Part shown: in pieces, positions 1 to 64,000 of the stretch
Layout: every line of letters begins with the position of its first letter
Position numbering within the stretch: position 1 is the stretch's first letter
Assembly (NCBI GenBank): GCA_964558675.1
Contig: CAZLEY010000005.1
Location: forward strand, 1,519-65,518
Direction of reading: 5' to 3'
DNA from: an uncultured Dehalococcoidaceae bacterium
GTDB taxonomy: Bacteria; Chloroflexota; Dehalococcoidia; Dehalococcoidales; RBG-16-60-22
Length of the DNA stretch: 64,000 nucleotides
Position numbers and translations under genes: made by a program
Notes under the pieces: model-generated
Seen by the model: the letters and a program-made list of their open reading frames with translations, nothing else
What the model was told of the DNA's origin: nothing
Databases searched by the model: none

Positions 1-191
1 ATTTTGAGGCTTGGGGAGCTATAGTCGCGAGAAGATTCCGGGGTGCAAATGAGACCTGACGTTATCGAATGTTCAACGAGCGCAAGCTGATTTGCACCCT
101 GTCCGGTTATATCATCATTATCGCTCAGGACAGAGGCTTCAGGCCAAAGCGCAAGAGTTAGCATCACCAAGATTGAGACCAGCCATTTCAT
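1..191 (-). CDS. hypothetical secreted protein, N-terminal 63 codons only (gene runs off the window start)
   Basis: ATG at 191 on the minus strand with GGAG about 8 nt upstream. The frame is open to the window edge. The N-terminus MKWLVSILVMLTLALWPEASV looks like a signal peptide. Absent from the ORF track because it is truncated. Confidence 0.3.
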   Translation of the reverse strand, partial: MKWLVSILVMLTLALWPEASVLSDNDDITGQGANQLALVEHSITSGLICTPESSRDYSSPSLK

Positions 192-642
192 TTCTGGCTC
201 CAGCGTATAGCGCGGATGAGAAACATGGCATAAATAATTTGGTTAAAATTGTAAACATTGGGAAACATTTCACCTCAGGTAGACCGAGGGTTGGTGGTGA
301 AGAGACTTTATTGTCGGCCGTCTTTCATTTGTTTCAGTTAAAGTTTAAGGAGGCCAACTTACAGTCGTGTCACAAGAAAGGCCTTAAACATTACAATAAA
401 ATCAAAATTGGGATGCAGCTTACGATAATCTGGCAGGAAGCAAATATCGGTCTTAACGTAAAGCTAATATTCGAAACAAGACGTAATAATTTGGGGCAAA
501 CTTATAAACTTAAATATTTATCAGCCAATAAGAAAGGGGGTAACCATTTTCGGGAACCCCCCTGTAGTTGCCTTGTGCTATTATCGGCTCTTTGGATTAA
601 AATATAGCTTGGATTTTATAGCCTGTACCGAATAAATACCAA

Positions 643-668
643 GGGGGGAGCTTGAGCAAGCTCCCCCC
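643..668. terminator. GC-rich hairpin terminator downstream of the surface-protein gene
   Basis: GGGGGGAGCTT-gagc-AAGCTCCCCCC, 11-bp perfect stem flanked by A/T runs, 30 nt past the stop at 698. Confidence 0.6.
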
Positions 669-697
669 TTATTGCTTGTATTTATACCTTGGATTGT

Positions 698-3600
698 CTA
701 CTGTGCCATGCGTCTCCGCCACACAAAGAAGTAGACCAGTAGCCCGGCGACGACAATGCAGGCAGCGATAATACCACCGATGATACCCCAGTTAGTGGTT
801 GGCTGCTCGACAGGTAGTGCTCCTACCGTGGGCGTGGGTGCGGGCGTAGGTGTGGGCGTGAGCGTTGGTGTCGGCGTCGGTGTCGGCGTCGGCGTCGGCG
901 TTGGTGTCGGTGTTGGTGTCGGCGTTGGTGTCGGCGTCGGTGTCGGCGTCGGTGTCGGCGTTGGTGTCGGCGTCGGTGTCGGTATCGGCAGCTTGGCCAT
1001 CAGCGCGAAATTGGTGAAGTGGCTGATTTCTGCCGATACTGTATGAGTATTGGTGTCAACCATGCTTGCCAAAGGTGCCCACTGCGAGCCATCCCAGTAA
1101 GCGATATATAGCTCGTCTTCTAAAGCACCCTCAGGCAATTTTGCAGGGTCATAGCTCATGGTCAGGGTTATTGACGGTATAAAATTTGCTCCGTCGGGAC
1201 CAAAATTGTAGGCCAATACTAAAGCCCCATTTGGAGGTGGTGCTGGCGGAGAGCTTACTGTACTAGCTGAAATTTCAAGTAGCGCATCACCCTGAGCATC
1301 AAGTATTTTCGCCCTCTTGGCAAAAGCGAGGGAGACCTCTTTATCTTGGCTCTCAAGGCTAGAGGCTCTGTAAACTACGCCCTCACCGTATATTGTCAGA
1401 GTGCCATTCAATCCGATAACACGCACTGTCCGGTAAAGCGACCCGCCGCCTGTCGATGCCGGTACCGCAGCCGGAGGTAAGCTTACCAACCCTATATGCA
1501 AATCGGTAACCGGGGGCGGGATACTGACAACAATACTGTCTGCCGGGTAGTATCCGGCCGCTTCGACATGCACGCGGTAGGACCCCGCCAGTACGTCCCA
1601 TTGGTACTGTCCATATGTCCCTGTTATCAGCGGGTTAGTATCAGGCTGCATCTGAGCCGGCATCTGGCCTGTGGGCACATTTTCCCAGCCGCCAGCTCCG
1701 TCCGGGCGCTGCAGCCATACCGAGGCACCGGCGATACGAGCACTGGTCGCGGTATCGTAAATATAGCCGGCAGGGTCGATGTAAATGTCGAAGACAACAG
1801 TGGTAACCGCACAACCATATACGGTGTAGGTGATAGTTGCCTGCCCGTGTCTCGGATAGAAAGTGGTGGTATAAGTCCAATGATGAGGAGGTCCTTCAAC
1901 CATCGGAGCGGTGATATCCGACCAACCATTGACGTGGATTAAGATATCAACACCGGTGGAAACGTTACACGAGTCGTAGGAGAAGGTGATGGGGGTGCGC
2001 CAGTAGATCGACGGCATGCCGCCGCCACTGTTCGCTGGCTCCACACCCACACCCGGCGGCAGTCCTGAACCGGTGACCCGCGTCTGGGCACTGGCTGTAT
2101 TATCGTCGTAGCGCACTTCAATATCGCTGGTGCTTATTTCGGCTACATTATTGATGACCGCGCCAACCGGGATACTCGCCGAAATAGTTACGTTTGCCGT
2201 GACGGAGCCGTGCCCGAGAGGAGCCAGATCGCCGATGTCCCAGGTCACCACCCGGCTAGTGCCATTATAACTCCCGCCGTCCGAGGCCGACACGAACTCG
2301 ACCTCAACAGGCAGTAAATCCTCGAGTGTTACATTAGAAGCTGCCGCATCACCGAAGTTGTGGTAGTGCAGCATGTAAGTCATAAGGCTACCATGATCCT
2401 TAGTAGGCGGAGCCTGCTTGGAAAGGAACAGGTTTCTTCCACTGAACTGGGGATACGTGAATAGAATAGCCATATCCGGGTTGATTAACTGCTGGTTGTA
2501 GGAGTACTGCAGGCCGATATCGCCGGTGGGGCCTTCTATGCCTACCGTTGCCGAGCCGCCATTATCGTAGGGAGGGAGATCACTCGATGTAGAGCCGGAT
2601 ACTGTTCCGAACTCGACATCCTGGTACTGGAACAGGATATTATTAGTCCCTTCGTATAGTATCGCTTCGAAGGTAATCCCCGATGTCGAGCTAGTATAGT
2701 GTTGATTATCGTGCCACTCCACGATAAAAATCCTGTTCGGTGCCGTTCCCAGTGTCTGATAGTATATCGTACCTCCGTACCAGGTCACGATATCATCCCA
2801 GAAAGGAGCGATAAACCCGTGCACTCCCGGTGACTCTGTAATCGGCTCATTAACATACTGCGTTGTTGTGCCTACCGCAAAGAGCAGACCATTATTAGCA
2901 ATAGCTACTTGACTGTAGTCTGTGCCATAGTAATTGAAAAAGAACCCGAGGGCGATGTTATCTTCAACATAATCATCGCTATCCGGGAGTACCTGTGTCC
3001 CCGTTCCGGAGATTTCAATCCAGTCATAGGTTGGCCCATCAGGCACGTTACTATCCTTGTAGGTATAACCGAACGAGTCCGGGCCACCCTGGCGACCTGA
3101 AGTAACCGTGATTGACAGGTCCTTTGTGGCTGTGCCGGAAACATTATCGGTAACCATGGCAGTAAAGGCGGTTGTGCCAAGCGCATCCGGCGTGCCGGTG
3201 ATAGCACCGGTGGCGACATCAAGCGCTGCCCATAACGGCAGAGTCCCGGCACTGATTGACCAGGTATAAGTGGGTATGCCGCTATTGGCATGCAGGGTGT
3301 ATGAGTAGGCGACGCCGACACTGCCATCGGGGAGCGAGGTGGTGGTTATGGTTGGTGCTGCAACGATGGTGATTGATAGGGCCTGCGTGGCTGTGTCGGA
3401 AACATTATCAGTTACCATGACGGTGAAGTCGGTTACGCCGACTGTGGTCGGAGTACCGCTGATAACGCCGGTTGTTCCATTACACGATAGCCCGTCGGGC
3501 AGAGCGCCGGCGCTGATTGACCAGGTATAAGGTAGCGTGCCGCTATCGGCAGCCAGAACCTGATTATAGGCGATGCTAATTTCACCATCGGGCAGCGAAG

Positions 3601-5569
3601 TGGTGGTGACAGTCAGCGGCGCCGGATTAACCGTGATTGACAGGTCCTTTGTGGCTGTGGCACCCAGGCTATCAGTTACCATGACGGTGAAGTTGGTCGG
3701 ACCACCGACTGTGGTCGGAGTGCCGCTGATAGCGCCGGTTGTTTCATTAAATAATAGCCCGTCAGGCAGAGTCCCGGCGCTGATTGACCAGGTGTACGGA
3801 GGTATGCCGTCGGAGACCGACAGGGGCTGTGAGTAAGCGACGCTGACATTACCATCGGGGAGCGAGGTGGTGGTTATGGTTGGCGCTGCAACGATGGTGA
3901 TTGATAGGGCCTGCGTGGCTGTGTCGGAAACGTTATCAGTTACCATGATGGTGAAGGCGGTCGGACCACCCACTGTGGCCGGAGTGCCGCTGATAACGCC
4001 GGTTGTTCCATTACACGATAGCCCGTCGGGCAGAGCGCCGGCGCTGATTGACCAGGTATAAGGTAGCGTGCCGCTATCGGCAGCCAGAACCTGATTATAG
4101 GCGATGCTAATTTCACCATCGGGCAGCGAAGTGGTGGTGACAGTCAGCGGCGCCGGATTAACCGTGATTGACAGGTCCTTTGTGGCTGTGGCACCCAGGC
4201 TATCAGTTACCATGACGGTGAAGTTGGTCGGACCACCGACTGTGGTCGGAGTGCCGCTGATAGCGCCGGTTGTTTCATTAAATAATAGCCCGTCAGGCAG
4301 AGTCCCGGCGCTGATTGACCAGGTGTACGGAGGTATGCCGTCGGAGACCGACAGGGGCTGTGAGTAAGCGACGCTGACATTACCATCGGGGAGCGAGGTG
4401 GTGGTTATGGTTGGCGCTGCAACGATGGTGATTGATAGGGCCTGCGTGGCTGTGTCGGAAACGTTATCAGTTACCATGACGGTGAAGTTGGTCGGACCAC
4501 CGACTGTGGTCGGAGTACCGCTGATAACGCCGGTTGTTTCATTACACGATAGCCCGTCGGGCAGAGCCCCGGCGCTGATTGACCAGGTATAAGGCGTTAC
4601 ACCGCCGGTGGCTGCCAGAGCCTGGTTATAATCAAATCCAATCTCGCCATCGGGCAGCGAAGTGGTGGTGATATACAGCGATGCCCTGGTCACGGTCACG
4701 GTGTAGGTCTCGGTAGCGATCCCGTCCTGGGCGGTGACTACCACGGTGATGGTGTTGGGCCCTTCGGCCAGGGGGATATCACCGGAAGGCGAACCGCTGG
4801 TCACGGGAACGCCGTTGACGGTGACGGTGGCATAACTATCATTTGCCGTCGGCGTGACGGTGACGGAGGTCACGGCATTGTTCACGCTGGTGGTGTAGTC
4901 GAAGGTAGCAGAAGCAAAATCCGGGGTGAGCGTGCCCTCGCTGATGGTAAGACCGATCAGGGAGGCGTCGGTGGATGGTGGCGGATTAGTTTCAACTACA
5001 CATCGTATCATCCGGTTATACGGGAGACTTTCCAGTTCCCAAGGAAACGTAGACCCCCAACTATGCCAGGAACGTCCTGCAATGGGAGGAGTATTATCAA
5101 AGGATATGCCTTCGCAATCAGGCGATTCGGTAAGTTGGTAATAACCTATAAAGAAGTTGCCGCTGGTTATCGATATGCCCAGCCCGGAAATATCCACATC
5201 CCACCATCCCAAGGTGGTGGCTATAGTGGGGACAAAACCTAGCATTGTGCCCGGTGCACCGGCAGCTCCATCATCATCATAGACACGTATCTCAAACATC
5301 TCACGGTCACCATCGGGCTGCCAGTTAGGGTACAGGTGAATACGTGCCGTGGTAAGAGTAGCCGGGTACGATGGCGGGGTGAACTCGACCGCAAATTCGG
5401 CACCTATGTCGTTTAAGGCGTCCGCTCCATTGGCCTCATCGTCGTCGTAGGCTATTTCCTGGGGTACGGTCGCTGCCACGGCATGTTGTGCCGGATATAC
5501 TGGCAGCCCCATTAATACCATCATCAGGGTTACCACCAAAGCTAAACCAACTGAAATAAGTTTCTTCAT
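698..5569 (-). CDS. giant cell-surface protein (cadherin-like beta-sandwich, six He_PIG/putative-Ig domains, DUF11-like domain, PT linker, C-terminal TM anchor)
   Basis: The ORF 698..5698 is trimmed to the ATG at 5569, which has AAGGAGAG upstream and starts the signal peptide [33 protein letters not shown]. There are six repeats of [27 protein letters not shown]...TG.ISGTP. The C-terminus is (PT)n followed by a hydrophobic helix and WRRRMAQ. Confidence 0.85.
826..988 (-). repeat. Pro-Thr dipeptide microsatellite (GGYGTY hexamer array on plus strand)
   Basis: About 27 consecutive ggtgtcggc/ggcgtcggt units encode PTPTPT... in the surface protein. The antisense GVGV ORF 756..1046 is an artefact of this array. 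Confidence 0.9.
3339..4640 (-). repeat. 531-bp near-perfect tandem repeat (about 2.4 copies) inside the surface-protein gene
   Basis: The antisense ORFs 3573..3836 and 4104..4367 translate identically. ORFs 3339..3530, 3867..4061 and 4398..4592 differ by only a few residues. The offsets are 531 and 528 nt. Each unit equals two He_PIG domains. Confidence 0.9.
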
Positions 5570-5643
5570 GTGATTACTCTCCTTTTGATTACTTTTCTTA
5601 TCAACACTGTCACAAACATTATTTGTGCCGTGGTTCGGACAAT

Positions 5644-5728
5644 AAAAAAACCGACCCTTCAATGAGGCCGGTTTCGCTATTTGCTCCCTACGGCTCAAGC
5701 GACCATATACGAGCCGTTAGATCAACGC
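5644..5728 (-). ncRNA. candidate cis-regulatory leader RNA with intrinsic terminator, copy 1 (upstream of surface-protein gene)
   Basis: The minus strand reads GCGTTGATCT, then the stem ACGGCTCG/TGAGCCGT, then AGGGAGC-aaaTAGcGAAACCGGCC, then the terminator ACCGGCC/GGTCGGT plus T7. It lies 75 nt before the ATG at 5569 and is homologous to 59034-59119. Confidence 0.45.
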
Positions 5729-5999
5729 ATCCAATTATAATAACTATAAAAGGAATTTTATTATAGTTACAGGATGTTCTATTTAGATAGCTTAATACAA
5801 ACATTACTACATGTCAACATAACTTATCTTAACTTTTCCCACCATACTACTCGTTCTCTCCTGCTTCGGATGCATATTTCTCAATGATATAGCCTGGTAC
5901 TCAGGAGGAAGGAGGCAAAGCAGAACGTAATAAGTAACAAACCATCGCTTTGTTACTCCAATCTGTCCATTGAATTATAATTCAGAACCATAACGGGTG

Positions 6000-6028
6000 T
6001 TGACAATAGAACACTAGTTCTATATAAT
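6000..6028 (+). promoter_or_regulatory. sigma70-type promoter TTGACA-17 nt-TATAAT for imuB-dnaE2
   Basis: TTGACA at 6000-6005 and TATAAT at 6023-6028 with exactly 17 nt between them. The -10 lies only 11 nt before the ATG at 6040, so the mRNA would be leaderless or nearly so. Confidence 0.7.
6007..6022. promoter_or_regulatory. LexA operator (Cheo-box type GAAC-N4-GTTC)
   Basis: TAGAAC-ACTA-GTTCTA has perfect palindromic arms and fills the promoter spacer. It sits in front of an imuB/dnaE2 cassette, which is classically LexA-controlled. Confidence 0.7.
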
Positions 6029-6039
6029 TAGTGTTTGCC

Positions 6040-7224
6040 ATGATAATTCTTTGCATTCTATTGCCCCATTTCCCCTGGCGGTGTGAGATTCGTAGACATA
6101 CCGATATCTCCGACCGTCCGGCTATAGTTGTTCAATCGAAAGACGCTGCCAGTTCACAGAAGTTAGTCATAGATTATTCCCCCGGGCTGGAAAACCTGCC
6201 GTACGGAAGTCCTCTCCAGCAGGCGCTCGCCCGCCATGATGATGTCGAGATAATCCAGGCTGATATTCCCTATTACCGCACTGCCTTTAGTGAAATACTG
6301 GACGCTCTAGAACAGGTAAGTCCGCTGGTGGAAGGTGCCGACCTGGGTTGCATTTACATCGGTGTGGATGGGCTGCAGCTCATCTACCCAGACGATAATG
6401 CCCTCGTTAATGCCGTACGGGGAGTCGTCATGGACTTTGCCCCGCAAATAGGAATCTCCGAGAACAAGTTTCTGGCTTTCCTAGCAGCGCAGCGTAACCC
6501 ACCAGGGGGCTATAATGTGCTGAACGGCAATATCGATTCTTTTCTGAAGGGGTTATCCTGCGATGTACTTCCCGTATCTCTGAAAAGCAAGAGCAAGCTA
6601 CACGGCTTCGGCATTCACACGCTGGGACAGGTAGCCGCCATGCTCCCTGGCCCGTTACAGTCGCAGTTTGGTCCCGAAGGCAAACGCATCTGGGAACTCG
6701 CTAGAGGTCTTGACGATACCACCCTCTACCCCCGGTTCATGGAAGAGGTCATTGAGGAGAGCGCTACCTTGCCTTCGGTAACTGTCTCTATGGACGCCAT
6801 TCTAACCTCGGCTGAGTCGATTCTTTTACAGGTCTTGCCAGGTATCGTCCGCAGGGGACTGGGTATCCGCAGCCTCACCCTATGGACGCGTACTTGGAAC
6901 GCGGAGAACTGGGAGCGCAGCATCAATTTCAAGGAACCTGCTATGGATGTTAGAAGTGTTGCATCCCGCCTCAAGCGTGCCCTAGAGGACTATCCCCAGC
7001 CCGGCCCCGTAGAGCAGGTGAGCGTTAAGGTCAATCGTCTGGGTTATCCGCGCGGACGGCAGAAAAGCCTCTTCCCCGATATCAGGGCTAAAGAACATTT
7101 AGCAGATGATATCAAGCAGCTGGAACTCAAACTGGGCAATCCCCAGGTATATAAGGTAAAGGAAATAGAACCATGGTCGAGAATACCGGAAAGACGCTAC
7201 GCGCTGACACCTACAAACAGGTAA
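6040..7224 (+). CDS. imuB: ImuB-like Y-family DNA polymerase homolog (catalytically inactive type)
   Basis: The N-terminus MIILCILLPHFPW replaces the DxD catalytic motif of DinB with LLP, as in ImuB. The gene sits directly upstream of dnaE2. The track's GTG at 6031 is an alternative start. Confidence 0.75.
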   Translation: MIILCILLPHFPWRCEIRRHTDISDRPAIVVQSKDAASSQKLVIDYSPGLENLPYGSPLQQALARHDDVEIIQADIPYYRTAFSEILDALEQVSPLVEGADLGCIYIGVDGLQLIYPDDNALVNAVRGVVMDFAPQIGISENKFLAFLAAQRNPPGGYNVLNGNIDSFLKGLSCDVLPVSLKSKSKLHGFGIHTLGQVAAMLPGPLQSQFGPEGKRIWELARGLDDTTLYPRFMEEVIEESATLPSVTVSMDAILTSAESILLQVLPGIVRRGLGIRSLTLWTRTWNAENWERSINFKEPAMDVRSVASRLKRALEDYPQPGPVEQVSVKVNRLGYPRGRQKSLFPDIRAKEHLADDIKQLELKLGNPQVYKVKEIEPWSRIPERRYALTPTNR

Positions 7225-7457
7225 ATGCGCCGGAAGCGCTAAAGGTTGAAGAGAATGCCTCCAGCTTACCGGTGGCGGTGAAGATAAAGCAGCGGCAGCC
7301 TGTCATCTCTATTGAGGACATGTGGCGCATCGACGACGAGTGGTGGCGTGCAGAGCCAGTGTCTCGCCTTTACTATAATGTCCTGCTCGCCTCCGGTCAG
7401 CGCCTGGTGCTCTATAAAGACCTCGCCAGCGGCAACTGGTATCAGCAGGACTATTAG
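7173..7457 (+). CDS. small Trp-rich protein between imuB and dnaE2 (function unknown; may be a detached ImuB C-terminal module)
   Basis: 94 codons with AAGGAAA 8 nt upstream of the ATG. It overlaps the imuB 3' end by 52 nt in another frame and ends 9 nt before dnaE2. Motif: EDMWRIDDEWWRAEPVSRLYYNV...LYKDLASGNWYQQ. Confidence 0.45.
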   Translation: MVENTGKTLRADTYKQVNAPEALKVEENASSLPVAVKIKQRQPVISIEDMWRIDDEWWRAEPVSRLYYNVLLASGQRLVLYKDLASGNWYQQDY

Positions 7458-7466
7458 GATACAACC

Positions 7467-10400
7467 ATGCCTTACGCCGAGCTTCATTGTCACAGCTACT
7501 ACTCTTTCCACGACGGCGCTTCCTCGCTGGAAGAGCTTATGGTGCGTGCTAAAGACCTCGGCTACCGCGCCCTCGCCGTTACCGAGCATGATAACCTCTG
7601 CGGAGCGATGCGCTTTGCCCAGCTTACCAAATCATTAGAGATGCATGGCATCATCGGCGCGGAGATAACGCTGGGAAACGGCTATCACCTTACCCTGCTG
7701 GCTAAGGATAGAAAAGGCTATAGCAACTTGTGCCGCCTCATCACCGCCGCCCATGCCTCCGGCGAGCGTAACGGCCCCGCTCTGCCCCCCGGACTCCTGC
7801 CAGAGCACGCCGCCGGGTTGATTGTCCTCTCCGGCTGTTCCCGGGGAGAGCTTTCACAATTTGTTGCTAAGTCGCGGCTGGCCGAGGCAAAAAACCTGAT
7901 AAAACAATACCTCGACTGGTTCGGGAAGGACAACTACTATATCGAGCTGCAACAGAACCTTGCCTACGGCGATACGGCGCGCAATACCGCCCTGCTGAAA
8001 CTGGCGCAGGAAACGGGCGCCAGAGTAGTCGCCACCGGCAACGTCCATTATCATATCCGCGAAAGGCACCAGCTCCAAGACTGCCTGGTGGCGGTCAAGA
8101 ACTGCCAGAGCCTTGAGGATACCCACCGCGAACGCCGCCCCAATTCCGAGTATTATTTGAGGTCGGAGGAAGAGATGGAAACCCTTTTCCACGCTTGCCC
8201 CGACGCATTGAAAAATACCATTGATATCGCCGAACGCTGCACTCTCGATTTAACGAAAGACTTGAGCTATATCTTCCCGGACTACCCCGCCCCGGAAGGC
8301 CATACGCCCCAGAGCTACCTGGAAAAGCTCTGTCAGGAGGCGGCTATACGGCGCTATGGCTCTATTACCCTACAGGTACAAAAGAGACTGGGAGAAGAGT
8401 TCACTCTGATTAAAAAATACAACCTGGCGGGCTTCCTGCTAATGTACCACGAGGTCATTAAGCTGGGGCGTGAAGTAATGATAGACCTGGGATTAAGCGA
8501 CCCGTCCCTCACGCTGGAGGAAAACCCACCGGGGAGGGGCCGCGGTTCCTCGGTGGCTTTACTGGTGGGGTATCTCATTGGGTTATCGCACATCGACCCG
8601 CTCAAGTATAATTTGTCATTGGAGCGCTTCCTCCCCGCCGATACCATGACCAACGTGCCGGATATTGACCTCGATTTTCCCCGCAGCATCCGGGAAGAGC
8701 TTATTCTCCGCACCCACGCCAAATGGGGCTGGCAGCACGCCGCTCTCACTGGTACCATCGCCACCTACCAGATTAAAGGAGCGGTAAGGGATTTGGGCAA
8801 GGCTTTAGGTCTGCCGGAAGCTGAAATCGACCACCTGGCCAAGCAGGCGGACTGGGGCAGCGCGAAAAAGCTCGGCAATAAGATGGAGAGAATGCCCAGT
8901 TTTAAGGAGAAAGTGGACGCCCCGGTCTGGCGGGACTTAATCCGGCTATCCGCAGAGATGGACGGCTTTCCCAAGTACGCGGGGCAGCACCCCGGCGGCA
9001 TGATTCTATCATCCACCCCTCTCATCGATATCGTTCCCGTCCAGCGGGGCGCTATCAAGGGACGTTACGTCTGCCAGTGGGACAAGGATAGCATCGACGA
9101 TGCAGGATTCGTTAAGATAGACTTTTTGGCTTTAGGTGCTCTTTCTCAACTCCAGGATGCCGTCGAGCTTATCAAAAACCGCACTGGCAAACGCATCGAT
9201 ATGTCCCGCATCGACTTTGAGGACGCTAAAGTTTACGACATGCTCTGTAAAGGGGATACCATCGGCATCTTCCAGGTGGAGTCCGCCGCTCAAATGCAGA
9301 CCATTACCCGTCTTCTCCCGCGCAATCTGCTGGACATGGCGCACGAGGTTGGGGCGGTGAGGCCTGGCGTGGGCGTCAATCACGGCGTGCAAGAGTACTT
9401 GGCGCGGCGAAGTAAGAGAAAATCCGTCACTTATGATTGCCCTCTGGAAAGGAGAGCTTTAGAGCGCACGCTCGGCGTAGTGCTGTTCCAGGACCAGGTC
9501 AACCAGTTGGCGATAGATGTCGCTGGCTTTGCCCCCAGCGAGGCCGACCGGCTGCGCCGTGCCTTTGGACGGCGGCATAATGACGAGCTTATCGAGCAGT
9601 ATCATCAAAAGTTCCTCGCCGGAGCGGTAAAAAACGGTGCAGCTGAAGAAGACGCGGAAAAAGTCTTTAAAAAGTTTAACGGGCAGTACATGTTCCCGGA
9701 ATCGCACGCCTTTGCCTTTGGAGTGACGGCTTACCAGGCATCCTGGCTAAAGTATTACTATCCTCTTGAGTTCTTTGTGGCTATCTTCAACCAGCAGCCC
9801 ATGGGCTTTTATAACCTGGAAACGTTAAAGGAGGATGCTAAAAAACACGGCATCAACGTGCTGAACCCGGACATCAATGAGAGTCGTGCTAAATGCACAA
9901 TAGAGAACGGCGCATTACGACTGGGCTTTTCCAACGTCACAGGATTAGGGGAAGCCTCCGCCAAAGTTATTGAGGAGGGTAGGAAACGGGGAATTTTTAA
10001 AACCATCGGCGAGTTCCTGGAGCGCACTGGCGTGCTGGAAGAGGTGGCGCTTAATCTGGCTGGCGCCGGAGCTTTTGATAGTCTTGAAACAAACCGCCGC
10101 AAGGTGAAATGGGAAATTGGCTTAAGGTATCGCCCTATCAATACTCAATTGCCTCTCTCGCTTCCTGTGGAGCAAGACATTGTAGAACTGGCTACACCAA
10201 CCGATTGGGAACGAATGACGGAGGAATATAATGTCCTTAGCCTTTTCCCCGCCGGGCACGTCATGGCTAAGCTGCGCTCACGTTTTAACGGGGGTTTTAA
10301 TACCAGCAAGGACATTGACAAACTACGTGACGGTGCCCCTGTAACGGCAGCAGGGCTAGTCATCCGCCGCCAGCGGCCCCACGGCAAGGTAGTGTTCATA

Positions 10401-10601
10401 ACATTGGAAGACGAGTTTGGGCATATTCCTTGCATGGTCTTCGGAAAAGTGTACGAGCGCTACGAATATACCTTCCGGTCGGCGTTCCTGATAATCAAGG
10501 GCAGACTCACCCGCCGCGAGGGCACCTGCAACGTGGTCATAAACCAAGTGAAACCGTTCAATGCTTTGGATAAAGTACCGCAGTCCAAGGATTGGAGATG
10601 A
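7467..10601 (+). CDS. dnaE2: error-prone DNA polymerase III alpha-type subunit DnaE2 (ImuC)
   Basis: 1044 aa. PHP domain N-terminus MPYAELHCHSYYSFHDGAS...VTEHDN, Pol III alpha core motifs (PDIDLDF, GQHPGGM) and a C-terminal OB-fold region. Linked to imuB. Confidence 0.9.
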   Translation: MPYAELHCHSYYSFHDGASSLEELMVRAKDLGYRALAVTEHDNLCGAMRFAQLTKSLEMHGIIGAEITLGNGYHLTLLAKDRKGYSNLCRLITAAHASGERNGPALPPGLLPEHAAGLIVLSGCSRGELSQFVAKSRLAEAKNLIKQYLDWFGKDNYYIELQQNLAYGDTARNTALLKLAQETGARVVATGNVHYHIRERHQLQDCLVAVKNCQSLEDTHRERRPNSEYYLRSEEEMETLFHACPDALKNTIDIAERCTLDLTKDLSYIFPDYPAPEGHTPQSYLEKLCQEAAIRRYGSITLQVQKRLGEEFTLIKKYNLAGFLLMYHEVIKLGREVMIDLGLSDPSLTLEENPPGRGRGSSVALLVGYLIGLSHIDPLKYNLSLERFLPADTMTNVPDIDLDFPRSIREELILRTHAKWGWQHAALTGTIATYQIKGAVRDLGKALGLPEAEIDHLAKQADWGSAKKLGNKMERMPSFKEKVDAPVWRDLIRLSAEMDGFPKYAGQHPGGMILSSTPLIDIVPVQRGAIKGRYVCQWDKDSIDDAGFVKIDFLALGALSQLQDAVELIKNRTGKRIDMSRIDFEDAKVYDMLCKGDTIGIFQVESAAQMQTITRLLPRNLLDMAHEVGAVRPGVGVNHGVQEYLARRSKRKSVTYDCPLERRALERTLGVVLFQDQVNQLAIDVAGFAPSEADRLRRAFGRRHNDELIEQYHQKFLAGAVKNGAAEEDAEKVFKKFNGQYMFPESHAFAFGVTAYQASWLKYYYPLEFFVAIFNQQPMGFYNLETLKEDAKKHGINVLNPDINESRAKCTIENGALRLGFSNVTGLGEASAKVIEEGRKRGIFKTIGEFLERTGVLEEVALNLAGAGAFDSLETNRRKVKWEIGLRYRPINTQLPLSLPVEQDIVELATPTDWERMTEEYNVLSLFPAGHVMAKLRSRFNGGFNTSKDIDKLRDGAPVTAAGLVIRRQRPHGKVVFITLEDEFGHIPCMVFGKVYERYEYTFRSAFLIIKGRLTRREGTCNVVINQVKPFNALDKVPQSKDWR

Positions 10602-10622
10602 TGGTAGCCTTATGAAGAATAA

Positions 10623-10811
10623 CTAATGCTCTCGAATCCAGTTCAGTAAATCTTCCTTGAGGAACATCCGCTTGTTTCCTATCTTATGAGAAGGCAGACC
10701 TTCTTTCATCAACTTATATAGGGTTTGATGGCTCACCCGAAGAAATTCTTGTGCCTCCGCGAAGGTCAACAATACCCGTTCCATCTCTTTGTCAGGTTTC
10801 TTTCTTGCCAT
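10623..10811 (-). CDS. excisionase-family (HTH_17/MerR-like) DNA-binding protein
   Basis: 62 aa, LLTFAEAQEFLRVSHQTLYKLMKEGLPSHKIGNKRMFLKEDLLNWI. This is the typical helix-turn-helix of Xis/AlpA-like proteins. Confidence 0.7.
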   Translation of the reverse strand: MARKKPDKEMERVLLTFAEAQEFLRVSHQTLYKLMKEGLPSHKIGNKRMFLKEDLLNWIREH

Positions 10812-10963
10812 TTAGACTCCTCAGTACTAGTTCAGACTCTATGGTAAGATTTTTGGATGAATAGGTCACGTATAGACACTATTAGACTAATATTGACATA
10901 TTTTAATTTGTGAGCTATTATATATTCCACAAAGGAAAATGGTGCGAAAGGAATAATAATAAA

Positions 10964-11311
10964 ATGTGTAAAGAGTCTATTAAGGTAAAACCAGAATATC
11001 CCATGGCCATACATGACGTTGTTAGGATTCTGATGAACAGAGGATATCTTCATAGTCCGGAGGATGTTAAAATCGTCAGACCAGGTTACGAATCAATATT
11101 TCCTTGCGGCGCAGGAAGTCTTGAGGGCTCACTCAAACTGAATCAGCTTAAGTAGGCGGCTGAGAAAGGAGAGTTCTTTTTCTGTTGGTATATCGGTTCA
11201 TACTTAAGTCTGAATCTTAACAAGGGTGTCTTCTCAAAAGAAATTACCCTTGATCCGACCAAGCAGGATGTTTGGAAATTCGTAAGCGAAGTTGACCGAA
11301 CCTTTAAATGA
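10964..11311 (+). pseudogene. hypothetical ORF interrupted by an in-frame TAG at 11153-11155
   Basis: The frame of ORF 10910..11155 stays open for 51 more codons after the TAG, up to the TGA at 11309-11311. A TTGACA(10893)-17-TATTAT(10916) promoter lies upstream, so the ATG at 10964 is the likely start. Confidence 0.4.
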
Positions 11312-11415
11312 AGCCTAGCAAAATGTAAGAGATTTCCTCAGGGGGATTGAAAAGGTGCTTAAAACAATATAAGATTTACTATTCTCTCGATAGCTGTGTT
11401 CTCACGGAGGGGAAA

Positions 11416-11817
11416 ATGGCCTATAAGGAAGTTATGATCGATTCGGTGAGGTATGCCGAAGTCAATGGGAATTGGGTGACGATTCTCAAGAGAAAAGATG
11501 CGGACGAGTATTTTCCAATTTACATGAGCGCCAGCCAGGCCAACATTATCAAGAAGGAATTGATACCAGGCCGGTTCGGAGACCTATGGGGATATGAAAG
11601 ATTCCTCATAGGTAGGGATATTAGCGGACATGACCTTGGATCGCTCATTATTGACGAGCCAGACGGTAACATCCGCGCCAGACTAGTTTTCCAGAAGGAT
11701 AATTCCACAATGGAAACAGAATGCCCTGTTGCGGGGGCGATTGCCTTGGCACACAGGAGAAAAGCTAGAATATGCGTTGACGAAAGCAGCTTCTACAAAA
11801 CTGGGAATGTCGAATAG
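11416..11817 (+). CDS. bifunctional-nuclease (BFN/DUF151)-like protein
   Basis: ATG at 11416 with GGAGGGG upstream. The pattern FPIYMSASQANIIKKEL...ECPVAGAIALAHRRKARICVDESSF resembles BFN-domain proteins. This is a motif-level match only. Confidence 0.5.
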   Translation: MAYKEVMIDSVRYAEVNGNWVTILKRKDADEYFPIYMSASQANIIKKELIPGRFGDLWGYERFLIGRDISGHDLGSLIIDEPDGNIRARLVFQKDNSTMETECPVAGAIALAHRRKARICVDESSFYKTGNVE

Positions 11818-11996
11818 GCGCTTCTTGTAGGAGCTATGTTACCGCCTTCACTATGAATGATTGATATTTTGTGATGTTCGTTCGGTCTCGTGTTAATTAG
11901 AATTTAGTGGAAACAAGTTCAAGAGTGAAATATAATATTTTATTTGCCAACAGTCTTGACAACAGGTACGCCAACAGATTCTTTGGAGGCGAATAA

Positions 11997-12173
11997 TTGA
12001 AGAGAAAATCAGCTCCCGTAGATAAGCTCGAAGCACTGAATTCTGAAACAGATTTGGAGTTTATTCCTGATTCCCAGGAACAGGTATCACTTTCCATTGA
12101 ATATACGGGGTATCGCGATAAGCTAGACCAAACATTCCAAACGGCTATTGTTCGAGCTAAAAGAGCTAAATAG
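11997..12173 (+). CDS. 58-aa hypothetical protein (TTG start), below the ORF-track size cutoff
   Basis: GGAGG lies 8 nt upstream of the TTG at 11997. The frame is open to the TAG at 12171. A terminator follows at 12343. Confidence 0.25.
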   Translation: MKRKSAPVDKLEALNSETDLEFIPDSQEQVSLSIEYTGYRDKLDQTFQTAIVRAKRAK

Positions 12174-12342
12174 CTGTTTTAACATAAATAACACATCCAT
12201 CATCTATTTCATCTCCATTAGCCTTAGTGAATGTAAAGAATCTATGTTTGAACAAAACATCGTTTAGTGCGGCGACAATTTAAAATCAGGTAAAGGCGGT
12301 ATTGACAGGAAACTATCGATAGCATAAAGTAGAAGTCAGAAA

Positions 12343-12368
12343 GGAGGCAAGCGGCCTCCGCCTTTTTT
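12343..12368 (+). terminator. intrinsic terminator
   Basis: GGAGGC-aagcg-GCCTCC followed by gcCTTTTTT. Confidence 0.5.
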
Positions 12369-12377
12369 ACGAGCTAC

Positions 12378-12422
12378 ATGGGGTTCAGGTGGTCGCCGGT
12401 TCAAATCCGGCCGCCCCGACCA
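12378..12422 (+). pseudogene. orphan 3' fragment of tRNA-Pro(GGG): anticodon loop to CCA, no 5' half
   Basis: T-arm GCCGG-TTCAAAT-CCGGC, acceptor 3' strand CGCCCCG, A73 and CCA. This implies C1-G72 and A73, as in tRNA-Pro. The upstream atGGGgt fits an anticodon loop with U33, GGG and G37. There is no matching D-arm or 5' acceptor strand. Confidence 0.6.
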
Positions 12423-12441
12423 TTAAAGTATATTCTTATGG

Positions 12442-12465
12442 GGAGCTGATACAGCTCCACTTTTC
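12442..12465 (+). terminator. intrinsic terminator after the tRNA fragment
   Basis: GGAGCTG-ata-CAGCTCC followed by acTTTTcgTT. Confidence 0.5.
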
Positions 12466-12612
12466 GTTATAGGCAAAGCTAAAAAGTCATCTTTATAATT
12501 GTCGCCTAAAGAAAAACAGGCGTGTGCAAAAAATAATAACTTATATCCTAACTTTTTTAAACATCCGGCGTTATACAATCATAGAAAATAAAATAATGGG
12601 GGGTAAAATACA

Positions 12613-13914
12613 ATGAAAAGGTTATTTTACGCTACTCTAATCTCGATATTCTCGATATCTCTGATACTCGGAGCGTCTCCAGCGCTCGCCCAAACCGGAG
12701 AGAATGAAAAAGAATCTCCAGTACCATCGCAAGGAAGTAGTGGTAATCAGACAATACCACAGGTATTCTCCGTTAATAACCAGTTGATGGAGGAATTGGA
12801 CGACTTGATGAGGACGCTGGAGGAGGCGGAAAACAATAACGATCAGGAGAAGGTTAAAGTGCTGCTGGAAAAAATACGGGTAATTAAAGAAGAGATAACG
12901 AGTGCCAGCATCAAGCCTGTCATTGTGGAAGAGGAACAGCCGACGCAGACGGAGCCCGTGCCGCCGACTGAAGTTAGTTCCGGTGATGTGGGACAACCTA
13001 TTGAGGTAAATCCATGCGCCGAAGTAAAAGCCCTGGAAGAGAAGTTAAGGCACTATGAAGCCTTATATGCTTTATCGGATGAGGAACTAAAGGCGAAAGG
13101 TTACCGCAGAGGTAGAGAAGAGATTAAAATCACCATAGAAAATCTTAAAAGAAGTATTGAGGAACTGAGAATTGCCTGTGAATCCGGTGGCACCAGCAGC
13201 TCAGGTGGCGGTGGCGGCGGCGGGAGGATTCCCCCGACAGAAACGTCACCGGTTGAGTTCATTCCCCCCAGACCGGCACCGGTAGCCGTTGACTCCGCAG
13301 TTGAGATAACGGATTACTACAGGTTCCGGATTGCCGAGATAATGACCGAAGAAGTGGCTGTGGACGAACAGATAGAGAACCTCAAGAAACTGAGAAGCGA
13401 GATAGACAGGTTGATTGAGGAACTGATAAAAAGCAAGGATGAAATCCGCGCTGAGGAAGTCAGTGGCCTGGTGGAAATAATAGAGGTGAGGCCGGGCGAA
13501 GTGCAAATGGACAAGGTAGTTGTAAAAACGGTTGATAAGAGAGTCATCGCCAGAGTCAACAATAAGGACGTGGAAATAAAGCCGATGGAGGCCCAGGTGA
13601 TTATTCACGATGAAAACCTGGTAATCAAAGCACCGGAGTTGTTTATTGAGAATGAGGTTTTAAGGACCGCTAATGCCGAGATTAAGCTCATGCCCAGTAC
13701 TATTGTGGAGAGAACCAGGATTGAGCCAGAAGAGATTGAATTGAGAGAAGAGAACGCCAAAGCAGTCTACAGAATCAGAACAAACGAAAGAAGGAAGCTG
13801 TTTGGCTTAATACCTTTGACAGTCGAGAATACGCTAACCGTAGACGCTGAAAATACGGAAGTAGATATAATCAAAGAAGAAAAGCCCTGGTGGGCATTCT
13901 TTACCACCAAATAA
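12613..13914 (+). CDS. secreted Glu/Lys-rich coiled-coil protein, function unknown
   Basis: Signal peptide MKRLFYATLISIFSISLILGASPALAQ, long EEL/KEE heptad-like stretches and a Gly7 linker. Confidence 0.7.
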   Translation: MKRLFYATLISIFSISLILGASPALAQTGENEKESPVPSQGSSGNQTIPQVFSVNNQLMEELDDLMRTLEEAENNNDQEKVKVLLEKIRVIKEEITSASIKPVIVEEEQPTQTEPVPPTEVSSGDVGQPIEVNPCAEVKALEEKLRHYEALYALSDEELKAKGYRRGREEIKITIENLKRSIEELRIACESGGTSSSGGGGGGGRIPPTETSPVEFIPPRPAPVAVDSAVEITDYYRFRIAEIMTEEVAVDEQIENLKKLRSEIDRLIEELIKSKDEIRAEEVSGLVEIIEVRPGEVQMDKVVVKTVDKRVIARVNNKDVEIKPMEAQVIIHDENLVIKAPELFIENEVLRTANAEIKLMPSTIVERTRIEPEEIELREENAKAVYRIRTNERRKLFGLIPLTVENTLTVDAENTEVDIIKEEKPWWAFFTTK

Positions 13915-13941
13915 TCCTTCAATCTTAATAATATAAAATTG

Positions 13942-13964
13942 GGGGGAGCTTTAATAGCTCCCCC
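13942..13964 (+). terminator. intrinsic terminator
   Basis: GGGGGAGCT-ttaat-AGCTCCCCC followed by TTTTATTT. Confidence 0.6.
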
Positions 13965-14087
13965 TTTTATTTGTCTTTTTGAACGTTATCATACTATAAT
14001 TATCTCTGAGACCTCATGTCTATCTGGCGAGAAAAGCCACATATCGTTCTTTTAACCGTTTTCTTCAGACATCTTTAGGAGGAGCCT

Positions 14088-15335
14088 ATGCTTAGCTGCT
14101 ACCGGATTCTTGATTTGACTGACGATAAGGCGTTCATCTGCGGCCGGGCGCTCAGCGACTTCGGGGCAGAAGTCATCAAGATTGAAAAGCCCGGAGGCGA
14201 CCCTGCCCGCCTCAAGGGACCTTTCTATAAAGACATTATCGACCCCGAGAAGAACCTGACCTGGTTTGCTTTCAACGCGAATAAGAAAGGCATAACCCTG
14301 GATATTGAAACCGCCAGGGGACAGGAGCTGTTTAAGAAGCTGGTCCAAACGGCGGACGTGGTTATAGAGTCCTTCGCCCCGGGATACCTGGAGGGACTGG
14401 GACTGGGCTACGAAGACCTGAGCAAAATTAATCCGGGAATAATTATGACTTCCATCACCGGCTTCGGACAGGAGGGACCTTACCGGGATTATAAAGACCC
14501 TGACGTAGTGGTGCGGGCGCTTGGCGGCCTTATTTATACGAATGGCTACGAAGACCGTCCCCCCCTGACCACCAGCTATATCCACACACACTACCTCGGG
14601 GCCATGAACGGAGCCGTCGGCGCCATGATAGCCTTAAGCCACCGGGCACTGACGGGTAAAGGACAGCACGTCGATGCCATCACCCAGCAGGCCCTTGATA
14701 TCGTGTGCTCGGCGGAAGTCGAGGGGCCTTACGCCCTGTTCGGGGAAATTCCCACTCGACACGGCAGGGCACGGGCAGCAGTCACGCTCAAAGACAATTC
14801 GGTGTTTTACAATCCACTGCTGTGGGAGTGTAAGGATGGTTATATTGCCCTGAACCTCCTGTTAAATCCGGCCTCGGCAAAAAATAACCACAGCATGATG
14901 GAATTTATCAAGGAAGACGGCATTGATATCGGCTCCTTTGAGGACTGGAAATGGCAGACCAAGAGCTGGGAGGACATGACCCCCAAAGAAGCTGACAAAC
15001 TGACGGAAATACTGGGCGAGTTCTTCCTGAACCATACCAAGGACGAACTGCTGAAACTGGCAACCGAGAATCGCTTCCAGCTCGGACCCTGCAATAATGC
15101 CGAAGATGTACTCAAGTACCCGCAGCTTGAAGCCAGAGGATTCTGGAAAGACATTGAACACCCGGAACTGGGCACCAGCTTTAAATATCCGGGCGGTGCT
15201 GTGATGACAACGCAGGGATACTGCGGGGTTCGGCATCGGGCGCCGCTTATCGGCGAACATAATGACGAAATTTATCAGGAACTCGGAATATCCGCCGACG
15301 AAGTGCTTGCTTTAAAAGAAAGCAGGGTTATCTAG
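14088..15335 (+). CDS. family III CoA-transferase (CaiB/BaiF family), subunit 1
   Basis: The N-terminus YRILDLTDDKAFICGRALSDFGAEVIKIEKPGGDPAR is the family signature. Confidence 0.85.
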   Translation: MLSCYRILDLTDDKAFICGRALSDFGAEVIKIEKPGGDPARLKGPFYKDIIDPEKNLTWFAFNANKKGITLDIETARGQELFKKLVQTADVVIESFAPGYLEGLGLGYEDLSKINPGIIMTSITGFGQEGPYRDYKDPDVVVRALGGLIYTNGYEDRPPLTTSYIHTHYLGAMNGAVGAMIALSHRALTGKGQHVDAITQQALDIVCSAEVEGPYALFGEIPTRHGRARAAVTLKDNSVFYNPLLWECKDGYIALNLLLNPASAKNNHSMMEFIKEDGIDIGSFEDWKWQTKSWEDMTPKEADKLTEILGEFFLNHTKDELLKLATENRFQLGPCNNAEDVLKYPQLEARGFWKDIEHPELGTSFKYPGGAVMTTQGYCGVRHRAPLIGEHNDEIYQELGISADEVLALKESRVI

Positions 15336-15352
15336 ACGAGGAGGACTATATC

Positions 15353-16585
15353 GTGGCCAGGAAACCTTTTGAAGGCGTAAAGATAGTACAACTCTGCTGG
15401 GCGGGGGTGGGTGTTTTCACCCTGAACTACCTCAGCCATTACGGAGCCACAACGATACGAGTGGAAACAGCCACAAGGCCGGACCCGGTCAGGCTCTTTG
15501 CCCCGTACGCCCCCACCAACAAGGAGGGTGAGCCCATTGGTCTGGAACGCAGCTCCTTCTTTTCCATCACCCACACGGCCCCGGAATACGGCATCTGCCT
15601 GAATTTCAAACACCCCGAGGCGGTGGATATCTTCAAAAAGCTGGTAGCCTGGGCTGATGTTGTCGGGGAAGGCTTCCCCACCGGCGTTATGGACAAGCTG
15701 GGACTGGACTACGAGGGACTGAAGCAGGTAAATCCGGAAATTATCATGATGCGCACCTGCGGCTACGGGCATACGGGTCCTATGGCTGACCAGCCCGGCT
15801 TCGGCAGTATCCTGACAGCCGTGACCATGATGGATACCATTGTCGGCTGGCCTGACAGGCCTCCGGTGCCCCCATCCACTTATTACACCGACCAGCTTTC
15901 GCCAATGTACGCTTCACTGGCTATCATGGCGGCTCTCGACTACCGCCGCCGGACCGGCAAGGGACAGTATATCGACCATGCCCAGATAGAAGCGGGACTG
16001 AATTATATTACGCCGCTGATTCTCGATTATCAGGCTAACAACAGGGAACTCGCTGTGAACGGTAATAAATGTGACCACGCCGCCCCCCACGGGGTCTACC
16101 GCTGCCAGGGTGATGACAGATGGGTGGCTATTGCCGTGATGACCGACGAGGAATGGCAGAGCTTCAGGCAGGCTATCGGCAATCCAGATTGGGCAAAAGA
16201 CCCGAAATACGCGACCTCAGCGGGGCGGGTGGAAAACAGCGATGAGCTCGACCGCCTGGTAGAACAATGGACGATAAACCTGCCGCCGGAACAGGTCCAG
16301 AAAACGCTGCAGGCGGCAGGAGTCGGTGCCGGACTGGTCGCCAACGCCCGGGACCTTGACGAAGACCCCCAGCTTAATCACTATAACTTTTACCGCGAGC
16401 TGGACCATCCCTATATGGGCAGGCTGCGCTATTACCACCCGGACCCTATTAAATTATCCGAAGCTGAAGCTGATGTGCAACGTCCCGTGCTGCTCGGCGA
16501 GCACACAGATTATATCTGCCGCGAGATACTCGGTATGCCCCAGGACGAGATTGAACGGCTGCGGCAAGAAGGCGTATTCGACTGA
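15353..16585 (+). CDS. family III CoA-transferase (CaiB/BaiF family), subunit 2
   Basis: GTG start 17 nt after the previous stop. Motifs FEGVKIVQLCWAGVGVFTLNYLSHYGATTIRVE and GQYIDHAQIE. Confidence 0.85.
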   Translation: MARKPFEGVKIVQLCWAGVGVFTLNYLSHYGATTIRVETATRPDPVRLFAPYAPTNKEGEPIGLERSSFFSITHTAPEYGICLNFKHPEAVDIFKKLVAWADVVGEGFPTGVMDKLGLDYEGLKQVNPEIIMMRTCGYGHTGPMADQPGFGSILTAVTMMDTIVGWPDRPPVPPSTYYTDQLSPMYASLAIMAALDYRRRTGKGQYIDHAQIEAGLNYITPLILDYQANNRELAVNGNKCDHAAPHGVYRCQGDDRWVAIAVMTDEEWQSFRQAIGNPDWAKDPKYATSAGRVENSDELDRLVEQWTINLPPEQVQKTLQAAGVGAGLVANARDLDEDPQLNHYNFYRELDHPYMGRLRYYHPDPIKLSEAEADVQRPVLLGEHTDYICREILGMPQDEIERLRQEGVFD

Positions 16586-16661
16586 TTCCCGGCATCAGGC
16601 AGGGCAATCATCATACCCAACAATTCTTGAAGTTACCCCCTGGAGAGAGTAGTATATAGGC

Positions 16662-17003
16662 ATGGATTTCGGCCAGCTTTTTCAGTCTATCGTTCCATTT
16701 GCTGAGAGCCTGCCCGCCATCAGAGCTATCATAGCGTTTCTCCTCGTATTTTTTATCCCGGGATTTGCCTGGACATTCGTGTTCTTTAACCGGATAAATT
16801 CAATCGAAAGAGCTGCCCTTTCCCTTGGCCTGTCCATTGCTATGGTAACGCTAAGCGTCCTTGCCTTGAATGTACTGTTCGGGATGAGGATAACCGGGAC
16901 TAACGCCCTCTTTACGATTATCCTGATTACAGCTACAGCCGTGGTACTCTATTTCGTTAAGAGGTTTATAACCCGCCGGCCGGAGGCTCCCAACGGAGAT
17001 TGA
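16662..17003 (+). CDS. small integral membrane protein (3 TM)
   Basis: Hydrophobic helices. The stop abuts the next start (TGA then ATG at 17004). Confidence 0.55.
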   Translation: MDFGQLFQSIVPFAESLPAIRAIIAFLLVFFIPGFAWTFVFFNRINSIERAALSLGLSIAMVTLSVLALNVLFGMRITGTNALFTIILITATAVVLYFVKRFITRRPEAPNGD

Positions 17004-18188
17004 ATGTACGATACGGTAGTTATCGGTGGTGGCCCAATAGGTGGCTACGTAGCTTTTAAGCTGGCTGAGAAGGGACACAGGACACTGGTGCTGGAGCGGA
17101 AGCCGCAGGCGGGGGAAGCGGTCTGCTGCACAGGTATCATAAGTCGGGAATGCGCCACCGCCTTCGCCATTGAGGACAGAGTAATCCTCAGGCAGGTGAA
17201 CAGTGCCAGCCTGTTCTCTCCTTCAGGAAACCGGCTCAGCCTGTGGCGAGCGGAGCCCCAGGCATGCATACTGGACCGCGTGGCTTTTGAAATATCTATA
17301 GCGGAGCGGGCCCAGGGAGCCGGAGCGGAGTATCATTTCAATAGCCTGGTGAAAGACATAGTAACCGGAAGTGACGGGGCGAGTGTTACGGTACTCAGCC
17401 AGGGAAAAGGGCTTGAAATCCAGACAAGAGCCGTGGTCATTGCCAGCGGCTTCGCGCCGGGGCTGTGTACGCGGTCAGGTCTGAGCAGGTTCGGTGATTT
17501 CACCGTGGGCGCCCAGGCCGAAGTAGAAACACCGGGAACGAACGAGGTGGAGGTCTATTTCGGTGATATGGCCCCGGGATTTTTCGCCTGGCTGGTGCCC
17601 ACGACACCATCGATGGCGCGAGTCGGGCTGATGATGCGGAAAAATCCCGGGCTTTACTTGAGAAAGTGGCTGACACTCCTGGCAGCCCAGGGTAAAATAA
17701 CTTCGGCCGAGGTTGAACTGTGCTACGGCGGAATCCCCATCAAGCCGCTGCCCCGAACCTATGGTGAAAGGCTGGTAGTGGTGGGAGATGCCGCCGGGCA
17801 GGTAAAGCCGACCAGCGGTGGCGGCATCTACTATGGTCTGCTCAGCGCTGACATAGCCGCCGAGACGCTGCACCAGGCACTTGAAGACGGCGACCTGTCC
17901 GCTAAAAGACTGGCAAGCTATGAGCGGGGCTGGAAAAAGAAACTGGGACGGGAGCTTAAGGTAGGCTACTGGGTCAGGAAACTGTTCGAACGTCTGAGTG
18001 ACCGGCAGATTGACCGGATATTTGAGATAGTAAAAGCCGGCGGCATTGACCAAGCTCTACTTAAAGCCGAAGACCTTTCCTTCGACTGGCACAGCAGGAC
18101 GATATTACGGCTATTGAGATACCAGGTGGTAGCCAGAGCCATGCATATAATAAAACTTCCCTTCAGGAGCGGTCGGATTGACCTTTAA
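17004..18188 (+). CDS. FAD-dependent oxidoreductase, geranylgeranyl-reductase family
   Basis: YDTVVIGGGPIGGYVAFKLAEKGHRTLVLERK dinucleotide fold and GDAAGQVKPTSGGGIYYG. Confidence 0.8.
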   Translation: MYDTVVIGGGPIGGYVAFKLAEKGHRTLVLERKPQAGEAVCCTGIISRECATAFAIEDRVILRQVNSASLFSPSGNRLSLWRAEPQACILDRVAFEISIAERAQGAGAEYHFNSLVKDIVTGSDGASVTVLSQGKGLEIQTRAVVIASGFAPGLCTRSGLSRFGDFTVGAQAEVETPGTNEVEVYFGDMAPGFFAWLVPTTPSMARVGLMMRKNPGLYLRKWLTLLAAQGKITSAEVELCYGGIPIKPLPRTYGERLVVVGDAAGQVKPTSGGGIYYGLLSADIAAETLHQALEDGDLSAKRLASYERGWKKKLGRELKVGYWVRKLFERLSDRQIDRIFEIVKAGGIDQALLKAEDLSFDWHSRTILRLLRYQVVARAMHIIKLPFRSGRIDL

Positions 18189-18235
18189 CCGCGTTAGTGT
18201 TTAGAATGATATAGCTTTTTTATGGAGAGAGATAG

Positions 18236-19045
18236 ATGGTGAACAGTGAAAGCCAGATTCCCAGCCTGGGCGAAGCGGCCGCACAGTTTCTCTCACAATT
18301 ATCGTCCCAGAAAAGGGAGGCCAGCCAGCCTGAAGTATACAAATTCGCCCGCTGGTACGGCTGGGAGCGTTCTTTTACCAGACTGGCGCCACCCGATGTC
18401 GCCAGTTACGCCGAGCAGCTCTCGGTGTCGGACACCGACTACGCCAAAAAGCTGGAACTTGTGCGCTCCTTTCTGGCTTATGCCAAGAAGGCAGGATGGA
18501 GCCGGAACAATCTGGCTACTCACCTGAAAACCAGGAAGTCGAAATACGGGCAGCAGATTGCCACAAGTCGCGGCCGGCCCGAGGCCATCCCCCTGACCCG
18601 GCAGAGATATGATGAAATTGAGGCCGAACTTGCCAACCTCAAGAACAAAAGCCATGAACTCATTGATGAAATAAAGCGGGCGGCCGCCGATAAGGATTTC
18701 CGCGAAAATGCCCCGCTGGCAGCTGCCAGAGAAGAACGCGGCCACGTGGAGGGGCGCATTAAAGAGATACAGGAGACACTGAAGGCAGCGACCATTATCG
18801 GTGAGAAAAGAGAGCCTGCCCTCAAGACAGGCGTCGGTGATACTATCGTCCTCAGTGACCTGGCTTCCGGCGAAGAACTCCGCTACATGATAGTCGACCC
18901 CAGGGAGGTGGACCCGAGCCGGGGTAAAATCTCCATCGCCTCCCCCCTTGGCAAGGCGCTCATCGGCAGACATGATGGAGAGACGGTTGAGATAACAGCA
19001 CCGGCCGGAAAGCTGCGTTACCAGATTAAACAGATCGAGCGCTAA
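18236..19045 (+). CDS. greA: GreA-family transcription elongation factor with about 115-aa N-terminal extension
   Basis: C-terminal part: coiled coil (YDEIEAELANLK...REERGHVEGRIKEIQETL) plus a GreA C-domain (GDTIVLSD...ISIASPLGKALIGRHDGETVEITAP). The N-terminus resembles an integrase SAM-like core-binding fold (weak). Confidence 0.7.
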   Translation: MVNSESQIPSLGEAAAQFLSQLSSQKREASQPEVYKFARWYGWERSFTRLAPPDVASYAEQLSVSDTDYAKKLELVRSFLAYAKKAGWSRNNLATHLKTRKSKYGQQIATSRGRPEAIPLTRQRYDEIEAELANLKNKSHELIDEIKRAAADKDFRENAPLAAAREERGHVEGRIKEIQETLKAATIIGEKREPALKTGVGDTIVLSDLASGEELRYMIVDPREVDPSRGKISIASPLGKALIGRHDGETVEITAPAGKLRYQIKQIER

Positions 19046-19073
19046 ACACTATGTGTTATAATAATCTTGTTAT

Positions 19074-19146
19074 GGGGATATAGCTCAGCTGGGAGAGCGC
19101 CGCGTTCGCATCGCGGAGGCCGGGGGTTCGAATCCCCCTATCTCCA
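19074..19146 (+). tRNA. tRNA-Ala(CGC)
   Basis: Manual cloverleaf: acceptor GGGGATA/TATCTCC with G3:U70, D-arm GCTC/GAGC, anticodon arm CCGCG-TTCGCAT-CGCGG, T-arm GGGGG-TTCGAAT-CCCCC and A73. CCA is not encoded. Confidence 0.95.
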
Positions 19147-19401
19147 CTTAATGGTTTCAAAAAGTAGAACCGGCAGAACCTACTCATCCTCGTTTCTTAT
19201 CATGTAATGGTAACCTGTAATTCGCCGTAACTATATCCCCATTTACTGTTTCCCGCTCCAGGGCATTCAGATTCTTACCTTATTTATACCAATTCCTATC
19301 TGTTATCTAGCCTTAATTGTCATAAAATATCACTTTAAGAGCATGTTTGAGGACCTCTATAACTTATGACATGCATGTTTGTAAAGTGAGGGTATGAAAT
19401 A

Positions 19402-19638
19402 GTGAATGAAGCCTTGTCCATTGACCCGCCGGCATCGTTTGGACAGATGCTAAGGAATATCCGCACGTCGCTGCAGCTGACCCAGCGGGAAGTAGCCGAG
19501 CGTTTTGGCGTTACTACAAAGGAAGTTGGATTATTTGAGCGCGACCTGCCGGTTGGGCAAGGTGCTAAAATTAAGATTCTAAGGCAAATATATCCTGCAA
19601 GAGCTAAAAACCATGAGCAAAAAAAACGGGAAATCTAA
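19402..19638 (+). CDS. XRE-family helix-turn-helix protein
   Basis: GTG start. LRNIRTSLQLTQREVAERFGVTTKEVGLFE. Confidence 0.65.
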   Translation: MNEALSIDPPASFGQMLRNIRTSLQLTQREVAERFGVTTKEVGLFERDLPVGQGAKIKILRQIYPARAKNHEQKKREI

Positions 19639-19969
19639 AGCAGCCGGGACTACTGCCCGTGATATAAGTTCAGAGCTTTATGAGGGAGATGTTCGGCTGG
19701 AGATAGAGTCGTCAGAAGATTTTAAACAGGTAAACCAGTTCAGAAAATGTCTGAAAACGGTTGAAAACCTGAGAATAGCATCGAGCAATTGGTCAGAAGA
19801 AGAAGGACTCATGATAATCGTCTCATTACGGAGTCCCGTACCGTTAGGCAGCATATTGAGCCGGATGCCCATGATAGAACAGGTTTATAAAAAACGCAAA
19901 AGCATAGTGGCCGTATTAAATGGCTCAGCGGTTGACGTGCCCCCGACCGTTGACCGGATTTATAGCTAG
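19613..19969 (+). CDS. hypothetical protein overlapping the XRE gene end
   Basis: 118-aa ORF with a 26-nt overlap with the XRE gene. No recognisable motif. Confidence 0.35.
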   Translation: MSKKNGKSKAAGTTARDISSELYEGDVRLEIESSEDFKQVNQFRKCLKTVENLRIASSNWSEEEGLMIIVSLRSPVPLGSILSRMPMIEQVYKKRKSIVAVLNGSAVDVPPTVDRIYS

Positions 19970-20083
19970 AGTTAACGTTGTCTTAAGCTACTCTCGGGGC
20001 AGGCTCTTATTTTCACTTGAAGCCATGCATGTTTTAGAATGCCATATCCGGTTTCCAGATCTCCCATACGTGGCCGGCCCTCG

Positions 20084-21458
<1,375 letters not shown>

Positions 21459-21740
21459 CTCGTCGGGGTCCCAGAGATTGTCATGGTCAAATGTAGGTCC
21501 CTGGTGGTAGTAGTGCGTTCACCCGCCTTTGTTAGATTTGCCCTGGCTAGGTGCTATCTAGTCCAGGGCATTTAATTTGCCCGTGTGAGGCAAGCGTCCA
21601 GGTCAGGCTTTGCGTTATTCAATTGTTAAGGTGCTAAAGCGAATCTGCCTAATACCATCATCCAACAAAAGGAAGGAAAGTGATATTTCAAAATGAACCT
21701 ATATTTTCGTCATATATTTAGCGATGATGTTTTGAGAGAT

Positions 21741-21780
21741 AAAAAAGACTTCTTACTATCGCTGGTAAGAAGTCTTTTTT
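21741..21780. terminator. bidirectional intrinsic terminator
   Basis: AAAAAAGACTTCTTAC-tatcgctg-GTAAGAAGTCTTTTTT, a perfect 16-bp stem including the A and T runs. Confidence 0.6.
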
Positions 21781-21849
21781 ATTGGAGAGTCTTAATTGGG
21801 ACTAGAGTGCGCTGCAAGGCATTTCAGAGTTGCCTAGCAATCAATCTTT

Positions 21850-22062
21850 GCCTATAATCGGATAGGCTTAAGTATTCAGGTTGAATCTTCTAATGGTAAG
21901 CTCAGGGATGAACTGCTTGACCGGGGAATCCTCTCCACCCTTGCAGAAGCAAGGGTGTTGATTGAACAAGGGAAAAGGGAATATAATCAGGTACGGAAGC
22001 ATAGCGCCAGGAATAGCCGTCCACCGCCACCTGAAGCTATTATGACAGTGGCTCTAACATAA
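21850..22062 (+). mobile_element. C-terminal remnant of a DDE (rve-type, IS3/IS481-like) transposase
   Basis: Frame-1 translation ...VESSNGKLRDELLDRGILSTLAEARVLIEQGKREYNQVRKHSARNSRPPPPEAIM* matches the conserved transposase tail ESFNGKLRDE...EA..LIE.WR.EYN..RPHSALGY.PPAPE. No upstream catalytic part or inverted repeats are present. Confidence 0.6.
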
Positions 22063-22197
22063 GACCTGGTACAACTGCTGGCGATAGGTCAATGCTGTAA
22101 GATAAAGGAATAAGATAAATATACTTCTGTTAAGATGCTTACGGTTGAAAAACTGATTGTCTTTTTTCAACCAAAATCGGAAGTTACACGCTGAATT

Positions 22198-24312
22198 ATG
22201 TCATATCGTGTCATCAAATCCACCTGTCGAGGATGCCATGGCGTATGTGGTGTTCTGCTTCATATGAAAGACGGGAAGCTTGTTAAAGTAACCGGAGACC
22301 CTGATAGCCCTACCTCACAGGGATATCTTTGTATCAAAGGTAAATCGGCTCCGGAGTTATTATATCATCCTGACCGGCTGAAATATCCCATGAAGAGAGC
22401 AGGTGAACGTGGGGAAAACAAGTGGCAGAGGATTACCTGGGACGAGGCACTGGATAAGGTCAGTGAGGAATTACTTAAAGTAAAGCAGAATTATGGCGTA
22501 GAATCAATTGTCGGAGCCAGGGGAACAGGCAGGCCTTACTATGTGATGTTTCACAGGTTTCTTAATTGCCTGGGCACACCTAATCGTCTCGGTTTCGCTC
22601 ATCTCTGTTATGGTCCCAGATTGGTGGCCTCGGCGATGACTTGCGGTGACCTGCCTGTATGTGATTATTACGGTTTTGGTGGAGTTAAACCACAGTGTGT
22701 GCTGATATGGGGATGTAATCTGACCGAAGTAGGGGCTGCTGACGGCATGTGTGGCTATCAGCTTACCCAGGTATTGAAGAAAGGTTCAAAATCAATAGTT
22801 GTTGACCCCAGAAGAACGAGATTAGCTGCCGGGGCTGATTACTGGATGCAAATTCGTCCTGGGACGGACGCTGCCCTGGCCATGGGTATGCTCCATGTAA
22901 TCATCAAAGAAGAGCTATATGACAAAGATTTTATCGATAAGTGGACCATTGGCTTTAGCGAGTTGATAGAGAGAGTCGAAGACTATTCTCCGGAAAAAGT
23001 AGCTCAGATTACCTGGGTTTCCGCCGACGATATAAAGGCAGCAGCGCGATTATATGCGACTACAAAACCAGCCTCTATGCAATGGGGCGTCGGCATAGAC
23101 CAGGGGGTAAATAATTATCAGACTATTCGGGCCTTACTTCTACTATCTGGTATTACGGGTAATATGGATGTTCCGGGTGGTGATGTTTTCTGGGTACCCC
23201 CATCTAACGTTGTTGTACAGGCACCGCGTCTCAATCCAGATATAGAGTTGCCAGAAAAGCTGACGCCTGAATCAAAGCGAAAAATGATTGGAGCGAGGAA
23301 ATATAAATTAAGTACGACAATACAACCCGGGGAGTTCATCAATACGGTACTCACTGAAAAACCTTATCCCATAAAGGCTCTGTTTATTATGGGTAGTAAT
23401 TTGTTAGTCGGTCACAGCGATTGTTTAAGGATGGTCCAGGCGTTGCGGAAAATCGATTTTATAGTTGCGACAGATTTATTTATGACACCAACGACTCAAT
23501 TTGCCGATATTATCCTGCCGGCTGCAAGCTGGCTGGAAACTGACGATGTACCTGACCTTCATATGGTCTGGTGTGTTACTGCCCGGTCAAAAGTGGCTAC
23601 GATAGGTGAATGCAGAGACGATAAGCAGATTATTTTCGACCTTGCGCATCGCATGGGAATGGAAGACTGTTTTCCGTGGCGTGATACCACAGAATATTGC
23701 GATTGGTTGCTGAAGGATACAGGGATGACTTTTGAGGAATTTAAGGAAATTACCATTCTCAAAGGTAAGATGCAATATAAAAAATACGAACAGGTCGGAT
23801 TCAGAACGCCTTCCGGTAAATTTGAAATTTACTGTCCAGCTTTGAAAGATATGGGGTATGACCCATTGCCTTATTATGTTGAACCTCCAGAAAGTCCCTA
23901 TTCTACGCCAGATATTTTTAATGAGTATCCATTAATAATAACCACCGGAGCCAGGATTCAGGCTTTTTTCCATACTGAGGGTAGGCAGATAAAATCGCTA
24001 CGCCAGATAAACCCGGAACCAAAGGTTGATATACACCCTGATACGGCAAGGAAATTGGCGGTAAAAGATGGCGATTGGGTTTGGATTGAAAGTCCAAGAG
24101 GCGGCAGAATAAAACAGAGAGCCAGCCTCACAGATGGTATTAATCCTGGTGTTGTGAGTGCCCAGCATGGCTGGTGGTTTCCAGAAAAAGAACCTTGGGA
24201 ATACGGATTTACAGAGTCAAATGTTAATATGCTAACACATGAGATGTCTCGTGACCCTCAAACGGGCTCAGAACCATGGCGTTCCTTTCTCTGTAAGATA
24301 TACAAGGTATAG
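22198..24312 (+). CDS. cytoplasmic bis-PGD molybdo/tungsto-enzyme catalytic subunit (stand-alone, [4Fe-4S] N-terminal motif)
   Basis: 704 aa. CRGCHGVCGV...LCIKG matches the Cx2Cx3Cx27C motif. No RR signal. MopB core motifs and the C-terminal tail FLCKIYKV are shared with 25270 and 33629. Confidence 0.85.
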   Translation: MSYRVIKSTCRGCHGVCGVLLHMKDGKLVKVTGDPDSPTSQGYLCIKGKSAPELLYHPDRLKYPMKRAGERGENKWQRITWDEALDKVSEELLKVKQNYGVESIVGARGTGRPYYVMFHRFLNCLGTPNRLGFAHLCYGPRLVASAMTCGDLPVCDYYGFGGVKPQCVLIWGCNLTEVGAADGMCGYQLTQVLKKGSKSIVVDPRRTRLAAGADYWMQIRPGTDAALAMGMLHVIIKEELYDKDFIDKWTIGFSELIERVEDYSPEKVAQITWVSADDIKAAARLYATTKPASMQWGVGIDQGVNNYQTIRALLLLSGITGNMDVPGGDVFWVPPSNVVVQAPRLNPDIELPEKLTPESKRKMIGARKYKLSTTIQPGEFINTVLTEKPYPIKALFIMGSNLLVGHSDCLRMVQALRKIDFIVATDLFMTPTTQFADIILPAASWLETDDVPDLHMVWCVTARSKVATIGECRDDKQIIFDLAHRMGMEDCFPWRDTTEYCDWLLKDTGMTFEEFKEITILKGKMQYKKYEQVGFRTPSGKFEIYCPALKDMGYDPLPYYVEPPESPYSTPDIFNEYPLIITTGARIQAFFHTEGRQIKSLRQINPEPKVDIHPDTARKLAVKDGDWVWIESPRGGRIKQRASLTDGINPGVVSAQHGWWFPEKEPWEYGFTESNVNMLTHEMSRDPQTGSEPWRSFLCKIYKV

Positions 24313-24362
24313 AGATAGAACCAGTCTACGAAAAATTTGAGAGTGGAAGAAGGTGGCAACTA

Positions 24363-25133
24363 ATGCTTGAAAAAGGATTTCACTACGATATAGGCGAATA
24401 TAAGTGTATAATTTTTAGCGATGGTACGCTTGTGAACCAGGAATCGGAGGACGAAGAGGTATTTAGCTTAAATAGTCTATTAATCAACTCAGGAGACCAT
24501 AAAATACTTATAGATACTGGATGTGGCGATGGATTTCAATCTACTGCCGGGTGGTTAGTTAAAAACCTGGAGGCAGAAGGAATAAGATGTTCGGATATTG
24601 ATAGAATCATTTTCACCCATGGTCATATAGACCATGTCGGTGGCAGCTTTGATTCACAGGGAAGGCCCGTTTTCCCCAACGCTCGTTATATAGCGACCGA
24701 AAGGGAGTGGGAATGCTGGGTGACCAGACCGGAGAGAAGCGAACTCCAGAACATGTTTTTTAGTCCCGCTCGAAAAAACCTGCTGCCTGTCCGGGACCAA
24801 TTCGACCTGGTGAAGGATGATGCTGAAGTATTCCCTGGTATTAAGCTCATGGCAGCCCCAGGACATACTCCAGGCAATGTCATGGTAGATATATCATCGG
24901 GGGAAGAACGACTTGTTTGTATCGGAGACATAATCCATTCACAAATTGAGTTCGTTAATCCTGAATATTTAGCCTTATTCGACGTTACGCCTGAACAGGC
25001 ATTACATACGAGGACTCGAATACTATCTGATATCGCAGAATCCGGGATTCTTGTTTTTGCCTGTCATTTTCCGTTCCCGGGCCTTGGCTACATAACGCAC
25101 AACGAAGGCGCCTTCACCTGGCAGCCTATCTAA
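24363..25133 (+). CDS. MBL-fold metallo-hydrolase
   Basis: IIFTHGHIDHVGG and APGHTPG motifs. Confidence 0.8.
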   Translation: MLEKGFHYDIGEYKCIIFSDGTLVNQESEDEEVFSLNSLLINSGDHKILIDTGCGDGFQSTAGWLVKNLEAEGIRCSDIDRIIFTHGHIDHVGGSFDSQGRPVFPNARYIATEREWECWVTRPERSELQNMFFSPARKNLLPVRDQFDLVKDDAEVFPGIKLMAAPGHTPGNVMVDISSGEERLVCIGDIIHSQIEFVNPEYLALFDVTPEQALHTRTRILSDIAESGILVFACHFPFPGLGYITHNEGAFTWQPI

Positions 25134-25269
25134 AAGTATCTTATCTCTAGTTATTAAGTCATTCCTGATTGGGAATGAAGATTCGAGTCGAAATTTAAAA
25201 ATTCAAGTATGTATTCGGGCAGAGTTCGACTCTCATACAGGATTTATCAGTCTAGCGAGGTAATCTTCT

Positions 25270-27369
25270 ATGAGTAAAAGCAAACCCACCATAGTCCGTA
25301 CCGTGTGCCGGGAGTGTAATATCAGGTGTAATATACTCGTACACGTCACTGATGGCCGGGCGATTAAGATAGAAAGCGTTCCCGATTCTCCAGACTCGGA
25401 GGGTCAGCTTTGTTCCAGAGTAGCAGCTGCTCTAGAGCGGCTTTATCATCCCCGGCGCCTGACATTTCCTCAAAGAAGGGCTGGTGAACGTGGCGCCGGG
25501 AAATGGGAAAAGATAACCTGGGAAGAAGCTTTAGACGAGATTGCAGAGAAACTCGTCCATGCTAGAGATGAATTTGGAGCTGAGTCCGTCAGCCTGGTAA
25601 AAGGTTTTTATGATAGGCATGCCGACTTCGTGTCCCGGCTGGGAAACGCCTTTGGTACTCCCAATGTTGCCAGTATCGATAATACCTGCTATGTCCCCAG
25701 TGCTGCCGGGCGTCTGATGACGTACGGTTTTGACGGTGTTTCGGATTTAAATGGTTCTCCTGAATGTGTCATGTGCTGGGGAAGCAGCGCCAACCCTCCC
25801 GTTAAGGAAGGCGGCAAGCTGATAGTCATTAATACCCTCAAGACCGCGGCAGCCAGGAAGGCGGATATCTGGCTTCAGCCTCGTCCGGCGACTGACCTCG
25901 CCCTGGCGTTAGGTATACTGAATGTAATCATCAATGAGAAACGCTACGACCGTGATTTCGTCAAAAACTGGACAACCGGTTTTGACAGGCTGGAGGAACA
26001 TATCCAGCGGTATTCTCCGGAGAACGTGGCCGAGATAACCTGGGTGCCGGCTGACGATATCGTTGAAGCCGCCAGGCTATTCACGAGATACCGATATGCC
26101 TGTTTGATGAACGGAAACGCGAGTGAGGACACCTATAACAGCACTCAGTTTGCCCGGGCAATCGCCATCATTCAGGCCATATGCGGTCTTCTGGATATCC
26201 CCGGCGGCACAATCGAGGCAGAGGGGCTAATTAAGAATGAAGCCACTGCCGACGACATACTGCGCCATGAGTTGCCCGTTGAAAAGGAAAATAAGAAGCT
26301 GGGTTCCGAACGAGGATATTTACCGCCAAACGACTTATGGTATTCCATTGCCAGTAAACCCGTGGAAATCCATCCGCAACACCTTGTCAGTGCCATTCTG
26401 GAGGAAAAACCTTATCCCATTCAGGCAGTAGGGATTATGGGAAGCAACCCTCTGCTCACCTGGAGCAACTCGCGCAGGGTTTATGATGCATTTATGAAGG
26501 TCCCCTTTTTATTTGTGAGCGAACTTATAATGACTCCGACTGCAGCTCTTGCTGATATTGTGCTTCCGGTGGCTTCCTATCTTGAAACGGATGGCGTTGT
26601 CGTTTCGAGTTTGGGCTCAGGTGTGACCTTTCTTCAAGCCCAGCAGAAGGCGGTTGAGGTTGGAGAATGCCTTTCCAACCAGGAAATTGTAATCAGGTTG
26701 GCGGAAAAACTGGGATTAAGCCGGTACTTCTGGAAGGACCTTGATTCATATCTGGATGCGTATCTGGCGCCAATCGGTATAACGTTCTCAGAATTGCGGC
26801 AGAGGTCTAGAGTTATTACTTCCGCTACCCGCTACCGGAAGTATCTGGAAAAAGGTTTCGATACTCCCTCCGGGAAAGTAGAAATATATTCAAGTCTCTG
26901 TGCAGAATGGCGATACGAACCGATGCCTGTTTACCATGAGCCTGAGGAAACACCGGTAAGCAGTCCGGAGCTGCTTGATGAATATCCCCTGATACTGACG
27001 AGCGTACATGAAACTAACTACGTTCATTCGCAGGACAGATACCTTGCGGCTATCCGCAGTGAGAAACCGGAACCTCTGGTAATCATTCATCCTGAGACAG
27101 CGGCGAAATGGGGAATAGCCGATGGCGGTATGGTTTATATAGAAAACAGGCGGGGTAGGATAAAACAGAAAGCCAGTTTGAGCGAAGATATCATGCCCGG
27201 GGTTATCAGCGTTGGCTACGGCTGGTGGTTTCCTGAAAGAAGTGTCTCGGAATTGTACGGATGGGATGAAGCCAATATTAATATATTAACCGATGATTCT
27301 CCCCCCTATAGCCCCGAAATGGGTTCGCCAAAGATGAGGGGCTTTCTCTGTAAAATATACAAGGCCTGA
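25270..27369 (+). CDS. cytoplasmic bis-PGD molybdo/tungsto-enzyme catalytic subunit (stand-alone paralog)
   Basis: 699 aa. CRECNIRCN...LCSR FeS motif, no RR signal, C-terminal FLCKIYKA. Confidence 0.85.
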   Translation: MSKSKPTIVRTVCRECNIRCNILVHVTDGRAIKIESVPDSPDSEGQLCSRVAAALERLYHPRRLTFPQRRAGERGAGKWEKITWEEALDEIAEKLVHARDEFGAESVSLVKGFYDRHADFVSRLGNAFGTPNVASIDNTCYVPSAAGRLMTYGFDGVSDLNGSPECVMCWGSSANPPVKEGGKLIVINTLKTAAARKADIWLQPRPATDLALALGILNVIINEKRYDRDFVKNWTTGFDRLEEHIQRYSPENVAEITWVPADDIVEAARLFTRYRYACLMNGNASEDTYNSTQFARAIAIIQAICGLLDIPGGTIEAEGLIKNEATADDILRHELPVEKENKKLGSERGYLPPNDLWYSIASKPVEIHPQHLVSAILEEKPYPIQAVGIMGSNPLLTWSNSRRVYDAFMKVPFLFVSELIMTPTAALADIVLPVASYLETDGVVVSSLGSGVTFLQAQQKAVEVGECLSNQEIVIRLAEKLGLSRYFWKDLDSYLDAYLAPIGITFSELRQRSRVITSATRYRKYLEKGFDTPSGKVEIYSSLCAEWRYEPMPVYHEPEETPVSSPELLDEYPLILTSVHETNYVHSQDRYLAAIRSEKPEPLVIIHPETAAKWGIADGGMVYIENRRGRIKQKASLSEDIMPGVISVGYGWWFPERSVSELYGWDEANINILTDDSPPYSPEMGSPKMRGFLCKIYKA

Positions 27370-27467
27370 TATCAAAAAGATATAAAAAAACGGGATGTCC
27401 AGGTTCGTGTGTACATAATTACTAAGCGAACTCAATCTGGAAGCTCACGGCTTCCTTTAGTCGGCTA

Positions 27468-27794
27468 TCAGCCGCAATATAACGGCGTTACACCGCTAGC
27501 GGTTAACCTGTGAATGTGCCCCCCTTCGCAAATGGGGCATTTTATGTTTTTCTCCTGTGAGGGGCTGCCGGGCACCGGTAATGTAAATTTATTCTGGCAC
27601 TGCTGGCATTCATATTCCCATTCAAGTATCCCTTCATATGAATCAGAGCCGATTGGTGCCCAGGATGGCATTTCCTGGACTTGAGAGTTCCCGCACCTGG
27701 GGCATTTTACCTTTTTCTCCGGTACGAGGTCGCAGGCGACTGGCAACCTGAAGATATTGCCACATTGCTGGCATAAATACATATATTCACTCAT
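27468..27794 (-). CDS. double zinc-ribbon protein (FmdB-like CxxC pairs)
   Basis: CQQCGN...CPRCGN and CQQCQN...CPICEG, which makes two tandem CxxC-CxxC ribbons. Confidence 0.6.
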   Translation of the reverse strand: MSEYMYLCQQCGNIFRLPVACDLVPEKKVKCPRCGNSQVQEMPSWAPIGSDSYEGILEWEYECQQCQNKFTLPVPGSPSQEKNIKCPICEGGHIHRLTASGVTPLYCG

Positions 27795-27918
27795 CAGTAT
27801 TTACTTTCCTTATAAAGCCTTATCCGGGTACTGAAGGATATTTAGGTCGTTGTAAGACATCTTTATTACTCTTTTTCATATATACAATTATATAACCAAA
27901 ACGGGACAGGCGTTAGTA

Positions 27919-28614
27919 TCATTTCCGGGGATATTCAATGCATAAATCAATGAAAACGTAATCGCTGCTTACCCAATAATCACTCAATCTGGACCTGCTG
28001 AGGATTTCACGTACCTCCGGGATGGTATAGCTGGCCAGAATAGCCTTAGGCCAGTTTTCCCGGTGTCGTTTGTTCATAAACCGGGAGATAAGCCAGATAA
28101 TCACTTTCCATGCAGGGTTCTGGTAGACTCTTTTATTATCTCTGATAATGGCATGTCCGGTCTCTCCGGTCACCCTGGCTACCTCATCAAATACGGTTAC
28201 AGGTTGGAACCAGTGATGCAATGAAGCGTAGCTGAAAACCAGGTCGAAGGAATTATCGGCAAAGGGGAGTGCCGCCGCCGTGGATACCAGGAAAGTTATC
28301 TTGTTTTCGACTCCGCAGTGTCTGGCGTTTTCCCTGGCTTTATTTATCATCGCCTCTGAAATATCAAGGGCGGTAATCTCAAAATGGCAGCCTTTAACTC
28401 TGGCCAGTTCAATAGCCAGGCGGCCGGGGCCTGTGCCGATATCCAGTACCCGCCCGCTCCTTATTCCTCTACTCAGAATCTTCCTGGTGAAATACTTATA
28501 TTCAGGCATCATGTAGAATCTGGCGCCCTTATCGTATTGAATAACGGCGTCCATATCAGCTATCGGTTCCTCAGGAAGGGGTATTCTATCACCCATAAAG
28601 TCTCTCCTCTTCAA
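27919..28614 (-). CDS. class I SAM-dependent methyltransferase
   Basis: VLDIGTGPGRLAIELA (motif I) and DLVFSYASLHHW. An alternative start is Met7 at 28596. Confidence 0.8.
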   Translation of the reverse strand: MKRRDFMGDRIPLPEEPIADMDAVIQYDKGARFYMMPEYKYFTRKILSRGIRSGRVLDIGTGPGRLAIELARVKGCHFEITALDISEAMINKARENARHCGVENKITFLVSTAAALPFADNSFDLVFSYASLHHWFQPVTVFDEVARVTGETGHAIIRDNKRVYQNPAWKVIIWLISRFMNKRHRENWPKAILASYTIPEVREILSRSRLSDYWVSSDYVFIDLCIEYPRK

Positions 28615-28629
28615 TATCCAGAATTCAGA

Positions 28630-29754
28630 TTACATACCTTTTAGAGAGGTGTATATTCCGCCGGTGCCGCCGTAGAGTTTAAGCCCGTACGTTTCGTATA
28701 TAGGCAGGGCTGCTTCATAAAGATAGAGCATCCTTTCTACAGCGGGTGGTTCCAGGTCTTCGTAGGCAGAATTCATCATAGGAGTAAATGGCACTATGGA
28801 GCATACTACCCCCATGGAAGCGGCCATTTCCACACCTTTGAGCATGGTCTCGTCACTCTCACCGAGTCCGGCAATGGCCATGGTGTAGACCTCGTTGTAC
28901 CCGAACACATCCAGGCATTTCGCCCACACTCTCTTGTAGTCGTCTATCGTGTTCTTACCCTTCATAGGCATGATGTCTTCCCGGAGACTCTCGTCAAAGC
29001 ACTCGATGTTGCACAGGGCGGTAGTAGCGCCGCAGGCTTTACCCTCACGCAGAAGCGAATCAAGCATAACATAATCAGTCAGGGGCTCGAAATTAAGCGT
29101 CATGGTAACATCAGCCTTCTTGTGTATGAGCCTGGCTGCCTCCACTATATCTTCCAGCCCCTTGCCGCGGGTGAGCTTGGTGCCGGTGCTGAGGGTTACG
29201 TGCTTCGCCATACCCTCTTTATAGGCGGCTTCAGCGACCTCGGCGACTTGAGCGGGGGTCTTGTCCATGTAGCCCGCCCACCAGCTCTCTATGGCGCAGA
29301 ACTTGCAGCCTTTGCCGATTCTCTGGTAGCCGCACCGCTGATTCAGTACGGAGCGGAGGTGGTCGGGTTCGCCGATAACGGCGACATCGCTCATCGGGAT
29401 ACCGTCACTGGTGGTCATGTCATAATACTCGGGGCGGGGCATCATGGTGATACCCGTGTATTTTCTGCCATTCTTCCGGATTTCATACCTGCCCGAGTCG
29501 GCCTTGACCACGTGGAACGGTGTTTTTTTGGAAAATTTGCCGTTAATTATAAGGACAGTGGTAAATAAGCCGGTTACCGGCTGCTCCAGAAGGAAGACGA
29601 ATCTTCCCCTCTTTATAGCCGGTGCGTTCCACTCCCTTTCAAGTTCGTCCTGTAGTTCCGGCGGAACGAGCACCCCGTTCGCCTGGAGCTCGATCTTTAT
29701 CCTGCCCAGTACACCAGTTTCATCCGTGTAAGTTTTTATTGCCATGTTCGACAT
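28630..29754 (-). CDS. radical-SAM-like TIM-barrel protein with atypical CX8CX2C motif, paralog 1
   Basis: 374 aa with AGGAGGGA upstream of the start. Motifs NQRCGYQRIGKGCKFCAIESWW, then TLSTGT, NIECFDESLRED and AGLGESDE, which resemble radical-SAM core strands. Family not identified. Confidence 0.55.
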   Translation of the reverse strand: MSNMAIKTYTDETGVLGRIKIELQANGVLVPPELQDELEREWNAPAIKRGRFVFLLEQPVTGLFTTVLIINGKFSKKTPFHVVKADSGRYEIRKNGRKYTGITMMPRPEYYDMTTSDGIPMSDVAVIGEPDHLRSVLNQRCGYQRIGKGCKFCAIESWWAGYMDKTPAQVAEVAEAAYKEGMAKHVTLSTGTKLTRGKGLEDIVEAARLIHKKADVTMTLNFEPLTDYVMLDSLLREGKACGATTALCNIECFDESLREDIMPMKGKNTIDDYKRVWAKCLDVFGYNEVYTMAIAGLGESDETMLKGVEMAASMGVVCSIVPFTPMMNSAYEDLEPPAVERMLYLYEAALPIYETYGLKLYGGTGGIYTSLKGM

Positions 29755-29818
29755 AACGTATTTCCCTCCTGCATTTAACTAACTCTGTTTCCGCTTACCT
29801 GATACACTTTATATAGTT

Positions 29819-30988
29819 CTACCGGGTTCCGAATCTGGCCACATCCTTTATAGCGCTGAAACCGCCGCCCCGGACACAGCCGGCCTTACAGGCGCACAGG
29901 TCCAGTCCGTGTTTTCTATAGATGCCTACTGCCTGCTCGTAGAGTGAAATCATCCTGTCAGCCCCCGGTGCCTCCATATCCTCATAGGCAGCGCCTATAG
30001 CCGGACTGTGCGGCACCAGAAATGTCATTACCCCGTGAGAGGCGGCTATTTCAACACCCTTCAGAATTGATTCGTCTTCTTCACCAATGCCGGCAACAGC
30101 CACGGTGAACACCTCATTATCACCAAATATCTCAAGGCATTTTTCCCAGGTGCTGATATACGTGGCTACGGGAATCTTGCCTTTCGCCGGCATCACCTCC
30201 TGACGGAGGCTCTCGTCAAAGCATTCAATGTTGCAGGAGACAGTGGTGACACCCGCCTGTCTCGCCTCCTTCAGGAGAGAATCAAGAAGGGAATAATCAT
30301 CAATTGGTTCAAACTCAAGCATGATGGGGATGTTTGCCCTTGATTGTATCAACTTAGCCGTCTCCGCCAGGTGTTCAAGTCCCTTGCCCTCGGTGTTCAG
30401 GGTGGCCGTTGTTAGAGACACGTGCTGTGCCACTCCTTCGTTAACCGCTGCCGCAACGGTATCAGCGATTTCTGGCAGGGCTTTCTCGATGTTTGCGTCC
30501 CACCAGTGCTGTATGGCGCAAAATCGGCATGCCTCGCCTGTCTGGTGATAGTAACAACGTTGGTTCACCACCGAGCGTAAGTGTCCCGGCCCCACGACCA
30601 CCGCCAGCTTGTGCCCGGGAATGCCGCTACCGGTAATGCTGTCATAAAATTCCGGACGCGGCAGCAATGTGATATCTGTGTACTTCTCGTCATCCTTCCA
30701 GACTTCATACCGGTTGGAGCCATTCCTGACCAGGTGAAAGGGTGATGCCGATACTCGTTTCCCGTTGACGATAAAAGCCGGGACCAGCTCGCCCTTATTT
30801 TCAGGCGATTCAAGGCATAAGACCATTCTCCCGGTTTTAATGGATGGGACATTGCACCTTGTTTCCAGTTCACCTGTCAGTTCCTGGGGAATTTTCACGC
30901 CTCTCGACTGTAGCTCGGCTTTTTTTCTGGCTAATGAATCTGACCTGTTCATAATATTGCTCTTAATTATATTAGTTGCTTGTGTCAC
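29819..30988 (-). CDS. radical-SAM-like TIM-barrel protein with atypical CX8CX2C motif, paralog 2
   Basis: 389 aa. GTG start 3 nt after the UbiA stop (alternative start Met13 at 30952). NQRCYYHQTGEACRFCAIQHWW. Collinear with 28630..29754 throughout. Confidence 0.55.
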   Translation of the reverse strand: MTQATNIIKSNIMNRSDSLARKKAELQSRGVKIPQELTGELETRCNVPSIKTGRMVLCLESPENKGELVPAFIVNGKRVSASPFHLVRNGSNRYEVWKDDEKYTDITLLPRPEFYDSITGSGIPGHKLAVVVGPGHLRSVVNQRCYYHQTGEACRFCAIQHWWDANIEKALPEIADTVAAAVNEGVAQHVSLTTATLNTEGKGLEHLAETAKLIQSRANIPIMLEFEPIDDYSLLDSLLKEARQAGVTTVSCNIECFDESLRQEVMPAKGKIPVATYISTWEKCLEIFGDNEVFTVAVAGIGEEDESILKGVEIAASHGVMTFLVPHSPAIGAAYEDMEAPGADRMISLYEQAVGIYRKHGLDLCACKAGCVRGGGFSAIKDVARFGTR

Positions 30989-30991
30989 TTT

Positions 30992-31975
30992 TTATATTTG
31001 AGCTAGAAAAATAGTCAGCAATATGGCTGCTGAAATTACCAGCCGGAATATTGTAAGGGCAGTGAAAGCCCTGAGTTCTTTACCCTTGTTCAGGGTGTCC
31101 TTATATAACCTCAACCCGCCAATCAGGGCGTAAGTACCGGCAGCTATCACCAGAATGAGGTAGAGAATGCCCAGAGGAGCTAAAAAGACCAGTAATATGC
31201 TTAGTATCAATGTCAGGCAGGTGAAAACTACTCCAATTTTCACGGCAGCTTGCGGCGAAGGCTTGAAGAAGAGCGCCGGCGGCGCCTTGATATCCGGCTT
31301 ATGCCCGGCATCTGGCATTATGTGCGTGGGATAATAAATCATGATATGGGCTGTCTGCCAGGCAACACCGAGGATATAAAGATACCAGGGGAGGAAACTG
31401 CTAAACAGTGTTTCCGGGGAGAACGCTGCCCAGCCCCCCAGGTAAATCAGCCCCACGATGGGCGGTAGTGATAGATAGCCGACCCTGTCGCGAAGGTAGA
31501 TAGAGTAAAAGCCGCCCAGGATAATCGCCAGAAGAAGAATAGAGAAAGTCAGCGGATTAAAAACCAGCCAGACTATAGCCAGGCTGATGGCAAACGATGC
31601 TATTACCACCAGTAAGGCTTCGCTGGGTCTTACTCTACCCGATGGTATGGCGCGGGTCGGCCAGATATGCCTGTCCCTCTCCCGGTCCATGTAATCGTTA
31701 AAGACATTGACGGCGCATGAGGCAAAGGCTACGGCCAAGAAGCCGAGGAGACACTCCGTGAGCGAAGGGTAGCCTCCCGATGCCAGTACGGCGGCGCTGG
31801 CAGCGTTTAGCGGTGTTAAAATAAAAAAGGCAGGCCGGATTATAGTCACAAAGCCTGACAGCCTGTACTTAAAGCTCGACGCATGCCGGACAGCAAGCCC
31901 CTGGCCTGAGCCGGTCAGCGTTAGGGCATCCTGGCGAACATTTGCTGGTGCACTTACTTTAATCGAATTCATCAT
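30992..31975 (-). CDS. UbiA-superfamily prenyltransferase, divergent
   Basis: Trimmed to MMNSIK... (ATG at 31975, overlapping the fixX TGA as TGATG). First Asp-rich motif NDYMDRERD. About 8 TM helices. The second Asp-rich motif is not evident. Confidence 0.7.
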   Translation of the reverse strand: MMNSIKVSAPANVRQDALTLTGSGQGLAVRHASSFKYRLSGFVTIIRPAFFILTPLNAASAAVLASGGYPSLTECLLGFLAVAFASCAVNVFNDYMDRERDRHIWPTRAIPSGRVRPSEALLVVIASFAISLAIVWLVFNPLTFSILLLAIILGGFYSIYLRDRVGYLSLPPIVGLIYLGGWAAFSPETLFSSFLPWYLYILGVAWQTAHIMIYYPTHIMPDAGHKPDIKAPPALFFKPSPQAAVKIGVVFTCLTLILSILLVFLAPLGILYLILVIAAGTYALIGGLRLYKDTLNKGKELRAFTALTIFRLVISAAILLTIFLAQI

Positions 31976-32244
31976 CAGAACCTGTAGCTGATGCCGTACC
32001 CGCCCATGGGGTATTCCCAGACTATCGCTCCCTGGTCGCAGATGATGCGGCAGGTTCCGCATTCCAGGCAACCTTCCCAGGAGAAGACGACATTGCCATC
32101 ATCATTCAGAGTATAGTTTTCCGCGGGGCATATATAGGTGCATAGTTTATGTGGGCACCGGCGGCATACTTCCTGGTCCACTTTTATATGCGGTTCATTG
32201 CCAACATGAAATAAGTTCAAGGCTAACTTATCGTCGGTCTTCAT
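31975..32244 (-). CDS. fixX: FixX-type ferredoxin-like protein
   Basis: Trimmed to MKTDDKLALNLFHV... (ATGA overlap with the fixC stop at 32241-32244). CRRCPHKLCTYICP...CLECGTCRIIC. Confidence 0.8.
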   Translation of the reverse strand: MKTDDKLALNLFHVGNEPHIKVDQEVCRRCPHKLCTYICPAENYTLNDDGNVVFSWEGCLECGTCRIICDQGAIVWEYPMGGYGISYRF

Positions 32245-33626
32245 ATAAAGGCTATCGCTCCCTTCAAACACTTCCAGAGGAAACTTACGGTTGGACACAT
32301 TCTAGAGATAAATCGTTGTAGTCTGTTGCGGCGTCTCAAGACGGCATTATCACGGGTATAATAATCACGCAGGTTCGCCCGGAATCTTTTGAGCATTCCG
32401 AATTCATGCCGGCGCTTGGGCATCTCATTCACGGCAAAATAGTCGGTGGCTATCTGGGTTATCGCGTCGAAGTAGCCATTGAAGAACTCGGGATACGCCT
32501 CGGCGAAGCGGTTCAGTTTCCGGTACCTTTTCAGGTCTTTCATGACAAAGCTTTCGCTTAAAAGCTTCTGATAGCGGGAAAGGCTTTTCTCAGAGTAATC
32601 GCCTTTCTTCCTGGCCTCAAGTACCGTCTTCGCCGCTGCCTCGCCGGAAGCCATGGCGAAGTTGGTACCCTCATAATGTATTGAGGCGTTGAGAAAACGG
32701 GCCGCATCGCCGGCGATAAGCAGTCCGCCGGTGTAATACTTCGGGGTGAAATCATAGCCACCGTCCGGGGCCAGGTGCGCCTGGTATTCCACGGTCTTGC
32801 CACCCTTGAGATAGTTCCTGACGAAAGGGTGCTCCTTGAAATGCTCCATTAGTTCCGTAGCTTTGTACCGGCCTGCCGTCAGGGGCTCAACGCTTATCCA
32901 GGTGACTACGGATAGAGTATCCAGGTTCGTATAGATATTGCCGCCGCCCCAGATACCTTTCGTGGCGTCGCCGGCTATGTATTTCAGTTCGACACCTTCG
33001 TTGCCGCTGAGGTTAAAGCGCTCCTCGATTACCTCACGGGGAAGCTCAATTACCTCTTTCATACCCAGAGATACCTGGCGCGGCCTGAACTCCTTCCTCA
33101 GGTCGGCTTTCCTAGCGAGGAGAGAATTGACGCCGTCAGCCGCAATAACGGCATCGGCATAGACTTCACCATCTTCTCCCCTGGCTTTCACGCCGACGAC
33201 CCTGTTGCCTTCCCACAGCAAATCATCAATCACCGTATCGGTGATAAGCATCGCCCCGGCTTCCCGGGCCTTCCGGGCATACCAGCTATCAAACTTGGAT
33301 CGGTATACGGTAAAGCTATTATTGTAGGGTGGCTGGTTGTTCTCCTCGCTCTCCACGCCGACAGACACCGCGTTATTCTCTGAGATGATGTATATTCTCA
33401 GTCCTTTAATATGGCGCTCTACGGGCGCTTCTTCCCAGAAGTTGGGTATGAGGCGGTTGAGGATGGGGGTGTAAAGGATGCCGCCGAAGACATTCTTGGC
33501 TCCGGGGTGCGCCCCACGCTCCACCAGCAGGACTTCCGCTCCTGCCCTGGCTAGGACGTAGGCGGCCGTTGTCCCGGCAGGACCGGCGCCAACAACGATG
33601 ACATCGAATTTTTCAGGGTTACCCAC
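32241..33626 (-). CDS. fixC: FixC-type FAD-dependent oxidoreductase (ETF:quinone oxidoreductase family)
   Basis: GTG start 3 nt after the upstream stop. FDVIVVGAGPAGTTAAYVLARAGAEVLLVERG..GAKNVFGG, ADGVNSLLARK and LIAGDAA. Collinear with E. coli FixC as far as I recall it. Confidence 0.85.
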   Translation of the reverse strand: MGNPEKFDVIVVGAGPAGTTAAYVLARAGAEVLLVERGAHPGAKNVFGGILYTPILNRLIPNFWEEAPVERHIKGLRIYIISENNAVSVGVESEENNQPPYNNSFTVYRSKFDSWYARKAREAGAMLITDTVIDDLLWEGNRVVGVKARGEDGEVYADAVIAADGVNSLLARKADLRKEFRPRQVSLGMKEVIELPREVIEERFNLSGNEGVELKYIAGDATKGIWGGGNIYTNLDTLSVVTWISVEPLTAGRYKATELMEHFKEHPFVRNYLKGGKTVEYQAHLAPDGGYDFTPKYYTGGLLIAGDAARFLNASIHYEGTNFAMASGEAAAKTVLEARKKGDYSEKSLSRYQKLLSESFVMKDLKRYRKLNRFAEAYPEFFNGYFDAITQIATDYFAVNEMPKRRHEFGMLKRFRANLRDYYTRDNAVLRRRNRLQRFISRMCPTVSFLWKCLKGAIAFI

Positions 33627-33628
33627 TT

Positions 33629-35875
33629 TTATGCAGCCTTCTTCTTGCGTATTTTGCCCTCTTGCCCGAAGGGAACCATGCCAATATCGCCTTCATACCC
33701 CTGCAACCTGTATGCCCCTCTCGGCAGGTCTTTCATGTCTTCCTTCTCCACCTTGTATATCTTGCACAGCAAGCAGGTGAGGTCGGGCGCGCCGTACATC
33801 GGGTCGAAGTGCTCATTGGAAGTAAGAACATCGGGACTGGATATGGTCAGTCCGTGGAGCGGAGCGGGTTCCTCGGGGTAGAAGCAGTTGCCTGTCGCCA
33901 TAACCACGCGGGGGTCAATGCCGGGGAACACCCGGGCTACCTGTCTGATGCGGCCCCTTGGTGATTCAATCCACATCCAGTCGCCATCCTTTATCCCATG
34001 CTTTTCGGCTGTATCGGGGTTGATTTGGGCAATCGGGTAAACCCCGAAGCTTCTCAGCCACGGTATGTTCCGGTATTGACTGAGGAAGTAGAACGGCTGA
34101 CGGTACCCACTGGTAAGGACGTAGGGGTATTCTTCGGCCAGTTCTGGTGTGGAAGAGGGACTTTCGCCTGGCTCGACGAAGTACGGCAGCGGGTCGTAAC
34201 CCAGACCTTGAAGGACTGTTGAATATAGCTCCAGCTTTCCGGTAGGGGTGGGGAAACCACCCCCCTGCCTCCAGTAGTCCGTCTTGTATTTATAGTAGAC
34301 CTGCTCCCTGCCTGTCCTGGCCACAACCGCCTTCTCGCTGAATTCCTTCCAGGTTATTTTCCCTTGCCTCAGTTGATAATCCAGCATCTCTTCCACGGTG
34401 TTCCAGGGCCAGTATTCAGGAGCCACCCGTTTACCTATCTCCAGAGCCACCTTGTTATCCGGCCAGGCCTCGCCCGGAGGCTCGACGCACTTGTTGATGG
34501 CTTCAATCATAAAGCGAGGGTGCATGTCAAAAATATCATCCATTTCCAGCCAGTGAGCTGCCGGCAGCACTATATCGGCGTGTTCTGCCTGCGGCCCCAT
34601 AAAATGGTCAAGCTGGACGAGGAAGAGGTCTTCCTTTTCGAAGGCTTTTATCACGTACCCTGTATTCGCCAGGTGGACTATCTGCTGCCCGGCTATGGCA
34701 ATCCACACCCTTATTCTATCGGGATGGTCTTCCACTATTTCCTTAATTACGGTATCGGAGTGGGAGGTGCGGGCAGCGCCCATTTTATATGTATCGCCAC
34801 CTCTTATTCTGTTCTTCATTTCGTCCGTTATGGGAATTTCAAAGATGAAGTCTTCCATCAGACCGGTATCCGGCAGTACCCAGCTCATCATGCTGCCCGG
34901 TCTTTCGATGTTGCCGGTTATCCCCAGTAAGTCAACTACGGCTCTCATGGTCTGGCCGCAGTTGGCCTGTCTTTCTATGGAACTGCCGACCTGAATAGTC
35001 CCCGGGGTATCTATGGCAAACAGGCGGGCGGCGTTTATGATTTTTTCCTCGGGAATCCAGGTAATTTCGGCCACTTTTTGTGGAGGGTACTCCTGTGCCC
35101 TTTCCTTTAGTTCGTCGAAACCGTATGTCCAGTTCTCGACAAACTCCTTGTCGTATATCCCCTCGTTGATGATGACATTCATCATGCCGAGGAGCAGGGC
35201 AGCGTCGGTGCCGGGTCTGATTTGCAGCCACTCCGTTGCCCTTGAGGTCATGGCGGTTGCCCTGGGGTCGATAACAATCAGATTCTTCACATGGTCCAGT
35301 GATTTCATGAAATAATACGCCATTTCACCGTCGGCACTGCTTATTTCCAGTTGCTTGGCCAGGACTATTTGCGTCTTGGGGTATTCCCCTCCCCAGCCGT
35401 GGTAGTCACAGTAAAGCCGGCCGTAGCCCGTTACCAGTCCGTATATACCCAGCCTCGGGCTGTGGCAGATATAGCCCGGGGTTATCGTGTTGCCGGAACC
35501 TATGGACCGGGCCAGACGGTGAATATAGCGGTTACAGCCCCGGCCGGTTCCCTGGGATACCGCTATGGTATGCGGACCGTATTTCTCCCTGGCTTCGTTT
35601 ATCTTTTGGGCAATGGTATCCAGCGCCTCGTCCCAGCTTATCCTCTGCCATTTCCCTTCACCTCTTTTACCAGTCCTTTTCAGGGGATATTTAAGCCGGT
35701 ACGGGTTGTTAATGTGCTGTAAGGACGATAGTCCCTTGGCGCACATCGTACCGCTGGTCGGGGTCTCCGGATTTCCTTCTACGTGAATAATAACGCCGTC
35801 CTCAACCGTAACCAGGACGCCGCAGCCGCCGTGGCAGCCTTTGCAGGTGGTCTTGACTATCTTCTTTTCACCCAT
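33629..35875 (-). CDS. bis-PGD molybdo/tungsto-enzyme catalytic subunit (PsrA/acetylene-hydratase-like clade), no Tat signal
   Basis: 748 aa. N-terminus MGEKKIVKTTCKGCHGGCGV...MCAKG. MMNVIINEGIYDKEFVENW block. C-terminal LLCKIYKV. GAGGAG ribosome-binding site. Confidence 0.9.
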   Translation of the reverse strand: MGEKKIVKTTCKGCHGGCGVLVTVEDGVIIHVEGNPETPTSGTMCAKGLSSLQHINNPYRLKYPLKRTGKRGEGKWQRISWDEALDTIAQKINEAREKYGPHTIAVSQGTGRGCNRYIHRLARSIGSGNTITPGYICHSPRLGIYGLVTGYGRLYCDYHGWGGEYPKTQIVLAKQLEISSADGEMAYYFMKSLDHVKNLIVIDPRATAMTSRATEWLQIRPGTDAALLLGMMNVIINEGIYDKEFVENWTYGFDELKERAQEYPPQKVAEITWIPEEKIINAARLFAIDTPGTIQVGSSIERQANCGQTMRAVVDLLGITGNIERPGSMMSWVLPDTGLMEDFIFEIPITDEMKNRIRGGDTYKMGAARTSHSDTVIKEIVEDHPDRIRVWIAIAGQQIVHLANTGYVIKAFEKEDLFLVQLDHFMGPQAEHADIVLPAAHWLEMDDIFDMHPRFMIEAINKCVEPPGEAWPDNKVALEIGKRVAPEYWPWNTVEEMLDYQLRQGKITWKEFSEKAVVARTGREQVYYKYKTDYWRQGGGFPTPTGKLELYSTVLQGLGYDPLPYFVEPGESPSSTPELAEEYPYVLTSGYRQPFYFLSQYRNIPWLRSFGVYPIAQINPDTAEKHGIKDGDWMWIESPRGRIRQVARVFPGIDPRVVMATGNCFYPEEPAPLHGLTISSPDVLTSNEHFDPMYGAPDLTCLLCKIYKVEKEDMKDLPRGAYRLQGYEGDIGMVPFGQEGKIRKKKAA

Positions 35876-35895
35876 TTAATAGCTCCTCAAAATCC

Positions 35896-36834
35896 TTAAT
35901 GGTAAGCAGATGTGGTCACCGGCAGTATCGGATTATGTATGCCGGCTTTCAGCAGGACATACTTGAGAGCGACCGCACCAAGTGTATGCAATACAACAGC
36001 GGTGATTAATAACGGAACCGAGGCTTCGCCGGCGAAGTAACTGGAAACTGATATGGCTAATGGTATGATGATGCCAAGGATAATGACGCCTACCCAGAAA
36101 GGTATGGCCAGTCTCCCTCTCACCAGGAGCATTGCCGAGTATTTAGCCGTCTTTGAGGTGTAAGTGGCATTCCAGAGATATACAATTATCAGTATGATGT
36201 TAGCAATCAACACAATACGGCTGCCGGTCTCGACGGCTGCGATATTTACAGAGGTATCCACCAGGCCGACGGCCAGCATCAGGGCAAACCCGTCAGCGAC
36301 GCCGGCGAGGAGCAGAATCAGGGGTAGCATGGCCGTATTCCAGAAGGGAATACTCCGGCAGTAGCTCATGATAAAACCGCTGTATATGCCCACGAGGAAG
36401 GCAGCTATGCCGCCCAGTACCCTGAACACGATATCCCAGGCGTCCCAGGCGGTACCGGGGAAGACATTTATAGCCAGGTAGGTAACAACAAGCTGTATAA
36501 AAACAATGCTGCCAAATAAAATGGTAAAAGTAATGCCCCGGGTAAACCAGGAAGTCTTCCAGGCATCGGTAAAGGGCGGTATTGTTCGCCAGAAACGGAG
36601 CGGCTTGCCGAAGTAAATAAGGTGCGGCGGCAATTTCAAGAACATGATGATAAGCCAGGCAACCAGCATGCCCCACCAGTTACTGTAAAATAACGAAATC
36701 AGGTAGAGGCCGGCACCAAGCGACGTAAATACCTCGGCAACCCAGACCAGTATACCCTTACGCTCTATCCATTCAGTCTGCGGGGTGGGTTTCACCATCC
36801 ACTCGTGGTTTACCATCCACTGACGTAATGCCAT
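35896..36834 (-). CDS. NrfD/PsrC-type integral membrane anchor subunit
   Basis: 312 aa with about 8 predicted TM helices. It lies between the FeS and catalytic subunit genes. Confidence 0.75.
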   Translation of the reverse strand: MALRQWMVNHEWMVKPTPQTEWIERKGILVWVAEVFTSLGAGLYLISLFYSNWWGMLVAWLIIMFLKLPPHLIYFGKPLRFWRTIPPFTDAWKTSWFTRGITFTILFGSIVFIQLVVTYLAINVFPGTAWDAWDIVFRVLGGIAAFLVGIYSGFIMSYCRSIPFWNTAMLPLILLLAGVADGFALMLAVGLVDTSVNIAAVETGSRIVLIANIILIIVYLWNATYTSKTAKYSAMLLVRGRLAIPFWVGVIILGIIIPLAISVSSYFAGEASVPLLITAVVLHTLGAVALKYVLLKAGIHNPILPVTTSAYH

Positions 36835-36836
36835 CT

Positions 36837-37496
36837 TCAGGCTCCTCTCCGTCCTTTATCGATGTAATATACTGAAGGGTCGGTATCATATTCGGGATGA
36901 AGCTGGAATCCTCTACTATTGCGTATAAGCTGCCTTACTTCGCTTTCAGGGTCGTCCAGGTCACCGAAGGTAAGTGCCCTGGCCGGGCAGGTATTGACGC
37001 AGGCAGGCGTGGCTTCACGGTCTACTCCCGGTTTTAGTCCCTTCGCCAGCCCGGCATCAATCCTTTCCATGCAGAAATTGCACTTCTCCGTCGTACCGAC
37101 AGTGTGGGGGTATAACCGCTTGCCGGCTTTTTCAAACTCAGTCAGTTCGTAGCCGGGGAAATATCCCGTATCCTTGTCCTTTGAGAGGAAAATCCTGTTC
37201 TGGTAAGGACAGGCGATTATGCAATATCGGCAGCCAACGCACTTGTCTTGGTCAACCCAGACTATCCCATCTTCTCGCTGTTGCGTGGCATTGGTAGGGC
37301 AGACCTTGACGCAGGGCGCATCCTTACAGTGGTTGCACCGCACCGGGTACGTCGTCATTTCTTCGGCTGTCTCTTCCCAGGCAATCAACCTTGACCAGGT
37401 TATGCCGAGAGGAAGGAAGTGCTCGACCCTGCAGGCGGCTACGCAGCCATGACACCTCATGCACTTGCTTAAGTCTATGACCATTCCCCATCTCAT
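36837..37496 (-). CDS. 4x[4Fe-4S] electron-transfer subunit (PsrB/DmsB/NrfC type)
   Basis: Four Cys clusters: CMRCHGCVAAC, CNHCKDAPCVKVCP, CVGCRYCIIACP and CNFC...CVNTCP. Confidence 0.9.
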   Translation of the reverse strand: MRWGMVIDLSKCMRCHGCVAACRVEHFLPLGITWSRLIAWEETAEEMTTYPVRCNHCKDAPCVKVCPTNATQQREDGIVWVDQDKCVGCRYCIIACPYQNRIFLSKDKDTGYFPGYELTEFEKAGKRLYPHTVGTTEKCNFCMERIDAGLAKGLKPGVDREATPACVNTCPARALTFGDLDDPESEVRQLIRNSRGFQLHPEYDTDPSVYYIDKGRRGA

Positions 37497-37620
37497 GTAC
37501 GTTTGTGTCCTTCCTTGACAATATGGTATATATTATGCATATGAACAATTAATTGAAAAGCAGAGCATCGATTTATATTTGTATGCGTAGTGAAATCCAT
37601 GAAATATGCGATAATAATTA

Positions 37621-37659
37621 ATGTGTAACTTATGTAACATAGTAACATCAGTTACACAT
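37621..37659. promoter_or_regulatory. inverted repeat ATGTGTAAC-N21-GTTACACAT with internal GTAAC(A) repeats in the divergent control region
   Basis: Perfect 9-bp arms. It lies between the molybdoenzyme operon start (37496) and the crp/fnr start (37828). Confidence 0.35.
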
Positions 37660-37749
37660 ATTGTCAATACCTTTTTTTAAAAAGTTTGGTATAATTACTT
37701 GGTATTAGGACGTTTTTTTAACTATCATGTATCGAATTTCAGCTTCGGT

Positions 37750-37790
37750 TTGACAAAACCGCTTAAGTTACTTACATTATGTCTTAAGCG
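37750..37790 (+). promoter_or_regulatory. putative crp/fnr promoter TTGACA-17-TACATT overlapped by inverted repeat CGCTTAAG-N15-CTTAAGCG
   Basis: TTGACA at 37750-37755. Inverted-repeat arms at 37760-37767 and 37783-37790, followed by GTTATGTGAAT, which recurs at 48256-48266. Confidence 0.4.
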
Positions 37791-37827
37791 TTATGTGAAT
37801 ATTTGCCCTTTATTAAGCTGATGTAAC

Positions 37828-38493
37828 ATGGCGGTTAATCTAAAAATACTGGCTAAAATGCAATACTTTGCTGGCCTTACTCCGGATGAGCTTGAGGAGG
37901 TCAGTAAGTATATCGCCTTTGAGAAAAGAATCGAGAAAGGGCAGACTCTACTGCTTGAAGGCGACCAGTCCGAATATATGTATTTGATAGCTTCCGGTGC
38001 GGTGAAAGTGTACAAAAGGTCAGCTAACAGAAAAGAACAGATTCTGAATATAGCTTCCACCGGGGAATCGCTTAACGATGTATCAACCTTTGATGGCGGC
38101 GCGTGCGCTATGGATATGCTAACGATGACTCCTGTACGTCTCTACGCCATAACCAAAAAAGATGTGAAGGCTCTCTTCACGGCATTTCCCAGGGTAGCTC
38201 TGAATGTGGCCGGAGTTCTGGCGGCTAAGGTCCGCCGTGATTCGTCTCTGGTGGAGGTACTATCATTTGACCAGGTTATCAGCCGTTTAGCTCGTCTGAT
38301 TCTTAAGCAATCCGATGCCGGACAGGGTCTGTTACCACATTTTACGCAGCAGGACCTGGCGGCCATGGTTGGTACCAGCCGGGTAGTGGTCAACAGGTCT
38401 CTGCGGGTTATGGAGGAGAAAGGGGCCATAAGGCTGGAGCGCCGCCGCATTGTTATTACCGATGAACAGGCTTTGAAGAATCTGGTAAGGTAA
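37828..38493 (+). CDS. Crp/Fnr-family transcriptional regulator
   Basis: N-terminal cNMP-binding-like beta-barrel and a C-terminal HTH (FTQQDLAAMVGTSRVVVNRSLRVMEEKGAI). No N-terminal FNR Cys cluster. Confidence 0.85.
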   Translation: MAVNLKILAKMQYFAGLTPDELEEVSKYIAFEKRIEKGQTLLLEGDQSEYMYLIASGAVKVYKRSANRKEQILNIASTGESLNDVSTFDGGACAMDMLTMTPVRLYAITKKDVKALFTAFPRVALNVAGVLAAKVRRDSSLVEVLSFDQVISRLARLILKQSDAGQGLLPHFTQQDLAAMVGTSRVVVNRSLRVMEEKGAIRLERRRIVITDEQALKNLVR

Positions 38494-38570
38494 TCTTCGC
38501 CGCCGTTCCCGGGTATATTTTATATTATATACATTTTATATACATTCTAAAAAAATAAGAGGAGGATTTC

Positions 38571-39200
38571 ATGGCTACATTGGAAGAATTGCAGGCGAGA
38601 ATACAAAGACTGGATGACATAAAGCAGATAGAGAGGTTACAGAGAATCTACGGCTACTATCGCGACTACGAGGAGTGGGAGAAGGTCGTCGACCTTTTCA
38701 GTGATAACGCCGAGTCAGTAGAGGAATGTGACTATGGCGTCTATAAGGGCAAGGAAGGCGTCAGGCGGTATTACATCGACCTTCTCAAGGGCGGCAAGGA
38801 CGCCAAACCCAGGACTGGCTACATGTCCATCGGTATGCAGATTCAGGGCGTGGTCACGGTTGATTCTGACGGCAAGACCGCTAAAGGCCGCTGGTACGGT
38901 TTCTTTGCGGAAGCCCGGCCTACGCTGACCTTGCATGAGGGGGAACTCAGGCAGTTGTGGGCTCACGGCATTTACGAGAACGAGTATGTCAAGGAGGATG
39001 GCAAGTGGATGTTTAAAAAACTCCATTTCTTCCTTAATTTCCGCACGCCGTACGAGGACGGCTGGCTCAAGACCCCGGTTGTCGGCCATAACGGCCCCAG
39101 CTTAGAAGTACCTCCGGATGCTCCGCCCACTACCTGGCGCCCCTATCCGTTCGGGTATCACTTCCCGGTTCATTTCAAGCATCCTATTACCGGACAATAA
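38571..39200 (+). CDS. NTF2/SnoaL_4-like protein, paralog 1
   Basis: LEELQARIQRLDDIKQIERLQRIYGYYRDYEEWEKVVDLFSDNAESVE. C-terminal tail PDAPPTTWRPYPFGYHFPVHFKHPITGQ. GAGGAGG ribosome-binding site. Confidence 0.7.
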   Translation: MATLEELQARIQRLDDIKQIERLQRIYGYYRDYEEWEKVVDLFSDNAESVEECDYGVYKGKEGVRRYYIDLLKGGKDAKPRTGYMSIGMQIQGVVTVDSDGKTAKGRWYGFFAEARPTLTLHEGELRQLWAHGIYENEYVKEDGKWMFKKLHFFLNFRTPYEDGWLKTPVVGHNGPSLEVPPDAPPTTWRPYPFGYHFPVHFKHPITGQ

Positions 39201-39217
39201 GAAAAAGGTGATATGTC

Positions 39218-39811
39218 ATGAATCTTGAAGAGCTGGAAAAGCGGGTAACTCTCCTTGAAGATATTCAGGAGATAGAAAACCTTCAGAAAATGTACGGTTA
39301 CTACTTCGATACCGGGATGTATCAGGAGGTAATCGACCTTTTCTCCGAGAATACGGAGTCGGTTGAAGTCACCGACCACGGGGTGTTCCGGGGGAAGGAG
39401 GGAGTCGTCAGGATGTATGCCGGTATGGTAGGTGTGAAGCGCCCCGGCTGGATGTTTTTTGAGGTCATGCAGTCGCAGGGCGTTATCTACGTAGCCCCGG
39501 ACGGAAAGGCCGCCACGGGACGCTGGTATACCCCGTCGTTCGAATGCCGGCCTTTCGGCGGTACGAAGAAGCAGACCTGGCAGTTCGGGGTCTATGACAA
39601 CGAATATATCAAGGAAAACGGGAAGTGGTATTTCAAGAAGCTGCACTGGAACATCACGTACTGGACCTCATTCGAGAGGGGGTTCCTCAAGGTCCCCAGG
39701 CTATCGGACACGCCGTTTCCCCACGCCGATGCCCCGGCGACGGCCTATCATCCCTATCCGTCAGGACATCACGTTCCCTATCCCTTTAAACACCCGGTTA
39801 CCGGCGAGTAA
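39218..39811 (+). CDS. NTF2/SnoaL_4-like protein, paralog 2
   Basis: MNLEELEKRVTLLEDIQEIENLQKMYGYYFD...FKHPVTGE. 17-nt gap from paralog 1. Confidence 0.7.
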   Translation: MNLEELEKRVTLLEDIQEIENLQKMYGYYFDTGMYQEVIDLFSENTESVEVTDHGVFRGKEGVVRMYAGMVGVKRPGWMFFEVMQSQGVIYVAPDGKAATGRWYTPSFECRPFGGTKKQTWQFGVYDNEYIKENGKWYFKKLHWNITYWTSFERGFLKVPRLSDTPFPHADAPATAYHPYPSGHHVPYPFKHPVTGE

Positions 39812-39830
39812 ATAAAAAAGGTGGTGAACT

Positions 39831-40439
39831 ATGAATCTTGAAGAACTGGAAAAGCAGGTACAGCTCCAGGAGGACATCCAGGAGATTGAGCACCTTCAGA
39901 GGACATATGGCTATTATTTCGATACCAACATGTGGGGCGAGATTGTCGATTTGTTCTCCGATAACACCGAGTCCGTGGAGATAGTCGATCACGGCGTCTT
40001 CTACGGCAAGAAGGGGGTAAAAAGGGTATATGCAGACATGATAGGAGGTAAAGATAGAGGTCCTTCCCCGGCCTGGATGCAGTTCATCGTCATGCAGATT
40101 GGCGCGGTTATTGACGTTTCGCCCGACGGCAAGTCCGCCCGGGGAAGATGGCAGACCTGGCTATGTGAATCCAAGCCGTACGGTGCTTTCGCCAGGCAGG
40201 AGTGGCTGCACGGTTATTACGAGAATAAGTATGTCAAAGAGGATGGCAGGTGGAAGTTCTCACTGCTGCACTGGAATAACACCTTCTGCTCTCCCATCGA
40301 AGACGGGTGGCTGAACTTACCGCTAATGGGCTGGATGCCTGTTCCCGATGCGGACGCGCCGCCGACAGCGTTCCACCCTTACCCCGACTTTATTAATAAT
40401 GTCCCTTATCACTACAAACACCCCATTACCGGTGAATAA
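39831..40439 (+). CDS. NTF2/SnoaL_4-like protein, paralog 3
   Basis: MNLEELEKQVQLQEDIQEIEHLQRTYGYYFD...YKHPITGE. 19-nt gap from paralog 2. Confidence 0.7.
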   Translation: MNLEELEKQVQLQEDIQEIEHLQRTYGYYFDTNMWGEIVDLFSDNTESVEIVDHGVFYGKKGVKRVYADMIGGKDRGPSPAWMQFIVMQIGAVIDVSPDGKSARGRWQTWLCESKPYGAFARQEWLHGYYENKYVKEDGRWKFSLLHWNNTFCSPIEDGWLNLPLMGWMPVPDADAPPTAFHPYPDFINNVPYHYKHPITGE

Positions 40440-40568
40440 ACCGATAACGGGATATTCTTGTTAAAGGTGGAGGGGACTTTTCGTCCCCCGGCTGTTCGGT
40501 ACGAAGAGGGAAATGTCCATCATTTCTCTAGCGACCTATTCAAGGACACAATAGAAAGGCTGATTATA

Positions 40569-43202
40569 ATGTCAGATGAGGAAGATAGATTGAAAGCTCG
40601 CAGTAAAACCGGGCACGTAGCGTCTCCGGTTTCGGAAGGGGCAGTCAAGACGTTTATTAAAGGGATGGCTCTCGGCGGTCACGGAGCTATGCCCGCCGCT
40701 ATTGACACTAAAAACGGCAAAATAGTCAGGATAAGGCCATTACATCTGGACTGGAAATACGACAAGAAAGAATTCAATCCCTGGAAGATTGAGGTGCGTG
40801 GCAATACCTTTAAACCGTCTATGAAAATCTTTCAGCCTCCCTTCAATCTTGCCTATAAAAAGCGCGTTTACTCTCCTAACAGGATTAAATACCCCCTGAA
40901 GAGGGTCGATTGGGATCCGAATGGGGAGAGAAACCCGCAGAATAGAGGTAAGAGCAAGTTCAAGAGAATTACCTGGGACGAGGCGACAGATATAATAGCC
41001 GGCGAGATAAAAAGAATAAAAGCGGAATACGGTTCGTATGCCATATTGGCACAGGGAGATGGACACGGAGAATCCAAAATCGTGCACGCCGCCCATGGCT
41101 GCCAGTACGAGTTTCTCAAGCTTCTGGGGGGCAGCACCTTTCAGCAGAGAAGCCCGGATAGCTGGGAGGGATGGTACTGGGGGGCCAAGCATGTCTGGGG
41201 AATGGACAAGACCGTGGGTTTGATGGACCCGCAGACCAATATAGTCAAGGATATGTCTGAAAATGCTGAAATGCTGCTGTTCTGGGGGTGTGACCCGGAA
41301 ACTACCCCCTACTTTTATCTGGCGGGATTACCGAGTCAGCTTTGCTATTTCTGGTCAAAAGCCGGTATAAAACAAATATACATATGTCCCGACCTGAACT
41401 ATGGAGCCGCCGTTCATGCCGATAAATGGATACCAGTACTGCCCAACACGGATACGGCTCTGCAACTCGCTATAGCCTATATCTGGATAACCGAAGGCAC
41501 TTACGACAAGGACTATGTGGCCAGGCATACCGTCGGTTTTGAACAATTCTCAGATTATGTTACGGGTAAGGAAGATGGCATCCCCAAGACACCGGAGTGG
41601 GCTTCGCCAAAATGCGGTGTGCCGGAATGGACGATTAAGGCGTTGGCCAGGGAATTCGCCGTGAAAACCACTTCTATAATACACTCCTTCGGCGGTTCCT
41701 ATATCCGCGGGCCATACTCAAGTGAGCCCGCCAGATTGGAAGTTATATTGCTGGGTATGCAGGGACTTGGGAAACCTGGAGTCCACCAGCAGAGCTGGTG
41801 GAAAGGGTTCCCCAGAGCCGTGGCAATGCCAACCGAGACTCCGGCCAGACAGGGTTCCTACTATGGATGGTTCTTCCCTCCTCCACCACAGGTTCTGCCG
41901 AAGACGCTTATTCAAAAGGCTATTCTCAGTGATGAGCCTATCAACTGGTACGGCAGCTCGGCACAGGTCTGCCCGACTGAAGACCAGTTTAAGAAATACA
42001 CCTATCCCATATCGGAAGAAGAGGGCGGCGCGGAAATACACATGGTCTGGAGTGATACTCCATGCCGTACGACTTGCTGGAATGGCGGCAACGATACTAT
42101 AGAGGCCTTCCAGAACCCTAAGCTCGAATGCATTGTCGTCCAGCACCAGTGGCTTGAGAACGATACTCTGCTAGCCGACATAATATTGCCGGTTAACACC
42201 AAATTAGAAGAACAGGATTTTGGCATAGACCGTGATTCACAGTTCTTCAGTATCTTCCTTGAAGGAAAAAGTATCGAGCCCGTTGGCGAGTCCAGGAGCG
42301 ACTACGAGATAGTATGCGAAGTAGCCAGAAAACTTGGCCTGTATGGAGAATTTACCAGAGGTAAGACGGTAGAGGAATGGATAAAATACGGCTATGAAAA
42401 CTCAAACATTCAGGGGCTGGTCAGCTGGGAGGAGCTTAAAGAAAAGCAGTATTACGTCGTCCCAACAGCACCGGATTGGGAAAAAGACCTGGCCGGCCTG
42501 GCAAATTTCTACAAGGACCCCGAAGCCAATCCCCTGGGAACGCCGTCAGGAAAGCTGGAGTTCTATTCAGAGAGAATAGCCCGGTACTTCCCGGATGACA
42601 GGGAGAGGCCGCCGGTACCGCACTGGATTGAAAAGAGCGTAATGCATGATGAAAGGCTTTCCAGCAAAAGGGCCAGGAGGTATCCCCTGCTGTTAATGTC
42701 CAATCACCCCAGGTGGAGATTGCATGCTCAGTGTGACGATATATCGTGGACAAGGGAAATTCCGACATGCAAGGTCATGGGGTTGGACGGCTACATGTAC
42801 GAGCCCCTGTGGCTTAATCCAGATGAGGCAGCCAGGCGAGGCATTAAGAATGGCGATATCGTTAAGGTCTTCAACGAGAGGGGCGCTGTCCTCGGTGGTG
42901 CCTGCGTAACCGAAAGGCTGATGCCCGGAGTTGCCTATATGGACCACGGGGCAAGGTGTGACTGGATAATACCCGGAGATCTAGACCGGGGTGGTGCCAT
43001 TAATCTGATATCTCCCGAAGGTACTACCTCTACAAACTGCGTCGGGCAGGCTACGAGCGGTTACTTGATTGAGGTGGAAAAGGTCAGTACAGAGCAGATG
43101 GAAGAATGGAAGCAGCGATATCCAGAAGCGTTCGAAAGAGAGTATGACCCGGCTTCCGGACTTCGATTTAATGCCTGGGTTCAGGGAACTACACAGATAT
43201 AA
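40569..43202 (+). CDS. FeS-less bis-PGD molybdoenzyme, pyrogallol-phloroglucinol transhydroxylase large-subunit-like
   Basis: No Cys in the first ~150 aa. The blocks NPWKIEVRGNTFKP, YPLKRVDWDPNGERNPQNRG, FKRITWDEATDIIAGEIKRIKAEYG, PDSWEGWYWGAKHVWG and FWGCDPETT resemble AthL as I recall it. The start is ambiguous (ATG at 40569 versus the track's TTG at 40458). Confidence 0.8.
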   Translation: MSDEEDRLKARSKTGHVASPVSEGAVKTFIKGMALGGHGAMPAAIDTKNGKIVRIRPLHLDWKYDKKEFNPWKIEVRGNTFKPSMKIFQPPFNLAYKKRVYSPNRIKYPLKRVDWDPNGERNPQNRGKSKFKRITWDEATDIIAGEIKRIKAEYGSYAILAQGDGHGESKIVHAAHGCQYEFLKLLGGSTFQQRSPDSWEGWYWGAKHVWGMDKTVGLMDPQTNIVKDMSENAEMLLFWGCDPETTPYFYLAGLPSQLCYFWSKAGIKQIYICPDLNYGAAVHADKWIPVLPNTDTALQLAIAYIWITEGTYDKDYVARHTVGFEQFSDYVTGKEDGIPKTPEWASPKCGVPEWTIKALAREFAVKTTSIIHSFGGSYIRGPYSSEPARLEVILLGMQGLGKPGVHQQSWWKGFPRAVAMPTETPARQGSYYGWFFPPPPQVLPKTLIQKAILSDEPINWYGSSAQVCPTEDQFKKYTYPISEEEGGAEIHMVWSDTPCRTTCWNGGNDTIEAFQNPKLECIVVQHQWLENDTLLADIILPVNTKLEEQDFGIDRDSQFFSIFLEGKSIEPVGESRSDYEIVCEVARKLGLYGEFTRGKTVEEWIKYGYENSNIQGLVSWEELKEKQYYVVPTAPDWEKDLAGLANFYKDPEANPLGTPSGKLEFYSERIARYFPDDRERPPVPHWIEKSVMHDERLSSKRARRYPLLLMSNHPRWRLHAQCDDISWTREIPTCKVMGLDGYMYEPLWLNPDEAARRGIKNGDIVKVFNERGAVLGGACVTERLMPGVAYMDHGARCDWIIPGDLDRGGAINLISPEGTTSTNCVGQATSGYLIEVEKVSTEQMEEWKQRYPEAFEREYDPASGLRFNAWVQGTTQI

Positions 43203-43267
43203 ACAGACTCTATAAACGGTGACAGTCTACAAATTTAAAATAGAAGTGATTTCGGTAGCATACAATA

Positions 43268-43288
43268 GGGGGGCTATATTAGCCCCCC
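43268..43288. terminator. bidirectional terminator between convergent genes
   Basis: GGGGGGCTA-tat-TAGCCCCCC followed by TTATTATTT. Confidence 0.6.
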
Positions 43289-43342
43289 TTATTATTTCGT
43301 CGAGTATTGATTAAAAACTAATGCCGGTTTAGTGCAACAGGC

Positions 43343-44650
43343 TTATCCTGGTTTCATCAGATTGGGCAGAAATAGCACGATATCAGGAAAAGCAATGAGA
43401 AGAATCAGGCAAATAATCATTGATGCCAGGAACGGGAATACGCCTCTGAAAATGGTAAATATGGGTACATCCTTTATCATTCCAGAAAGCGCATAGACCA
43501 CGATTCCCACCGGCGGGGTTATGCCTCCCATTAATATTGTCATGACGATGAGGACGGAAAGCCAGACGGGGTCATAACCCATATTAACAAGCACGGGGTG
43601 GAGGACCGGTGCTGTAATCAGGACGATAGGAATAATATCCACGACGAAACCGAGGATGATGTAGACTATCAGTGTGAGTACCAGAATAACGAAACGTGGA
43701 AGCTCAAGCGCGGCAATACCTTCCGACAGGTTTAGTGGTATCTCCGAAACTGTAACAAATCGCGTGAAAATCATGGCGCCGATGATAAGAAGAAACAGCT
43801 TACCCGTCAGAAGGGCCGTATCGCCAATACCGCCTGAAAAAGCCTGCCATGTCAGGCGCCTGAATATGAACCCGATTACGAGCGCTCCAAAGACACCGAT
43901 AGCGGCGGCTTCGGTCGGTGTGAACAGGCCGCCGTAGATGCCTCCCAGTACCAGTACAATCAGCAGGAAACTGCCCAGGATATAGCGAATTGACTTGAAC
44001 CTTTCGCCCCAGGTGGCTCGGGGAGAAGGCGTGGCCAGCGAAGGATCAATCTTACACCAACCTATAATCGAGACTATGAAAAGGACGGCGAGCAGTACTC
44101 CGGGGAATATGCCAGCTATAAAAAGTACGCCTATAGACTGTTCGGTTATTATGGCGTAGATAACAAATGCCAGACTGGGAGGTATCAGCAAGCCCAGATT
44201 GCCCGCTGAAGCGAGGATACCCGTCGATAGTACATCCTTGTATTTGTACTTACGCATTTCAGGGAGAGCTATCGTTCCTATGGCGGCGGCTGTGGCTACG
44301 GCATCACCGCATATGGCCCCGAATATCGTGCAGGCCGCTGTAGCCGCCATGGCCAGGCCTCCCCTGACGTGCCCCAGCCATTTGTTCATAACGTAGAACA
44401 GGTCCGTACTTAACCCCAGGCGCATAGCGAGAAAGCCCATAGCGATGAAGAGTGGTATGACACCAAGATTGAAGTCCGAAGCCGTTCGAAAAGCCTGAAT
44501 ACTGAGCACTGAGAGTCCCGCATCCCAGCCCCGGATGACGCTGAATCCTATGAATCCAACGATGGCCATGACAATGCCAATGGGCATGTTTAGAAAGAGG
44601 AGTATAAAAAAAAGCCCCAGGCCTATGGCGCCTACCAGGCCGGCACTCAT
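43343..44650 (-). CDS. dctM: TRAP transporter large permease (DctM family)
   Basis: 435 aa and polytopic. 4-nt overlap with dctQ. Confidence 0.85.
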   Translation of the reverse strand: MSAGLVGAIGLGLFFILLFLNMPIGIVMAIVGFIGFSVIRGWDAGLSVLSIQAFRTASDFNLGVIPLFIAMGFLAMRLGLSTDLFYVMNKWLGHVRGGLAMAATAACTIFGAICGDAVATAAAIGTIALPEMRKYKYKDVLSTGILASAGNLGLLIPPSLAFVIYAIITEQSIGVLFIAGIFPGVLLAVLFIVSIIGWCKIDPSLATPSPRATWGERFKSIRYILGSFLLIVLVLGGIYGGLFTPTEAAAIGVFGALVIGFIFRRLTWQAFSGGIGDTALLTGKLFLLIIGAMIFTRFVTVSEIPLNLSEGIAALELPRFVILVLTLIVYIILGFVVDIIPIVLITAPVLHPVLVNMGYDPVWLSVLIVMTILMGGITPPVGIVVYALSGMIKDVPIFTIFRGVFPFLASMIICLILLIAFPDIVLFLPNLMKPG

Positions 44651-45150
44651 AGCTCCTCCTTGCCTCTTACGGCATCAATAAACCTGACAAAAAGCATAAG
44701 GCCTGCCCATATGGCACCGAAGGCCACAACGAAAATAAAAGGATAGATTGGGATGTCCAGTATTTGGGACTCGGCATGCATTCTCTGCTGCTGCAGTGCG
44801 TAGACTATGCTCTGCCAGCCAATAGCAAGCAATACCAGCGAACTGACAACGTCAAATGCACGCCTGAGGAAGTTTCTTACTCGTTCCGGGAAACGGGCTA
44901 CCAGCACGTCAACGCTTATGTGCCTTTCCCGGCCGGTGCTGTACAGAATTGAGCCCCAGACCACAAATACAAGTCCGAATCCCATGAGCTCGTAGCTGAA
45001 TCCCAGGGGGTTATTGAACGCACGGCGTAAGGTAACATCTACGACTACCATGAGCACGACAAGAATCATTACCAGTGCCATAGCAACAATAGCCCAGTTC
45101 CCTACCTTAAAAAGTAGCTTTTTAAGAAAACTGCCTGTTCTCAGCCACAT
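44647..45150 (-). CDS. dctQ: TRAP transporter small permease (DctQ family)
   Basis: 167 aa with 4 TM helices, between dctP and dctM. Confidence 0.8.
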   Translation of the reverse strand: MWLRTGSFLKKLLFKVGNWAIVAMALVMILVVLMVVVDVTLRRAFNNPLGFSYELMGFGLVFVVWGSILYSTGRERHISVDVLVARFPERVRNFLRRAFDVVSSLVLLAIGWQSIVYALQQQRMHAESQILDIPIYPFIFVVAFGAIWAGLMLFVRFIDAVRGKEEL

Positions 45151-45162
45151 CTAAAATTCTCT

Positions 45163-46251
45163 TTATTTGGCAAACTCTTTCGCCAGAGCGTAAGCTTCCT
45201 CCAGGATGTCCTTGGCAGGTATCCCCTTGTCTTCATTCTCCTCTATCCAGTCATCGCGGACGACGGTAGTAGCTTCCACCCACCGTTCCCTTTCATCGTC
45301 GGTAATGTAGTAAACCGGAGGATTACCCACTTCGGCATCGTGCCCTCCAATGATGCCAAGGAACTTCTGGTCCTCTTCATCAAACATGGCGCCACAGCGC
45401 TGTGAGAAAGCCAGTCCCGTTGTTTCGTCAAACACCTTCTTGATGTCCTCGGGTAGTTCGTTCCAGGCATCAAGGTTCATGTACATCGGCATTATATTGA
45501 CCCACATATTGATATTGCCGGTGCGGTACTTCGTTACCTCGAATTCATGGAAAATAAATGCCTTCTCCCAGTTGGTCGCCAGGCCATCTACTATACCTGT
45601 CTCAAGTGCCGTGTACATTTCTCCTGACGGTATGTAGGTGGCCGTTGCACCTAATGCTTCCAGAGTATCCAGCCCTATATCCTGGCCGGTTGCCAGCTTC
45701 AGACCTTTCAAGTCTTCCATACTCTTAACCTGCTTGCCATTGTTGCACAGGTTGTCCGGAGCAACGGGGATTAACCAGAGGGGTTTGACATCCTTCAGGT
45801 CGGTATCCATCATATATTTTTCCATCAATTTCCAGTGTACCCAGCCCCCCATTTCAGCAGAGGTATACAGGAACGGTAAAGCGCTGACATTATTACGCAG
45901 CATAACGCCCGCCTGTCCACCAGACAGGACAATATCAGCCTGACGGTTCACAACCATACTGTAATGGTCGTCTTGGGCACCCAATGAAGAGGCAGAATAA
46001 TGGGTTATTTCCACCCTGCCCCCGGTTTTTTCTCCTATCTCCGCAATCCATGGGTCTATCATGGCCGCAGCGGGTAAAGCCATTGGTGGTATCCAGGTAC
46101 TTAGTTTTAATTCATAAGTTTTCCCCGGTTCGGGTTCGGGTGCTGGAGTCGGCTGTGGCTCTGGTTCCGGCTCTGTTTCGGTGCAGGCGGCTAAAGCCAG
46201 ACTGCTGACCAGCACAATCATCAATACGACAAGGACCTTCTTCATTTTCAT
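45163..46251 (-). CDS. dctP: TRAP transporter substrate-binding lipoprotein (DctP family)
   Basis: Lipobox MKMKKVLVVLMIVLVSSLALAAC followed by a PE-rich linker. DctP-like body. Confidence 0.85.
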   Translation of the reverse strand: MKMKKVLVVLMIVLVSSLALAACTETEPEPEPQPTPAPEPEPGKTYELKLSTWIPPMALPAAAMIDPWIAEIGEKTGGRVEITHYSASSLGAQDDHYSMVVNRQADIVLSGGQAGVMLRNNVSALPFLYTSAEMGGWVHWKLMEKYMMDTDLKDVKPLWLIPVAPDNLCNNGKQVKSMEDLKGLKLATGQDIGLDTLEALGATATYIPSGEMYTALETGIVDGLATNWEKAFIFHEFEVTKYRTGNINMWVNIMPMYMNLDAWNELPEDIKKVFDETTGLAFSQRCGAMFDEEDQKFLGIIGGHDAEVGNPPVYYITDDERERWVEATTVVRDDWIEENEDKGIPAKDILEEAYALAKEFAK

Positions 46252-46438
46252 ACCTCCTTCTTGTGATTAAATTAAGTTGTCATTATATGGCCAACATTAA
46301 CAATTAATTTATTCAGCACCTCCTTTCGTATAGAATATATCCATTTCACGGTTCGTTTGAAATTAACTTCGGTGTGATTCTATTAACGAGATTGTATAAG
46401 GTGAAGAGTTGATGACTTGTGAATATTCGTATTGGCGA

Positions 46439-46487
46439 TTAAGTTCCATTAAATGAATTGCCCGTTCCGTTCCAGGTTATTATACAT
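46439..46487 (-). promoter_or_regulatory. dctP promoter/operator: minus-strand TATAAT followed by two direct repeats AACGGAAC / AATGGAAC spaced 21 nt
   Basis: Plus strand: TTAAGTTCCaTTAaaTGAATTgcccGTTCCGTTccaggTTATTATACAT. This is near-identical in architecture to 48247-48294. Confidence 0.45.
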
Positions 46488-46535
46488 TAACCGAGTTTTG
46501 TTAAGCAACCGTGAATGTCAGCCCCTATTCTGACG

Positions 46536-48086
46536 CTATACCTTCTCTGAGGCGGCGTTCAGTCCTGCCAGCCGACCGAAAGTCCAGGCCCGGCTGTGAC
46601 TGAGGCCCGGTATAGTGGTCGGATACTGACTTCCGAAGAAAGAGCCGGAGGCGTTCCCGGCCGCGTAAAGCCCCGGAATCACATTTCTCTCTGTATCCAG
46701 TACCTGTAGGCTCGTGTTAATTTTCAGGCCGCCCAGAATCACCAGATAGAGAGACGTCATTTTACAGGCATAAAACAGCGGCTTCTCAAGAGTCGTCAAC
46801 CGGTCGGGGTGCTTGCCAAAGTCCAGGTCTTTACCTTGCTGCGCCAGTTCGTTGTACCTGGCTACGGTCGCCTTGAATTTCTCGACGGGCACCTCCATCT
46901 TCTGCGCCAGCTCCTCAATAGTCGATGCTGTCAGTACATTCCCCTCTTCGATTGCATCGTCGAGCCACCTGTCATGCCACAGGTTGGTTGGCGGGCCCAT
47001 ATTTTTACAGCACTGGCTCCTCATTATCGGCACTTCCTGCTTCCACTTGTCGTCCCAGACTGACCAGGCAACATTGCCCGGCTGTTGCATGAGTTGGGAA
47101 CATTCATAACCCCAGGGCAGGTCTTCATTCATGAACCGTTCTCCGTTCAGGTTCACATAAAGCCATGGCTGACGGCCCAGGTCAAAAAGTGACTCCCCTC
47201 CCCAGGCCGTGTAATCGAAAAGCATCGCACAATGCGGCGGGTCATCTATAGCCGCGCCAATCCACATAGCCATCTTATGGCCGTCGCCGGTATTTGGTTC
47301 GGTATCATAGGGGCCAGCAATCTGTTGCCTGGTATAAGCCAATTTAGTCATATCAGGGTACAGGCTGCGAAGCTCACTCACGCCTTTCCAGCAATACTCC
47401 TTAACCATCTTGCGGTCACTCCCGTAATCCCCGGTACAGAGGACTACCGCCTTGCCGGCGTTGAACTGGATGTATTCACCCGCTTTGTTTTGCGCAATAA
47501 CACCGGTAACTCTGCCTTTTCCTTCTCTGATTAATCGCACCGCGGGAGTCTCGAAGCGAAAGTCTACCCCGTGCGCCCGGCTGTTATTCATCAGCATCTC
47601 GGCCAGACTCGCCTGCCAGCCATAGTTATTTGAATCGAAAACATGTATGACAGGGTAATTCGGGAAATACCATGGCTTGGTGGTCGTATCCAGGGCAACT
47701 TCTATATTGGCAGCTTCAGCCATATCCAGCAGCCAGTCCATAACACTATCACAATTATCCGCCCACACGTTAACCACTCTCTGGTTACCCCTGTAGGCAG
47801 CGGTCTCCATTATTGTGTATATGATTTGTCCCTTGTCGATTTCAATACCCGCCTTTTTCTGCATCCTGCTGGCGATGGCGGCATTATGAAGACCACGGAA
47901 GTTGTAGCCGGGTCCCTTTTCCAGCAGGATAGTTTTGGCACCTGCCTCTGCGGCCGAGAGGGCCGCGGTCAGTCCGGATATTCCGGCACCCAGTACAACG
48001 ACATCTGCGGTTATTGTCTCCCTGATGTCTTTATCAGGAACCGGTGGTGGCGGGACCTCAAAGCTCGCTTTTTCTTCAGGACTCAT
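46536..48086 (-). CDS. FAD-binding oxidoreductase of the fumarate-reductase / 3-ketosteroid-dehydrogenase (FAD_binding_2) family
   Basis: DVVVLGAGISGLTAALSAAEAGAKTILLEKG at the N-terminus. C-terminal IPGLYAAGNASGSFFG. Confidence 0.8.
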   Translation of the reverse strand: MSPEEKASFEVPPPPVPDKDIRETITADVVVLGAGISGLTAALSAAEAGAKTILLEKGPGYNFRGLHNAAIASRMQKKAGIEIDKGQIIYTIMETAAYRGNQRVVNVWADNCDSVMDWLLDMAEAANIEVALDTTTKPWYFPNYPVIHVFDSNNYGWQASLAEMLMNNSRAHGVDFRFETPAVRLIREGKGRVTGVIAQNKAGEYIQFNAGKAVVLCTGDYGSDRKMVKEYCWKGVSELRSLYPDMTKLAYTRQQIAGPYDTEPNTGDGHKMAMWIGAAIDDPPHCAMLFDYTAWGGESLFDLGRQPWLYVNLNGERFMNEDLPWGYECSQLMQQPGNVAWSVWDDKWKQEVPIMRSQCCKNMGPPTNLWHDRWLDDAIEEGNVLTASTIEELAQKMEVPVEKFKATVARYNELAQQGKDLDFGKHPDRLTTLEKPLFYACKMTSLYLVILGGLKINTSLQVLDTERNVIPGLYAAGNASGSFFGSQYPTTIPGLSHSRAWTFGRLAGLNAASEKV

Positions 48087-48246
48087 AATCGTTTCTCCTT
48101 TCCTCGCTGCGTGCGGCGAATAGCCGCAAAGACGATTGCTCAGGGCGCTGTGATTCTAATAGCGTTTCTGCGAATTTAGCTTTTCAATCAGGGCGTCAGC
48201 TTTACTTGCTGGAAGTATATATTATTGAGTACGTTCTATTGTGACG

Positions 48247-48294
48247 TTAAGTTCCGTTATGTGAATTAGATGTTCCGTTTTCCCAATTATACAT
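48247..48294 (-). promoter_or_regulatory. FAD-oxidoreductase promoter/operator: minus-strand TATAAT followed by two AACGGAAC direct repeats spaced 21 nt
   Basis: Plus strand: TTAAGTTCCgTTAtgTGAATTagatGTTCCGTTttcccAATTATACAT. A minus-strand TTGATA -35 candidate lies 18 nt upstream of the TATAAT. Confidence 0.45.
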
Positions 48295-48419
48295 GGCATA
48301 TTCCTTTTTTATCAAGTATTGCTTTTGATAGTAAACGGTAATGCCTCTTTTAAGACCGGTTGTAATAAATCGCCAGTTTTGATATTGTTCTTAGTGATAG
48401 ACAGAGAGCGGAGGTAGTA

Positions 48420-50075
48420 ATGCCCGGTAAGCGCAGGGAAGAATGGATAAAAAATATGCTGGAGCCGGCACTAAAGCGTTTTCCGGAGAGGCAGCCCGAA
48501 TTCAACCTCACCTCGGGTATTGAAATTCAGCCCCTTTATACAGGCGATGACCTTCAGGGAGTTGACCTGGAAGCATCGCCGGGGTATCCGGGAGATTATC
48601 CCTTCGGGCGTGGCATTCAGCCCACAATGTACCGGGGTCGACTCTGGACTATGCGGCAGTATTCCGGCTTTGCCTCAGCCGAGGAATCCAACCGCCGCTA
48701 CCGCTACCTTATGGAGCAAGGCCAGACCGGACTGAGCATTGCCTTTGACCTGCCCACCCAGATTGGTTACGACTCCGACCATCCTCTGGCGCGGGGTGAA
48801 GTGGGCAAGGTAGGCGTGCCTGTTGATACGCTCCATGATATGGAGGTTCTCTTCAGGGACATCCCGCTGGATAAAGTCAGCACTTCTATGACGATTAATG
48901 CCACCGCCCCGATACTGCTGGCTATGTATATTTCCCTTGCCCGGCGACAGGGAACAGACTTGTCTCGACTTGACGGCACTGTCCAGAATGACATCCTAAA
49001 GGAATACATCGCCCGCGGCACCTATATCTTCCCGCCCGGCCCGTCTTTAAGATTAACTACCGATATTTTTGAGTACTGCAGTCAAAATCTCCCCCGCTGG
49101 AATACCATCAGTATCAGCGGTTACCACATCCGTGAGGCCGGGTCGACGTCGGTGCAGGAAATCGCCTTTACCCTGGCCAATGGCATTGCCTATGTCCAGG
49201 CAGCTATAGAGCGGGGACTCAATGTTGACGATTTTGCCGGCCGTCTTTCTTTCTTCTTTGATGCTCATAATAACCTGCTGGAAGAAGTAGCCAAGTTCCG
49301 GGCAGCCAGAGTACTCTGGGCGAAAATTATGAAGGAGAGGTTTGGCGCCAGAGAGCCCCGTAGCTGTATGCTCCGCTTCCATACTCAGACGGCTGGATGC
49401 GCTCTCACGGCCCAGCAGCCCATCAATAATGTCGTCAGGGTGTCTATTCAGGCTCTGGCAGCTATACTCGGCGGCACGCAGTCGCTCCACACCAATTCCT
49501 ACGACGAGGCTTATGCCACCCCCGGCGAGGAAGCCGTAACCGCGGCGCTGCGCACACAGCAAATTCTCGCCTATGAGAGCGGCGTTGCCGATTCGGTCGA
49601 CCCGCTGGGCGGTTCGTGGATGGTGGAATCTCTGACGCGGGATATGGAGGAAGCGGCTGGTAAGTATATTGAGAAAATCGATTCCCAGGGCGGTGCTCTG
49701 GCAGCTATCGAGAGTGGTTTCCAGCAGCGTGAGATTCAGGAAAGCTCATACCGTTATCAGAAGGAAGTGGAGGCGGAAAGCAGGGTTATCGTGGGCGTGA
49801 ATAAATTTATTACACCTTATTCAAAGATAGAGGGACTCGTCCGGGTTAATCCTGGGGAGGCGAAAGAGCAGATAGCCGCACTGAATAGTGTTAAGCAGAA
49901 TCGCAACGCCGGTGATGTGGCTTCGGCACTGGAAAACCTGAAAAAGGTTGCCCGGGGTAATGAAAACACCATGCCTGCTTTTATTCGGTGCGTGGAAGCC
50001 TATGCCACAATGGGGGAAATCTGCGACACCCTTCGTGAAGTATTCGGTGTCCAGAGGGAGTTCCTTATTTTCTGA
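48420..50075 (+). CDS. methylmalonyl-CoA mutase, large (substrate-binding) subunit
   Basis: [44 protein letters not shown] and [12 protein letters not shown]. Confidence 0.9.
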
Positions 50076-50112
50076 AACCTCCGGGGAAAATGCGCAAGGA
50101 GTAATACAATCG

Positions 50113-50526
50113 ATGATTAAAAAGGTTCACCATATTGGTATTGCGGTAAAGAATCTCAAGGAGAGTATGGCTCTCTTCGAGCGTGTATTGGGAATAAAAC
50201 CAGCCGCTATCGAGGACGCTCCCTGCCAGAAGGTGAACGAGGCTATTTACAGGGTTGGCGAAGGTGTGGAGATTGACCTCCTCGAACCGACCGGACCCGA
50301 TAGCGCTGTTGCCAAGTTCCTGGAGAGGCGCGGTGAGGGTCTTCATCATATTTGTTTTGAGGTTGATGATGTTGATGCTGAATTAGAGGCGATGGAGAGG
50401 AAGGGGGTAGACCTGATTGACCGTAAGGGGAGAGATGGGGTGGCGGGTAAAATCGCTTTCATTCACCCCAAATCGGTAAACGGGGTACTTGTTGAGCTTG
50501 TCCAGCCCGGAAGCGAGGGAGAGTAA
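50113..50526 (+). CDS. methylmalonyl-CoA epimerase (VOC/glyoxalase family)
   Basis: Trimmed to MIKKVHHIGIAVKNL with AAGGAG upstream. GEGLHHICFEVDD. Confidence 0.85.
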   Translation: MIKKVHHIGIAVKNLKESMALFERVLGIKPAAIEDAPCQKVNEAIYRVGEGVEIDLLEPTGPDSAVAKFLERRGEGLHHICFEVDDVDAELEAMERKGVDLIDRKGRDGVAGKIAFIHPKSVNGVLVELVQPGSEGE

Positions 50527-50532
50527 TAGTCG

Positions 50533-50940
50533 ATGAGCCGGGAAATGATACGGGTGCTGGTGGCCAAGCCGGGTCTGGACGGACATGACCGCGGCGCTAA
50601 GGTAGTGGCCCGTGCCCTGCGCGATGCTGGCATGGAGGTAATCTATACCGGCATACGCCAGACCCCTGAGATGATTGTCGAGGCAGCCCTCCAGGAAGAT
50701 GTCGATGTTTTAGGGCTGAGCTGTCTCTCCGGAGCCCACATGGAGCTTTTCTCGGATGTTATGGAAAACCTTCGGCAGAAGGGCATGGATAATGTCCTGG
50801 TGCTGGCCGGCGGCATTATCCCCGAAGAAGATATCCCCGCCCTTGAAAAAATCGGCATTAAAGTTATCTTCGGTCCGGGCGTCCATACATCTGAAATTGT
50901 CGAGTCTATCAAGAAGCTGGCAGCGGATAGAAAGAAATAA
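50533..50940 (+). CDS. methylmalonyl-CoA mutase B12-binding small subunit
   Basis: [34 protein letters not shown] (DxHxxG cobalamin motif). Confidence 0.9.
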
Positions 50941-51185
50941 GCCTCTCCACCCACCGCCCCGCCTCTTTGATTCTTTTCCCACCCGCCCGCCCTCGTAGCC
51001 TCGGCGGCTTGTCCTGTAAGATATCCCCCCCCCATACATGTCATTGCGAGGAGACGCAGGCGACGAAGCAATCTCTATCTTCGGCCTACCCTACTACTCT
51101 AAGCGGCTTATCCCTCGGTTTATCCCCCTTTGGTAAAGGGGGACCAAGGGGGATTTCTCTTTCATAAATCCCTCTCAAAATATCT

Positions 51186-51243
51186 CCCCCTCTCCAAACA
51201 GTAGATTGGAGAATGCACTTGATAATCATGTTTGGAGAGGGGG
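51186..51243. repeat. long perfect hairpin CCCCCTCTCCAAACA-N28-TGTTTGGAGAGGGGG within a palindrome-rich intergenic region
   Basis: 15-bp perfect arms. Neighbouring palindromes lie at 51122-51154 (CCCCCTTT-ggt-AAAGGGGG, or alternatively ATCCCCC...GGGGGAT). Confidence 0.6.
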
Positions 51244-51375
51244 ACACAGGTCGAAGACTCTTGGAGGGGTGAGGCAGAAAAATAACCTCTGTTATTGAAC
51301 TCTGTTTGACAAACCTCAGTACATCCCATAAATTAAAGATATTAGAACGTAAATGTTAAAGGAGGATAGCTGCTT

Positions 51376-52164
51376 ATGGAATGGGGAATGGCCAACCGCC
51401 TGGCGCAGTTAGTTCAGTCGGACGGACGTTGCCTCTTTATGCCTATTGACCACGGCTATTTCCAGGGCCCGACCAGGAAGCTGGAAGAGCCGGGCAAAAC
51501 ACTGGCGCCGATTTTGCCCTATGCCGATGCTGTCTTCGTTACCAGGGGCGTGCTGCGCTCGTCGATAGCCCCGGATAACACCAAACCGATTATTCTCAGG
51601 GTGTCCGGCGGCACCAGCATGGTCGGGGCTGACCTGGCTAATGAAGGCATCACCACCGATATTGATGAGGTTATACGGCTTAATGCTTCGGCGATGGGCC
51701 TTTCTATCTTCGTCGGCACCGACTACGAGAAAGAGTCACTGCTGAACCTTTCCAAGCTGGTAGACCAAGGTGAGAAGTATGGTATACCTGTAATGGCGGT
51801 TACGGCCGTGGGCAAGGAACTGGAGAAACGCGATGCCCGCTACCTTTCGCTTTCCTGTCGCATCGCCGCGGAGCTCGGTGCCAGGATAGTAAAGACCTAT
51901 TGGTGTGAGGGCTTTGAAAAGGTGGTGAGGGGCTGTCCCGTGCCCGTAGTCATGGCAGGCGGACCCCGGACAAAAACAGAGCTTGAGGTATTCGAGTTTG
52001 TTCATGACGGCATACAGAAAGGTGCCATCGGCGTTAACCTGGGGAGGAATATCTGGCAGGACGCATATCCGGTGGCTGCGATAAAGGCGATACGCGCCAT
52101 CGTGCATGATAATGCCACTCCAGAACAGGCGCAGGAAATTTACGATACAGTTAAAAATGAGTAG
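51376..52164 (+). CDS. DhnA-type class I aldolase (FbaB/AroA'/LsrF family)
   Basis: LFMPIDHGYFQGP, IVKTYW (Schiff-base Lys region) and VVMAGGP. An alternative start is Met5 at 51388. Confidence 0.8.
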   Translation: MEWGMANRLAQLVQSDGRCLFMPIDHGYFQGPTRKLEEPGKTLAPILPYADAVFVTRGVLRSSIAPDNTKPIILRVSGGTSMVGADLANEGITTDIDEVIRLNASAMGLSIFVGTDYEKESLLNLSKLVDQGEKYGIPVMAVTAVGKELEKRDARYLSLSCRIAAELGARIVKTYWCEGFEKVVRGCPVPVVMAGGPRTKTELEVFEFVHDGIQKGAIGVNLGRNIWQDAYPVAAIKAIRAIVHDNATPEQAQEIYDTVKNE

Positions 52165-52180
52165 GTCATCGGATAATAAG

Positions 52181-53209
52181 ATGCGCGTTGCCAGGTGGTA
52201 TAACAACCGTGATGTGCGCGTGGAGGAAATGCCCGTACCGAAAATCGGGCCCGGCGAAATGCTGGTGCGCGTGGTTGCCAGCGGCATCTGCGGCAGCGAT
52301 GTCATGGAGTGGTATCGCCTTGACCGGGCGCCGCTGGTGCTGGGACACGAAATTGCCGGCGAGGTCGTGGCGGCAGGAGAGGGCGTCGAGCGGTATAAAG
52401 TGGGTGACCGTATAGCTGTCGCCCATCATGTGCCCTGTAATACCTGTCACTACTGTCTGAGTGGCAACCATACTGCCTGCGATACCCTCCGCCGCACCAA
52501 TTTCGACCCCGGTGGCTTTGCCGAGTACGTCCGCCTGCCGGCTATAAACGTTGACCGCGGCGTCTTTCCCCTGCCGGACGAGGTGTCTTTTGAAGATGCC
52601 ACCTTTGTTGAGCCGCTGGCATGTGTCCTGCGGGGACAGAGGCGGGCAAATCTGCAGCCGGGTCAGGCCGTACTCGTTATCGGCAGTGGTATTTCCGGGT
52701 TGCTCCATATCCAGCTGGCCCGTGCACTGGGCACAGGCCGCATCGTGGCTACAGACATCAGCAGCTACCGGCTGGAGGCCGCGAAGCGATTAGGGGCTGA
52801 TATGGCTATAAATGCTGATGAGTATTCACTGGACCACCTGCGTGAAGCGAACAATGGCCTTCTGGCTGACCTTGTCATTGTGTGCACCGGTGCCGTGCCG
52901 GCAGTCAGTCAGGCGTTATCATCGGTTGAGCGTGGCGGCACTATTCTTTTATTTGCGCCCACCGCCCCTGGCGTTACCATTCCCCTCTCTATTAATAACC
53001 TGTTCTGGCGCAGTGATATAACGCTTACCACTTCCTATGCCGGCAGCCCGGCCGATTATGCGGCGGCCCTCAGGCTCATCCGTGCCCGCCGCGTGCCGGT
53101 GCATGAGATGATTACCCATCGTCTGAGTCTGGAGGAAACGGGCCTGGGCTTTCAGCTTGTCGCCGGTGCTCAGGAATCACTCAAGGTCATTATCGAACCA
53201 CAGCGATAG
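52181..53209 (+). CDS. Zn-dependent medium-chain alcohol/threonine/sorbitol dehydrogenase family protein
   Basis: Trimmed to MRVARWYNNRDVRVEEMPVP. GICGSDVMEWY, GHEIAGEV, the structural Zn site CNTCHYCLSGNHTAC and GSGISGL. Confidence 0.85.
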   Translation: MRVARWYNNRDVRVEEMPVPKIGPGEMLVRVVASGICGSDVMEWYRLDRAPLVLGHEIAGEVVAAGEGVERYKVGDRIAVAHHVPCNTCHYCLSGNHTACDTLRRTNFDPGGFAEYVRLPAINVDRGVFPLPDEVSFEDATFVEPLACVLRGQRRANLQPGQAVLVIGSGISGLLHIQLARALGTGRIVATDISSYRLEAAKRLGADMAINADEYSLDHLREANNGLLADLVIVCTGAVPAVSQALSSVERGGTILLFAPTAPGVTIPLSINNLFWRSDITLTTSYAGSPADYAAALRLIRARRVPVHEMITHRLSLEETGLGFQLVAGAQESLKVIIEPQR

Positions 53210-53467
53210 ATACATAAGTCCTGATGATGGTGCATATCAGCATATCTTGATACCCTCCACCGGAGACTTGACAATGTATCCTGTCTCTGTTAGATTATTG
53301 GTTGCATAGGCTGGTGATGAATCCAGCTTTTTCTTTTATAATAGAATATTCTATTCCTATCGCTCTTCTTCCAATGCTGCCGGTATAGAATTACACCGGT
53401 CATTTATAATCAAATTCTCTCCTGATATACAGGAAGCTTATTAGACTCTGTGAAAAGGCAGGACAAA

Positions 53468-53689
53468 ATGGAGATAGAGTATGGTACGTCTGTGGTAGAC
53501 AAAGATAATAAGGCTCTGGGTAAGGTTGACTATATCATCATGGATAGCTGGTCAGGAGAGCCGCGTAAATTTATGGTGCGTCGCCAGGCAACAGGTGCGG
53601 CTGTGTACTTCACGCCTGAACATGTAGCCGAGGCAACCAAAGAAATGGTAAAACTTAATCTTTCTGTTGCAGAATTGGAACAGACTTGA
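53468..53689 (+). CDS. small PRC-barrel/DUF2171-like protein
   Basis: MEIEYGTSVVDKDNKALGKVDYIIMD...VYFTPEHVAEA. Motif-level resemblance only. Confidence 0.4.
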   Translation: MEIEYGTSVVDKDNKALGKVDYIIMDSWSGEPRKFMVRRQATGAAVYFTPEHVAEATKEMVKLNLSVAELEQT

Positions 53690-53719
53690 TGTGATTTTCA
53701 TGGCCGAGGAAGGTGGAAA

Positions 53720-53938
53720 ATGATAGAGATAAAGTGCCCTAACTGTGAATCTGTCGGGAAAATGTCCCTGGCTCAGACGTTGTATGAAGGCCCGTATCGC
53801 TGCTGGAAGTGCCGCAGTCTTTTTACCATAGTGCTGGCTAACAATAAATTACAGTCATGCAAACCGCTGAGTGAAGAGGAATTTGAGGCGTGGCAAGCAT
53901 TACAAAAAGCTACCAGGCGGCCGTCCGAGGATGATTGA
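53720..53938 (+). CDS. small zinc-ribbon protein
   Basis: CPNC...CWKC pair. GGAAGGTGG ribosome-binding site. Confidence 0.45.
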   Translation: MIEIKCPNCESVGKMSLAQTLYEGPYRCWKCRSLFTIVLANNKLQSCKPLSEEEFEAWQALQKATRRPSEDD

Positions 53939-53957
53939 GCTTTAAGGAGCATGTGAT

Positions 53958-54236
53958 ATGATTGATGTAACTGAACGAGCCAAAAAAGAGTTGAAGGACA
54001 TTCTAACTAAAAACGTTGAACACCCTGAGGCGTGTTTAAGGCTCAGGACAAATGAACAGGGACAACTCGGCCTGGGCATTGATATTGCCATGCCCGGAGA
54101 CGAAGTTGTCGAGTACGAAGGCTTAAAACTACTTCTGGTGGAAAGTGAACTGGCCGGCGGCCTTGAAAACATGGCCATTGATGTCGAAGAGAGCGATGAA
54201 GGAAGCCAGCTGGTTATAATTGATACACCCGGGTAA
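53958..54236 (+). CDS. HesB/IscA-fold-like small protein lacking the Cys ligands
   Basis: IDVTERAKKELKDIL...CLRLR...GLGIDIAMPGDEVVEYEGLKLLL resembles the Fe-S biogenesis fold. Weak. Confidence 0.4.
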   Translation: MIDVTERAKKELKDILTKNVEHPEACLRLRTNEQGQLGLGIDIAMPGDEVVEYEGLKLLLVESELAGGLENMAIDVEESDEGSQLVIIDTPG

Positions 54237-54501
54237 TACCACCATTCCTTACAAAGCTAAACTTGAATTCCATCATTTCTGTACTCACGTAGTATCAAAC
54301 TACGGCCATCGCACCTATCATCAGGCTTATATGCATGCGTATTTATACCTAGTCTGTGTCGGCTGCCGCTAAGCATAAAACGAAGGCCGGATACCAAACT
54401 TTTAGGTGTTATTGGCAGTTGGAAATAGGCATAGTAACGGAAGTCGGTCAAAACGGCGGGATGGTAGGATGATATTGGAAATAAAAAAGGAGGCCAAAAA
54501 G

Positions 54502-54663
54502 ATGCAGTTCGAAATGATAGTAGCGTTAGTAGTAGCCATCCCGATAATCCTGTTCCCAGCGGCTTTCGTTTGGTATCTTAACATCGGCGGTATTGTCCAG
54601 GCTGTTCGTGAGGCAAAGGCTGCCCGGGAGAAGAAAGCTGCCGCCGTCAAGACGACCGTCTAA
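54502..54663 (+). CDS. 53-aa single-pass membrane protein
   Basis: AAGGAGG 7 nt upstream of the ATG at 54502. MQFEMIVALVVAIPIILFPAAFVWYLNIGG followed by a Lys/Ala-rich tail. Confidence 0.4.
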   Translation: MQFEMIVALVVAIPIILFPAAFVWYLNIGGIVQAVREAKAAREKKAAAVKTTV

Positions 54664-54736
54664 CGAATACCGAAAATTCGCGGGAAGGAGGTAGAGGAAC
54701 TGAAGCCCGGCGAAACAGAAATAATGGACTCAAGCT

Positions 54737-54770
54737 AAGGCTGGATATTCCGAAAAGGGTATCCAGCCTT
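54737..54770. terminator. bidirectional terminator hairpin
   Basis: AAGGCTGGATA-N12-TATCCAGCCTT, 11-bp perfect stem between convergent genes. Confidence 0.55.
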
Positions 54771-54829
54771 GCTGTATTAAGACAAGTAGTATGGAACTTA
54801 TCATTCATTCTTCTCAAGTGACTTCAGCC

Positions 54830-55315
54830 TCATTGGAGTGCGCCAATTATGCCAGCTGCTGCCTGAACACAAACTAAAGCTGACAGAAGGACAATGCCTG
54901 CTACAGTAAATTTCCGGCCAAGGTGGGAGAACAAAGCCTTACGGTTCAACCACATATGGACTATGGCTCCTGCCGTCCACCCAAAATACCACCAGCGCCA
55001 CCATGGCTCGGGTGTCTGTCCATCAGCCTCCACAATCATTATGCCGAGCGCAAATACAGTGAGGATTAAGACCACCAGCTGCCTTTTGCCTCTGGCTGAT
55101 AGATTGGGCGTCCTCTTGAAAAATGAGAAATAAGGTCTGCGATTCAGCCAGAATACATGGAGCAGGATTATCACGGCAAATAAAGAAACGACATACCATT
55201 TGATAGTCGTAATTGCCGGTATCGGGCTGCCAGCCCACCACCAGTTACGCTGGTCTAATGCCCCGACCGCAAGCCAGAATATTATCAGACTAATGGCTAA
55301 GATACGCCTGGTCAT
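54830..55315 (-). CDS. integral membrane protein (4-5 TM), function unknown
   Basis: 161 aa, Trp-rich hydrophobic helices. AAGGAGGTG ribosome-binding site upstream. Confidence 0.5.
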   Translation of the reverse strand: MTRRILAISLIIFWLAVGALDQRNWWWAGSPIPAITTIKWYVVSLFAVIILLHVFWLNRRPYFSFFKRTPNLSARGKRQLVVLILTVFALGIMIVEADGQTPEPWWRWWYFGWTAGAIVHMWLNRKALFSHLGRKFTVAGIVLLSALVCVQAAAGIIGALQ

Positions 55316-55506
55316 TTTGGCACCTCCTTTGGCCGCTTTTATCTTAAAGGCAGACGACTGTTCGCGATAAATGCTTTGGATAAGGATTACATGTCCTTTG
55401 AGGTTGGCAAACTATTGTAATCCCTTATAGAATGGTTGTCAATACCGTTGGCTCCCTGATGCAGTATAGACATAGCTGGCGGTAAAGGCTATAATCTCAA
55501 ATAGAT

Positions 55507-56034
55507 ATGGATTCTGAATCCAGGCTGCACACTCTTCTCGCCGGGGCGGAGATAGAAGCCGCCGTCAGTAGGCTGGCTGAAGAAGTTACCAGGGACTATC
55601 AGGATAAGCGCCCCATTCTTATCGGCATTCTCAAGGGCGTTTTTGTATTCATGGCGGACCTCGTGCGGCAACTTGATTTCCCGCTGGAAGTTGAGTTCGT
55701 CCGGTTGTCGAGCTACGGCAGCGGCCGGCAGACTTCAGGCAGGGTAGAGGTGGTGCAGGGGCTGAGTTGCCCGGTTAAAGAAAGGCATGTACTCGTGGTT
55801 GAGGATATTGTCGATACCGGTATCACCGTTGCTTTTCTCATAGATTACCTGAGGAATGAAGAGCCGGCCTCCCTGAAGCTCTGTACCCTGATGGACAAAC
55901 CTTCCCGGCGGCGGGTTCCGGTTACCATCGATTATACTGGCTTTACCGTCCCGGACAAATTCCTGGTCGGCTACGGCCTGGACTGTGATGAGCAGTACCG
56001 CAATCTGCCCGATATAAGTTTTCTGGAGGACTGA
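55507..56034 (+). CDS. hpt: hypoxanthine phosphoribosyltransferase
   Basis: ILIGILKGVFVFMADLVRQL and the PRPP loop VLVVEDIVDTGIT. TATAAT at 55490-55495 lies only 11 nt before the ATG. Confidence 0.9.
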   Translation: MDSESRLHTLLAGAEIEAAVSRLAEEVTRDYQDKRPILIGILKGVFVFMADLVRQLDFPLEVEFVRLSSYGSGRQTSGRVEVVQGLSCPVKERHVLVVEDIVDTGITVAFLIDYLRNEEPASLKLCTLMDKPSRRRVPVTIDYTGFTVPDKFLVGYGLDCDEQYRNLPDISFLED

Positions 56035-56036
56035 TT

Positions 56037-57740
56037 TTGAGCGAGTTGAGTCGCCTCATATCTGTAGCCAGAGGTGAATCTCCCGCCGACCTTGTTATGG
56101 CCAATGCCCGCGTGGTCAACACCCTTAACGGCGAGGTTGAGGATGGCAATGTGGCGATTTACGGCGGCAGGGTGGCCGGTGTGGGCAATTACCAGCAGGC
56201 GAAGAAGGTAATTGATTTGAAAGGCAGATATCTGGCGCCGGGTCTCATCAACGGCCATACCCATCTGGAAAGCTCCATGCTTGATGTCGGACAGTATGCC
56301 CGGGCGGTGGTGCCGCACGGTACATCGGCGATAGTGACCGACCTCCACGAGATTGCCAATGTTTCTGGCCTGGAGGGGATAAGATATGTGCTGGACTGCG
56401 CTCGCCGCCTGCCCTTGGATATGTTTTTAATGGCTCCTTCCTGTGTGCCGGCTACCCATCTGGAGACTTCCGGGGCCAGCATCGGTCCCGAAGATATTCG
56501 CCGTATATTGCGGTGGCGGGAATGTATCGGACTGGGTGAGGTGATGAACTACCCTGGCGTTCTGGCCGGCGATACCGCTATGCTGGGTAAAATCGAGGCA
56601 GCCAGAGGTCGGGTTATTGACGGCCATGCCCCAGGTTTGACCGAAAAAGACCTGTCTGCCTATATCGCTGCCGGCATGCGTTCCGACCACGAGTCTGTAT
56701 CTCTGGATGAAGCCGAAGAGAAGTTAAAGCGGGGTATGTATGTCATGATAAGAGAGGGTTCGTCGGAGAAGAACCTGGATGCCCTGCTGCCTCTGGTTAC
56801 CGATAAGACCTATAACCGGTGTCTTTTCGTGGTTGACGACCGCAGTTGCGTTGACCTGCTCCGGGACGGTGATATTGATGCCGTGGTGCGCCGGGCAATC
56901 CGCCTGGGGCTTGAGCCGGTAAGGGCCATTCAAATGGCAACTATCAATACCGCCGGGTATTTCCGGCTGGACGGGCTGGGGGCGGTTGCCCCCGGCTACT
57001 TTGCCAACCTGATTGTGCTTGAGGATTTGGCTGATTTTAATATAAGTACGGTCTTCTACCGGGGTCGACTGGTTGCCGAAGAGGGGCAGCCGGTATTCCC
57101 TTCCTATAAACCGGCAGGCAACAGACTGACCGATACGGTCAAAATTAAACCGTTTACCGTTGATGCACTAAGGCTGAGGGCCTCCGGAGAGAGCCAGCCG
57201 GTTATTGAGGCTGTCCCCGGGCAGATAATCACCCGGAAGAAGCGGGAGAGTGTCAGTATTAAAGATGGGGTGGTTGTGCCCGATACCAGCCGGGACATTC
57301 TGAAGCTGGCGGTGGTGGAGAGACATCACGGCACAGGCAACATCGGCCTGGGGCTGATTACCGGTTTTGGCTTAAAGAGGGGGGCTTTAGCTTCTTCTAT
57401 CGCCCATGATTCGCATAATATCGTCGTGGTGGGCACCAGTGACATGGATATATATACGGCTATCAAAGAGGTTGAGCGCCTGCGTGGCGGTCTGGTCGTG
57501 GCAGTCGATGGCAAAGTCGTGGACAGTCTGGCCATGCCCATTGCCGGTTTGTTGTCTGCCGAGCCGCTGGAATCTGTAGTGGCCGGGCTGGAGAGGTTGG
57601 AGCGCACTGCCCGGGATTTGGGCACAACCCTGCCTTCTCCATTCGCCACTCTCTCGTTTCTGGCGCTGCCGGTAATCCCCGAGCTGAGGCTGACCGACCT
57701 TGGGCTGGTGGACGTGAATGAGTTTAAATTGATAGAATAA
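56037..57740 (+). CDS. ade: adenine deaminase
   Basis: TTG start with CTGGAGGA upstream. GLINGHTHLESSML. 567 aa, the typical length. Confidence 0.9.
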   Translation: MSELSRLISVARGESPADLVMANARVVNTLNGEVEDGNVAIYGGRVAGVGNYQQAKKVIDLKGRYLAPGLINGHTHLESSMLDVGQYARAVVPHGTSAIVTDLHEIANVSGLEGIRYVLDCARRLPLDMFLMAPSCVPATHLETSGASIGPEDIRRILRWRECIGLGEVMNYPGVLAGDTAMLGKIEAARGRVIDGHAPGLTEKDLSAYIAAGMRSDHESVSLDEAEEKLKRGMYVMIREGSSEKNLDALLPLVTDKTYNRCLFVVDDRSCVDLLRDGDIDAVVRRAIRLGLEPVRAIQMATINTAGYFRLDGLGAVAPGYFANLIVLEDLADFNISTVFYRGRLVAEEGQPVFPSYKPAGNRLTDTVKIKPFTVDALRLRASGESQPVIEAVPGQIITRKKRESVSIKDGVVVPDTSRDILKLAVVERHHGTGNIGLGLITGFGLKRGALASSIAHDSHNIVVVGTSDMDIYTAIKEVERLRGGLVVAVDGKVVDSLAMPIAGLLSAEPLESVVAGLERLERTARDLGTTLPSPFATLSFLALPVIPELRLTDLGLVDVNEFKLIE

Positions 57741-57773
57741 TACAGCGATATTAGTGCTTTGAAGGAGAACAAT

Positions 57774-58487
57774 ATGCGCCTGTCATCTGCAGAGCCAATC
57801 TTTGAGAACCGCTATGACGCCGGGCGTCAGCTTGCCGAAAAGCTTTATGAATATGCAAATAAGCCTGTGGTGGTGCTGGGTATTCCCAACGGAGGCGTCG
57901 CCGTGGCCCTCAGTGTTGCCCTGGTGCTTGGCGTTGACCTTGACCTCGTCATATCCCGTAAAATACCCCTCCCCCTCAGCCCCGAGGGCGGTTTTGGTTC
58001 TGTGACCGATGATGGCACCATTATCTATAATGAGGAGGTCGTCAAGAAGGCTGGTTTGAGCCAGCAGCAGATAAACTATCAGGTCAGCCAGGTCAGGGCG
58101 GATATTCGTGACAGGAGCCTGCTCTATTTTCGGGACAGGCCGCCCCTCGCCGTCGGCGGCCGCACGGTGATAGTAGTGGATGACGGCCTGGCTTCAGGCT
58201 ATACCATGAGGGCGGCGGTGGCGTCGTTGCGGCACCGTAATCCGGACAGAATAATCACGGCGGTGCCGGTTGCGCCGGAAGCTGTAGTAGAGGAGCTGGA
58301 GAAGATTGCCGATAGTGTGGTAACCTGTGCCGTCAGTTCCTCGCCGAGGTTCTACCTTTCAGATTATTACCGTTACTGGCATGAGATTACTGATGCCGAA
58401 GTTCTCCACTGCCTCAAGGAATGGCGGATGCGGCGCTACGGGCCCAAGATAGAGCTCCCCGAAAAGAAGCAGTTTGCCGAGTCATGA
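57774..58487 (+). CDS. phosphoribosyltransferase-family protein
   Basis: GAAGGAG ribosome-binding site. FENRYDAGRQLAEKL...VVLGIPNGGV and the PRPP loop VIVVDDGLASGYTM. Confidence 0.75.
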   Translation: MRLSSAEPIFENRYDAGRQLAEKLYEYANKPVVVLGIPNGGVAVALSVALVLGVDLDLVISRKIPLPLSPEGGFGSVTDDGTIIYNEEVVKKAGLSQQQINYQVSQVRADIRDRSLLYFRDRPPLAVGGRTVIVVDDGLASGYTMRAAVASLRHRNPDRIITAVPVAPEAVVEELEKIADSVVTCAVSSSPRFYLSDYYRYWHEITDAEVLHCLKEWRMRRYGPKIELPEKKQFAES

Positions 58488-58506
58488 CATTTTAATAGAT
58501 GTCAGG

Positions 58507-58719
58507 CTAGTTCAGGTACCGGTTGCTGGTGAGAAATTCATCAATGTCCTGAGGCATGAATCTGCGGTCACGGCGATAGCCCAGCCGATAGACCTTAAGC
58601 GACCCTCTGTCACTCCACTGTCTGACCGTATTGGAGTGCACATGGAGAAGTCGAGCCACCTCCGAAACGGTTAGCATACGGGCCAGTGGTGCCGTATTTA
58701 CTCTATCCCCCTTTGACAT
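58507..58719 (-). CDS. excisionase-family (HTH_17) DNA-binding protein
   Basis: MLTVSEVARLLHVHSNTVRQWSDRGSLKVYRLGYRRDRRF. Confidence 0.65.
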   Translation of the reverse strand: MSKGDRVNTAPLARMLTVSEVARLLHVHSNTVRQWSDRGSLKVYRLGYRRDRRFMPQDIDEFLTSNRYLN

Positions 58720-59033
58720 CCTCTACCTCAGCCCTGATAACCTGGTGCCTTTTCATATATTAACTGAAGTTAATATTACTTAACAATATGGCGAATATGT
58801 AAAAAATGTAGGGATATTCACCAGATTGTTATCCATGATGCCACCCATAAATACTTCATGCGTGATATAAAACAATAGAGGTAAATGAAAGTAATGTTAA
58901 TAAAAGAATTTGACTTTTTAGGTAATGTAGAATACCATACTGTAGCATTACTATATTCAGATATGAATAACAAGGAGTTAACTAAGAAGGAAATAAAACA
59001 TTAGCAAGTAGCCGGGGAAAACGTTATTGGGGG

Positions 59034-59119
59034 GTGTTGAGCTGTCGTCCTGGAGTGGTTACTTAGATGACAGGGAGCCAGTAGTGAAACCGACCCGAAG
59101 AGGTCGGTTTTATTATTTT
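59034..59119 (+). ncRNA. candidate cis-regulatory leader RNA with intrinsic terminator, copy 2 (upstream of secreted-protein cluster)
   Basis: GTGTTGAGCT, then the stem CTGTCG/TGACAG, then AGGGAGC-cagTAGtGAAACCGACC, then the terminator ACCGACC/GGTCGGT plus TTTTATTATTTT. Homologous to 5644-5728 on the opposite strand. Confidence 0.45.
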
Positions 59120-59263
59120 CTGGAACAGGGGGGTGATTGATATCGGAGTAAGTCGATAAATAATCGTGGTTGACCGAAAAAAGGTGCGATGGCGCTCGGG
59201 AAAGACCGATTAATATATAAAAATAGTAAAGGTAATATATAAATATAATAAAGGAGAAATAAA

Positions 59264-60355
59264 TTGAAAAAGAAAATTTTCAGCATAGTGTTCGCTCTTG
59301 TTCTCTTACTTACCCTGACTCTGGTGCCGGTAACGCCGGCGGCGGCAAACAGTGTTTCCTCTTCGACAATGGTATTCCAGGGAAACACGGATTTTCCCCT
59401 GACGTATAACAGCAGTGATGGAACATACAGCGGAGTTATACCGTGCGTGGTGGACGGTGGTTATGATGTCTATGCCAAAGAGGGGGCTACGGCATGGTTT
59501 GGTGACCAACCTGGAACTGTTCCTGTCTGGACTGCGGTTACCATCGCCGGAAACGATGCCTGGCCAACATGGGATCTCGATACGCCAGATTGGTATCAGT
59601 ACAGTCTGAACCTTTACGAGGACAATGGTGTCCAGAAGTGGGCTATAAGTAACCACCCTGGTGCAACTGTAGACGATCCATGGTATGATACAGCGGCTTG
59701 GGGGTCAACTGGTAAACAGGCATGCGGAGTTCCCATGTCGGGGACGATGGACTGGAATGCCATGCATGCTATGGAAACGGACACAGGAGCGTATCTGACG
59801 GCCTGTGGAGGTACTCCGGAAATCCCAGGAGGGGCCGCAACTAAAGGCGGTGGCGCCGGGTACTGGGATATGGACTGGAGCTGGGGCAGCGAGGCAGTGC
59901 CGCTGCAATTTCCGGGATTTGACGTAACGGTGACTGGCAGCAGCTCGACTGATTATCAGGTAACCCTGACTCCGGCTGCCGCTGGTGCCACGCAGTTGAC
60001 CGTTGAAGTACCGGATATCGTGGCCATCTCGGCAAACCCGACCAGCATTGACTTCGGCTCTTTGGTTCCGGGGCAGACCTCCAGCACATACGACATTGTT
60101 GTAACGAATGTCGGCACTCATGAAGTTGATGTAAATGCGGATGTAAGCGTATCTTCTGCCCTATTCTATAATAACTTAGAGCTTAAGAATACTGCTTCTG
60201 GTTCCTATAGCTATCGGGATTGGGTTGGCATAATACTCGGTTTGGACATGGATGCTTTTGAGACGCTCAGAACCAGAATAACCGTACCATTGAACTACAC
60301 TCCATTGGGTGTTGAGACGGCCCAATTGACTTTTACAGCCACAGGTACACCATAA
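59264..60355 (+). CDS. secreted protein with C-terminal Ig-like beta-sandwich domain
   Basis: TTG start with AAAGGAGAAA upstream. Signal peptide MKKKIFSIVFALVLLLTLTLVPVTPAAA. C-terminal IDFGSLVPGQTSSTYDIVVTNVGTHEV. Confidence 0.65.
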   Translation: MKKKIFSIVFALVLLLTLTLVPVTPAAANSVSSSTMVFQGNTDFPLTYNSSDGTYSGVIPCVVDGGYDVYAKEGATAWFGDQPGTVPVWTAVTIAGNDAWPTWDLDTPDWYQYSLNLYEDNGVQKWAISNHPGATVDDPWYDTAAWGSTGKQACGVPMSGTMDWNAMHAMETDTGAYLTACGGTPEIPGGAATKGGGAGYWDMDWSWGSEAVPLQFPGFDVTVTGSSSTDYQVTLTPAAAGATQLTVEVPDIVAISANPTSIDFGSLVPGQTSSTYDIVVTNVGTHEVDVNADVSVSSALFYNNLELKNTASGSYSYRDWVGIILGLDMDAFETLRTRITVPLNYTPLGVETAQLTFTATGTP

Positions 60356-60421
60356 CTTGCTGAGGGATGGGGGGGTGGTATAATGTAGATACACTCCCCC
60401 CATTTCTCCATTGAGGTAATC

Positions 60422-61057
60422 ATGAAGAGATTTATAGGAATACTGGCAGTGATGGTTTTGGTGCTGGCGCTGGCCAGCCCGGTGCTGGCTGCCAGCCTGG
60501 GTGTAAGCCCCAGCCATGTGGAAATTGAAATTCCGGGTGATGGCAGCGCCACGGCTGATTTACAGGTGCACTACTTTAGCGGCGATGTTCAGGTAAGCCT
60601 GGTAGATATACCGCTCCGGGTAGAGCCGGAGGTACTGCACGTTGACGCTCTCGACGAGCCGGTAGATGTTCAACTTACCATCTACGGCGATGAGTCACTC
60701 GGCTCACAGGTTTACGAGGGTTTTATAAAATTCCTCGGCATGAGCGGCGAGACGATCGCCATCGCCGTGCAGGTCAGAGCCAAGATCACCAACATAGTGG
60801 AAGGCCAGCCGGTGCCGGAAGCTCTGCCGGAAGAGACTCCAGCACCTGGAGAGACTCCAGCGCTAGAAGCTACTCCCGAGGTAATACCACCGGAATCATC
60901 ACCGTCAGCAACGCCTCCAGAACCGCAAGCTACAGAACCGACGGACGGAGTGGAAGGCCTTTCGCTGAACATGGTGATTCTCATCGCCGGAGGCCTGGTA
61001 TTCGTGGGCCTGGTAGTGCTTGCCATAAGCCTGGCAGTTAGGAGGAGACGGTACTGA
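60422..61057 (+). CDS. secreted, C-terminally membrane-anchored protein with Pro/Glu-rich stalk
   Basis: Signal peptide MKRFIGILAVMVLVLALASPVLAA, a beta-sandwich-like core, a PEALPEETPAPGETP linker, then a TM helix plus RRRRY. Confidence 0.65.
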   Translation: MKRFIGILAVMVLVLALASPVLAASLGVSPSHVEIEIPGDGSATADLQVHYFSGDVQVSLVDIPLRVEPEVLHVDALDEPVDVQLTIYGDESLGSQVYEGFIKFLGMSGETIAIAVQVRAKITNIVEGQPVPEALPEETPAPGETPALEATPEVIPPESSPSATPPEPQATEPTDGVEGLSLNMVILIAGGLVFVGLVVLAISLAVRRRRY

Positions 61058-61539
61058 AGACTATCAGGTTTATTTTACCTGTTATATTATGTCTGGTACT
61101 GGCAGTCTCATACTGTCCATTGGTTGAAGCTGACGAAGGCTCGGCCAACGTTACTCTCAAGGCTAATATTGTCTCTCCGCCTTCAGTAATCACCTGGAAG
61201 GCCATTGGAGTAGGTGCCAGGAAGGCTACCCTGTGCGGCATATTAACAAGTTTAGGTGGCGCTTCATCGGTAGCCGTTAGTTTCGGTTGGGATACCGTGT
61301 CCCATACCGACGACCCCGCAGCCTACGGTCACTGGACCTCACCTAAGACTATGACCCGCCCATGGTTCTTCCAGACTCGTATAGATAACCTGACCCCATG
61401 TACCAAATACTATTTCAGGGCTAAAGCGGAAAGCGGTGGCATCACCAGCTATGGTTGGGAATTAAGTTTTACCACTCCTCCGGATAAACACTGGTGGTGG
61501 GGATGGTGGCATTGGTTCTTTGGAAGTGGTGGATGTTAA
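61054..61539 (+). CDS. secreted FN3-like protein with Trp-rich C-terminal tail; probable CTG start
   Basis: The track starts at the TTG at 61120 (MVEADEG). However, the 22 in-frame codons upstream encode a signal peptide, LKTIRFILPVILCLVLAVSYCPLVEA. AGGAGG lies 8 nt before the CTG at 61054, which overlaps the upstream TGA (CTGA). Confidence 0.5.
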   Translation: MKTIRFILPVILCLVLAVSYCPLVEADEGSANVTLKANIVSPPSVITWKAIGVGARKATLCGILTSLGGASSVAVSFGWDTVSHTDDPAAYGHWTSPKTMTRPWFFQTRIDNLTPCTKYYFRAKAESGGITSYGWELSFTTPPDKHWWWGWWHWFFGSGGC

Positions 61540-61630
61540 ATATTAACTGCGGTTACTATTAGGGAGTGTTTATCGGTTATTGCCTTTTTCGGTTGCCTTT
61601 CAGCAGGTAAGGTGCAGTGCCGCCGCTACC

Positions 61631-62380
61631 CTAAGCCCCGGCCATGCCTCCATCCACGTTGAGGACCTGTCCGGTAATATACCTGGCCTCTTCGGAAGCC
61701 AGAAAAGCTACTGCCTCGGCAATATCGCGGGGAGAGCCCGCGTAGCCGACAGGGATATGCTGTAAGAGCTGCTGCCTTTGTTGCTCCCCCAGTGCCTGTG
61801 TCATCTTGGTATCGATATAGCCCGGGGCGATGGCGTTGGCGGTAATACCGCGGGAGCCTACCTCTTTAGCTACGGAACGGGTAAGGGCGATGACGCCGGC
61901 CTTGGCAGCGGCGTAGTTAGCCTGGCCGGCATTGCCTATCAGGCCGATAACACTGGCGATACTGATAATTCGGCCCCAGCGCTGCTTGAGCATATGCCGC
62001 AGTACCGCCCTGGTGCAGAGGAAGGCACTTTTCAGGTCAATATTCAGCACAGTATCCCAGTCCTCGTCGGACATCCGCATTATCAGCTGGTCGCGGGTAA
62101 TTCCGGCGTTGTTTACCAGGATATCAACTTTGCCGAAGGTGCTGACGGCTGTTTCGACAAGACGAGCGACATCTTCTGACGAACTTACGTCGGCGGTAAC
62201 CGCCAGACTCTGCCGGTTCATTGCCCTGATTTCCGCGGCCACACTTTCCAGCGACTCGGCGGCGGGTTGAATGTCATTCACCACGACGTCAGCCCCCACC
62301 TCGGCCAGTTTCAACGCAATTGCCTGCCCGATTCCCCGGGCGCTGCCGGTAACTACAGCGACTCTATCAGTAAGGTCCAT
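61631..62380 (-). CDS. fabG: 3-oxoacyl-ACP reductase
   Basis: Trimmed to MDLTDRVAVVTGSARGIGQAIA. NNAGIT and the YAAAKAG catalytic motif. Confidence 0.9.
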   Translation of the reverse strand: MDLTDRVAVVTGSARGIGQAIALKLAEVGADVVVNDIQPAAESLESVAAEIRAMNRQSLAVTADVSSSEDVARLVETAVSTFGKVDILVNNAGITRDQLIMRMSDEDWDTVLNIDLKSAFLCTRAVLRHMLKQRWGRIISIASVIGLIGNAGQANYAAAKAGVIALTRSVAKEVGSRGITANAIAPGYIDTKMTQALGEQQRQQLLQHIPVGYAGSPRDIAEAVAFLASEEARYITGQVLNVDGGMAGA

Positions 62381-62402
62381 GCTTTCGCCCCCCCCATTAC
62401 GT

Positions 62403-63329
62403 TTACTGGCTGGCCAGGGTCCTGACGGCTTCCAAATCGCCAATGTTTATGGTCTTGGCTTCCTTGTTGATTCTTCTAATTAGGCCGGTCAGCACCTTGC
62501 CCGGTCCTATCTCGATGAAGGTCGGTACTCCCTTTTTGAATATGTATTCTACAGTACGCTGCCACTGGACCGGGTTGGACAATTGATTAATGAGTTCTGA
62601 TTTCACCGCTTCCGCAGTGGTCAGGGGTTCAGCTGTGGTATTGCCGATAACGGGAATAGATGGTTCCTGGAAAGCTAGGGTGCTGATGTACTGGATTATG
62701 CCGTCGACGGCCGGCTGCATCAGTGGTGAGTGGAAAGCGCCGCTTACCTGCAGTGGAATGACCCGGCTGGCTCCGGTGGCGGTTGCCATCTCCATCGCCC
62801 TGTCGATGTTCTCGGCGGCACCGCTGATTACTATCTGGCCCGGAGAATTGATATTGGCGATAACTGTATCTGATTTCCGGCAGATGTCTGCCAGCAAGGT
62901 CTCATCCAATCCGATGATAGCAGCCATACTTCCGGCCCGTGCCTGTCCGGCTTCGTGCATCAGCCGTCCTCTCTCGCGGGCAAGGCGAACGGCCGTGGCG
63001 AAATCAAAAACTCCAGCTACTAAAAGTGCCGTATATTCACCGAGGCTGTGACCGGCAACAAAGGCAGGCGGGGGTAAGCTCATTCCGCATATCTCTCGGG
63101 CTACTTGCAAACAGGCCATACTGGTGATTAACAGGGCGGGCTGAGCGTTAATAGTCTGGCGGAGTTCATCATCGGGTCCTTCAAAGCAAAGCCTGGAAAT
63201 GGGAAATCCCAGCGCTTCATCCGCTTCGTCGAAGATGGCTCTAGCTGAATCAAAATTATCATAAAGGTCACGGCCCATGCCTACTGATTGAGAGCCCTGA
63301 CCGGGAAATACCCAGGCTACTTTAGTCAT
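62403..63329 (-). CDS. fabD: malonyl-CoA:ACP transacylase
   Basis: VFPGQGSQSVGMG and GHSLGEYTAL. Confidence 0.9.
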   Translation of the reverse strand: MTKVAWVFPGQGSQSVGMGRDLYDNFDSARAIFDEADEALGFPISRLCFEGPDDELRQTINAQPALLITSMACLQVAREICGMSLPPPAFVAGHSLGEYTALLVAGVFDFATAVRLARERGRLMHEAGQARAGSMAAIIGLDETLLADICRKSDTVIANINSPGQIVISGAAENIDRAMEMATATGASRVIPLQVSGAFHSPLMQPAVDGIIQYISTLAFQEPSIPVIGNTTAEPLTTAEAVKSELINQLSNPVQWQRTVEYIFKKGVPTFIEIGPGKVLTGLIRRINKEAKTINIGDLEAVRTLASQ

Positions 63330-63436
63330 CTCGGTTGCTTCCCCTCCTTAGAAGAGATTCTAAGAAATGAAGTGGACTCCACGTACCGGATTAACCCCCA
63401 AAAATGGATAGAAGCCTCTCATTCAACAAGATAACG

Positions 63437-63637
63437 TTAACCCCCCCCTCTTTTTTGTCCTTCCATTTTGATGACTTCCCGGCCATTGTAGGTTCCGCAG
63501 GTAGGACAGGCATGATGAGGCAGCTTGGGACTATGGCACTGGGGGCACTCGTCAAGTGCCGGTGGCTTAATGGCACTATGGCTCTGTCTTTTACCGGCAC
63601 GCGCCTTGCTTATTTTTCGCTTTGGTAAAGCTCCCAT
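63437..63637 (-). CDS. rpmF: 50S ribosomal protein L32
   Basis: MGALPKRKISKARAGKRQSH...CPQCHSPKLPHHACPTCGTYNGREV. Confidence 0.9.
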   Translation of the reverse strand: MGALPKRKISKARAGKRQSHSAIKPPALDECPQCHSPKLPHHACPTCGTYNGREVIKMEGQKRGGG

Positions 63638-63673
63638 ATTGCACTCCGTTCTATTATGCTTTTTTACCAGGTG

Positions 63674-64000
63674 TTACAGCAGTTTCGTTAACCGGGACCA
63701 GCGAGGGTCTATTTTCTGTGCCGGGCAGTTGCATGGCCCCTGATTGAGGTTCTTTCCGCAGTTCTGGCACAGGCCGGCACAGTCTTCATGGCAGAGCGGC
63801 TTCATCGGGATAGCCAGAAGGGTATACTGCCGTATCGCTTCCGTTAGGTCAAGTATGTGGTGCTCATCAATGGTAAAGGCTGTCTCCTCAGGAGAGGGCA
63901 GCGGCGCACCGCTTACCACATCTACAGTTGGCAGATACTCCTCTTCAAAGTTCAGGGTCATCAGGTGATGAAACGGGCTCAGGCAGCGACTGCAGGTGAA
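63674..64000 (-). CDS. yceD: YceD/DUF177 family protein, C-terminal part (gene continues beyond window end)
   Basis: CHEDCAGLCQNCGKNLNQGPCNC. The frame is open to the window edge (…TCSRCLSPFHHLMTLNF). Classic yceD-rpmF linkage. Confidence 0.75.
   Translation of the reverse strand, partial: FTCSRCLSPFHHLMTLNFEEEYLPTVDVVSGAPLPSPEETAFTIDEHHILDLTEAIRQYTLLAIPMKPLCHEDCAGLCQNCGKNLNQGPCNCPAQKIDPRWSRLTKLL

Follow-up and report, generated by a model that had tools for sequence, protein, structure and literature searches.

The window analysed here, a 64-kb stretch of DNA, contains two short, mutually similar leaders that stand in cis and on the same strand ahead of genes for surface or secreted proteins, and the question raised by this arrangement is what kind of regulatory element they represent. 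The preliminary description of the locus had read them as a riboswitch-like leader with a terminator, or else as a protein-dependent attenuator, and had found no known riboswitch class to which they could be assigned. The resemblance underlying that reading is genuine: between 5728-5644 of the minus strand (copy 1) and 59034-59119 of the plus strand (copy 2), 61 of 85/86 bases are identical, and the global alignment of the two copies scores 23, as opposed to -11.7 +/- 4.7 (maximum 5) for 2000 shuffles; likeness by chance is excluded. A 21-nt core (AGGGAGCNANTAGNGAAACCG) occurs at exactly two sites in the 64-kb window when three mismatches are allowed, against an expectation of 0.03.

The class of both elements is settled by the Rfam covariance models. 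Copy 1 matches RF01786, the c-di-GMP-II family, with 57.5 bits (E=4.1e-10) at 5740-5657(-), and copy 2 with 59.9 bits (E=8.3e-11) at 59021-59104(+), each match covering model positions 1-84 of 84 and exceeding the curated gathering cut-off of 53.5 bits by just 4-6 bits. Canonical RF01786 is also the best clan member for both copies in Rfam clan competition, and a gathering-threshold scan of the 64-kb window returned, besides these two hits, only a third, a tRNA-Ala(CGC) at 19074-19147. The leaders are additional members of a well-known riboswitch family and no new class. The preliminary description had itself suggested an Rfam scan and had taken a known family to be at odds with its reading; both copies do fall in one, above its gathering score, and the alternative of a protein-dependent attenuator becomes superfluous with this assignment. 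Its cyclic dinucleotides, put forward as candidate ligands, fit the family well, and its broader picture of a riboswitch-like leader and terminator, present twice before surface and secreted-protein genes, survives intact. A permissive scan of the whole window (E<=1) yielded no further riboswitch or leader family. Readings as a T-box, a PyrR element, a GEMM-I riboswitch, a group I intron or a repeat element were ruled out because they lack an Rfam match at E<=1: the c-di-GMP-I/GEMM-I model (RF01051) gave zero matches in the window even at that level, and for a group I intron after either aptamer Rfam shows no intron-family match in the window, a terminator being found there instead. The practical value of the assignment lies in annotation. 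A routine scan against Rfam would be enough to label the two elements. Overall, we read both leaders as c-di-GMP class II riboswitches with transcription-terminator platforms, each most likely an ON switch, and would put the probability of this reading at about 85%.

The aptamers can be laid out as follows; structural facts on c-di-GMP-II were taken from reviews (PMC7288161, PMC7583470, PMC4316175).

5657..5740, minus strand: copy 1 aptamer, c-di-GMP-II (RF01786), from the covariance model, helices checked base by base
5731..5740, minus strand: copy 1 P1 5' strand, UUAUAAUUGG, AU-rich, pairing with 5667-5657 in 8 pairs with two interruptions
5729-5727, minus strand: copy 1 P2 5' strand, UGC, with partner GCA at 5684-5682, from the model alignment and pair list
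5726-5721, minus strand: copy 1 kink-turn bulge and G.A pairs, GUUGAU, with partner GGA at 5687-5685
5688..5720, minus strand: copy 1 P3 hairpin, with 5' strand 5720-5712, 16-nt loop 5711-5696 and 3' strand 5695-5688
5704-5699, minus strand: copy 1 pseudoknot 5' strand, GGUCGC, in the P3 loop
5670..5677, minus strand: copy 1 pseudoknot 3' strand with the ligand-site adenines, GCGAAACC, from the base-by-base check
59021..59104, plus strand: copy 2 aptamer, c-di-GMP-II (RF01786), from the covariance model, helices checked
59057..59062, plus strand: copy 2 pseudoknot 5' strand, GGUUAC, in the P3 loop, with partner GUGAAACC at 59084-59091

A base-by-base check in the family register shows standard pairs throughout P1, P2, P3 and the pseudoknot in both copies. 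The pseudoknot, which joins the P3 loop (UGGNCNC) to the 3' strand (GNGNAACC), has six standard pairs per copy; those made by loop 5704-5699 in copy 1 are G-C, G-C, U-A, C-G, G-C and C-G. The c-di-GMP-II structure 3Q3Z is listed as a standard k-turn, with a 3-nt bulge followed by tandem G.A/A.G between P2 and P3 (PMC4316175), and the corresponding sequence signature is present in both leaders, as UGC-GUU-GA opposite GGA-GCA in copy 1 and GGU-GUU-GA opposite GGA-GCC in copy 2; in copy 2 a G replaces the A that the consensus has in GGA. P1 differs markedly in strength between the two. That of copy 1 is a weak duplex (-0.6 kcal/mol, rank 52 of 65), and that of copy 2 comprises 9 pairs worth -8.5 kcal/mol, with rank index 1 of 65 (a single non-cognate strand being the stronger partner).

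The sequence boxes noted earlier can now be placed on this architecture. The box G(C/T)GTTGA(T/G)CT, present as GCGTTGATCT in copy 1 and GTGTTGAGCT in copy 2, begins in the terminal part of P2, runs through the bulge of three bases and the G.A pairs of the kink-turn, and ends with the opening two pairs of P3. The stem-loop after it is the P3 of c-di-GMP-II, whose loops do contain UGGU...CUU in both copies, and in the identical AGGGAGC the two final pairs of P3 are followed by the GGA of the kink-turn and then by the first bases of P2's 3' strand. In the ensuing N-A-N-TAG-N-GAAACCG, likewise read in both copies, TAG-N-GAAACCG holds the pseudoknot 3' strand and the two ligand-site adenines, with the P1 3' strand next. 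These boxes are real; what the preliminary description lacked was P1, the pseudoknot, the kink-turn reading and the direction of the switch. Its limits also need correction. Given that the RF01786 matches are full-length, the element begins 12-13 nt further upstream than had been proposed, at 5740 and 59021, and the 5' strand of P1 lies in precisely those omitted bases.

The hairpin stem had been described as differing between the copies at three consecutive pairs in a compensatory manner. The compensation holds, and the count was too low: of the eight pairs that P3 has in the family register, five are changed on both sides (copy 1/copy 2: A-U/G-C, C-G/U-A, G-C/C-G, C-G/U-A and U-A/C-G). With so large a share of the stem doubly changed, the two copies are best seen as diverged paralogues under structural constraint rather than as the product of a recent duplication.

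Covariation among homologues, which had been proposed as a check, could be assessed on metagenomic relatives. Scanning metagenome contigs for the 21-nt core yielded at least 120 loci, with at least 113 distinct sequences. As the search pattern fixes 18 bases of the core, and the 5' anchor used for the relatives fixes GA..T, conservation at those positions is no evidence and only the remainder of the element is informative. An alignment of 65 standard-length relatives on the family structure, pseudoknot included, shows P3 to be 95% paired, with six of its eight pairs changed on both sides, P2 to be 94% paired and the pseudoknot 96%. The covariation score of this 65-sequence alignment is 0.377, as compared with 0.171 after shuffling (0/500 reach the real value) and at most 0.135 when partners are slid, and RNAalifold predicts P2 and P3 from the relatives' alignment unaided. 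The sole pseudoknot pair that is free on both sides covaries (A-U 58, G-C 45, G-U 7 and unpaired 0 among the relatives listed); the other 3' positions of the pseudoknot are fixed by the search pattern, and for those the loop side alone is informative. P2, P3 and the pseudoknot are thereby supported in at least 113 distinct relatives. P1 required a different approach. Tested by columns it is 54% paired in the relatives' alignment, a failure that arises because the flanks do not align; when strands are compared directly, cognate P1 strands of the relatives bind at -4.43 kcal/mol vs -3.09 kcal/mol for non-cognate ones, and 0/5000 permutations give a value as low. RF01786 lies above threshold in 14 of the 20 relative loci that were rescanned.

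Several contigs (L102, L083, L007, L115 and L119) were seen to carry two c-di-GMP-II copies each, and in L102 (13935-14177) the copies stand in tandem, about 220 nt apart. Tandem class II copies before surface-anchor genes have been reported (PMC9481103), and the arrangement in L102 is like those.

Both aptamers run directly into an intrinsic terminator.

5641..5675, minus strand: copy 1 intrinsic terminator, with 5' arm 5675-5665, loop 5664-5658, 3' arm 5657-5647 and U7, from the terminator scan and folding
59081..59119, plus strand: copy 2 intrinsic terminator, with arm AAACCGACC at 59087-59095, loop 59096-59101 and arm GGUCGGUUU at 59102-59110, from folding

In copy 1 a simple terminator scan reports 11 pairs, 5 of them G-C, and the 41-nt segment folds at -15.3 kcal/mol (z=-3.9). 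The same scan missed the terminator of copy 2, which folds at -16.5 kcal/mol in a 42-nt segment or -19.8 kcal/mol in a 40-nt segment (z about -3.8) and whose U-tract is interrupted (UUUUAUUAUUUU) and reaches 59119. The stems recorded earlier, ACCGGCC/GGTCGGT in copy 1 and ACCGACC/GGTCGGT in copy 2, with a G-U in the one for an A-U in the other and a U-run behind, are confirmed, and so is the residual similarity (ATTxTCxGxAAC) past the terminator.

The position of these terminators with respect to the aptamer is what points to a switch. The terminator 5' arm (G/AAACCGRCC) is built in both copies from pieces of the aptamer, namely the 3' strand of the pseudoknot, the two ligand-site adenines and the bases with which the P1 3' strand opens, and the 3' arm begins at the final base of P1. 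A strand shared in this way makes aptamer and terminator mutually exclusive, and binding of the ligand should hence prevent termination. Left unconstrained, both leaders have a minimum free energy fold that includes P2, P3 and the terminator and lacks P1, at -33.0 kcal/mol for copy 1 and -36.5 kcal/mol for copy 2, vs -5.0 and -16.9 kcal/mol for the nested aptamer fold. As the favoured fold holds the terminator without P1, transcription is expected to stop by default, and read-through should follow when the ligand stabilises the aptamer, as in an ON switch. The arrangement is found again among the relatives: CGGTT, the complement of AACCG, is found 12-55 nt past GAAACCG in 84 of the 110 relatives listed, and several others have near variants.

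The mechanism that we propose would thus run as follows. In the absence of ligand, AAACCGRCC would pair downstream into the intrinsic terminator, and transcription would end 72-145 nt before the gene. With c-di-GMP, the predicted ligand, the same strand would be kept inside the aptamer: GNGA and CC would pair with the P3 loop in the pseudoknot, the two adenines between them would lie at the ligand site, and the bases after the pseudoknot strand would form the 3' strand of P1. Formation of the aptamer would then block the terminator, allowing RNA polymerase to read into the surface-protein genes.

This scheme has close counterparts in Clostridioides difficile, where there are four class II riboswitches, all of them ON switches. 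In the absence of c-di-GMP, Cdi2_4 has transcription terminated before pilA1; Cdi2_3 precedes the adhesin gene CD2831, Cdi2_1 precedes the adhesin gene CD3246 and another precedes cmrRST (PMC6366702, PMC11477304). The copies in the window share the P1-P2-kink-turn-P3 and pseudoknot architecture of the c-di-GMP-II family (RF01786; C. acetobutylicum 3Q3Z; C. difficile Cdi2_3 and Cdi2_4), together with an aptamer-competing terminator, a predicted ON logic and adhesin-like downstream proteins (PMC6366702, PMC11477304). They depart from the c-di-GMP-II consensus in having A for C in the 3' strand and U for G in the loop and, in copy 1, a weak, AU-rich P1. Other systems are alike in only some of these respects. 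Cdi2_1, the allosteric group I ribozyme before CD3246, joins the same aptamer class to a surface-protein gene (PMC11477304, PMC9481103), its platform being a group I intron whereas that of the window copies is a plain terminator. The c-di-GMP-I ON switch Bc2 of Bacillus thuringiensis, located before cap, which encodes a collagen adhesion protein, is likewise a c-di-GMP-dependent antitermination leader before an adhesin gene (PMC4933901, PMC6366702), but its fold (GEMM-I) is unrelated to that of the copies described here.

It may be asked whether both leaders are still operative. One or both might be decayed, non-functional relics in which the terminator alone matters, as a constitutive attenuator. 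Copy 1 lends some substance to this view, as its P1 is very weak and, with an aptamer fold of -5.0 vs -33.0 kcal/mol, it could be a poor or dead switch; moreover, both scores lie close to the threshold, and non-functional members are known in C. difficile, where only 11 of 16 predicted c-di-GMP riboswitches are reported to be functional (PMC6366702). Decay, however, would be hard to reconcile with conserved loop, kink-turn and pseudoknot bases that are all intact in both copies, or with differences between the copies that are compensatory and not disruptive. L063, the leader nearest to copy 1 among the matches listed, also retains the fold, at 58 bits (the protein downstream of it being unrelated to the adhesin-like protein of the window). 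We consequently regard loss of function as very unlikely.

A further question concerns the ligand, for the two leaders share one departure from the family consensus. Where RF01786 has GUG-C-AACCG, both copies have GNG-A-AACCG (GCGAAACCG and GUGAAACCG), the relatives carrying the same string by construction of the search. In both copies, as in 79 of the 110 relatives listed, the loop base that pairs with the changed base is U where the consensus has G; the loop change from G to U thus compensates that from C to A, and a U-A pair is retained in the pseudoknot. Neither the two adenines nor the CCG after them differ from the consensus in either copy. The ligand contacts reported for 3Q3Z are A13, A14, U37, G39, U60, A61, C68, A69, A70, C71, C72, G73 and A74 (PMC7288161). 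If CAACCGA is used to bring the 3Q3Z numbering onto the Rfam consensus, an inferred correspondence, the change falls at C68, whose equivalent would be A in both copies. With the same mapping, U37, G39, A61, A69, A70, C71, C72 and G73 would be kept in both copies, and the equivalent of A13 would be G in copy 2, at a column where 29 of the 65 relatives have A and 29 have G.

Rfam already splits c-di-GMP-II variants at these three bases. The c-di-GMP-II-GAG (RF03169) and GCG variants of clan CL00127 have the same fold as the window copies, and the consensus of RF03169 ('GAG') reads GGCGAGACCG, with loop GGU. With it the window copies have the loop GGU in common, and also the A in the middle of the diagnostic triplet, but they keep the following A: they read G-A-A, and not the G-A-G that is diagnostic of RF03169 (the canonical family being G-C-A). 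The G-A-A subtype therefore stands between the canonical family and the G-A-G variant. It is seen (GNGAAACCG, loop GGU) at 5670-5677(-), at 59084-59091(+) and in the metagenomic loci L004-L123, and is abundant in metagenomes, with at least 120 loci.

One could accordingly envisage a subtype of the c-di-GMP-II fold with a different ligand or affinity, recognizing for instance another cyclic or a linear dinucleotide. The presence of GNG-A-AACCG in both copies and at least 113 relatives, the separation of variants at the same three bases in Rfam, together with the three relative sites (among 20 loci rescanned) that score best with RF03169, and the place of the changed base among the 3Q3Z contacts (PMC7288161) all lean in that direction. 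If it were true, G-A-A would mark a distinct specificity or affinity class, tuned to another dinucleotide or concentration range in uncultured anaerobes. The change is nonetheless compensated, with the U-A pair preserved and the two adenines and next CCG intact; the canonical model wins the Rfam clan competition, and the gene context is of the classic c-di-GMP type. A subtype of this sort is in our view very improbable, and a change of specificity through G-A-A unlikely; we take the change to be variation within the family. Finally, the notion of a duplicated terminator or a protein-dependent attenuator (e.g. PyrR-like) unrelated to any small-molecule aptamer, to which the terminator in both copies and the Pribosyltran-family genes upstream of copy 2 might lend colour, is scarcely credible in view of a similarity that runs 60 nt 5' of the terminator, with covarying P2, P3 and pseudoknot, of full-length RF01786 matches and of the lack of a PyrR, T-box or other leader family at E<=1.

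Under the preferred reading of two c-di-GMP class II ON switches, the genes presumably controlled are the following.

698..5569, minus strand: gene 1, a surface protein of 1623 aa that begins with a signal peptide and ends with a TM helix and RRRMAQ
59264..60355, plus strand: gene 2a, 363 aa, with a signal peptide and no Pfam family
60422..61057, plus strand: gene 2b, 211 aa, beginning with a signal peptide and ending in a P/E-rich linker, a TM helix and RRRRY

The distances of 75 and 145 nt from leader to gene given previously are essentially right, at about 74 nt (ATG 5569) and 144 nt (TTG 59264). The 1623-aa protein contains six He_PIG domains, together with Cadherin-like, DUF11, NIDO and Big_9 domains and a (PT)n stalk. 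Searched for in reference genomes, the 363-aa protein has a single, distant homologue, with 49% identity over residues 5-237, at 3001-3711 of L001 (CAYSKI010000003.1, a planctomycete MAG of the Pirellulales), and no riboswitch lies upstream of or near it. The locus after copy 2 had been taken for a cluster of three secreted-protein genes. The first two genes do encode signal-peptide proteins, and the number is in doubt: the third ORF, 61120-61539(+), starts at TTG and encodes 139 aa, with a weak FN3-like Pfam match and an end rich in Trp (HWWWGWWHWFF); it is absent from the JGI gene calls, and between it and gene 2b lies a weak hairpin resembling a terminator (61065-61081(+)). The copy 2 operon may comprise two genes only.

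The C-terminal part of the 1623-aa protein (698-1000(-)) and the 211-aa protein (60422-61057(+)) end on the same plan, a Pro-rich stalk followed by one TM helix and a short Arg-rich tail, and they may thus be anchored in a similar way; LPXTG is absent from the C-terminal ~100 residues of the former and from the latter. We infer that the Ig-repeat protein and the small secreted or anchored operon are likely to be adhesion genes of an uncultured anaerobe, predicted to be induced by c-di-GMP, and that the two loci would be co-regulated. This would extend the known tie between high c-di-GMP and the expression of surface adhesins. Signal peptides are frequent among the first downstream ORFs in 91 relatives, as judged by crude calls. 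The families found there include response regulators (7), Laminin_G_3 (5), DUF5658 (5), PilT-type ATPases (3) and pilins, as well as Ig, PKD, Big, He_PIG, DUF11 and RCC1 proteins. Adhesins, pili and response regulators are also the themes of the C. difficile class II regulon. Genes for GGDEF, EAL or HD-GYP proteins were not seen among the window ORFs scanned.

Promoters for the two leaders can be placed only tentatively. Around copy 1 there are a TTGACA at 5817-5812 without a good -10 and a perfect TATAAT at 5765-5760 without a -35, and a promoter scan of the locus returned only sites near 5974-6006. Copy 2 has a candidate in TTGACT-17-TACCAT (58910-58938, 9/12 match). A second promoter-like sequence, TTGATA-16-AATAAT (59137-59164(+), 10/12), falls between the copy 2 terminator and the start codon, and could allow riboswitch-independent expression, the switch being bypassed.

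Some further features of the window deserve mention. Sub-threshold Rfam matches to tmRNA (12271-12422(+), 16.7 bits) and to an L20 leader (13868-13977(+), 29.4 bits vs a cut-off of 58.7) are probably due to chance. Pfam has no match for the ORFs at 12613-13914(+), 20532-21458(-), 92-607(+) and 11347-11817(+), of 156-433 aa, and the 433-aa ORF at 12613-13914(+) has no NCBIfam match either. A promoter matching the consensus at 12/12 positions (6000-6028) precedes two polymerase genes that run divergently to the copy 1 locus, one imuB-like and of the Y family (6031-7224), the other for an error-prone polymerase of the dnaE2 type (7467-10601(+)). Elsewhere there are four paralogous molybdopterin oxidoreductases of the DMSO-reductase family (22198-24312, 25270-27369, 33629-35875(-) and 40458-43202), accompanied by NrfD and 4Fe-4S partners (35896-37496(-)) and a Crp/Fnr-type regulator (37828-38493), and the gene content of 22198-43202 is that of an anaerobic respirer.

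Follow-up and report, generated by a model that had tools for sequence, protein, structure and literature searches.

A tandem pair of variant radical-SAM genes from Dehalococcoidia that probably helps to make a membrane-bound electron carrier

The window, a 64,000-nucleotide stretch of DNA from an uncultured Dehalococcoidaceae bacterium, carries two adjacent paralogous genes on its minus strand. The gene of rSAM-A (A; 28630..29754, minus strand) starts with ATG and encodes 374 aa; it is recognized by its ORF call, PF04055, NF045502, an AF2 model and Foldseek. The protein can be divided in a family-specific N-terminal domain (~residues 1-125) and a radical-SAM barrel (~residues 126-360). Its paralog rSAM-B (B; 29819..30988, minus strand) has 389 aa if translation begins at GTG 30988, and 377 aa with an internal ATG at 30952 as the start. 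The NCBI annotation (P0001) starts at this internal Met and has 377 aa, but homologs conserve the longer N-terminus (MxQ..L.KN). Both ORFs lie exactly where a first-pass annotation, made from the sequence by itself, had placed them, and the collinear 374-aa and 389-aa paralogs that it described align over 366 residues with 49% identity (E 1e-135). This similarity is far beyond chance.

The same annotation had quoted a common cysteine motif, which is found as NQRCGYQRIGKGCKFCAIESWW in A (Cys141, Cys150 and Cys153) and as NQRCYYHQTGEACRFCAIQHWW in B (Cys145, Cys154 and Cys157). The predicted cluster-binding loop of A (29296..29334, minus strand) has the layout C141-x8-C150-x2-C153 (CGYQRIGKGCKFC), with Phe152 just before the third Cys. 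In B, the predicted loop (30518..30556, minus strand) reads C145-x8-C154-x2-C157 (CYYHQTGEACRFC). The canonical CX3CX2C spacing is absent from both proteins, and the variant motif contains a conserved Phe. All of the strand motifs listed earlier are present as well (TLSTGT/SLTTAT, AGLGESDE/AGIGEEDE and, in both proteins, NIECFDESLR), and so is the region ahead of the Cys motif, which measures ~125 aa here.

The three motif Cys, on which the earlier reading hinged, are invariant in an alignment of 91 sequences. All full-length B-type (119/119) and A-type (120/120) homologs, 239/239 together, have CX8CX2C and an aromatic residue ahead of its third Cys. The same is true of 98 of the 113 full-length proteins that represent the wider family, the rest having mostly CX5, CX7 or CX9 spacing. 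The Cys triad, the aromatic residue, A[IV]xxWW, N[IV]E[CS]F and GxGE are each kept in at least 95% of the members of clade A and of clade B. A C-terminal AGCVRCGAC (CX2CX2C) is found in 73/113 wider-family representatives versus 0/239 A and B homologs; where the family has this motif, the C-terminus of B carries a degenerate AGCVRGGGF. Outside the triad, only positions 248, 252 and 280 of A are near-invariant Cys (at least 90%), with no recognizable cluster-binding motif among them. No auxiliary-cluster Cys ligands are conserved in the A/B alignments.

Profile searches place both proteins among the radical-SAM enzymes. On PF04055, A reaches 47.6 bits and B 40.0, both above the gathering cutoff of 29.5. 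NF045502 (“variant_rSAM”, cutoff 125) is matched by A with 172.5 bits (profile positions 7-356 of 357) and by B with 176.6 bits (positions 7-357). The AF2 model of A has a pLDDT of 90.3, and its top PDB matches in Foldseek are all radical-SAM cores, namely HydE, BioB, LipA, RlmN, NifB, ThiH and HydG (E 3e-7 to 3e-5, probability 1.00, ~240 residues, target-normalised TM up to 0.68). GDGT-MAS (7tol), a lipid radical-SAM enzyme, is also among the fold matches. Searching the PDB sequences with the 91-sequence profile returned nothing at E<=1, and with B alone only noise; by these searches, no relative appears to have a solved structure. The N-terminal domain, modelled separately (pLDDT 74), had no PDB match in Foldseek (best E 0.53, TM 0.2), and thus offers no functional clue.

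Based on these profiles and the model, A and B are almost certainly radical-SAM enzymes, and the data are best explained if both are functional members of the “variant rSAM” family. The first-pass proposal that the two work together and belong to an uncharacterised radical-SAM subfamily agrees with the PF04055 and NF045502 scores, with the fold and with the constant co-occurrence of B and A described below. Its alternative, an Fe-S TIM barrel outside the radical-SAM enzymes, finds no support.

The pair is flanked by genes of prenyl and methyl transfer. Upstream lies a UbiA-family membrane prenyltransferase (30992..32071, minus strand; PF01040 110 bits) with the motif NDYMDRERD (NDxxDxxxD). Its probable true start is ATG 31975, overlapping the FixX stop, for a protein of ~327 aa. 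The best NCBIfam scores of this protein, 73, 69 and 67 bits, are for DGGGP-synthase-like (NF009523 and NF009521, 73 and 69 bits) and heme-O-synthase models and are all far below the cutoffs. None of the MenA and UbiA-4HB quinone equivalogs is matched above cutoff, and the generic PF01040 alone passes. Among PDB sequences, the sole match is DGGGP synthase 6m31 (E 1e-4). On the other side of the pair, a class I SAM-dependent methyltransferase (27919..28614, minus strand) is UbiE/COQ5-like, with 53 bits on PF01209 (cutoff 20.1) besides matches to generic families; it stays below the cutoffs of the MenG/UbiE equivalogs and is generically UbiE-like only. It is followed by an FmdB-type double zinc-ribbon protein (27468..27794, minus strand; PF09723, TIGR02605), which often belongs to the module as its fifth gene and comes after the methyltransferase in 13 or more related loci.

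Further upstream, the genes encode redox proteins. A FixX-like 4Fe-4S ferredoxin (31975..32298, minus strand) scores 68.9 bits on NF011993, below the cutoff; its probable start is ATG 32244, giving 89 aa, the length at which the ortholog is also called in L006 and L015. The next gene encodes a FixC/ETF-quinone-oxidoreductase-like flavoprotein (32241..33626, minus strand; NF007542 347 bits, E 1e-103, cutoff 610), which also scores 125 bits on the geranylgeranyl-reductase superfamily model, below its cutoff of 158.8. Upstream of FixC are the catalytic subunit of a molybdopterin (bis-PGD) oxidoreductase (33629..35875, minus strand; PF04879, PF00384 and PF01568), without a TAT signal and syntenic in at least 15 loci, and an NrfD/PsrC-type integral membrane subunit (35896..36834, minus strand; PF03916 56.6 bits). 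Subunits of this type are the usual quinone-interacting anchors. The first gene of the apparent ten-gene operon encodes an NrfC/DsrO-type four-cluster ferredoxin subunit (36837..37496, minus strand). A promoter-like TTGACA-17-TACTAT upstream of nrfC (37667-37639) is no more than suggestive, being a consensus match only, and the scan for promoters and terminators showed no enrichment over shuffles. Spacing between the genes, all on one strand, is tight, and start and stop overlap by 4 nt between FixC and FixX and between FixX and UbiA. A divergent Crp/Fnr-family regulator (37828..38493, plus strand; PF00027, PF13545) is syntenic in L001, L009, L015, L024, L029, L035 and L051.

The neighbourhood was compared across ~70 related loci of uncultured Dehalococcoidia, and a genome-contig search with one protein query returned five close loci. 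In each of the 41 testable loci, the gene after B is A; conversely, the gene before A is B in 40/41. The gene before B is a UbiA or a UbiE-like methyltransferase in 38/39 cases. Two gene orders exist, UbiA-B-A-methyltransferase and UbiA-methyltransferase-B-A; the gene set of the module is kept and its order is shuffled. One exception is L003, in which the B-A pair is found away from UbiA and the methyltransferase, amid peptide and amino-acid genes. NrfC, NrfD and the molybdoenzyme followed by FixC/FixX are present in the window and in L001, L006, L014, L015, L033, L055 and L060. In at least 14 loci, the gene immediately ahead of UbiA encodes an orthologous cytochrome b561. Cytochrome b561 takes the place of FixC/FixX in about half of the loci, and L004 and L005 have cytochrome b plus FixC/FixX together. 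The module occurs without a molybdoenzyme in L004, L005 and L036, and its operon is devoid of any heme protein in the window, L006 and L014. Most of the functional information is held by the UbiA, methyltransferase and quinone-type redox neighbours. This conserved gene context is new. The CX8CX2C clusters themselves were already catalogued, as uncharacterised radical-SAM megaclusters listed with that motif at RadicalSAM.org (PMC9477430).

A sister clade, C, is present in single copy, has ~45% identity with A as well as with B, and has retained cytochrome b, UbiA and the methyltransferase as neighbours. The neighbour-joining tree has the form (C,(A,B)). A and B are duplicates of a single-copy ancestor that survives as this sister clade with the same neighbours. 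The contexts of the outgroup proteins P0306, P0248, P0250 and P0254 differ from each other, so that no function can be transferred from them. As an alternative to two enzymes, one paralog might be catalytic and the other a degenerate scaffold or regulatory subunit. The strict co-inheritance would suit such a division, as would the C-termini, which differ between A and B and have lost the ancestral Cys motif to different degrees. Nevertheless, this division of labour seems quite unlikely: the Cys triad and the other signature motifs are complete in both clades, conservation is similar in the two (60-95% identity across MAGs), and a single B/A hybrid gene is known in L048 and P0410.

The A/B pair probably helps to make a membrane-bound electron carrier, because it is almost always found beside a prenyltransferase and a methyltransferase. 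More specifically, we would give a probability of roughly 45% to the proposal, built on gene content and homology, that the duplicated enzymes catalyse radical reactions by which a prenylated, methylated quinone-like carrier is made or tailored. The SAM-binding [4Fe-4S] cluster would be held by the enlarged CX8CX2C loop of this variant rSAM family, through Cys 141, 150 and 153 in A and Cys 145, 154 and 157 in B. The conserved aromatic residue that precedes the third Cys, and the GLGE/GIGE strand motif, would then assist in binding SAM. One-electron reduction would cleave SAM to a 5'-deoxyadenosyl radical, which would attack a small-molecule substrate. The obligate B-then-A tandem suggests either two successive radical steps or a heterodimer. 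Together with UbiA and the UbiE-like methyltransferase, A and B would constitute a four-gene biosynthetic module, whose most likely product is a quinone-like redox carrier, prenylated, methylated and soluble in the membrane. This carrier would serve the NrfC-NrfD-molybdoenzyme complex and the FixC/FixX pair, resembling ETF-quinone oxidoreductase, as well as cytochrome b561 in other genomes.

Several observations speak against a carrier. The UbiA protein matches no quinone-specific subfamily and comes closest, below cutoff, to models of the archaeal DGGGP-synthase-like and the heme-O-synthase type; the resemblance of the methyltransferase to UbiE is only generic; and the pair of L003 is separated from both. 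The NrfD-type anchors of cultured Dehalococcoides are considered to function without quinones, and the NrfD neighbour is for this reason no proof of a quinone.

The affinities of UbiA would also fit the tailoring of an isoprenoid membrane lipid, the product being a structural lipid and no redox carrier. UbiA would then act like the archaeal DGGGP synthase, forming an ether/prenyl linkage on a lipid backbone, FixC/FixX would be a geranylgeranyl-type reductase with its own ferredoxin, and A/B would modify unactivated isoprenoid carbons (coupling, cyclisation or a related reaction). Consistent with this are the DGGGP-synthase-like UbiA scores and the 6m31 match, the similarity of FixC to the geranylgeranyl-reductase superfamily (125 bits) and to digeranylgeranylglycerophospholipid reductases, and the presence of GDGT-MAS among the fold matches of A. 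However, every UbiA subfamily match is far below cutoff, and FixC scores far higher on FixC/ETF-QO models (347 bits) and stays below the reductase cutoff. The substitution of cytochrome b561 for FixC/FixX in about half of the loci would make no sense for a lipid reductase, and the lasting linkage to NrfD, cytochrome b and the Crp/Fnr regulator points to respiration. A structural lipid is thus an unlikely product.

The heme-O-synthase scores of UbiA raise still another option, in which A/B would mature the neighbouring molybdoenzyme/Fe-S complex, by analogy with HydE/HydG, NifB or HmdB, or would make a prenylated, methylated heme for cytochrome b, like heme-O synthase inside oxidase operons. 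The maturases HydE, HydG and NifB are among the top structural neighbours of A, weak HMM matches to HmdB and to heme-O-synthase exist, and UbiA directly follows cytochrome b561 in the loci mentioned above. Such a role is nonetheless very unlikely. As the module is kept in loci without a molybdoenzyme and in operons without a heme protein, it has no constant client protein; the fold similarity to HydE and NifB is no better than that to BioB and LipA, and A/B have no conserved auxiliary-cluster Cys.

With the redox carrier as the preferred product, a wider proposal can be made with much reserve. UbiA, rSAM-B, rSAM-A and the methyltransferase could form an unrecognised, Dehalococcoidia-specific pathway, in which the two CX8CX2C enzymes make or alter the head group of a new electron carrier that is soluble in lipids. 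Dehalococcoidia, whose cultured representatives are considered independent of quinones, would thereby gain quinone-type respiration that runs via NrfD, cytochrome b561 and FixC. This wider proposal is possible, though we consider it doubtful. The tight and interpretable context of the A/B clade provides a first testable function for the CX8CX2C variant family, which matters because no member of this family has a known reaction. A carrier would help to explain the membrane coupling of many cytoplasmic molybdoenzymes in uncultured sediment and groundwater Dehalococcoidia and would represent a new way of making prenylated cofactors. The chemistry would be new even if a lipid or a modified heme were made instead. 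The four module genes are compact (~4 kb) and suited to heterologous expression.

Among the known families, NF045502 (COG2516 “biotin synthase-related”; Megaclusters 4-6-x of RadicalSAM.org) is matched by A and B over their full length, including the N-terminal domain, and has the CX8CX2C loop in common with them. It is a broad domain-level bin without an assigned function, whereas the Dehalococcoidia clade of A/B is narrow: scores >380 bits are reached by only about five full-length clusters at 50% identity, after which they fall to 240. A/B are set apart from the bin by their own signatures A[IV]xxWW and NIECF, the loss of CX2CX2C and the tandem duplication. The literature searches found no characterised family member, only the CX8CX2C listing of RadicalSAM.org and a description of the Nit1C cluster. 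Searches for MSMEG_0568, for TIGR04043, or for Dehalococcoidia together with quinone, UbiA, NrfD or radical SAM returned nothing, and COG2516 led to the Nit1C paper alone.

The first-pass annotation had tentatively suggested a link to the MSMEG_0568-type family (TIGR04043). This was a useful lead, since TIGR04043 is the second-best NCBIfam match of A and the best of B (E 1e-50 to 1e-57), and many homologs carry the JGI label “TIGR04043 family”. Membership itself did not hold, as A scores 172.1 and B 195.7 bits versus a cutoff of 303.7, whereas P0260 (371 bits) and P0276 (409 bits) are true members. TIGR04043 proteins and A/B are ~30% identical and have the variant Cys spacing, the barrel and part of the N-terminal domain in common. 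True members are fusions with the GNAT domain of MSMEG_0567 and end in a CX2CX2C motif; A/B have neither. The composition of the Nit1C cluster has been described (PMC1199592), and none of the partners (MSMEG_0567 GNAT, nitrilase, AIR-synthase-like protein, flavoprotein) is encoded within ~10 kb on either side of the pair in the window or in L001-L075. Judged by HMM cutoff, gene context and the missing C-terminal motif, a role like that of the MSMEG_0568/Nit1C radical-SAM protein, in a nitrogen-starvation and cyanide-assimilation cluster, is thus effectively refuted for the pair, and we regard it as improbable in the extreme.

The nearest solved folds to A are in the group of BioB, LipA, LipS1-LipS2, HydE, ThiH and PylB, with which the GxGE strand motif is shared. 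Weak HMM matches are led by LipS2 (E 3e-8), followed by PylB, LipA, BioB and HmdB; the LipS2 scores are 33.7 bits for A and 24.2 bits for B versus a cutoff of 270, and LipA and BioB appear only at E>1e-3. A/B differ from this group by their Cys spacing, the absence of auxiliary-cluster ligands and the extra N-terminal domain without a PDB fold. Sulfur insertion of the BioB/LipA type is unlikely, because auxiliary-cluster Cys are not conserved. LipS1/LipS2 provide a precedent for two different radical-SAM proteins engaged in one job.

At the level of the whole module, a comparison can be made with the futalosine pathway. Neither A nor B matches the CofH, MqnE or MqnC family HMMs at E<=1, and the distant relative P0258 scores only a faint 37 bits on these models (cutoff 426). 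Near the module, no MqnA, MqnB or MqnD gene and no UbiD/UbiX-type decarboxylase gene (futalosine MqnL/MqnM) was seen. In the futalosine pathway, the paralogous radical-SAM enzymes MqnE and MqnC build the ring, the UbiA-family MqnP prenylates it and MenG/UbiE methylates it. The MqnE/MqnC/MqnP/MenG set, as well as CofG/CofH, is therefore comparable to the module as a functional analogy only, with a like gene logic: two radical-SAM proteins, a UbiA-family prenyltransferase and a UbiE-like methyltransferase.

The two tandem paralogs rSAM-A (28630-29754, minus strand, 374 aa) and rSAM-B (29819-30988, minus strand, 389 aa, GTG start) are open reading frames at the positions proposed by the first-pass annotation and contain all of the motifs it had quoted. 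The NCBI call for rSAM-B (P0001) starts 12 codons downstream; homologs conserve the longer N-terminus. In agreement with their description as collinear paralogs, both proteins share 49% identity across 366 aligned residues (E 1e-135). The cluster loop reads CGYQRIGKGCKFC in rSAM-A and CYYHQTGEACRFC in rSAM-B, followed in both by AI..WW. The cysteine triad, on whose conservation the original proposal depended, does not vary across an alignment of 91 sequences covering both paralog types. All 239 full-length homologs (119/119 B-type, 120/120 A-type) have CX8CX2C, in each case with the third cysteine preceded by an aromatic residue.

Both proteins exceed the gathering score of Pfam Radical_SAM (47.6 bits for rSAM-A and 40.0 for rSAM-B versus 29.5) and pass, at full length, the NCBIfam model NF045502 "variant_rSAM" (172.5 and 176.6 bits versus 125). 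The AlphaFold2 model of rSAM-A is confident (mean pLDDT 90.3, pTM 0.89). Searched against the PDB with Foldseek, it finds only radical-SAM cores among its best matches (HydE, BioB, LipA, RlmN, NifB, ThiH and HydG; E 3e-7 to 3e-5, ~240 residues), while no solved structure was detectable by sequence, family profile search included. rSAM-A and rSAM-B belong to a variant radical-SAM family that is catalogued but uncharacterised, and the earlier main interpretation as a radical-SAM subfamily is borne out by profile and predicted fold alike. The N-terminal ~125 residues are modelled, with good confidence in the full-length prediction, as two helices and a small beta-rich unit. Modelled alone (pLDDT 74), this domain has no fold match in the PDB (best E 0.53).

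HMMER, run exhaustively against 1.84 billion cluster representatives, identified 1250 related clusters at E<=1e-3, of which 644 reach E<=1e-10. Outside the A/B group, 98 of 113 full-length representatives contain CX8CX2C, and most of the others show CX5, CX7 or CX9. The spacing is thus a family trait and no accident of two genes. It is also already documented, as RadicalSAM.org contains several uncharacterised CX8CX2C megaclusters (4-6-1, -3, -5, -6) (PMC9477430). In contrast to the A/B homologs (0/239), 73 of the 113 representatives have a C-terminal AGCVRCGAC (CX2CX2C), which, judged by sequence, could hold a second cluster there. A degenerate AGCVRGGGF remains in rSAM-B, and the C-terminus of rSAM-A is GGTGGIYTSLKGM. 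The motifs A[IV]xxWW, after the third cysteine, and N[IV]E[CS]F hardly occur outside the A/B clade. This clade is narrow: the full-length 50%-identity clusters scoring >380 bits number only about five, and the next scores drop to ~240. All named matches are uncultured Chloroflexota, Dehalococcoidales or Dehalococcoidaceae.

The half-remembered link to the MSMEG_0568 family did not survive as membership: although TIGR04043 is the next match after NF045502, rSAM-A (172 bits) and rSAM-B (196 bits) score far below its cutoff of 303.7. That cutoff is passed by two related proteins, P0260 (371 bits) and P0276 (409 bits), ~520-aa fusions with an MSMEG_0567/Sll0786 GNAT domain. Such fusions correspond to the radical-SAM protein encoded in the Nit1C nitrilase cluster, a protein described as nearest to "biotin synthase-related" COG2516 proteins (PMC1199592). 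A Nit1C-like role for A/B was rejected on the HMM cutoff, the genomic context and the motif.

The genes of the window were mapped with tblastn onto 73 related loci (five from GTDB genomes, 57 metagenomic, the remainder found by exact protein look-up); duplicate loci, and loci with only a relative from an outgroup or from clade C, the single-copy sister of A/B, were left out of the counts. The pair is co-inherited, as the suggested co-occurrence predicts: rSAM-B is followed by rSAM-A in 41/41 loci with room to see, and rSAM-A is preceded by rSAM-B in 40/41. Directly 5' of rSAM-B lies a UbiA-family prenyltransferase, or a UbiE-like methyltransferase itself located after UbiA, in 38/39 loci (corrected for two 4-nt gene overlaps). 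No named subfamily fits either the UbiA or the methyltransferase protein. This four-gene module has two orders, UbiA-B-A-methyltransferase, in many cases with an FmdB double zinc-ribbon gene after it, and UbiA-methyltransferase-B-A. That the gene set is kept while its order changes speaks for a functional link. Only one locus, L003 (4077-15862), clearly departs from this pattern and has B-A apart from UbiA and methyltransferase; around the pair lie genes for two family-5 peptide-binding proteins, an M29 peptidase, an enolase-superfamily enzyme, an enoyl-CoA hydratase and an Orn/DAP/Arg-type PLP decarboxylase.

The FmdB-type protein of the window (27468-27794, minus strand) has two CxxC...CxxC zinc ribbons, and its gene comes after that of the methyltransferase, as it does in at least 13 related loci. 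The protein may thus belong to the module as a fifth member, e.g., an electron donor or regulator. Another locus (L048:351-1436, also P0410) has a single 374-aa radical-SAM gene directly 3' of UbiA, B-like at its N-terminus and A-like at its C-terminus. It seems to be a tandem pair collapsed by recombination, or else an assembly chimera.

In a neighbour-joining tree, clade C (P0243, P0393), ~45% identical to A and to B alike, is sister to A+B, with P0245 and then the wider family outside. In the clade C locus L010, the order is cytochrome b561, UbiA, ABC ATPase, permease, methyltransferase, rSAM-C and an SsuA/NMT1-type binding protein. These shared neighbours indicate that the tie to UbiA, methyltransferase and cytochrome b is older than the duplication. 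A/B is thus a lineage-specific duplication of an enzyme already working in the module. Such a duplication fits either a homodimer turned heterodimer or one step turned into two; a dead subunit is unlikely because all catalytic signatures are kept in both paralogs.

Clade C or the distant outgroup P0248 (~34% identity) is followed by an SsuA/NMT1-type binding protein at L010:10001-12102, L016:5886-8006 and L076:8001-10101, and L010 and L076 contain ABC ATPase and permease genes as well. This suggests an imported compound as the substrate of the ancestral enzyme. Distant relatives have heterogeneous contexts (AMP-ligase with aminotransferase; ABC transporter with NMT1-type binding protein; peptidase U32; an MfnB-like gene), so no function is transferred from them. 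One of them, outgroup P0250, lies immediately 3' of a peptidase-U32 family gene (L078:2063-4352), a family to which the O2-independent quinone hydroxylases UbiU and UbiV belong.

UbiA always has a gene for membrane or quinone-type electron transfer on its 5' side. In the window and at least eight other loci, these genes are, in order, an NrfC-like ferredoxin, an NrfD-like membrane protein, a TAT-less molybdopterin oxidoreductase, FixC and FixX; at least 14 loci have an orthologous cytochrome b561 (PF01292) directly 5' of UbiA, and L004 and L005 combine cytochrome b with FixC and FixX. Conservation extends to a divergent Crp/Fnr regulator. In the window, ten genes run from 37496 down to 27468 on a single strand with short gaps. 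The mechanically called FixX (31975-32298, minus strand, GTG start at 32298) and UbiA (30992-32071, minus strand, TTG start at 32071) overlap the genes upstream by 58 and 97 nt, and internal ATGs at 32244 and 31975, respectively, give the lengths of the orthologs. With these ATG starts, FixC/FixX share two bases in ATGA and FixX/UbiA overlap by one base, short overlaps of a kind typical of translational coupling.

Elsewhere in the window, three tandem SnoaL_4-domain paralogs precede a 914-aa molybdoenzyme with an AhtL-like (pyrogallol hydroxytransferase large subunit) first domain (38571-43202, plus strand); the same triplet flanks the Crp gene in L009. Two more TAT-less molybdopterin oxidoreductases (704 and 699 aa) surround a metallo-beta-lactamase-fold protein (22198-27369, plus strand), which makes four bis-PGD-type molybdoenzymes within 21 kb. 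Positions 10001-14000 have a G+C of 0.44 versus about 0.52, and their 433-aa (12613-13914) and 156-aa (11347-11817) ORFs have no Pfam match; this region may therefore be a foreign insert. A 1666-aa protein of He_PIG, cadherin-like, DUF11 and bacterial Ig repeats (698-5698, minus strand) is probably located at the cell surface.

The new elements are the duplicated clade, specific to Dehalococcoidia, and the conserved module in which it occurs with prenyltransferase, methyltransferase and quinone-type redox partners, an arrangement for which no published description was found in the literature searched. NrfD, cytochrome b561 and FixC/ETF-QO are classically quinone-reactive, and UbiA with a UbiE-like methyltransferase is the standard prenylquinone-finishing pair. 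Read most simply, the module would therefore supply NrfD, cytochrome b561 and FixC/ETF-QO with a prenylated, methylated, quinone-like carrier that it makes or tailors. The main rival is a lipid-tailoring role, to which the best, sub-cutoff matches of UbiA (DGGGP-synthase-like) and the resemblance of FixC to geranylgeranyl reductases would point; however, FixC scores far better as FixC, FixC and cytochrome b replace each other from locus to locus, and the module is associated with respiratory genes. A role as maturase or in modified heme is weakened, as no client protein is constant across loci.

In the proposed mechanism, each radical-SAM protein would bind one [4Fe-4S] cluster via its cysteine triad and cleave SAM to a 5'-deoxyadenosyl radical, which would then attack a small molecule, the nearest folds (BioB, LipA, HydE, ThiH) being those of small-molecule enzymes. 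Possible sources of the electron for cluster reduction are FixX and the zinc-ribbon protein; FixC/FixX might instead serve to reduce the carrier or its side chain. Precedents in which a ring system is built by two paralogous radical-SAM enzymes are the futalosine pathway (MqnE and MqnC, then MqnP and MenG) and CofG/CofH. The likeness is one of analogy and not of homology, since A/B match none of those families.

Follow-up and report, generated by a model that had tools for sequence, protein, structure and literature searches.

The three tandem NTF2/SnoaL_4 genes that precede an AthL-like molybdoenzyme gene in the 64-kb stretch of DNA analysed here (the window) are, judged by the comparison of gene neighbourhoods, an autonomous cassette that is conserved independently of the molybdoenzyme. 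Their adjacency is probably peculiar to the lineage of the window and would not represent a new enzyme partnership. We regard it as fairly probable that the trio and the molybdoenzyme gene are two independent modules, which lie on one strand, and perhaps on one transcript, in this lineage alone. What remains is an uncharacterised cassette found in several phyla, whose proteins combine an LdpA-like fold and trimer arm with a division into two or three specialised subunits lacking the catalytic histidine.

The paralogues A (38571..39200, 209 aa), B (39218..39811, 197 aa), and C (39831..40439, 202 aa) are encoded on the forward strand with gaps of 17 nt (A/B) and 19 nt (B/C), just as the first-pass annotation had read them, and each gene is preceded by a good ribosome-binding site. 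All three match Pfam SnoaL_4 (PF13577) with E-values of 1e-20 to 1e-23 and scores of 78.3, 81.3, and 71.6 bits, the gathering score of this family being 24. Pairwise identities are 47-57%, B and C are sister paralogues, and A carries a clade-specific insertion (PTLTLHEGEL). The common N-terminal helix is real according to the sequence alignment, and so is the conservation of the tail (P.ADAP.T..PYP..P..KHP.TG). The tail had also been called unusual, which does not hold: it corresponds to the C-terminal arm by which the LdpA trimer is held together.

LdpA, the diarylpropane lyase of Novosphingobium and Sphingobium (PDB 8ABT/8ABU/8ABV), ranks first in both the HMMER and the Foldseek comparison (profile E-value 2e-37; TM-score 0.82, with the alignment extending into the arm). 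BaiE, a putative scytalone dehydratase, LinA, and AGDC1 come next. In the HMMER alignment residues 3-194 correspond to residues 12-225 of LdpA, tail included. The AF2 model of paralogue B (pLDDT 90) is nearest to LdpA with 32% identity, and its superposition onto 8abt extends over 220 columns and into the C-terminal arm. NTF2 fold and extended C-terminal arm, which together characterise an LdpA-type protein, are thus both present. At the column of the catalytic histidine of LdpA the proteins of the window have Gly (A), Val (B), and Val (C), while the Asp of the dyad is retained. None of the 179 aligned cassette sequences has a histidine there, the column being occupied by Gly, Ala, or Met in A and by Val or Ile in B, C, and the other clades. 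BaiE-type lyases pair a histidine in strand 3 with the Asp of helix 1, but the histidine of BaiE (SMHMGH) falls opposite a profile column devoid of histidine. Motif II of LdpA (Glu143/Tyr165/Gln170) reads Ala/Phe/Arg in A, Gln/Trp/Trp in B, and Leu/Trp/Cys in C. Across the cassette sequences the Gln170 pocket column is Arg in A (78/78), Trp in B (39/39), and Cys in C (38/41), and seven residues are invariant across phyla (Glu50, Arg102, Glu109, Asn128, Lys132, Glu133, and Asp171).

The cassette, which matches 486 stretches in genomes representing their species and 209 representative clusters at E<=1e-30, is found in Dehalococcoidia (for the three-gene form mostly Dehalococcoidales), Desulfobacterota, and Actinomycetota. 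The NTF2 family is the only gene family common to all 79 genome loci, and the cassette is often an operon of two to three genes in varied contexts. Gene A always comes first, with one or two B/C-type paralogues behind it (A-B-C in 28 loci, A and one B/C-type gene in 37), paralogue C being restricted to the three-gene version. The ancestral cassette would have consisted of two genes, A and one B-type gene, and B would have been duplicated to B and C in the Dehalococcoidales. Upstream of the trio the window contains a gene for a Crp/Fnr-family regulator (37828..38493, forward strand, 221 aa, Pfam cNMP_binding and HTH_Crp_2). The first-pass annotation had pointed to this neighbour, and by synteny a counterpart indeed precedes the cassette again in related loci (L009, L012, L022, L053, and L063). 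In-frame A-B fusions exist within the cassette family (P0422 with 413 aa, and P0001), and the wider family contains dozens of single-chain fusions with two (~450 aa) or three domains (~650-720 aa). Because of these fusions we argue for a hetero-oligomer. The earlier suggestion of heteromeric subunits therefore survives within the trio, in that A, B, and C probably form a heteromer with each other. The fusion proteins also offer a direct handle for structural work. The hosts are anaerobes of peat, aquifers, and sediments, whose part in polyphenol turnover is debated.

The downstream gene (40569..43202, forward strand) encodes, counted from the ATG, an AthL-family bis-MGD catalytic subunit of 877 aa. 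A TTG at 40458 would extend the reading frame by 37 residues, but because this extension is absent from the homologues the gap to the trio is 129 nt and not 18. The protein has the Pfam architecture AhtL-like_1st, Molybdopterin, and Molydop_binding. Its best PDB match is AthL (4v4c_A, E-value 1.9e-129, 436 bits), the large subunit of the pyrogallol-phloroglucinol transhydroxylase AthL/BthL of Pelobacter acidigallici (PDB 4V4C), while the match to DMSO reductase is weaker (278 bits; DorA E-value 1e-81). An identity as a BisC/TorA/DorA-type S- or N-oxide reductase was rejected because the NCBIfam scores for bisC_fam (382.7 bits, cut-off 1017.55) and TorA (305 bits, cut-off 909) are far too low and AthL is the best solved relative; the first-pass reading as a transhydroxylase-like large subunit is thereby supported. 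The absence of cysteines from the first ~150 residues was also seen correctly, since the first Cys is residue 178, and with no match to Molybdop_Fe4S4 the protein belongs to the enzymes without an FS0 cluster. No Tat motif was found in the 877 residues and the enzyme is predicted from its sequence to be cytoplasmic. Asp174-Ser175 (PDSWEGW) and His144 of AthL are conserved column for column. We take Ser175 to be the molybdenum ligand, and the roles of all three residues are presumably those described in the 2004 structure work. In contrast, Tyr152/Arg153, which bind pyrogallol in AthL, are opposite Ala-Ala, and the stretch ~395-444 of AthL, which holds Tyr404 as a further pyrogallol-binding residue, is unaligned. 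Because the Chloroflexota have a very large AthL family with multiple gene copies, the substrate is probably a compound other than pyrogallol.

A gene for a BthL-type three-cluster beta subunit was not found in the 64 kb, in agreement with the first-pass annotation, and the enzyme could still use a beta subunit encoded outside the window. The only FeS subunit gene nearby (36837-37496) lies 1 kb upstream on the opposite strand, encodes a four-cluster protein of the ArrB/PsrB type, and belongs to a divergent operon of a PsrB-like FeS protein, NrfD, and an Fe4S4-type PsrA-like molybdenum subunit (33629..37496, reverse strand). Among 65 assessable loci of the closest molybdoenzyme homologues, 53 have an adjacent beta subunit gene with BthL (4v4c_B) as best PDB match and 12 have none. 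About one in five AthL-family genes thus stands without an adjacent FeS subunit gene, which bears on the question of whether hydroxyl transfer requires the FeS subunit. The molybdoenzyme gene is followed by a terminator-like hairpin with a 10-bp stem (43267..43289, forward strand) and by convergent genes for the TRAP transporter subunits DctM, DctQ, and DctP (43343..46251, reverse strand).

The first-pass annotation had proposed the NTF2-like proteins as possible partners of the molybdoenzyme and had named a lack of co-conservation in other genomes as the observation that speaks against it. An AthL-like gene is found within 10 kb of the cassette in three of the 79 genome loci (L009, L033, and L036), none of them with the arrangement of the window, and no NTF2 gene is present in the 80 metagenome loci of the closest molybdoenzyme homologues. 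In the locus of the nearest orthologue (L168, 92% amino acid identity, reading frame intact) the same Crp gene is directly followed by the molybdoenzyme gene. Positions 37116-38495 and 40446-43206 of the window align with this locus at 88% in blastn. The 1.95-kb block between them (38496..40445), which according to the junction alignments is exactly the trio with its leader, is cleanly absent. Since NTF2 genes and molybdoenzyme are not conserved together, the proposal fails by its own measure. It is extremely unlikely that the trio provides partner subunits in place of the missing FeS beta subunit. The sole points in favour of this are that the genes are neighbours in the window and that no BthL gene adjoins the molybdoenzyme gene, but co-conservation is absent in both directions, the cassette is alone in most loci, the 12 relatives with orphan alpha genes do not have NTF2 neighbours, and in L090, whose molybdoenzyme is 82% identical, a BthL-like gene is still next to it. 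As far as comparative genomics goes, NTF2-type proteins as partner subunits of a molybdoenzyme are refuted, and the idea is not worth pursuing on present evidence. The two proteins might still act in consecutive steps on one phenolic substrate, although we consider this somewhat unlikely; it would need no physical partnership, hydroxyl transfer coming, for example, after a lyase or dehydratase step, with a shared Crp regulator and TRAP uptake as equally tentative details. Trio and molybdoenzyme gene are on the same strand, and a clear terminator was not seen in the 129-nt spacer, whose stem-loop (GGGGAC-TTTTC-GTCCCC, 40472..40488, forward strand, conserved in L168) has no U-tail. In the window both are possibly co-transcribed behind one Crp gene and part of one pathway. 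One and the same Crp orthologue is found ahead of the cassette in some genomes and ahead of the molybdoenzyme gene in L168, and in L009 AthL-like, Psr-like molybdenum subunit, FAD_binding_2, Crp, and NTF2 genes are gathered on one strand within 10 kb. The soluble, ene-reductase-like FAD_binding_2 flavoprotein of the window (46536..48086, reverse strand) has homologues beside the cassette in nine other loci and is nearest to vinyl phenol reductase and to urocanate and fumarate reductases. In addition, LdpA and AthL both act on phenolics from plants (PMC9942872, PMC3971608). However, the respective partner is missing, within the DNA covered, from 75 of the 79 cassette loci and from all 80 molybdoenzyme loci, and the molybdoenzyme gene of L168 is intact without the trio. 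Furthermore, a single 15-kb locus of these genomes can hold up to three or four of the multi-copy AthL-like genes, so that an occasional one near the cassette is expected by chance.

Because every subunit lacks the histidine of the His-Asp dyad, the trio might also be a non-catalytic assembly that binds ligands, scaffolds, or acts like a chaperone. The replacement of the histidine in all 179 cassette sequences and of Motif II would fit to this, and fused relatives, which often keep the dyad in one domain only, show that such assemblies tolerate non-catalytic domains. Some related loci also contain additional, separate SnoaL genes with the histidine. However, the window does not contain such a fourth SnoaL gene that would need assistance, the seven polar residues are invariant across phyla, and the pocket residues are fixed within the clades. 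A non-catalytic function is thus improbable in our view.

Returning to two independent modules, the products of the three genes would probably be subunits of a single LdpA/NTF2-type protein without cofactor. Most likely this would be a heterotrimeric ring of the LdpA/BaiE/LinA structural class, in which every subunit would clasp its neighbour with a long, proline-rich C-terminal arm; an ABC ring, A3B3, or stacked homotrimers may be the stoichiometry. Each subunit has retained the cone-shaped NTF2 pocket and the Tyr and Asp of helix 1, has lost the catalytic histidine of LdpA, BaiE, and AGDC1, and has its own conserved pocket residues. The trio might then be a lyase, dehydratase, or isomerase with a different acid/base, for which the invariant Glu50 in strand 1 is a candidate, and its substrate would probably be a phenolic or cyclic enone acid, imported by TRAP or MFS transporters. 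The second module would be an orphan AthL-family alpha subunit. This cytoplasmic bis-MGD enzyme with a Ser ligand would shift a hydroxyl group on a phenolic ring or add one, independently of the NTF2 proteins, its relatives normally being paired with a BthL-type FeS subunit or standing alone. If the cassette is an enzyme, it would represent a new oxygen-independent reaction type for polyphenol chemistry. It is speculative, and unlikely to hold in full, that A/B(/C) are an obligate hetero-oligomeric, His-less branch of LdpA-like proteins with three differentiated pockets, which performs an undescribed cofactor-free and oxygen-independent conversion of compounds derived from lignin or polyphenols in anaerobes that are widespread in the subsurface (Dehalococcoidia, relatives of Desulfatiglans, Actinomycetota), and which in the window feeds or is fed by the orphan AthL-type molybdoenzyme under one Crp regulator.

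Compared to known systems, the molybdoenzyme resembles AthL in its AhtL-like first domain, the missing FS0 cysteines, and the PDSWEGW and His144 positions, and differs from AthL/BthL in the missing adjacent BthL gene and the Ala-Ala aligned with Tyr152/Arg153. LdpA is a homotrimer clasped by its C-terminal arm, and LinA and AGDC1 are described as trimers as well (PMC9942872, PMC7862292). The trio shares with LdpA the NTF2 cone fold, the long arm, and the motifs YGYYxD, YENxYVKEDGxW, and ..VP..F.HPV in the tail. However, LdpA, which deformylates erythro-DGPD, is encoded by one gene in aerobic sphingomonads and has the complete dyad (His97/Asp40 in NaLdpA), whereas the cassette consists of two or three differentiated genes in anaerobes and its proteins have an extra ESVE..D(H/Y)G segment. 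BaiE (bile-acid 7-alpha-dehydratase), the putative scytalone dehydratase, LinA, and the fungal gallate decarboxylase AGDC1 belong to the same fold class, and the Tyr and Asp of helix 1 are kept in the trio as in BaiE-type lyases. Their sequence similarity is weaker (E-values of 1e-6 to 1e-9), the catalytic histidine is absent from the trio, and these proteins in turn have neither the C-terminal arm nor the multi-gene organisation. The cassette neighbourhoods contain SDR, flavin oxidoreductase, and transporter genes, as does the neighbourhood of the bai operon. Tandem NTF2-fold paralogues that act as a heteromer are also found in PhzA/PhzB of phenazine biosynthesis, but these are dimeric members of another NTF2 subfamily and lack the C-terminal arm.

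The three NTF2/SnoaL_4 genes of the window form an autonomous, multi-phylum cassette, an uncharacterised and probably hetero-oligomeric variant of the NTF2 family around the diarylpropane lyase LdpA, and the bis-MGD molybdoenzyme gene downstream (Mo gene), which resembles the pyrogallol transhydroxylase large subunit AthL, is an unremarkable orphan within the AthL family. The trio lies on the forward strand at 38571-39200 (A, 209 aa), 39218-39811 (B, 197 aa), and 39831-40439 (C or SnoC, 202 aa). The ORF table and the translations agree with the first-pass annotation on three tandem reading frames separated by 17 and 19 nt, and a ribosome-binding site of the GGAGG/GGTG type precedes each of them. 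All three match Pfam SnoaL_4 far over threshold and share 47-57% pairwise identity. None of the NCBIfam models covers these NTF2 proteins, and literature searches gave nothing relevant on the family in Dehalococcoidia or Desulfatiglans, or on heteromeric NTF2 dehydratases.

A single genome was scanned for each GTDB species, which gave 486 matching stretches; in the best 79 loci, ORFs were called and searched with the proteins of the window. These 79 belong to Dehalococcoidia, Desulfobacterota (Desulfatiglans, Desulfobacterales), Actinomycetota, and others, and gene A is always trailed by a B/C-type gene in them. In a distance tree, the 179 cassette proteins included fall into two deep clades, one of A sequences (78) and one of B/C-like sequences (101). 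A is the first gene in essentially every locus, in the order A-B-C in 28 loci and together with a single B/C-type gene in 37. Because A comes first and only one B/C-type gene follows in many loci, the ancestral cassette is, as judged from the sequences, a unit of two genes, and B and C split by later duplication. The surroundings are variable. All-against-all clustering of the 79 loci revealed no further gene family in more than about a fifth of them, and the same-strand runs at the cassette mostly consist of NTF2 genes alone; the Mo gene joins the run only in the window. Recurrent neighbours are TRAP or MFS transporters, SDRs, FAD_binding_2 flavoproteins, FAD_binding_4/CCG proteins, Zn-ADHs, and DUF169 proteins. 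For the FAD_binding_2 protein of the window, the nearest matches are vinyl phenol reductase and the reductases of fumarate and urocanate. The neighbours are compatible with a pathway that breaks down or reduces an organic acid whose core is phenolic or a cyclic enone, but do not single out one substrate.

In three phyla, DUF169 genes adjoin the cassette or are no more than about 5 kb away from it (Chloroflexota, Desulfobacterota, Actinomycetota; loci L004, L010, L011, L021, L023, L024, L026-L028, L041, L007/L044, L077, L081, and L082), sometimes within the same gene run. The window does not contain a DUF169 copy, and a literature search gave nothing relevant on the function of this domain. Extra SnoaL_4 genes are located next to the trio in L009 (8677-9883), L012 (9269-9925), L022 (4594-5250), L030, L036-L039, L053, L063, L069, and L073. 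One type is about 217 residues long and has His in the column of the LdpA catalytic residue (motif ALHMTVNPV); the second type is about 146 residues long. In the syntenic locus L022, a His-bearing gene of the longer type is placed between the gene of the Crp/Fnr-family regulator (Crp) and A, where the window has just 77 nt; the window contains no His-bearing SnoaL gene.

The Mo gene is best read from the ATG at 40569 (877 aa), because homologues of 856-886 aa align from its residue 1-6. The 129-nt spacer before it contains a GGGGAC/GTCCCC stem-loop without U-tail. The protein has no Tat motif and no Cys before residue 178, in line with the Cys-free N-terminal ~150 residues noticed earlier. Its Pfam architecture is AhtL-like_1st, Molybdopterin, and Molydop_binding. 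The match to the pyrogallol hydroxytransferase large subunit (4v4c_A, E 1.9e-129) is well above those to DMSO/TMAO reductases, and the score is far beneath the NCBIfam cut-offs for both BisC and TorA; the proposed grouping with the transhydroxylase rather than with BisC/TorA is thus supported. In the HMMER alignment with AthL, the Asp174-Ser175 motif (PDSWEGW) and His144 are conserved, but Tyr152 and Arg153 are opposite Ala-Ala and the segment around Tyr404 is unaligned. In AthL, Ser175 is the Mo ligand, and Tyr152/Arg153 and Tyr404 bind pyrogallol; the changes at Tyr152/Arg153 suggest that the substrate here is not pyrogallol. The AthL-like family is very large (>6000 matches). It was noted earlier in sediment Chloroflexi (PMC3971608) and has been assigned to the Ser-ligated MopB enzymes, alongside resorcinol hydroxylase (PMC10100899).

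As the first-pass annotation stated, an FeS beta subunit is not adjacent, and the 64-kb window does not encode any gene of the type of BthL, the FeS beta subunit of the transhydroxylase. The sole FeS protein nearby (36837-37496, opposite strand) is of the ArrB/PsrB type and heads the divergent PsrB-NrfD-Mo operon. The 80 metagenome loci closest to the Mo gene (56-86% identity) were surveyed. Among the 65 with enough flank, an adjacent beta gene is present in 53, its best solved match being BthL (4v4c_B, full length, E 9e-49), and absent in 12. When loci were looked up individually, the beta gene was found in L001 and L002, and neither beta nor NTF2 gene in L003 and L169; an 82%-identical relative (L090) still has the beta gene adjacent. 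About 18% of the relatives are without an adjacent beta gene and its absence is therefore not special to the window. The Mo enzyme could be complete alone or have a beta subunit encoded elsewhere.

The trio had been proposed to provide partner subunits or pathway steps of the molybdoenzyme, a proposal said to fall if the genes were not co-conserved. NTF2 homologues were found in 0 of the 80 closest Mo loci. Conversely, an AthL-like gene is within 10 kb of the cassette in only three of the best 79 loci (6 kb upstream in L009, 6 kb away on the opposite strand in L033, and convergent with the cassette in L036). The locus L168 encodes a 92%-identical Mo orthologue with an intact ORF, and aligns at 88% nucleotide identity to window positions 37116-38495 (the PsrB end, then Crp) and 40446-43206 (the Mo leader and gene). 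Window positions 38496-40445, which is exactly the trio, are missing. At the junction, a 17-nt match to the 3' end of SnoC continues the homologous block, which hints at a deletion in L168; the match is only weakly significant when tested against the SnoC end (about 2% of shuffles excluded), and it loses significance when the entire cassette is the target. Thus, this Mo enzyme occurs in a locus that has no trio, and the trio in loci that do not have this Mo enzyme. At the level of comparative genomics the proposed partnership is thereby refuted, and it is very improbable that the NTF2 proteins are physical partners of the Mo enzyme.

A link at the level of a pathway, restricted to the lineage of the window, is somewhat less remote but still unlikely. 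Trio and Mo gene are on one strand with no clear terminator between them, orthologues of one Crp gene stand before the cassette in some genomes and, elsewhere, before the Mo gene, and there are the three further loci with an AthL-like gene near the cassette. However, AthL-like genes occur in several copies, and a 15-kb locus can hold as many as three or four of them, so that proximity to the cassette is expected by chance. A search for FNR-type boxes (TTGAT-N4-ATCAA, up to two mismatches) gave 32 matches where 29.6 were expected, and the intergenic regions from Crp through the trio to the Mo gene contain none of them.

Between the divergently oriented PsrB-like gene and Crp lies a near-perfect palindrome with 18-nt arms (ATGTGTAACTTATGTAAC / GTAACATCAGTTACACAT; 37621-37659), a candidate operator, whose GTAACAT core is repeated at the Crp start codon (37818-37829). 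AthL-like genes are found beside PsrB-NrfD-PsrA-like membrane-anchored Mo complexes in L137, L148, L152, L157, L168, and the window (33629-37496). The Psr operon of the window continues at 27919-33626 with a FixC-like flavoprotein, a UbiA-family prenyltransferase, two MSMEG_0568-family radical SAM proteins, and a UbiE-like methyltransferase. At 22198-27369, a lactonase-like gene of the metallo-beta-lactamase fold sits between two further genes for Fe4S4-type molybdopterin oxidoreductases (704 and 699 aa), which bring the MopB-family enzymes within the 64-kb window to four. Further upstream are two tandem family-III CoA-transferases (14088-16585) and the largest ORF of the window (1666 aa, 698-5698, reverse strand). 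The region 48420-50940 encodes a methylmalonyl-CoA mutase large subunit, a glyoxalase-fold (epimerase-like) protein, and a B12-binding small subunit.

The solved proteins nearest to the trio are the LdpA lyases (8ABT, 8ABU, 8ABV), followed by BaiE. The AF2 model of B (pLDDT 90) superposes on LdpA at TM 0.82 over about 220 columns, and its next structure matches are BaiE, a putative scytalone dehydratase, LinA, and the fungal gallate decarboxylase AGDC1. The superposition includes the C-terminal tail; the conserved tail, previously described as unusual, is therefore an LdpA-type trimer arm. LdpA, LinA, and AGDC1 are known trimers (PMC9942872, PMC7862292). An exhaustive profile search counted 2977 representative clusters at E<=1e-3, of which 209 reach E<=1e-30. 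The best matches include many single chains that combine two domains (about 450 aa) or three (about 650-720 aa), and most fusion chains among the matches listed have a signal-peptide-like N-terminus. Inside the His-less family, A and B are fused in-frame in P0422, a protein of 413 aa encoded by an NCBI contig of 11.9 kb, and in the partial P0001. Given the fixed gene order, the fused paralogous domains, and the trimeric structural family, a hetero-oligomer of A, B, and C is the best reading, and an A-B-C ring would be its simplest form. The earlier idea of a heteromer is supported to this extent, among the NTF2 proteins themselves. The domain order of the fusions does not mirror A-B-C; most fused domains score nearer to A, and the fusions thus arose separately. 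Among the two- and three-domain LdpA-like chains (P0241-P0389), the Asp-His dyad is often kept by one domain only, and such chains look like pseudo-heterotrimers with degenerate sites. Some LdpA-like fusion proteins have extra domains (e.g. 954 and 1019 aa).

The pocket residues of the trio were assigned purely from the alignment to LdpA. Glu50, Arg102, Glu109, Asn128, Lys132, Glu133, and Asp171 are invariant across phyla, and strand 1 has a family-specific ESVE..D(H/Y)G segment. The LdpA Gln170 column is Arg in A (78/78), Trp in B (39/39), and Cys in C (38/41). The invariant residues, the strand-1 segment, and the fixed subunit-specific columns argue against decay. Ketosteroid isomerase has its general base on strand 1, and by analogy Glu50 is a candidate general base. 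Membership of the trio in the AGDC1-like gallate decarboxylases, acting upstream of a transhydroxylase, was also considered and rejected, since the fold match to AGDC1 is remote (TM about 0.5, 13% identity) and the trio does not have its His86 dyad. Structural and biochemical work on the cassette would be worthwhile. The column that holds the catalytic His in LdpA (His97), BaiE, and AGDC1 is occupied by Gly, Ala, or Met in clade A and by Val or Ile in every B/C-type clade; His is missing from the whole strand, and so is the second LdpA motif (Glu-Tyr-Gln) from the family. The family is therefore neither LdpA nor BaiE in the sense of membership; the helix-1 Tyr and Asp are what it has retained from the NTF2 lyases.
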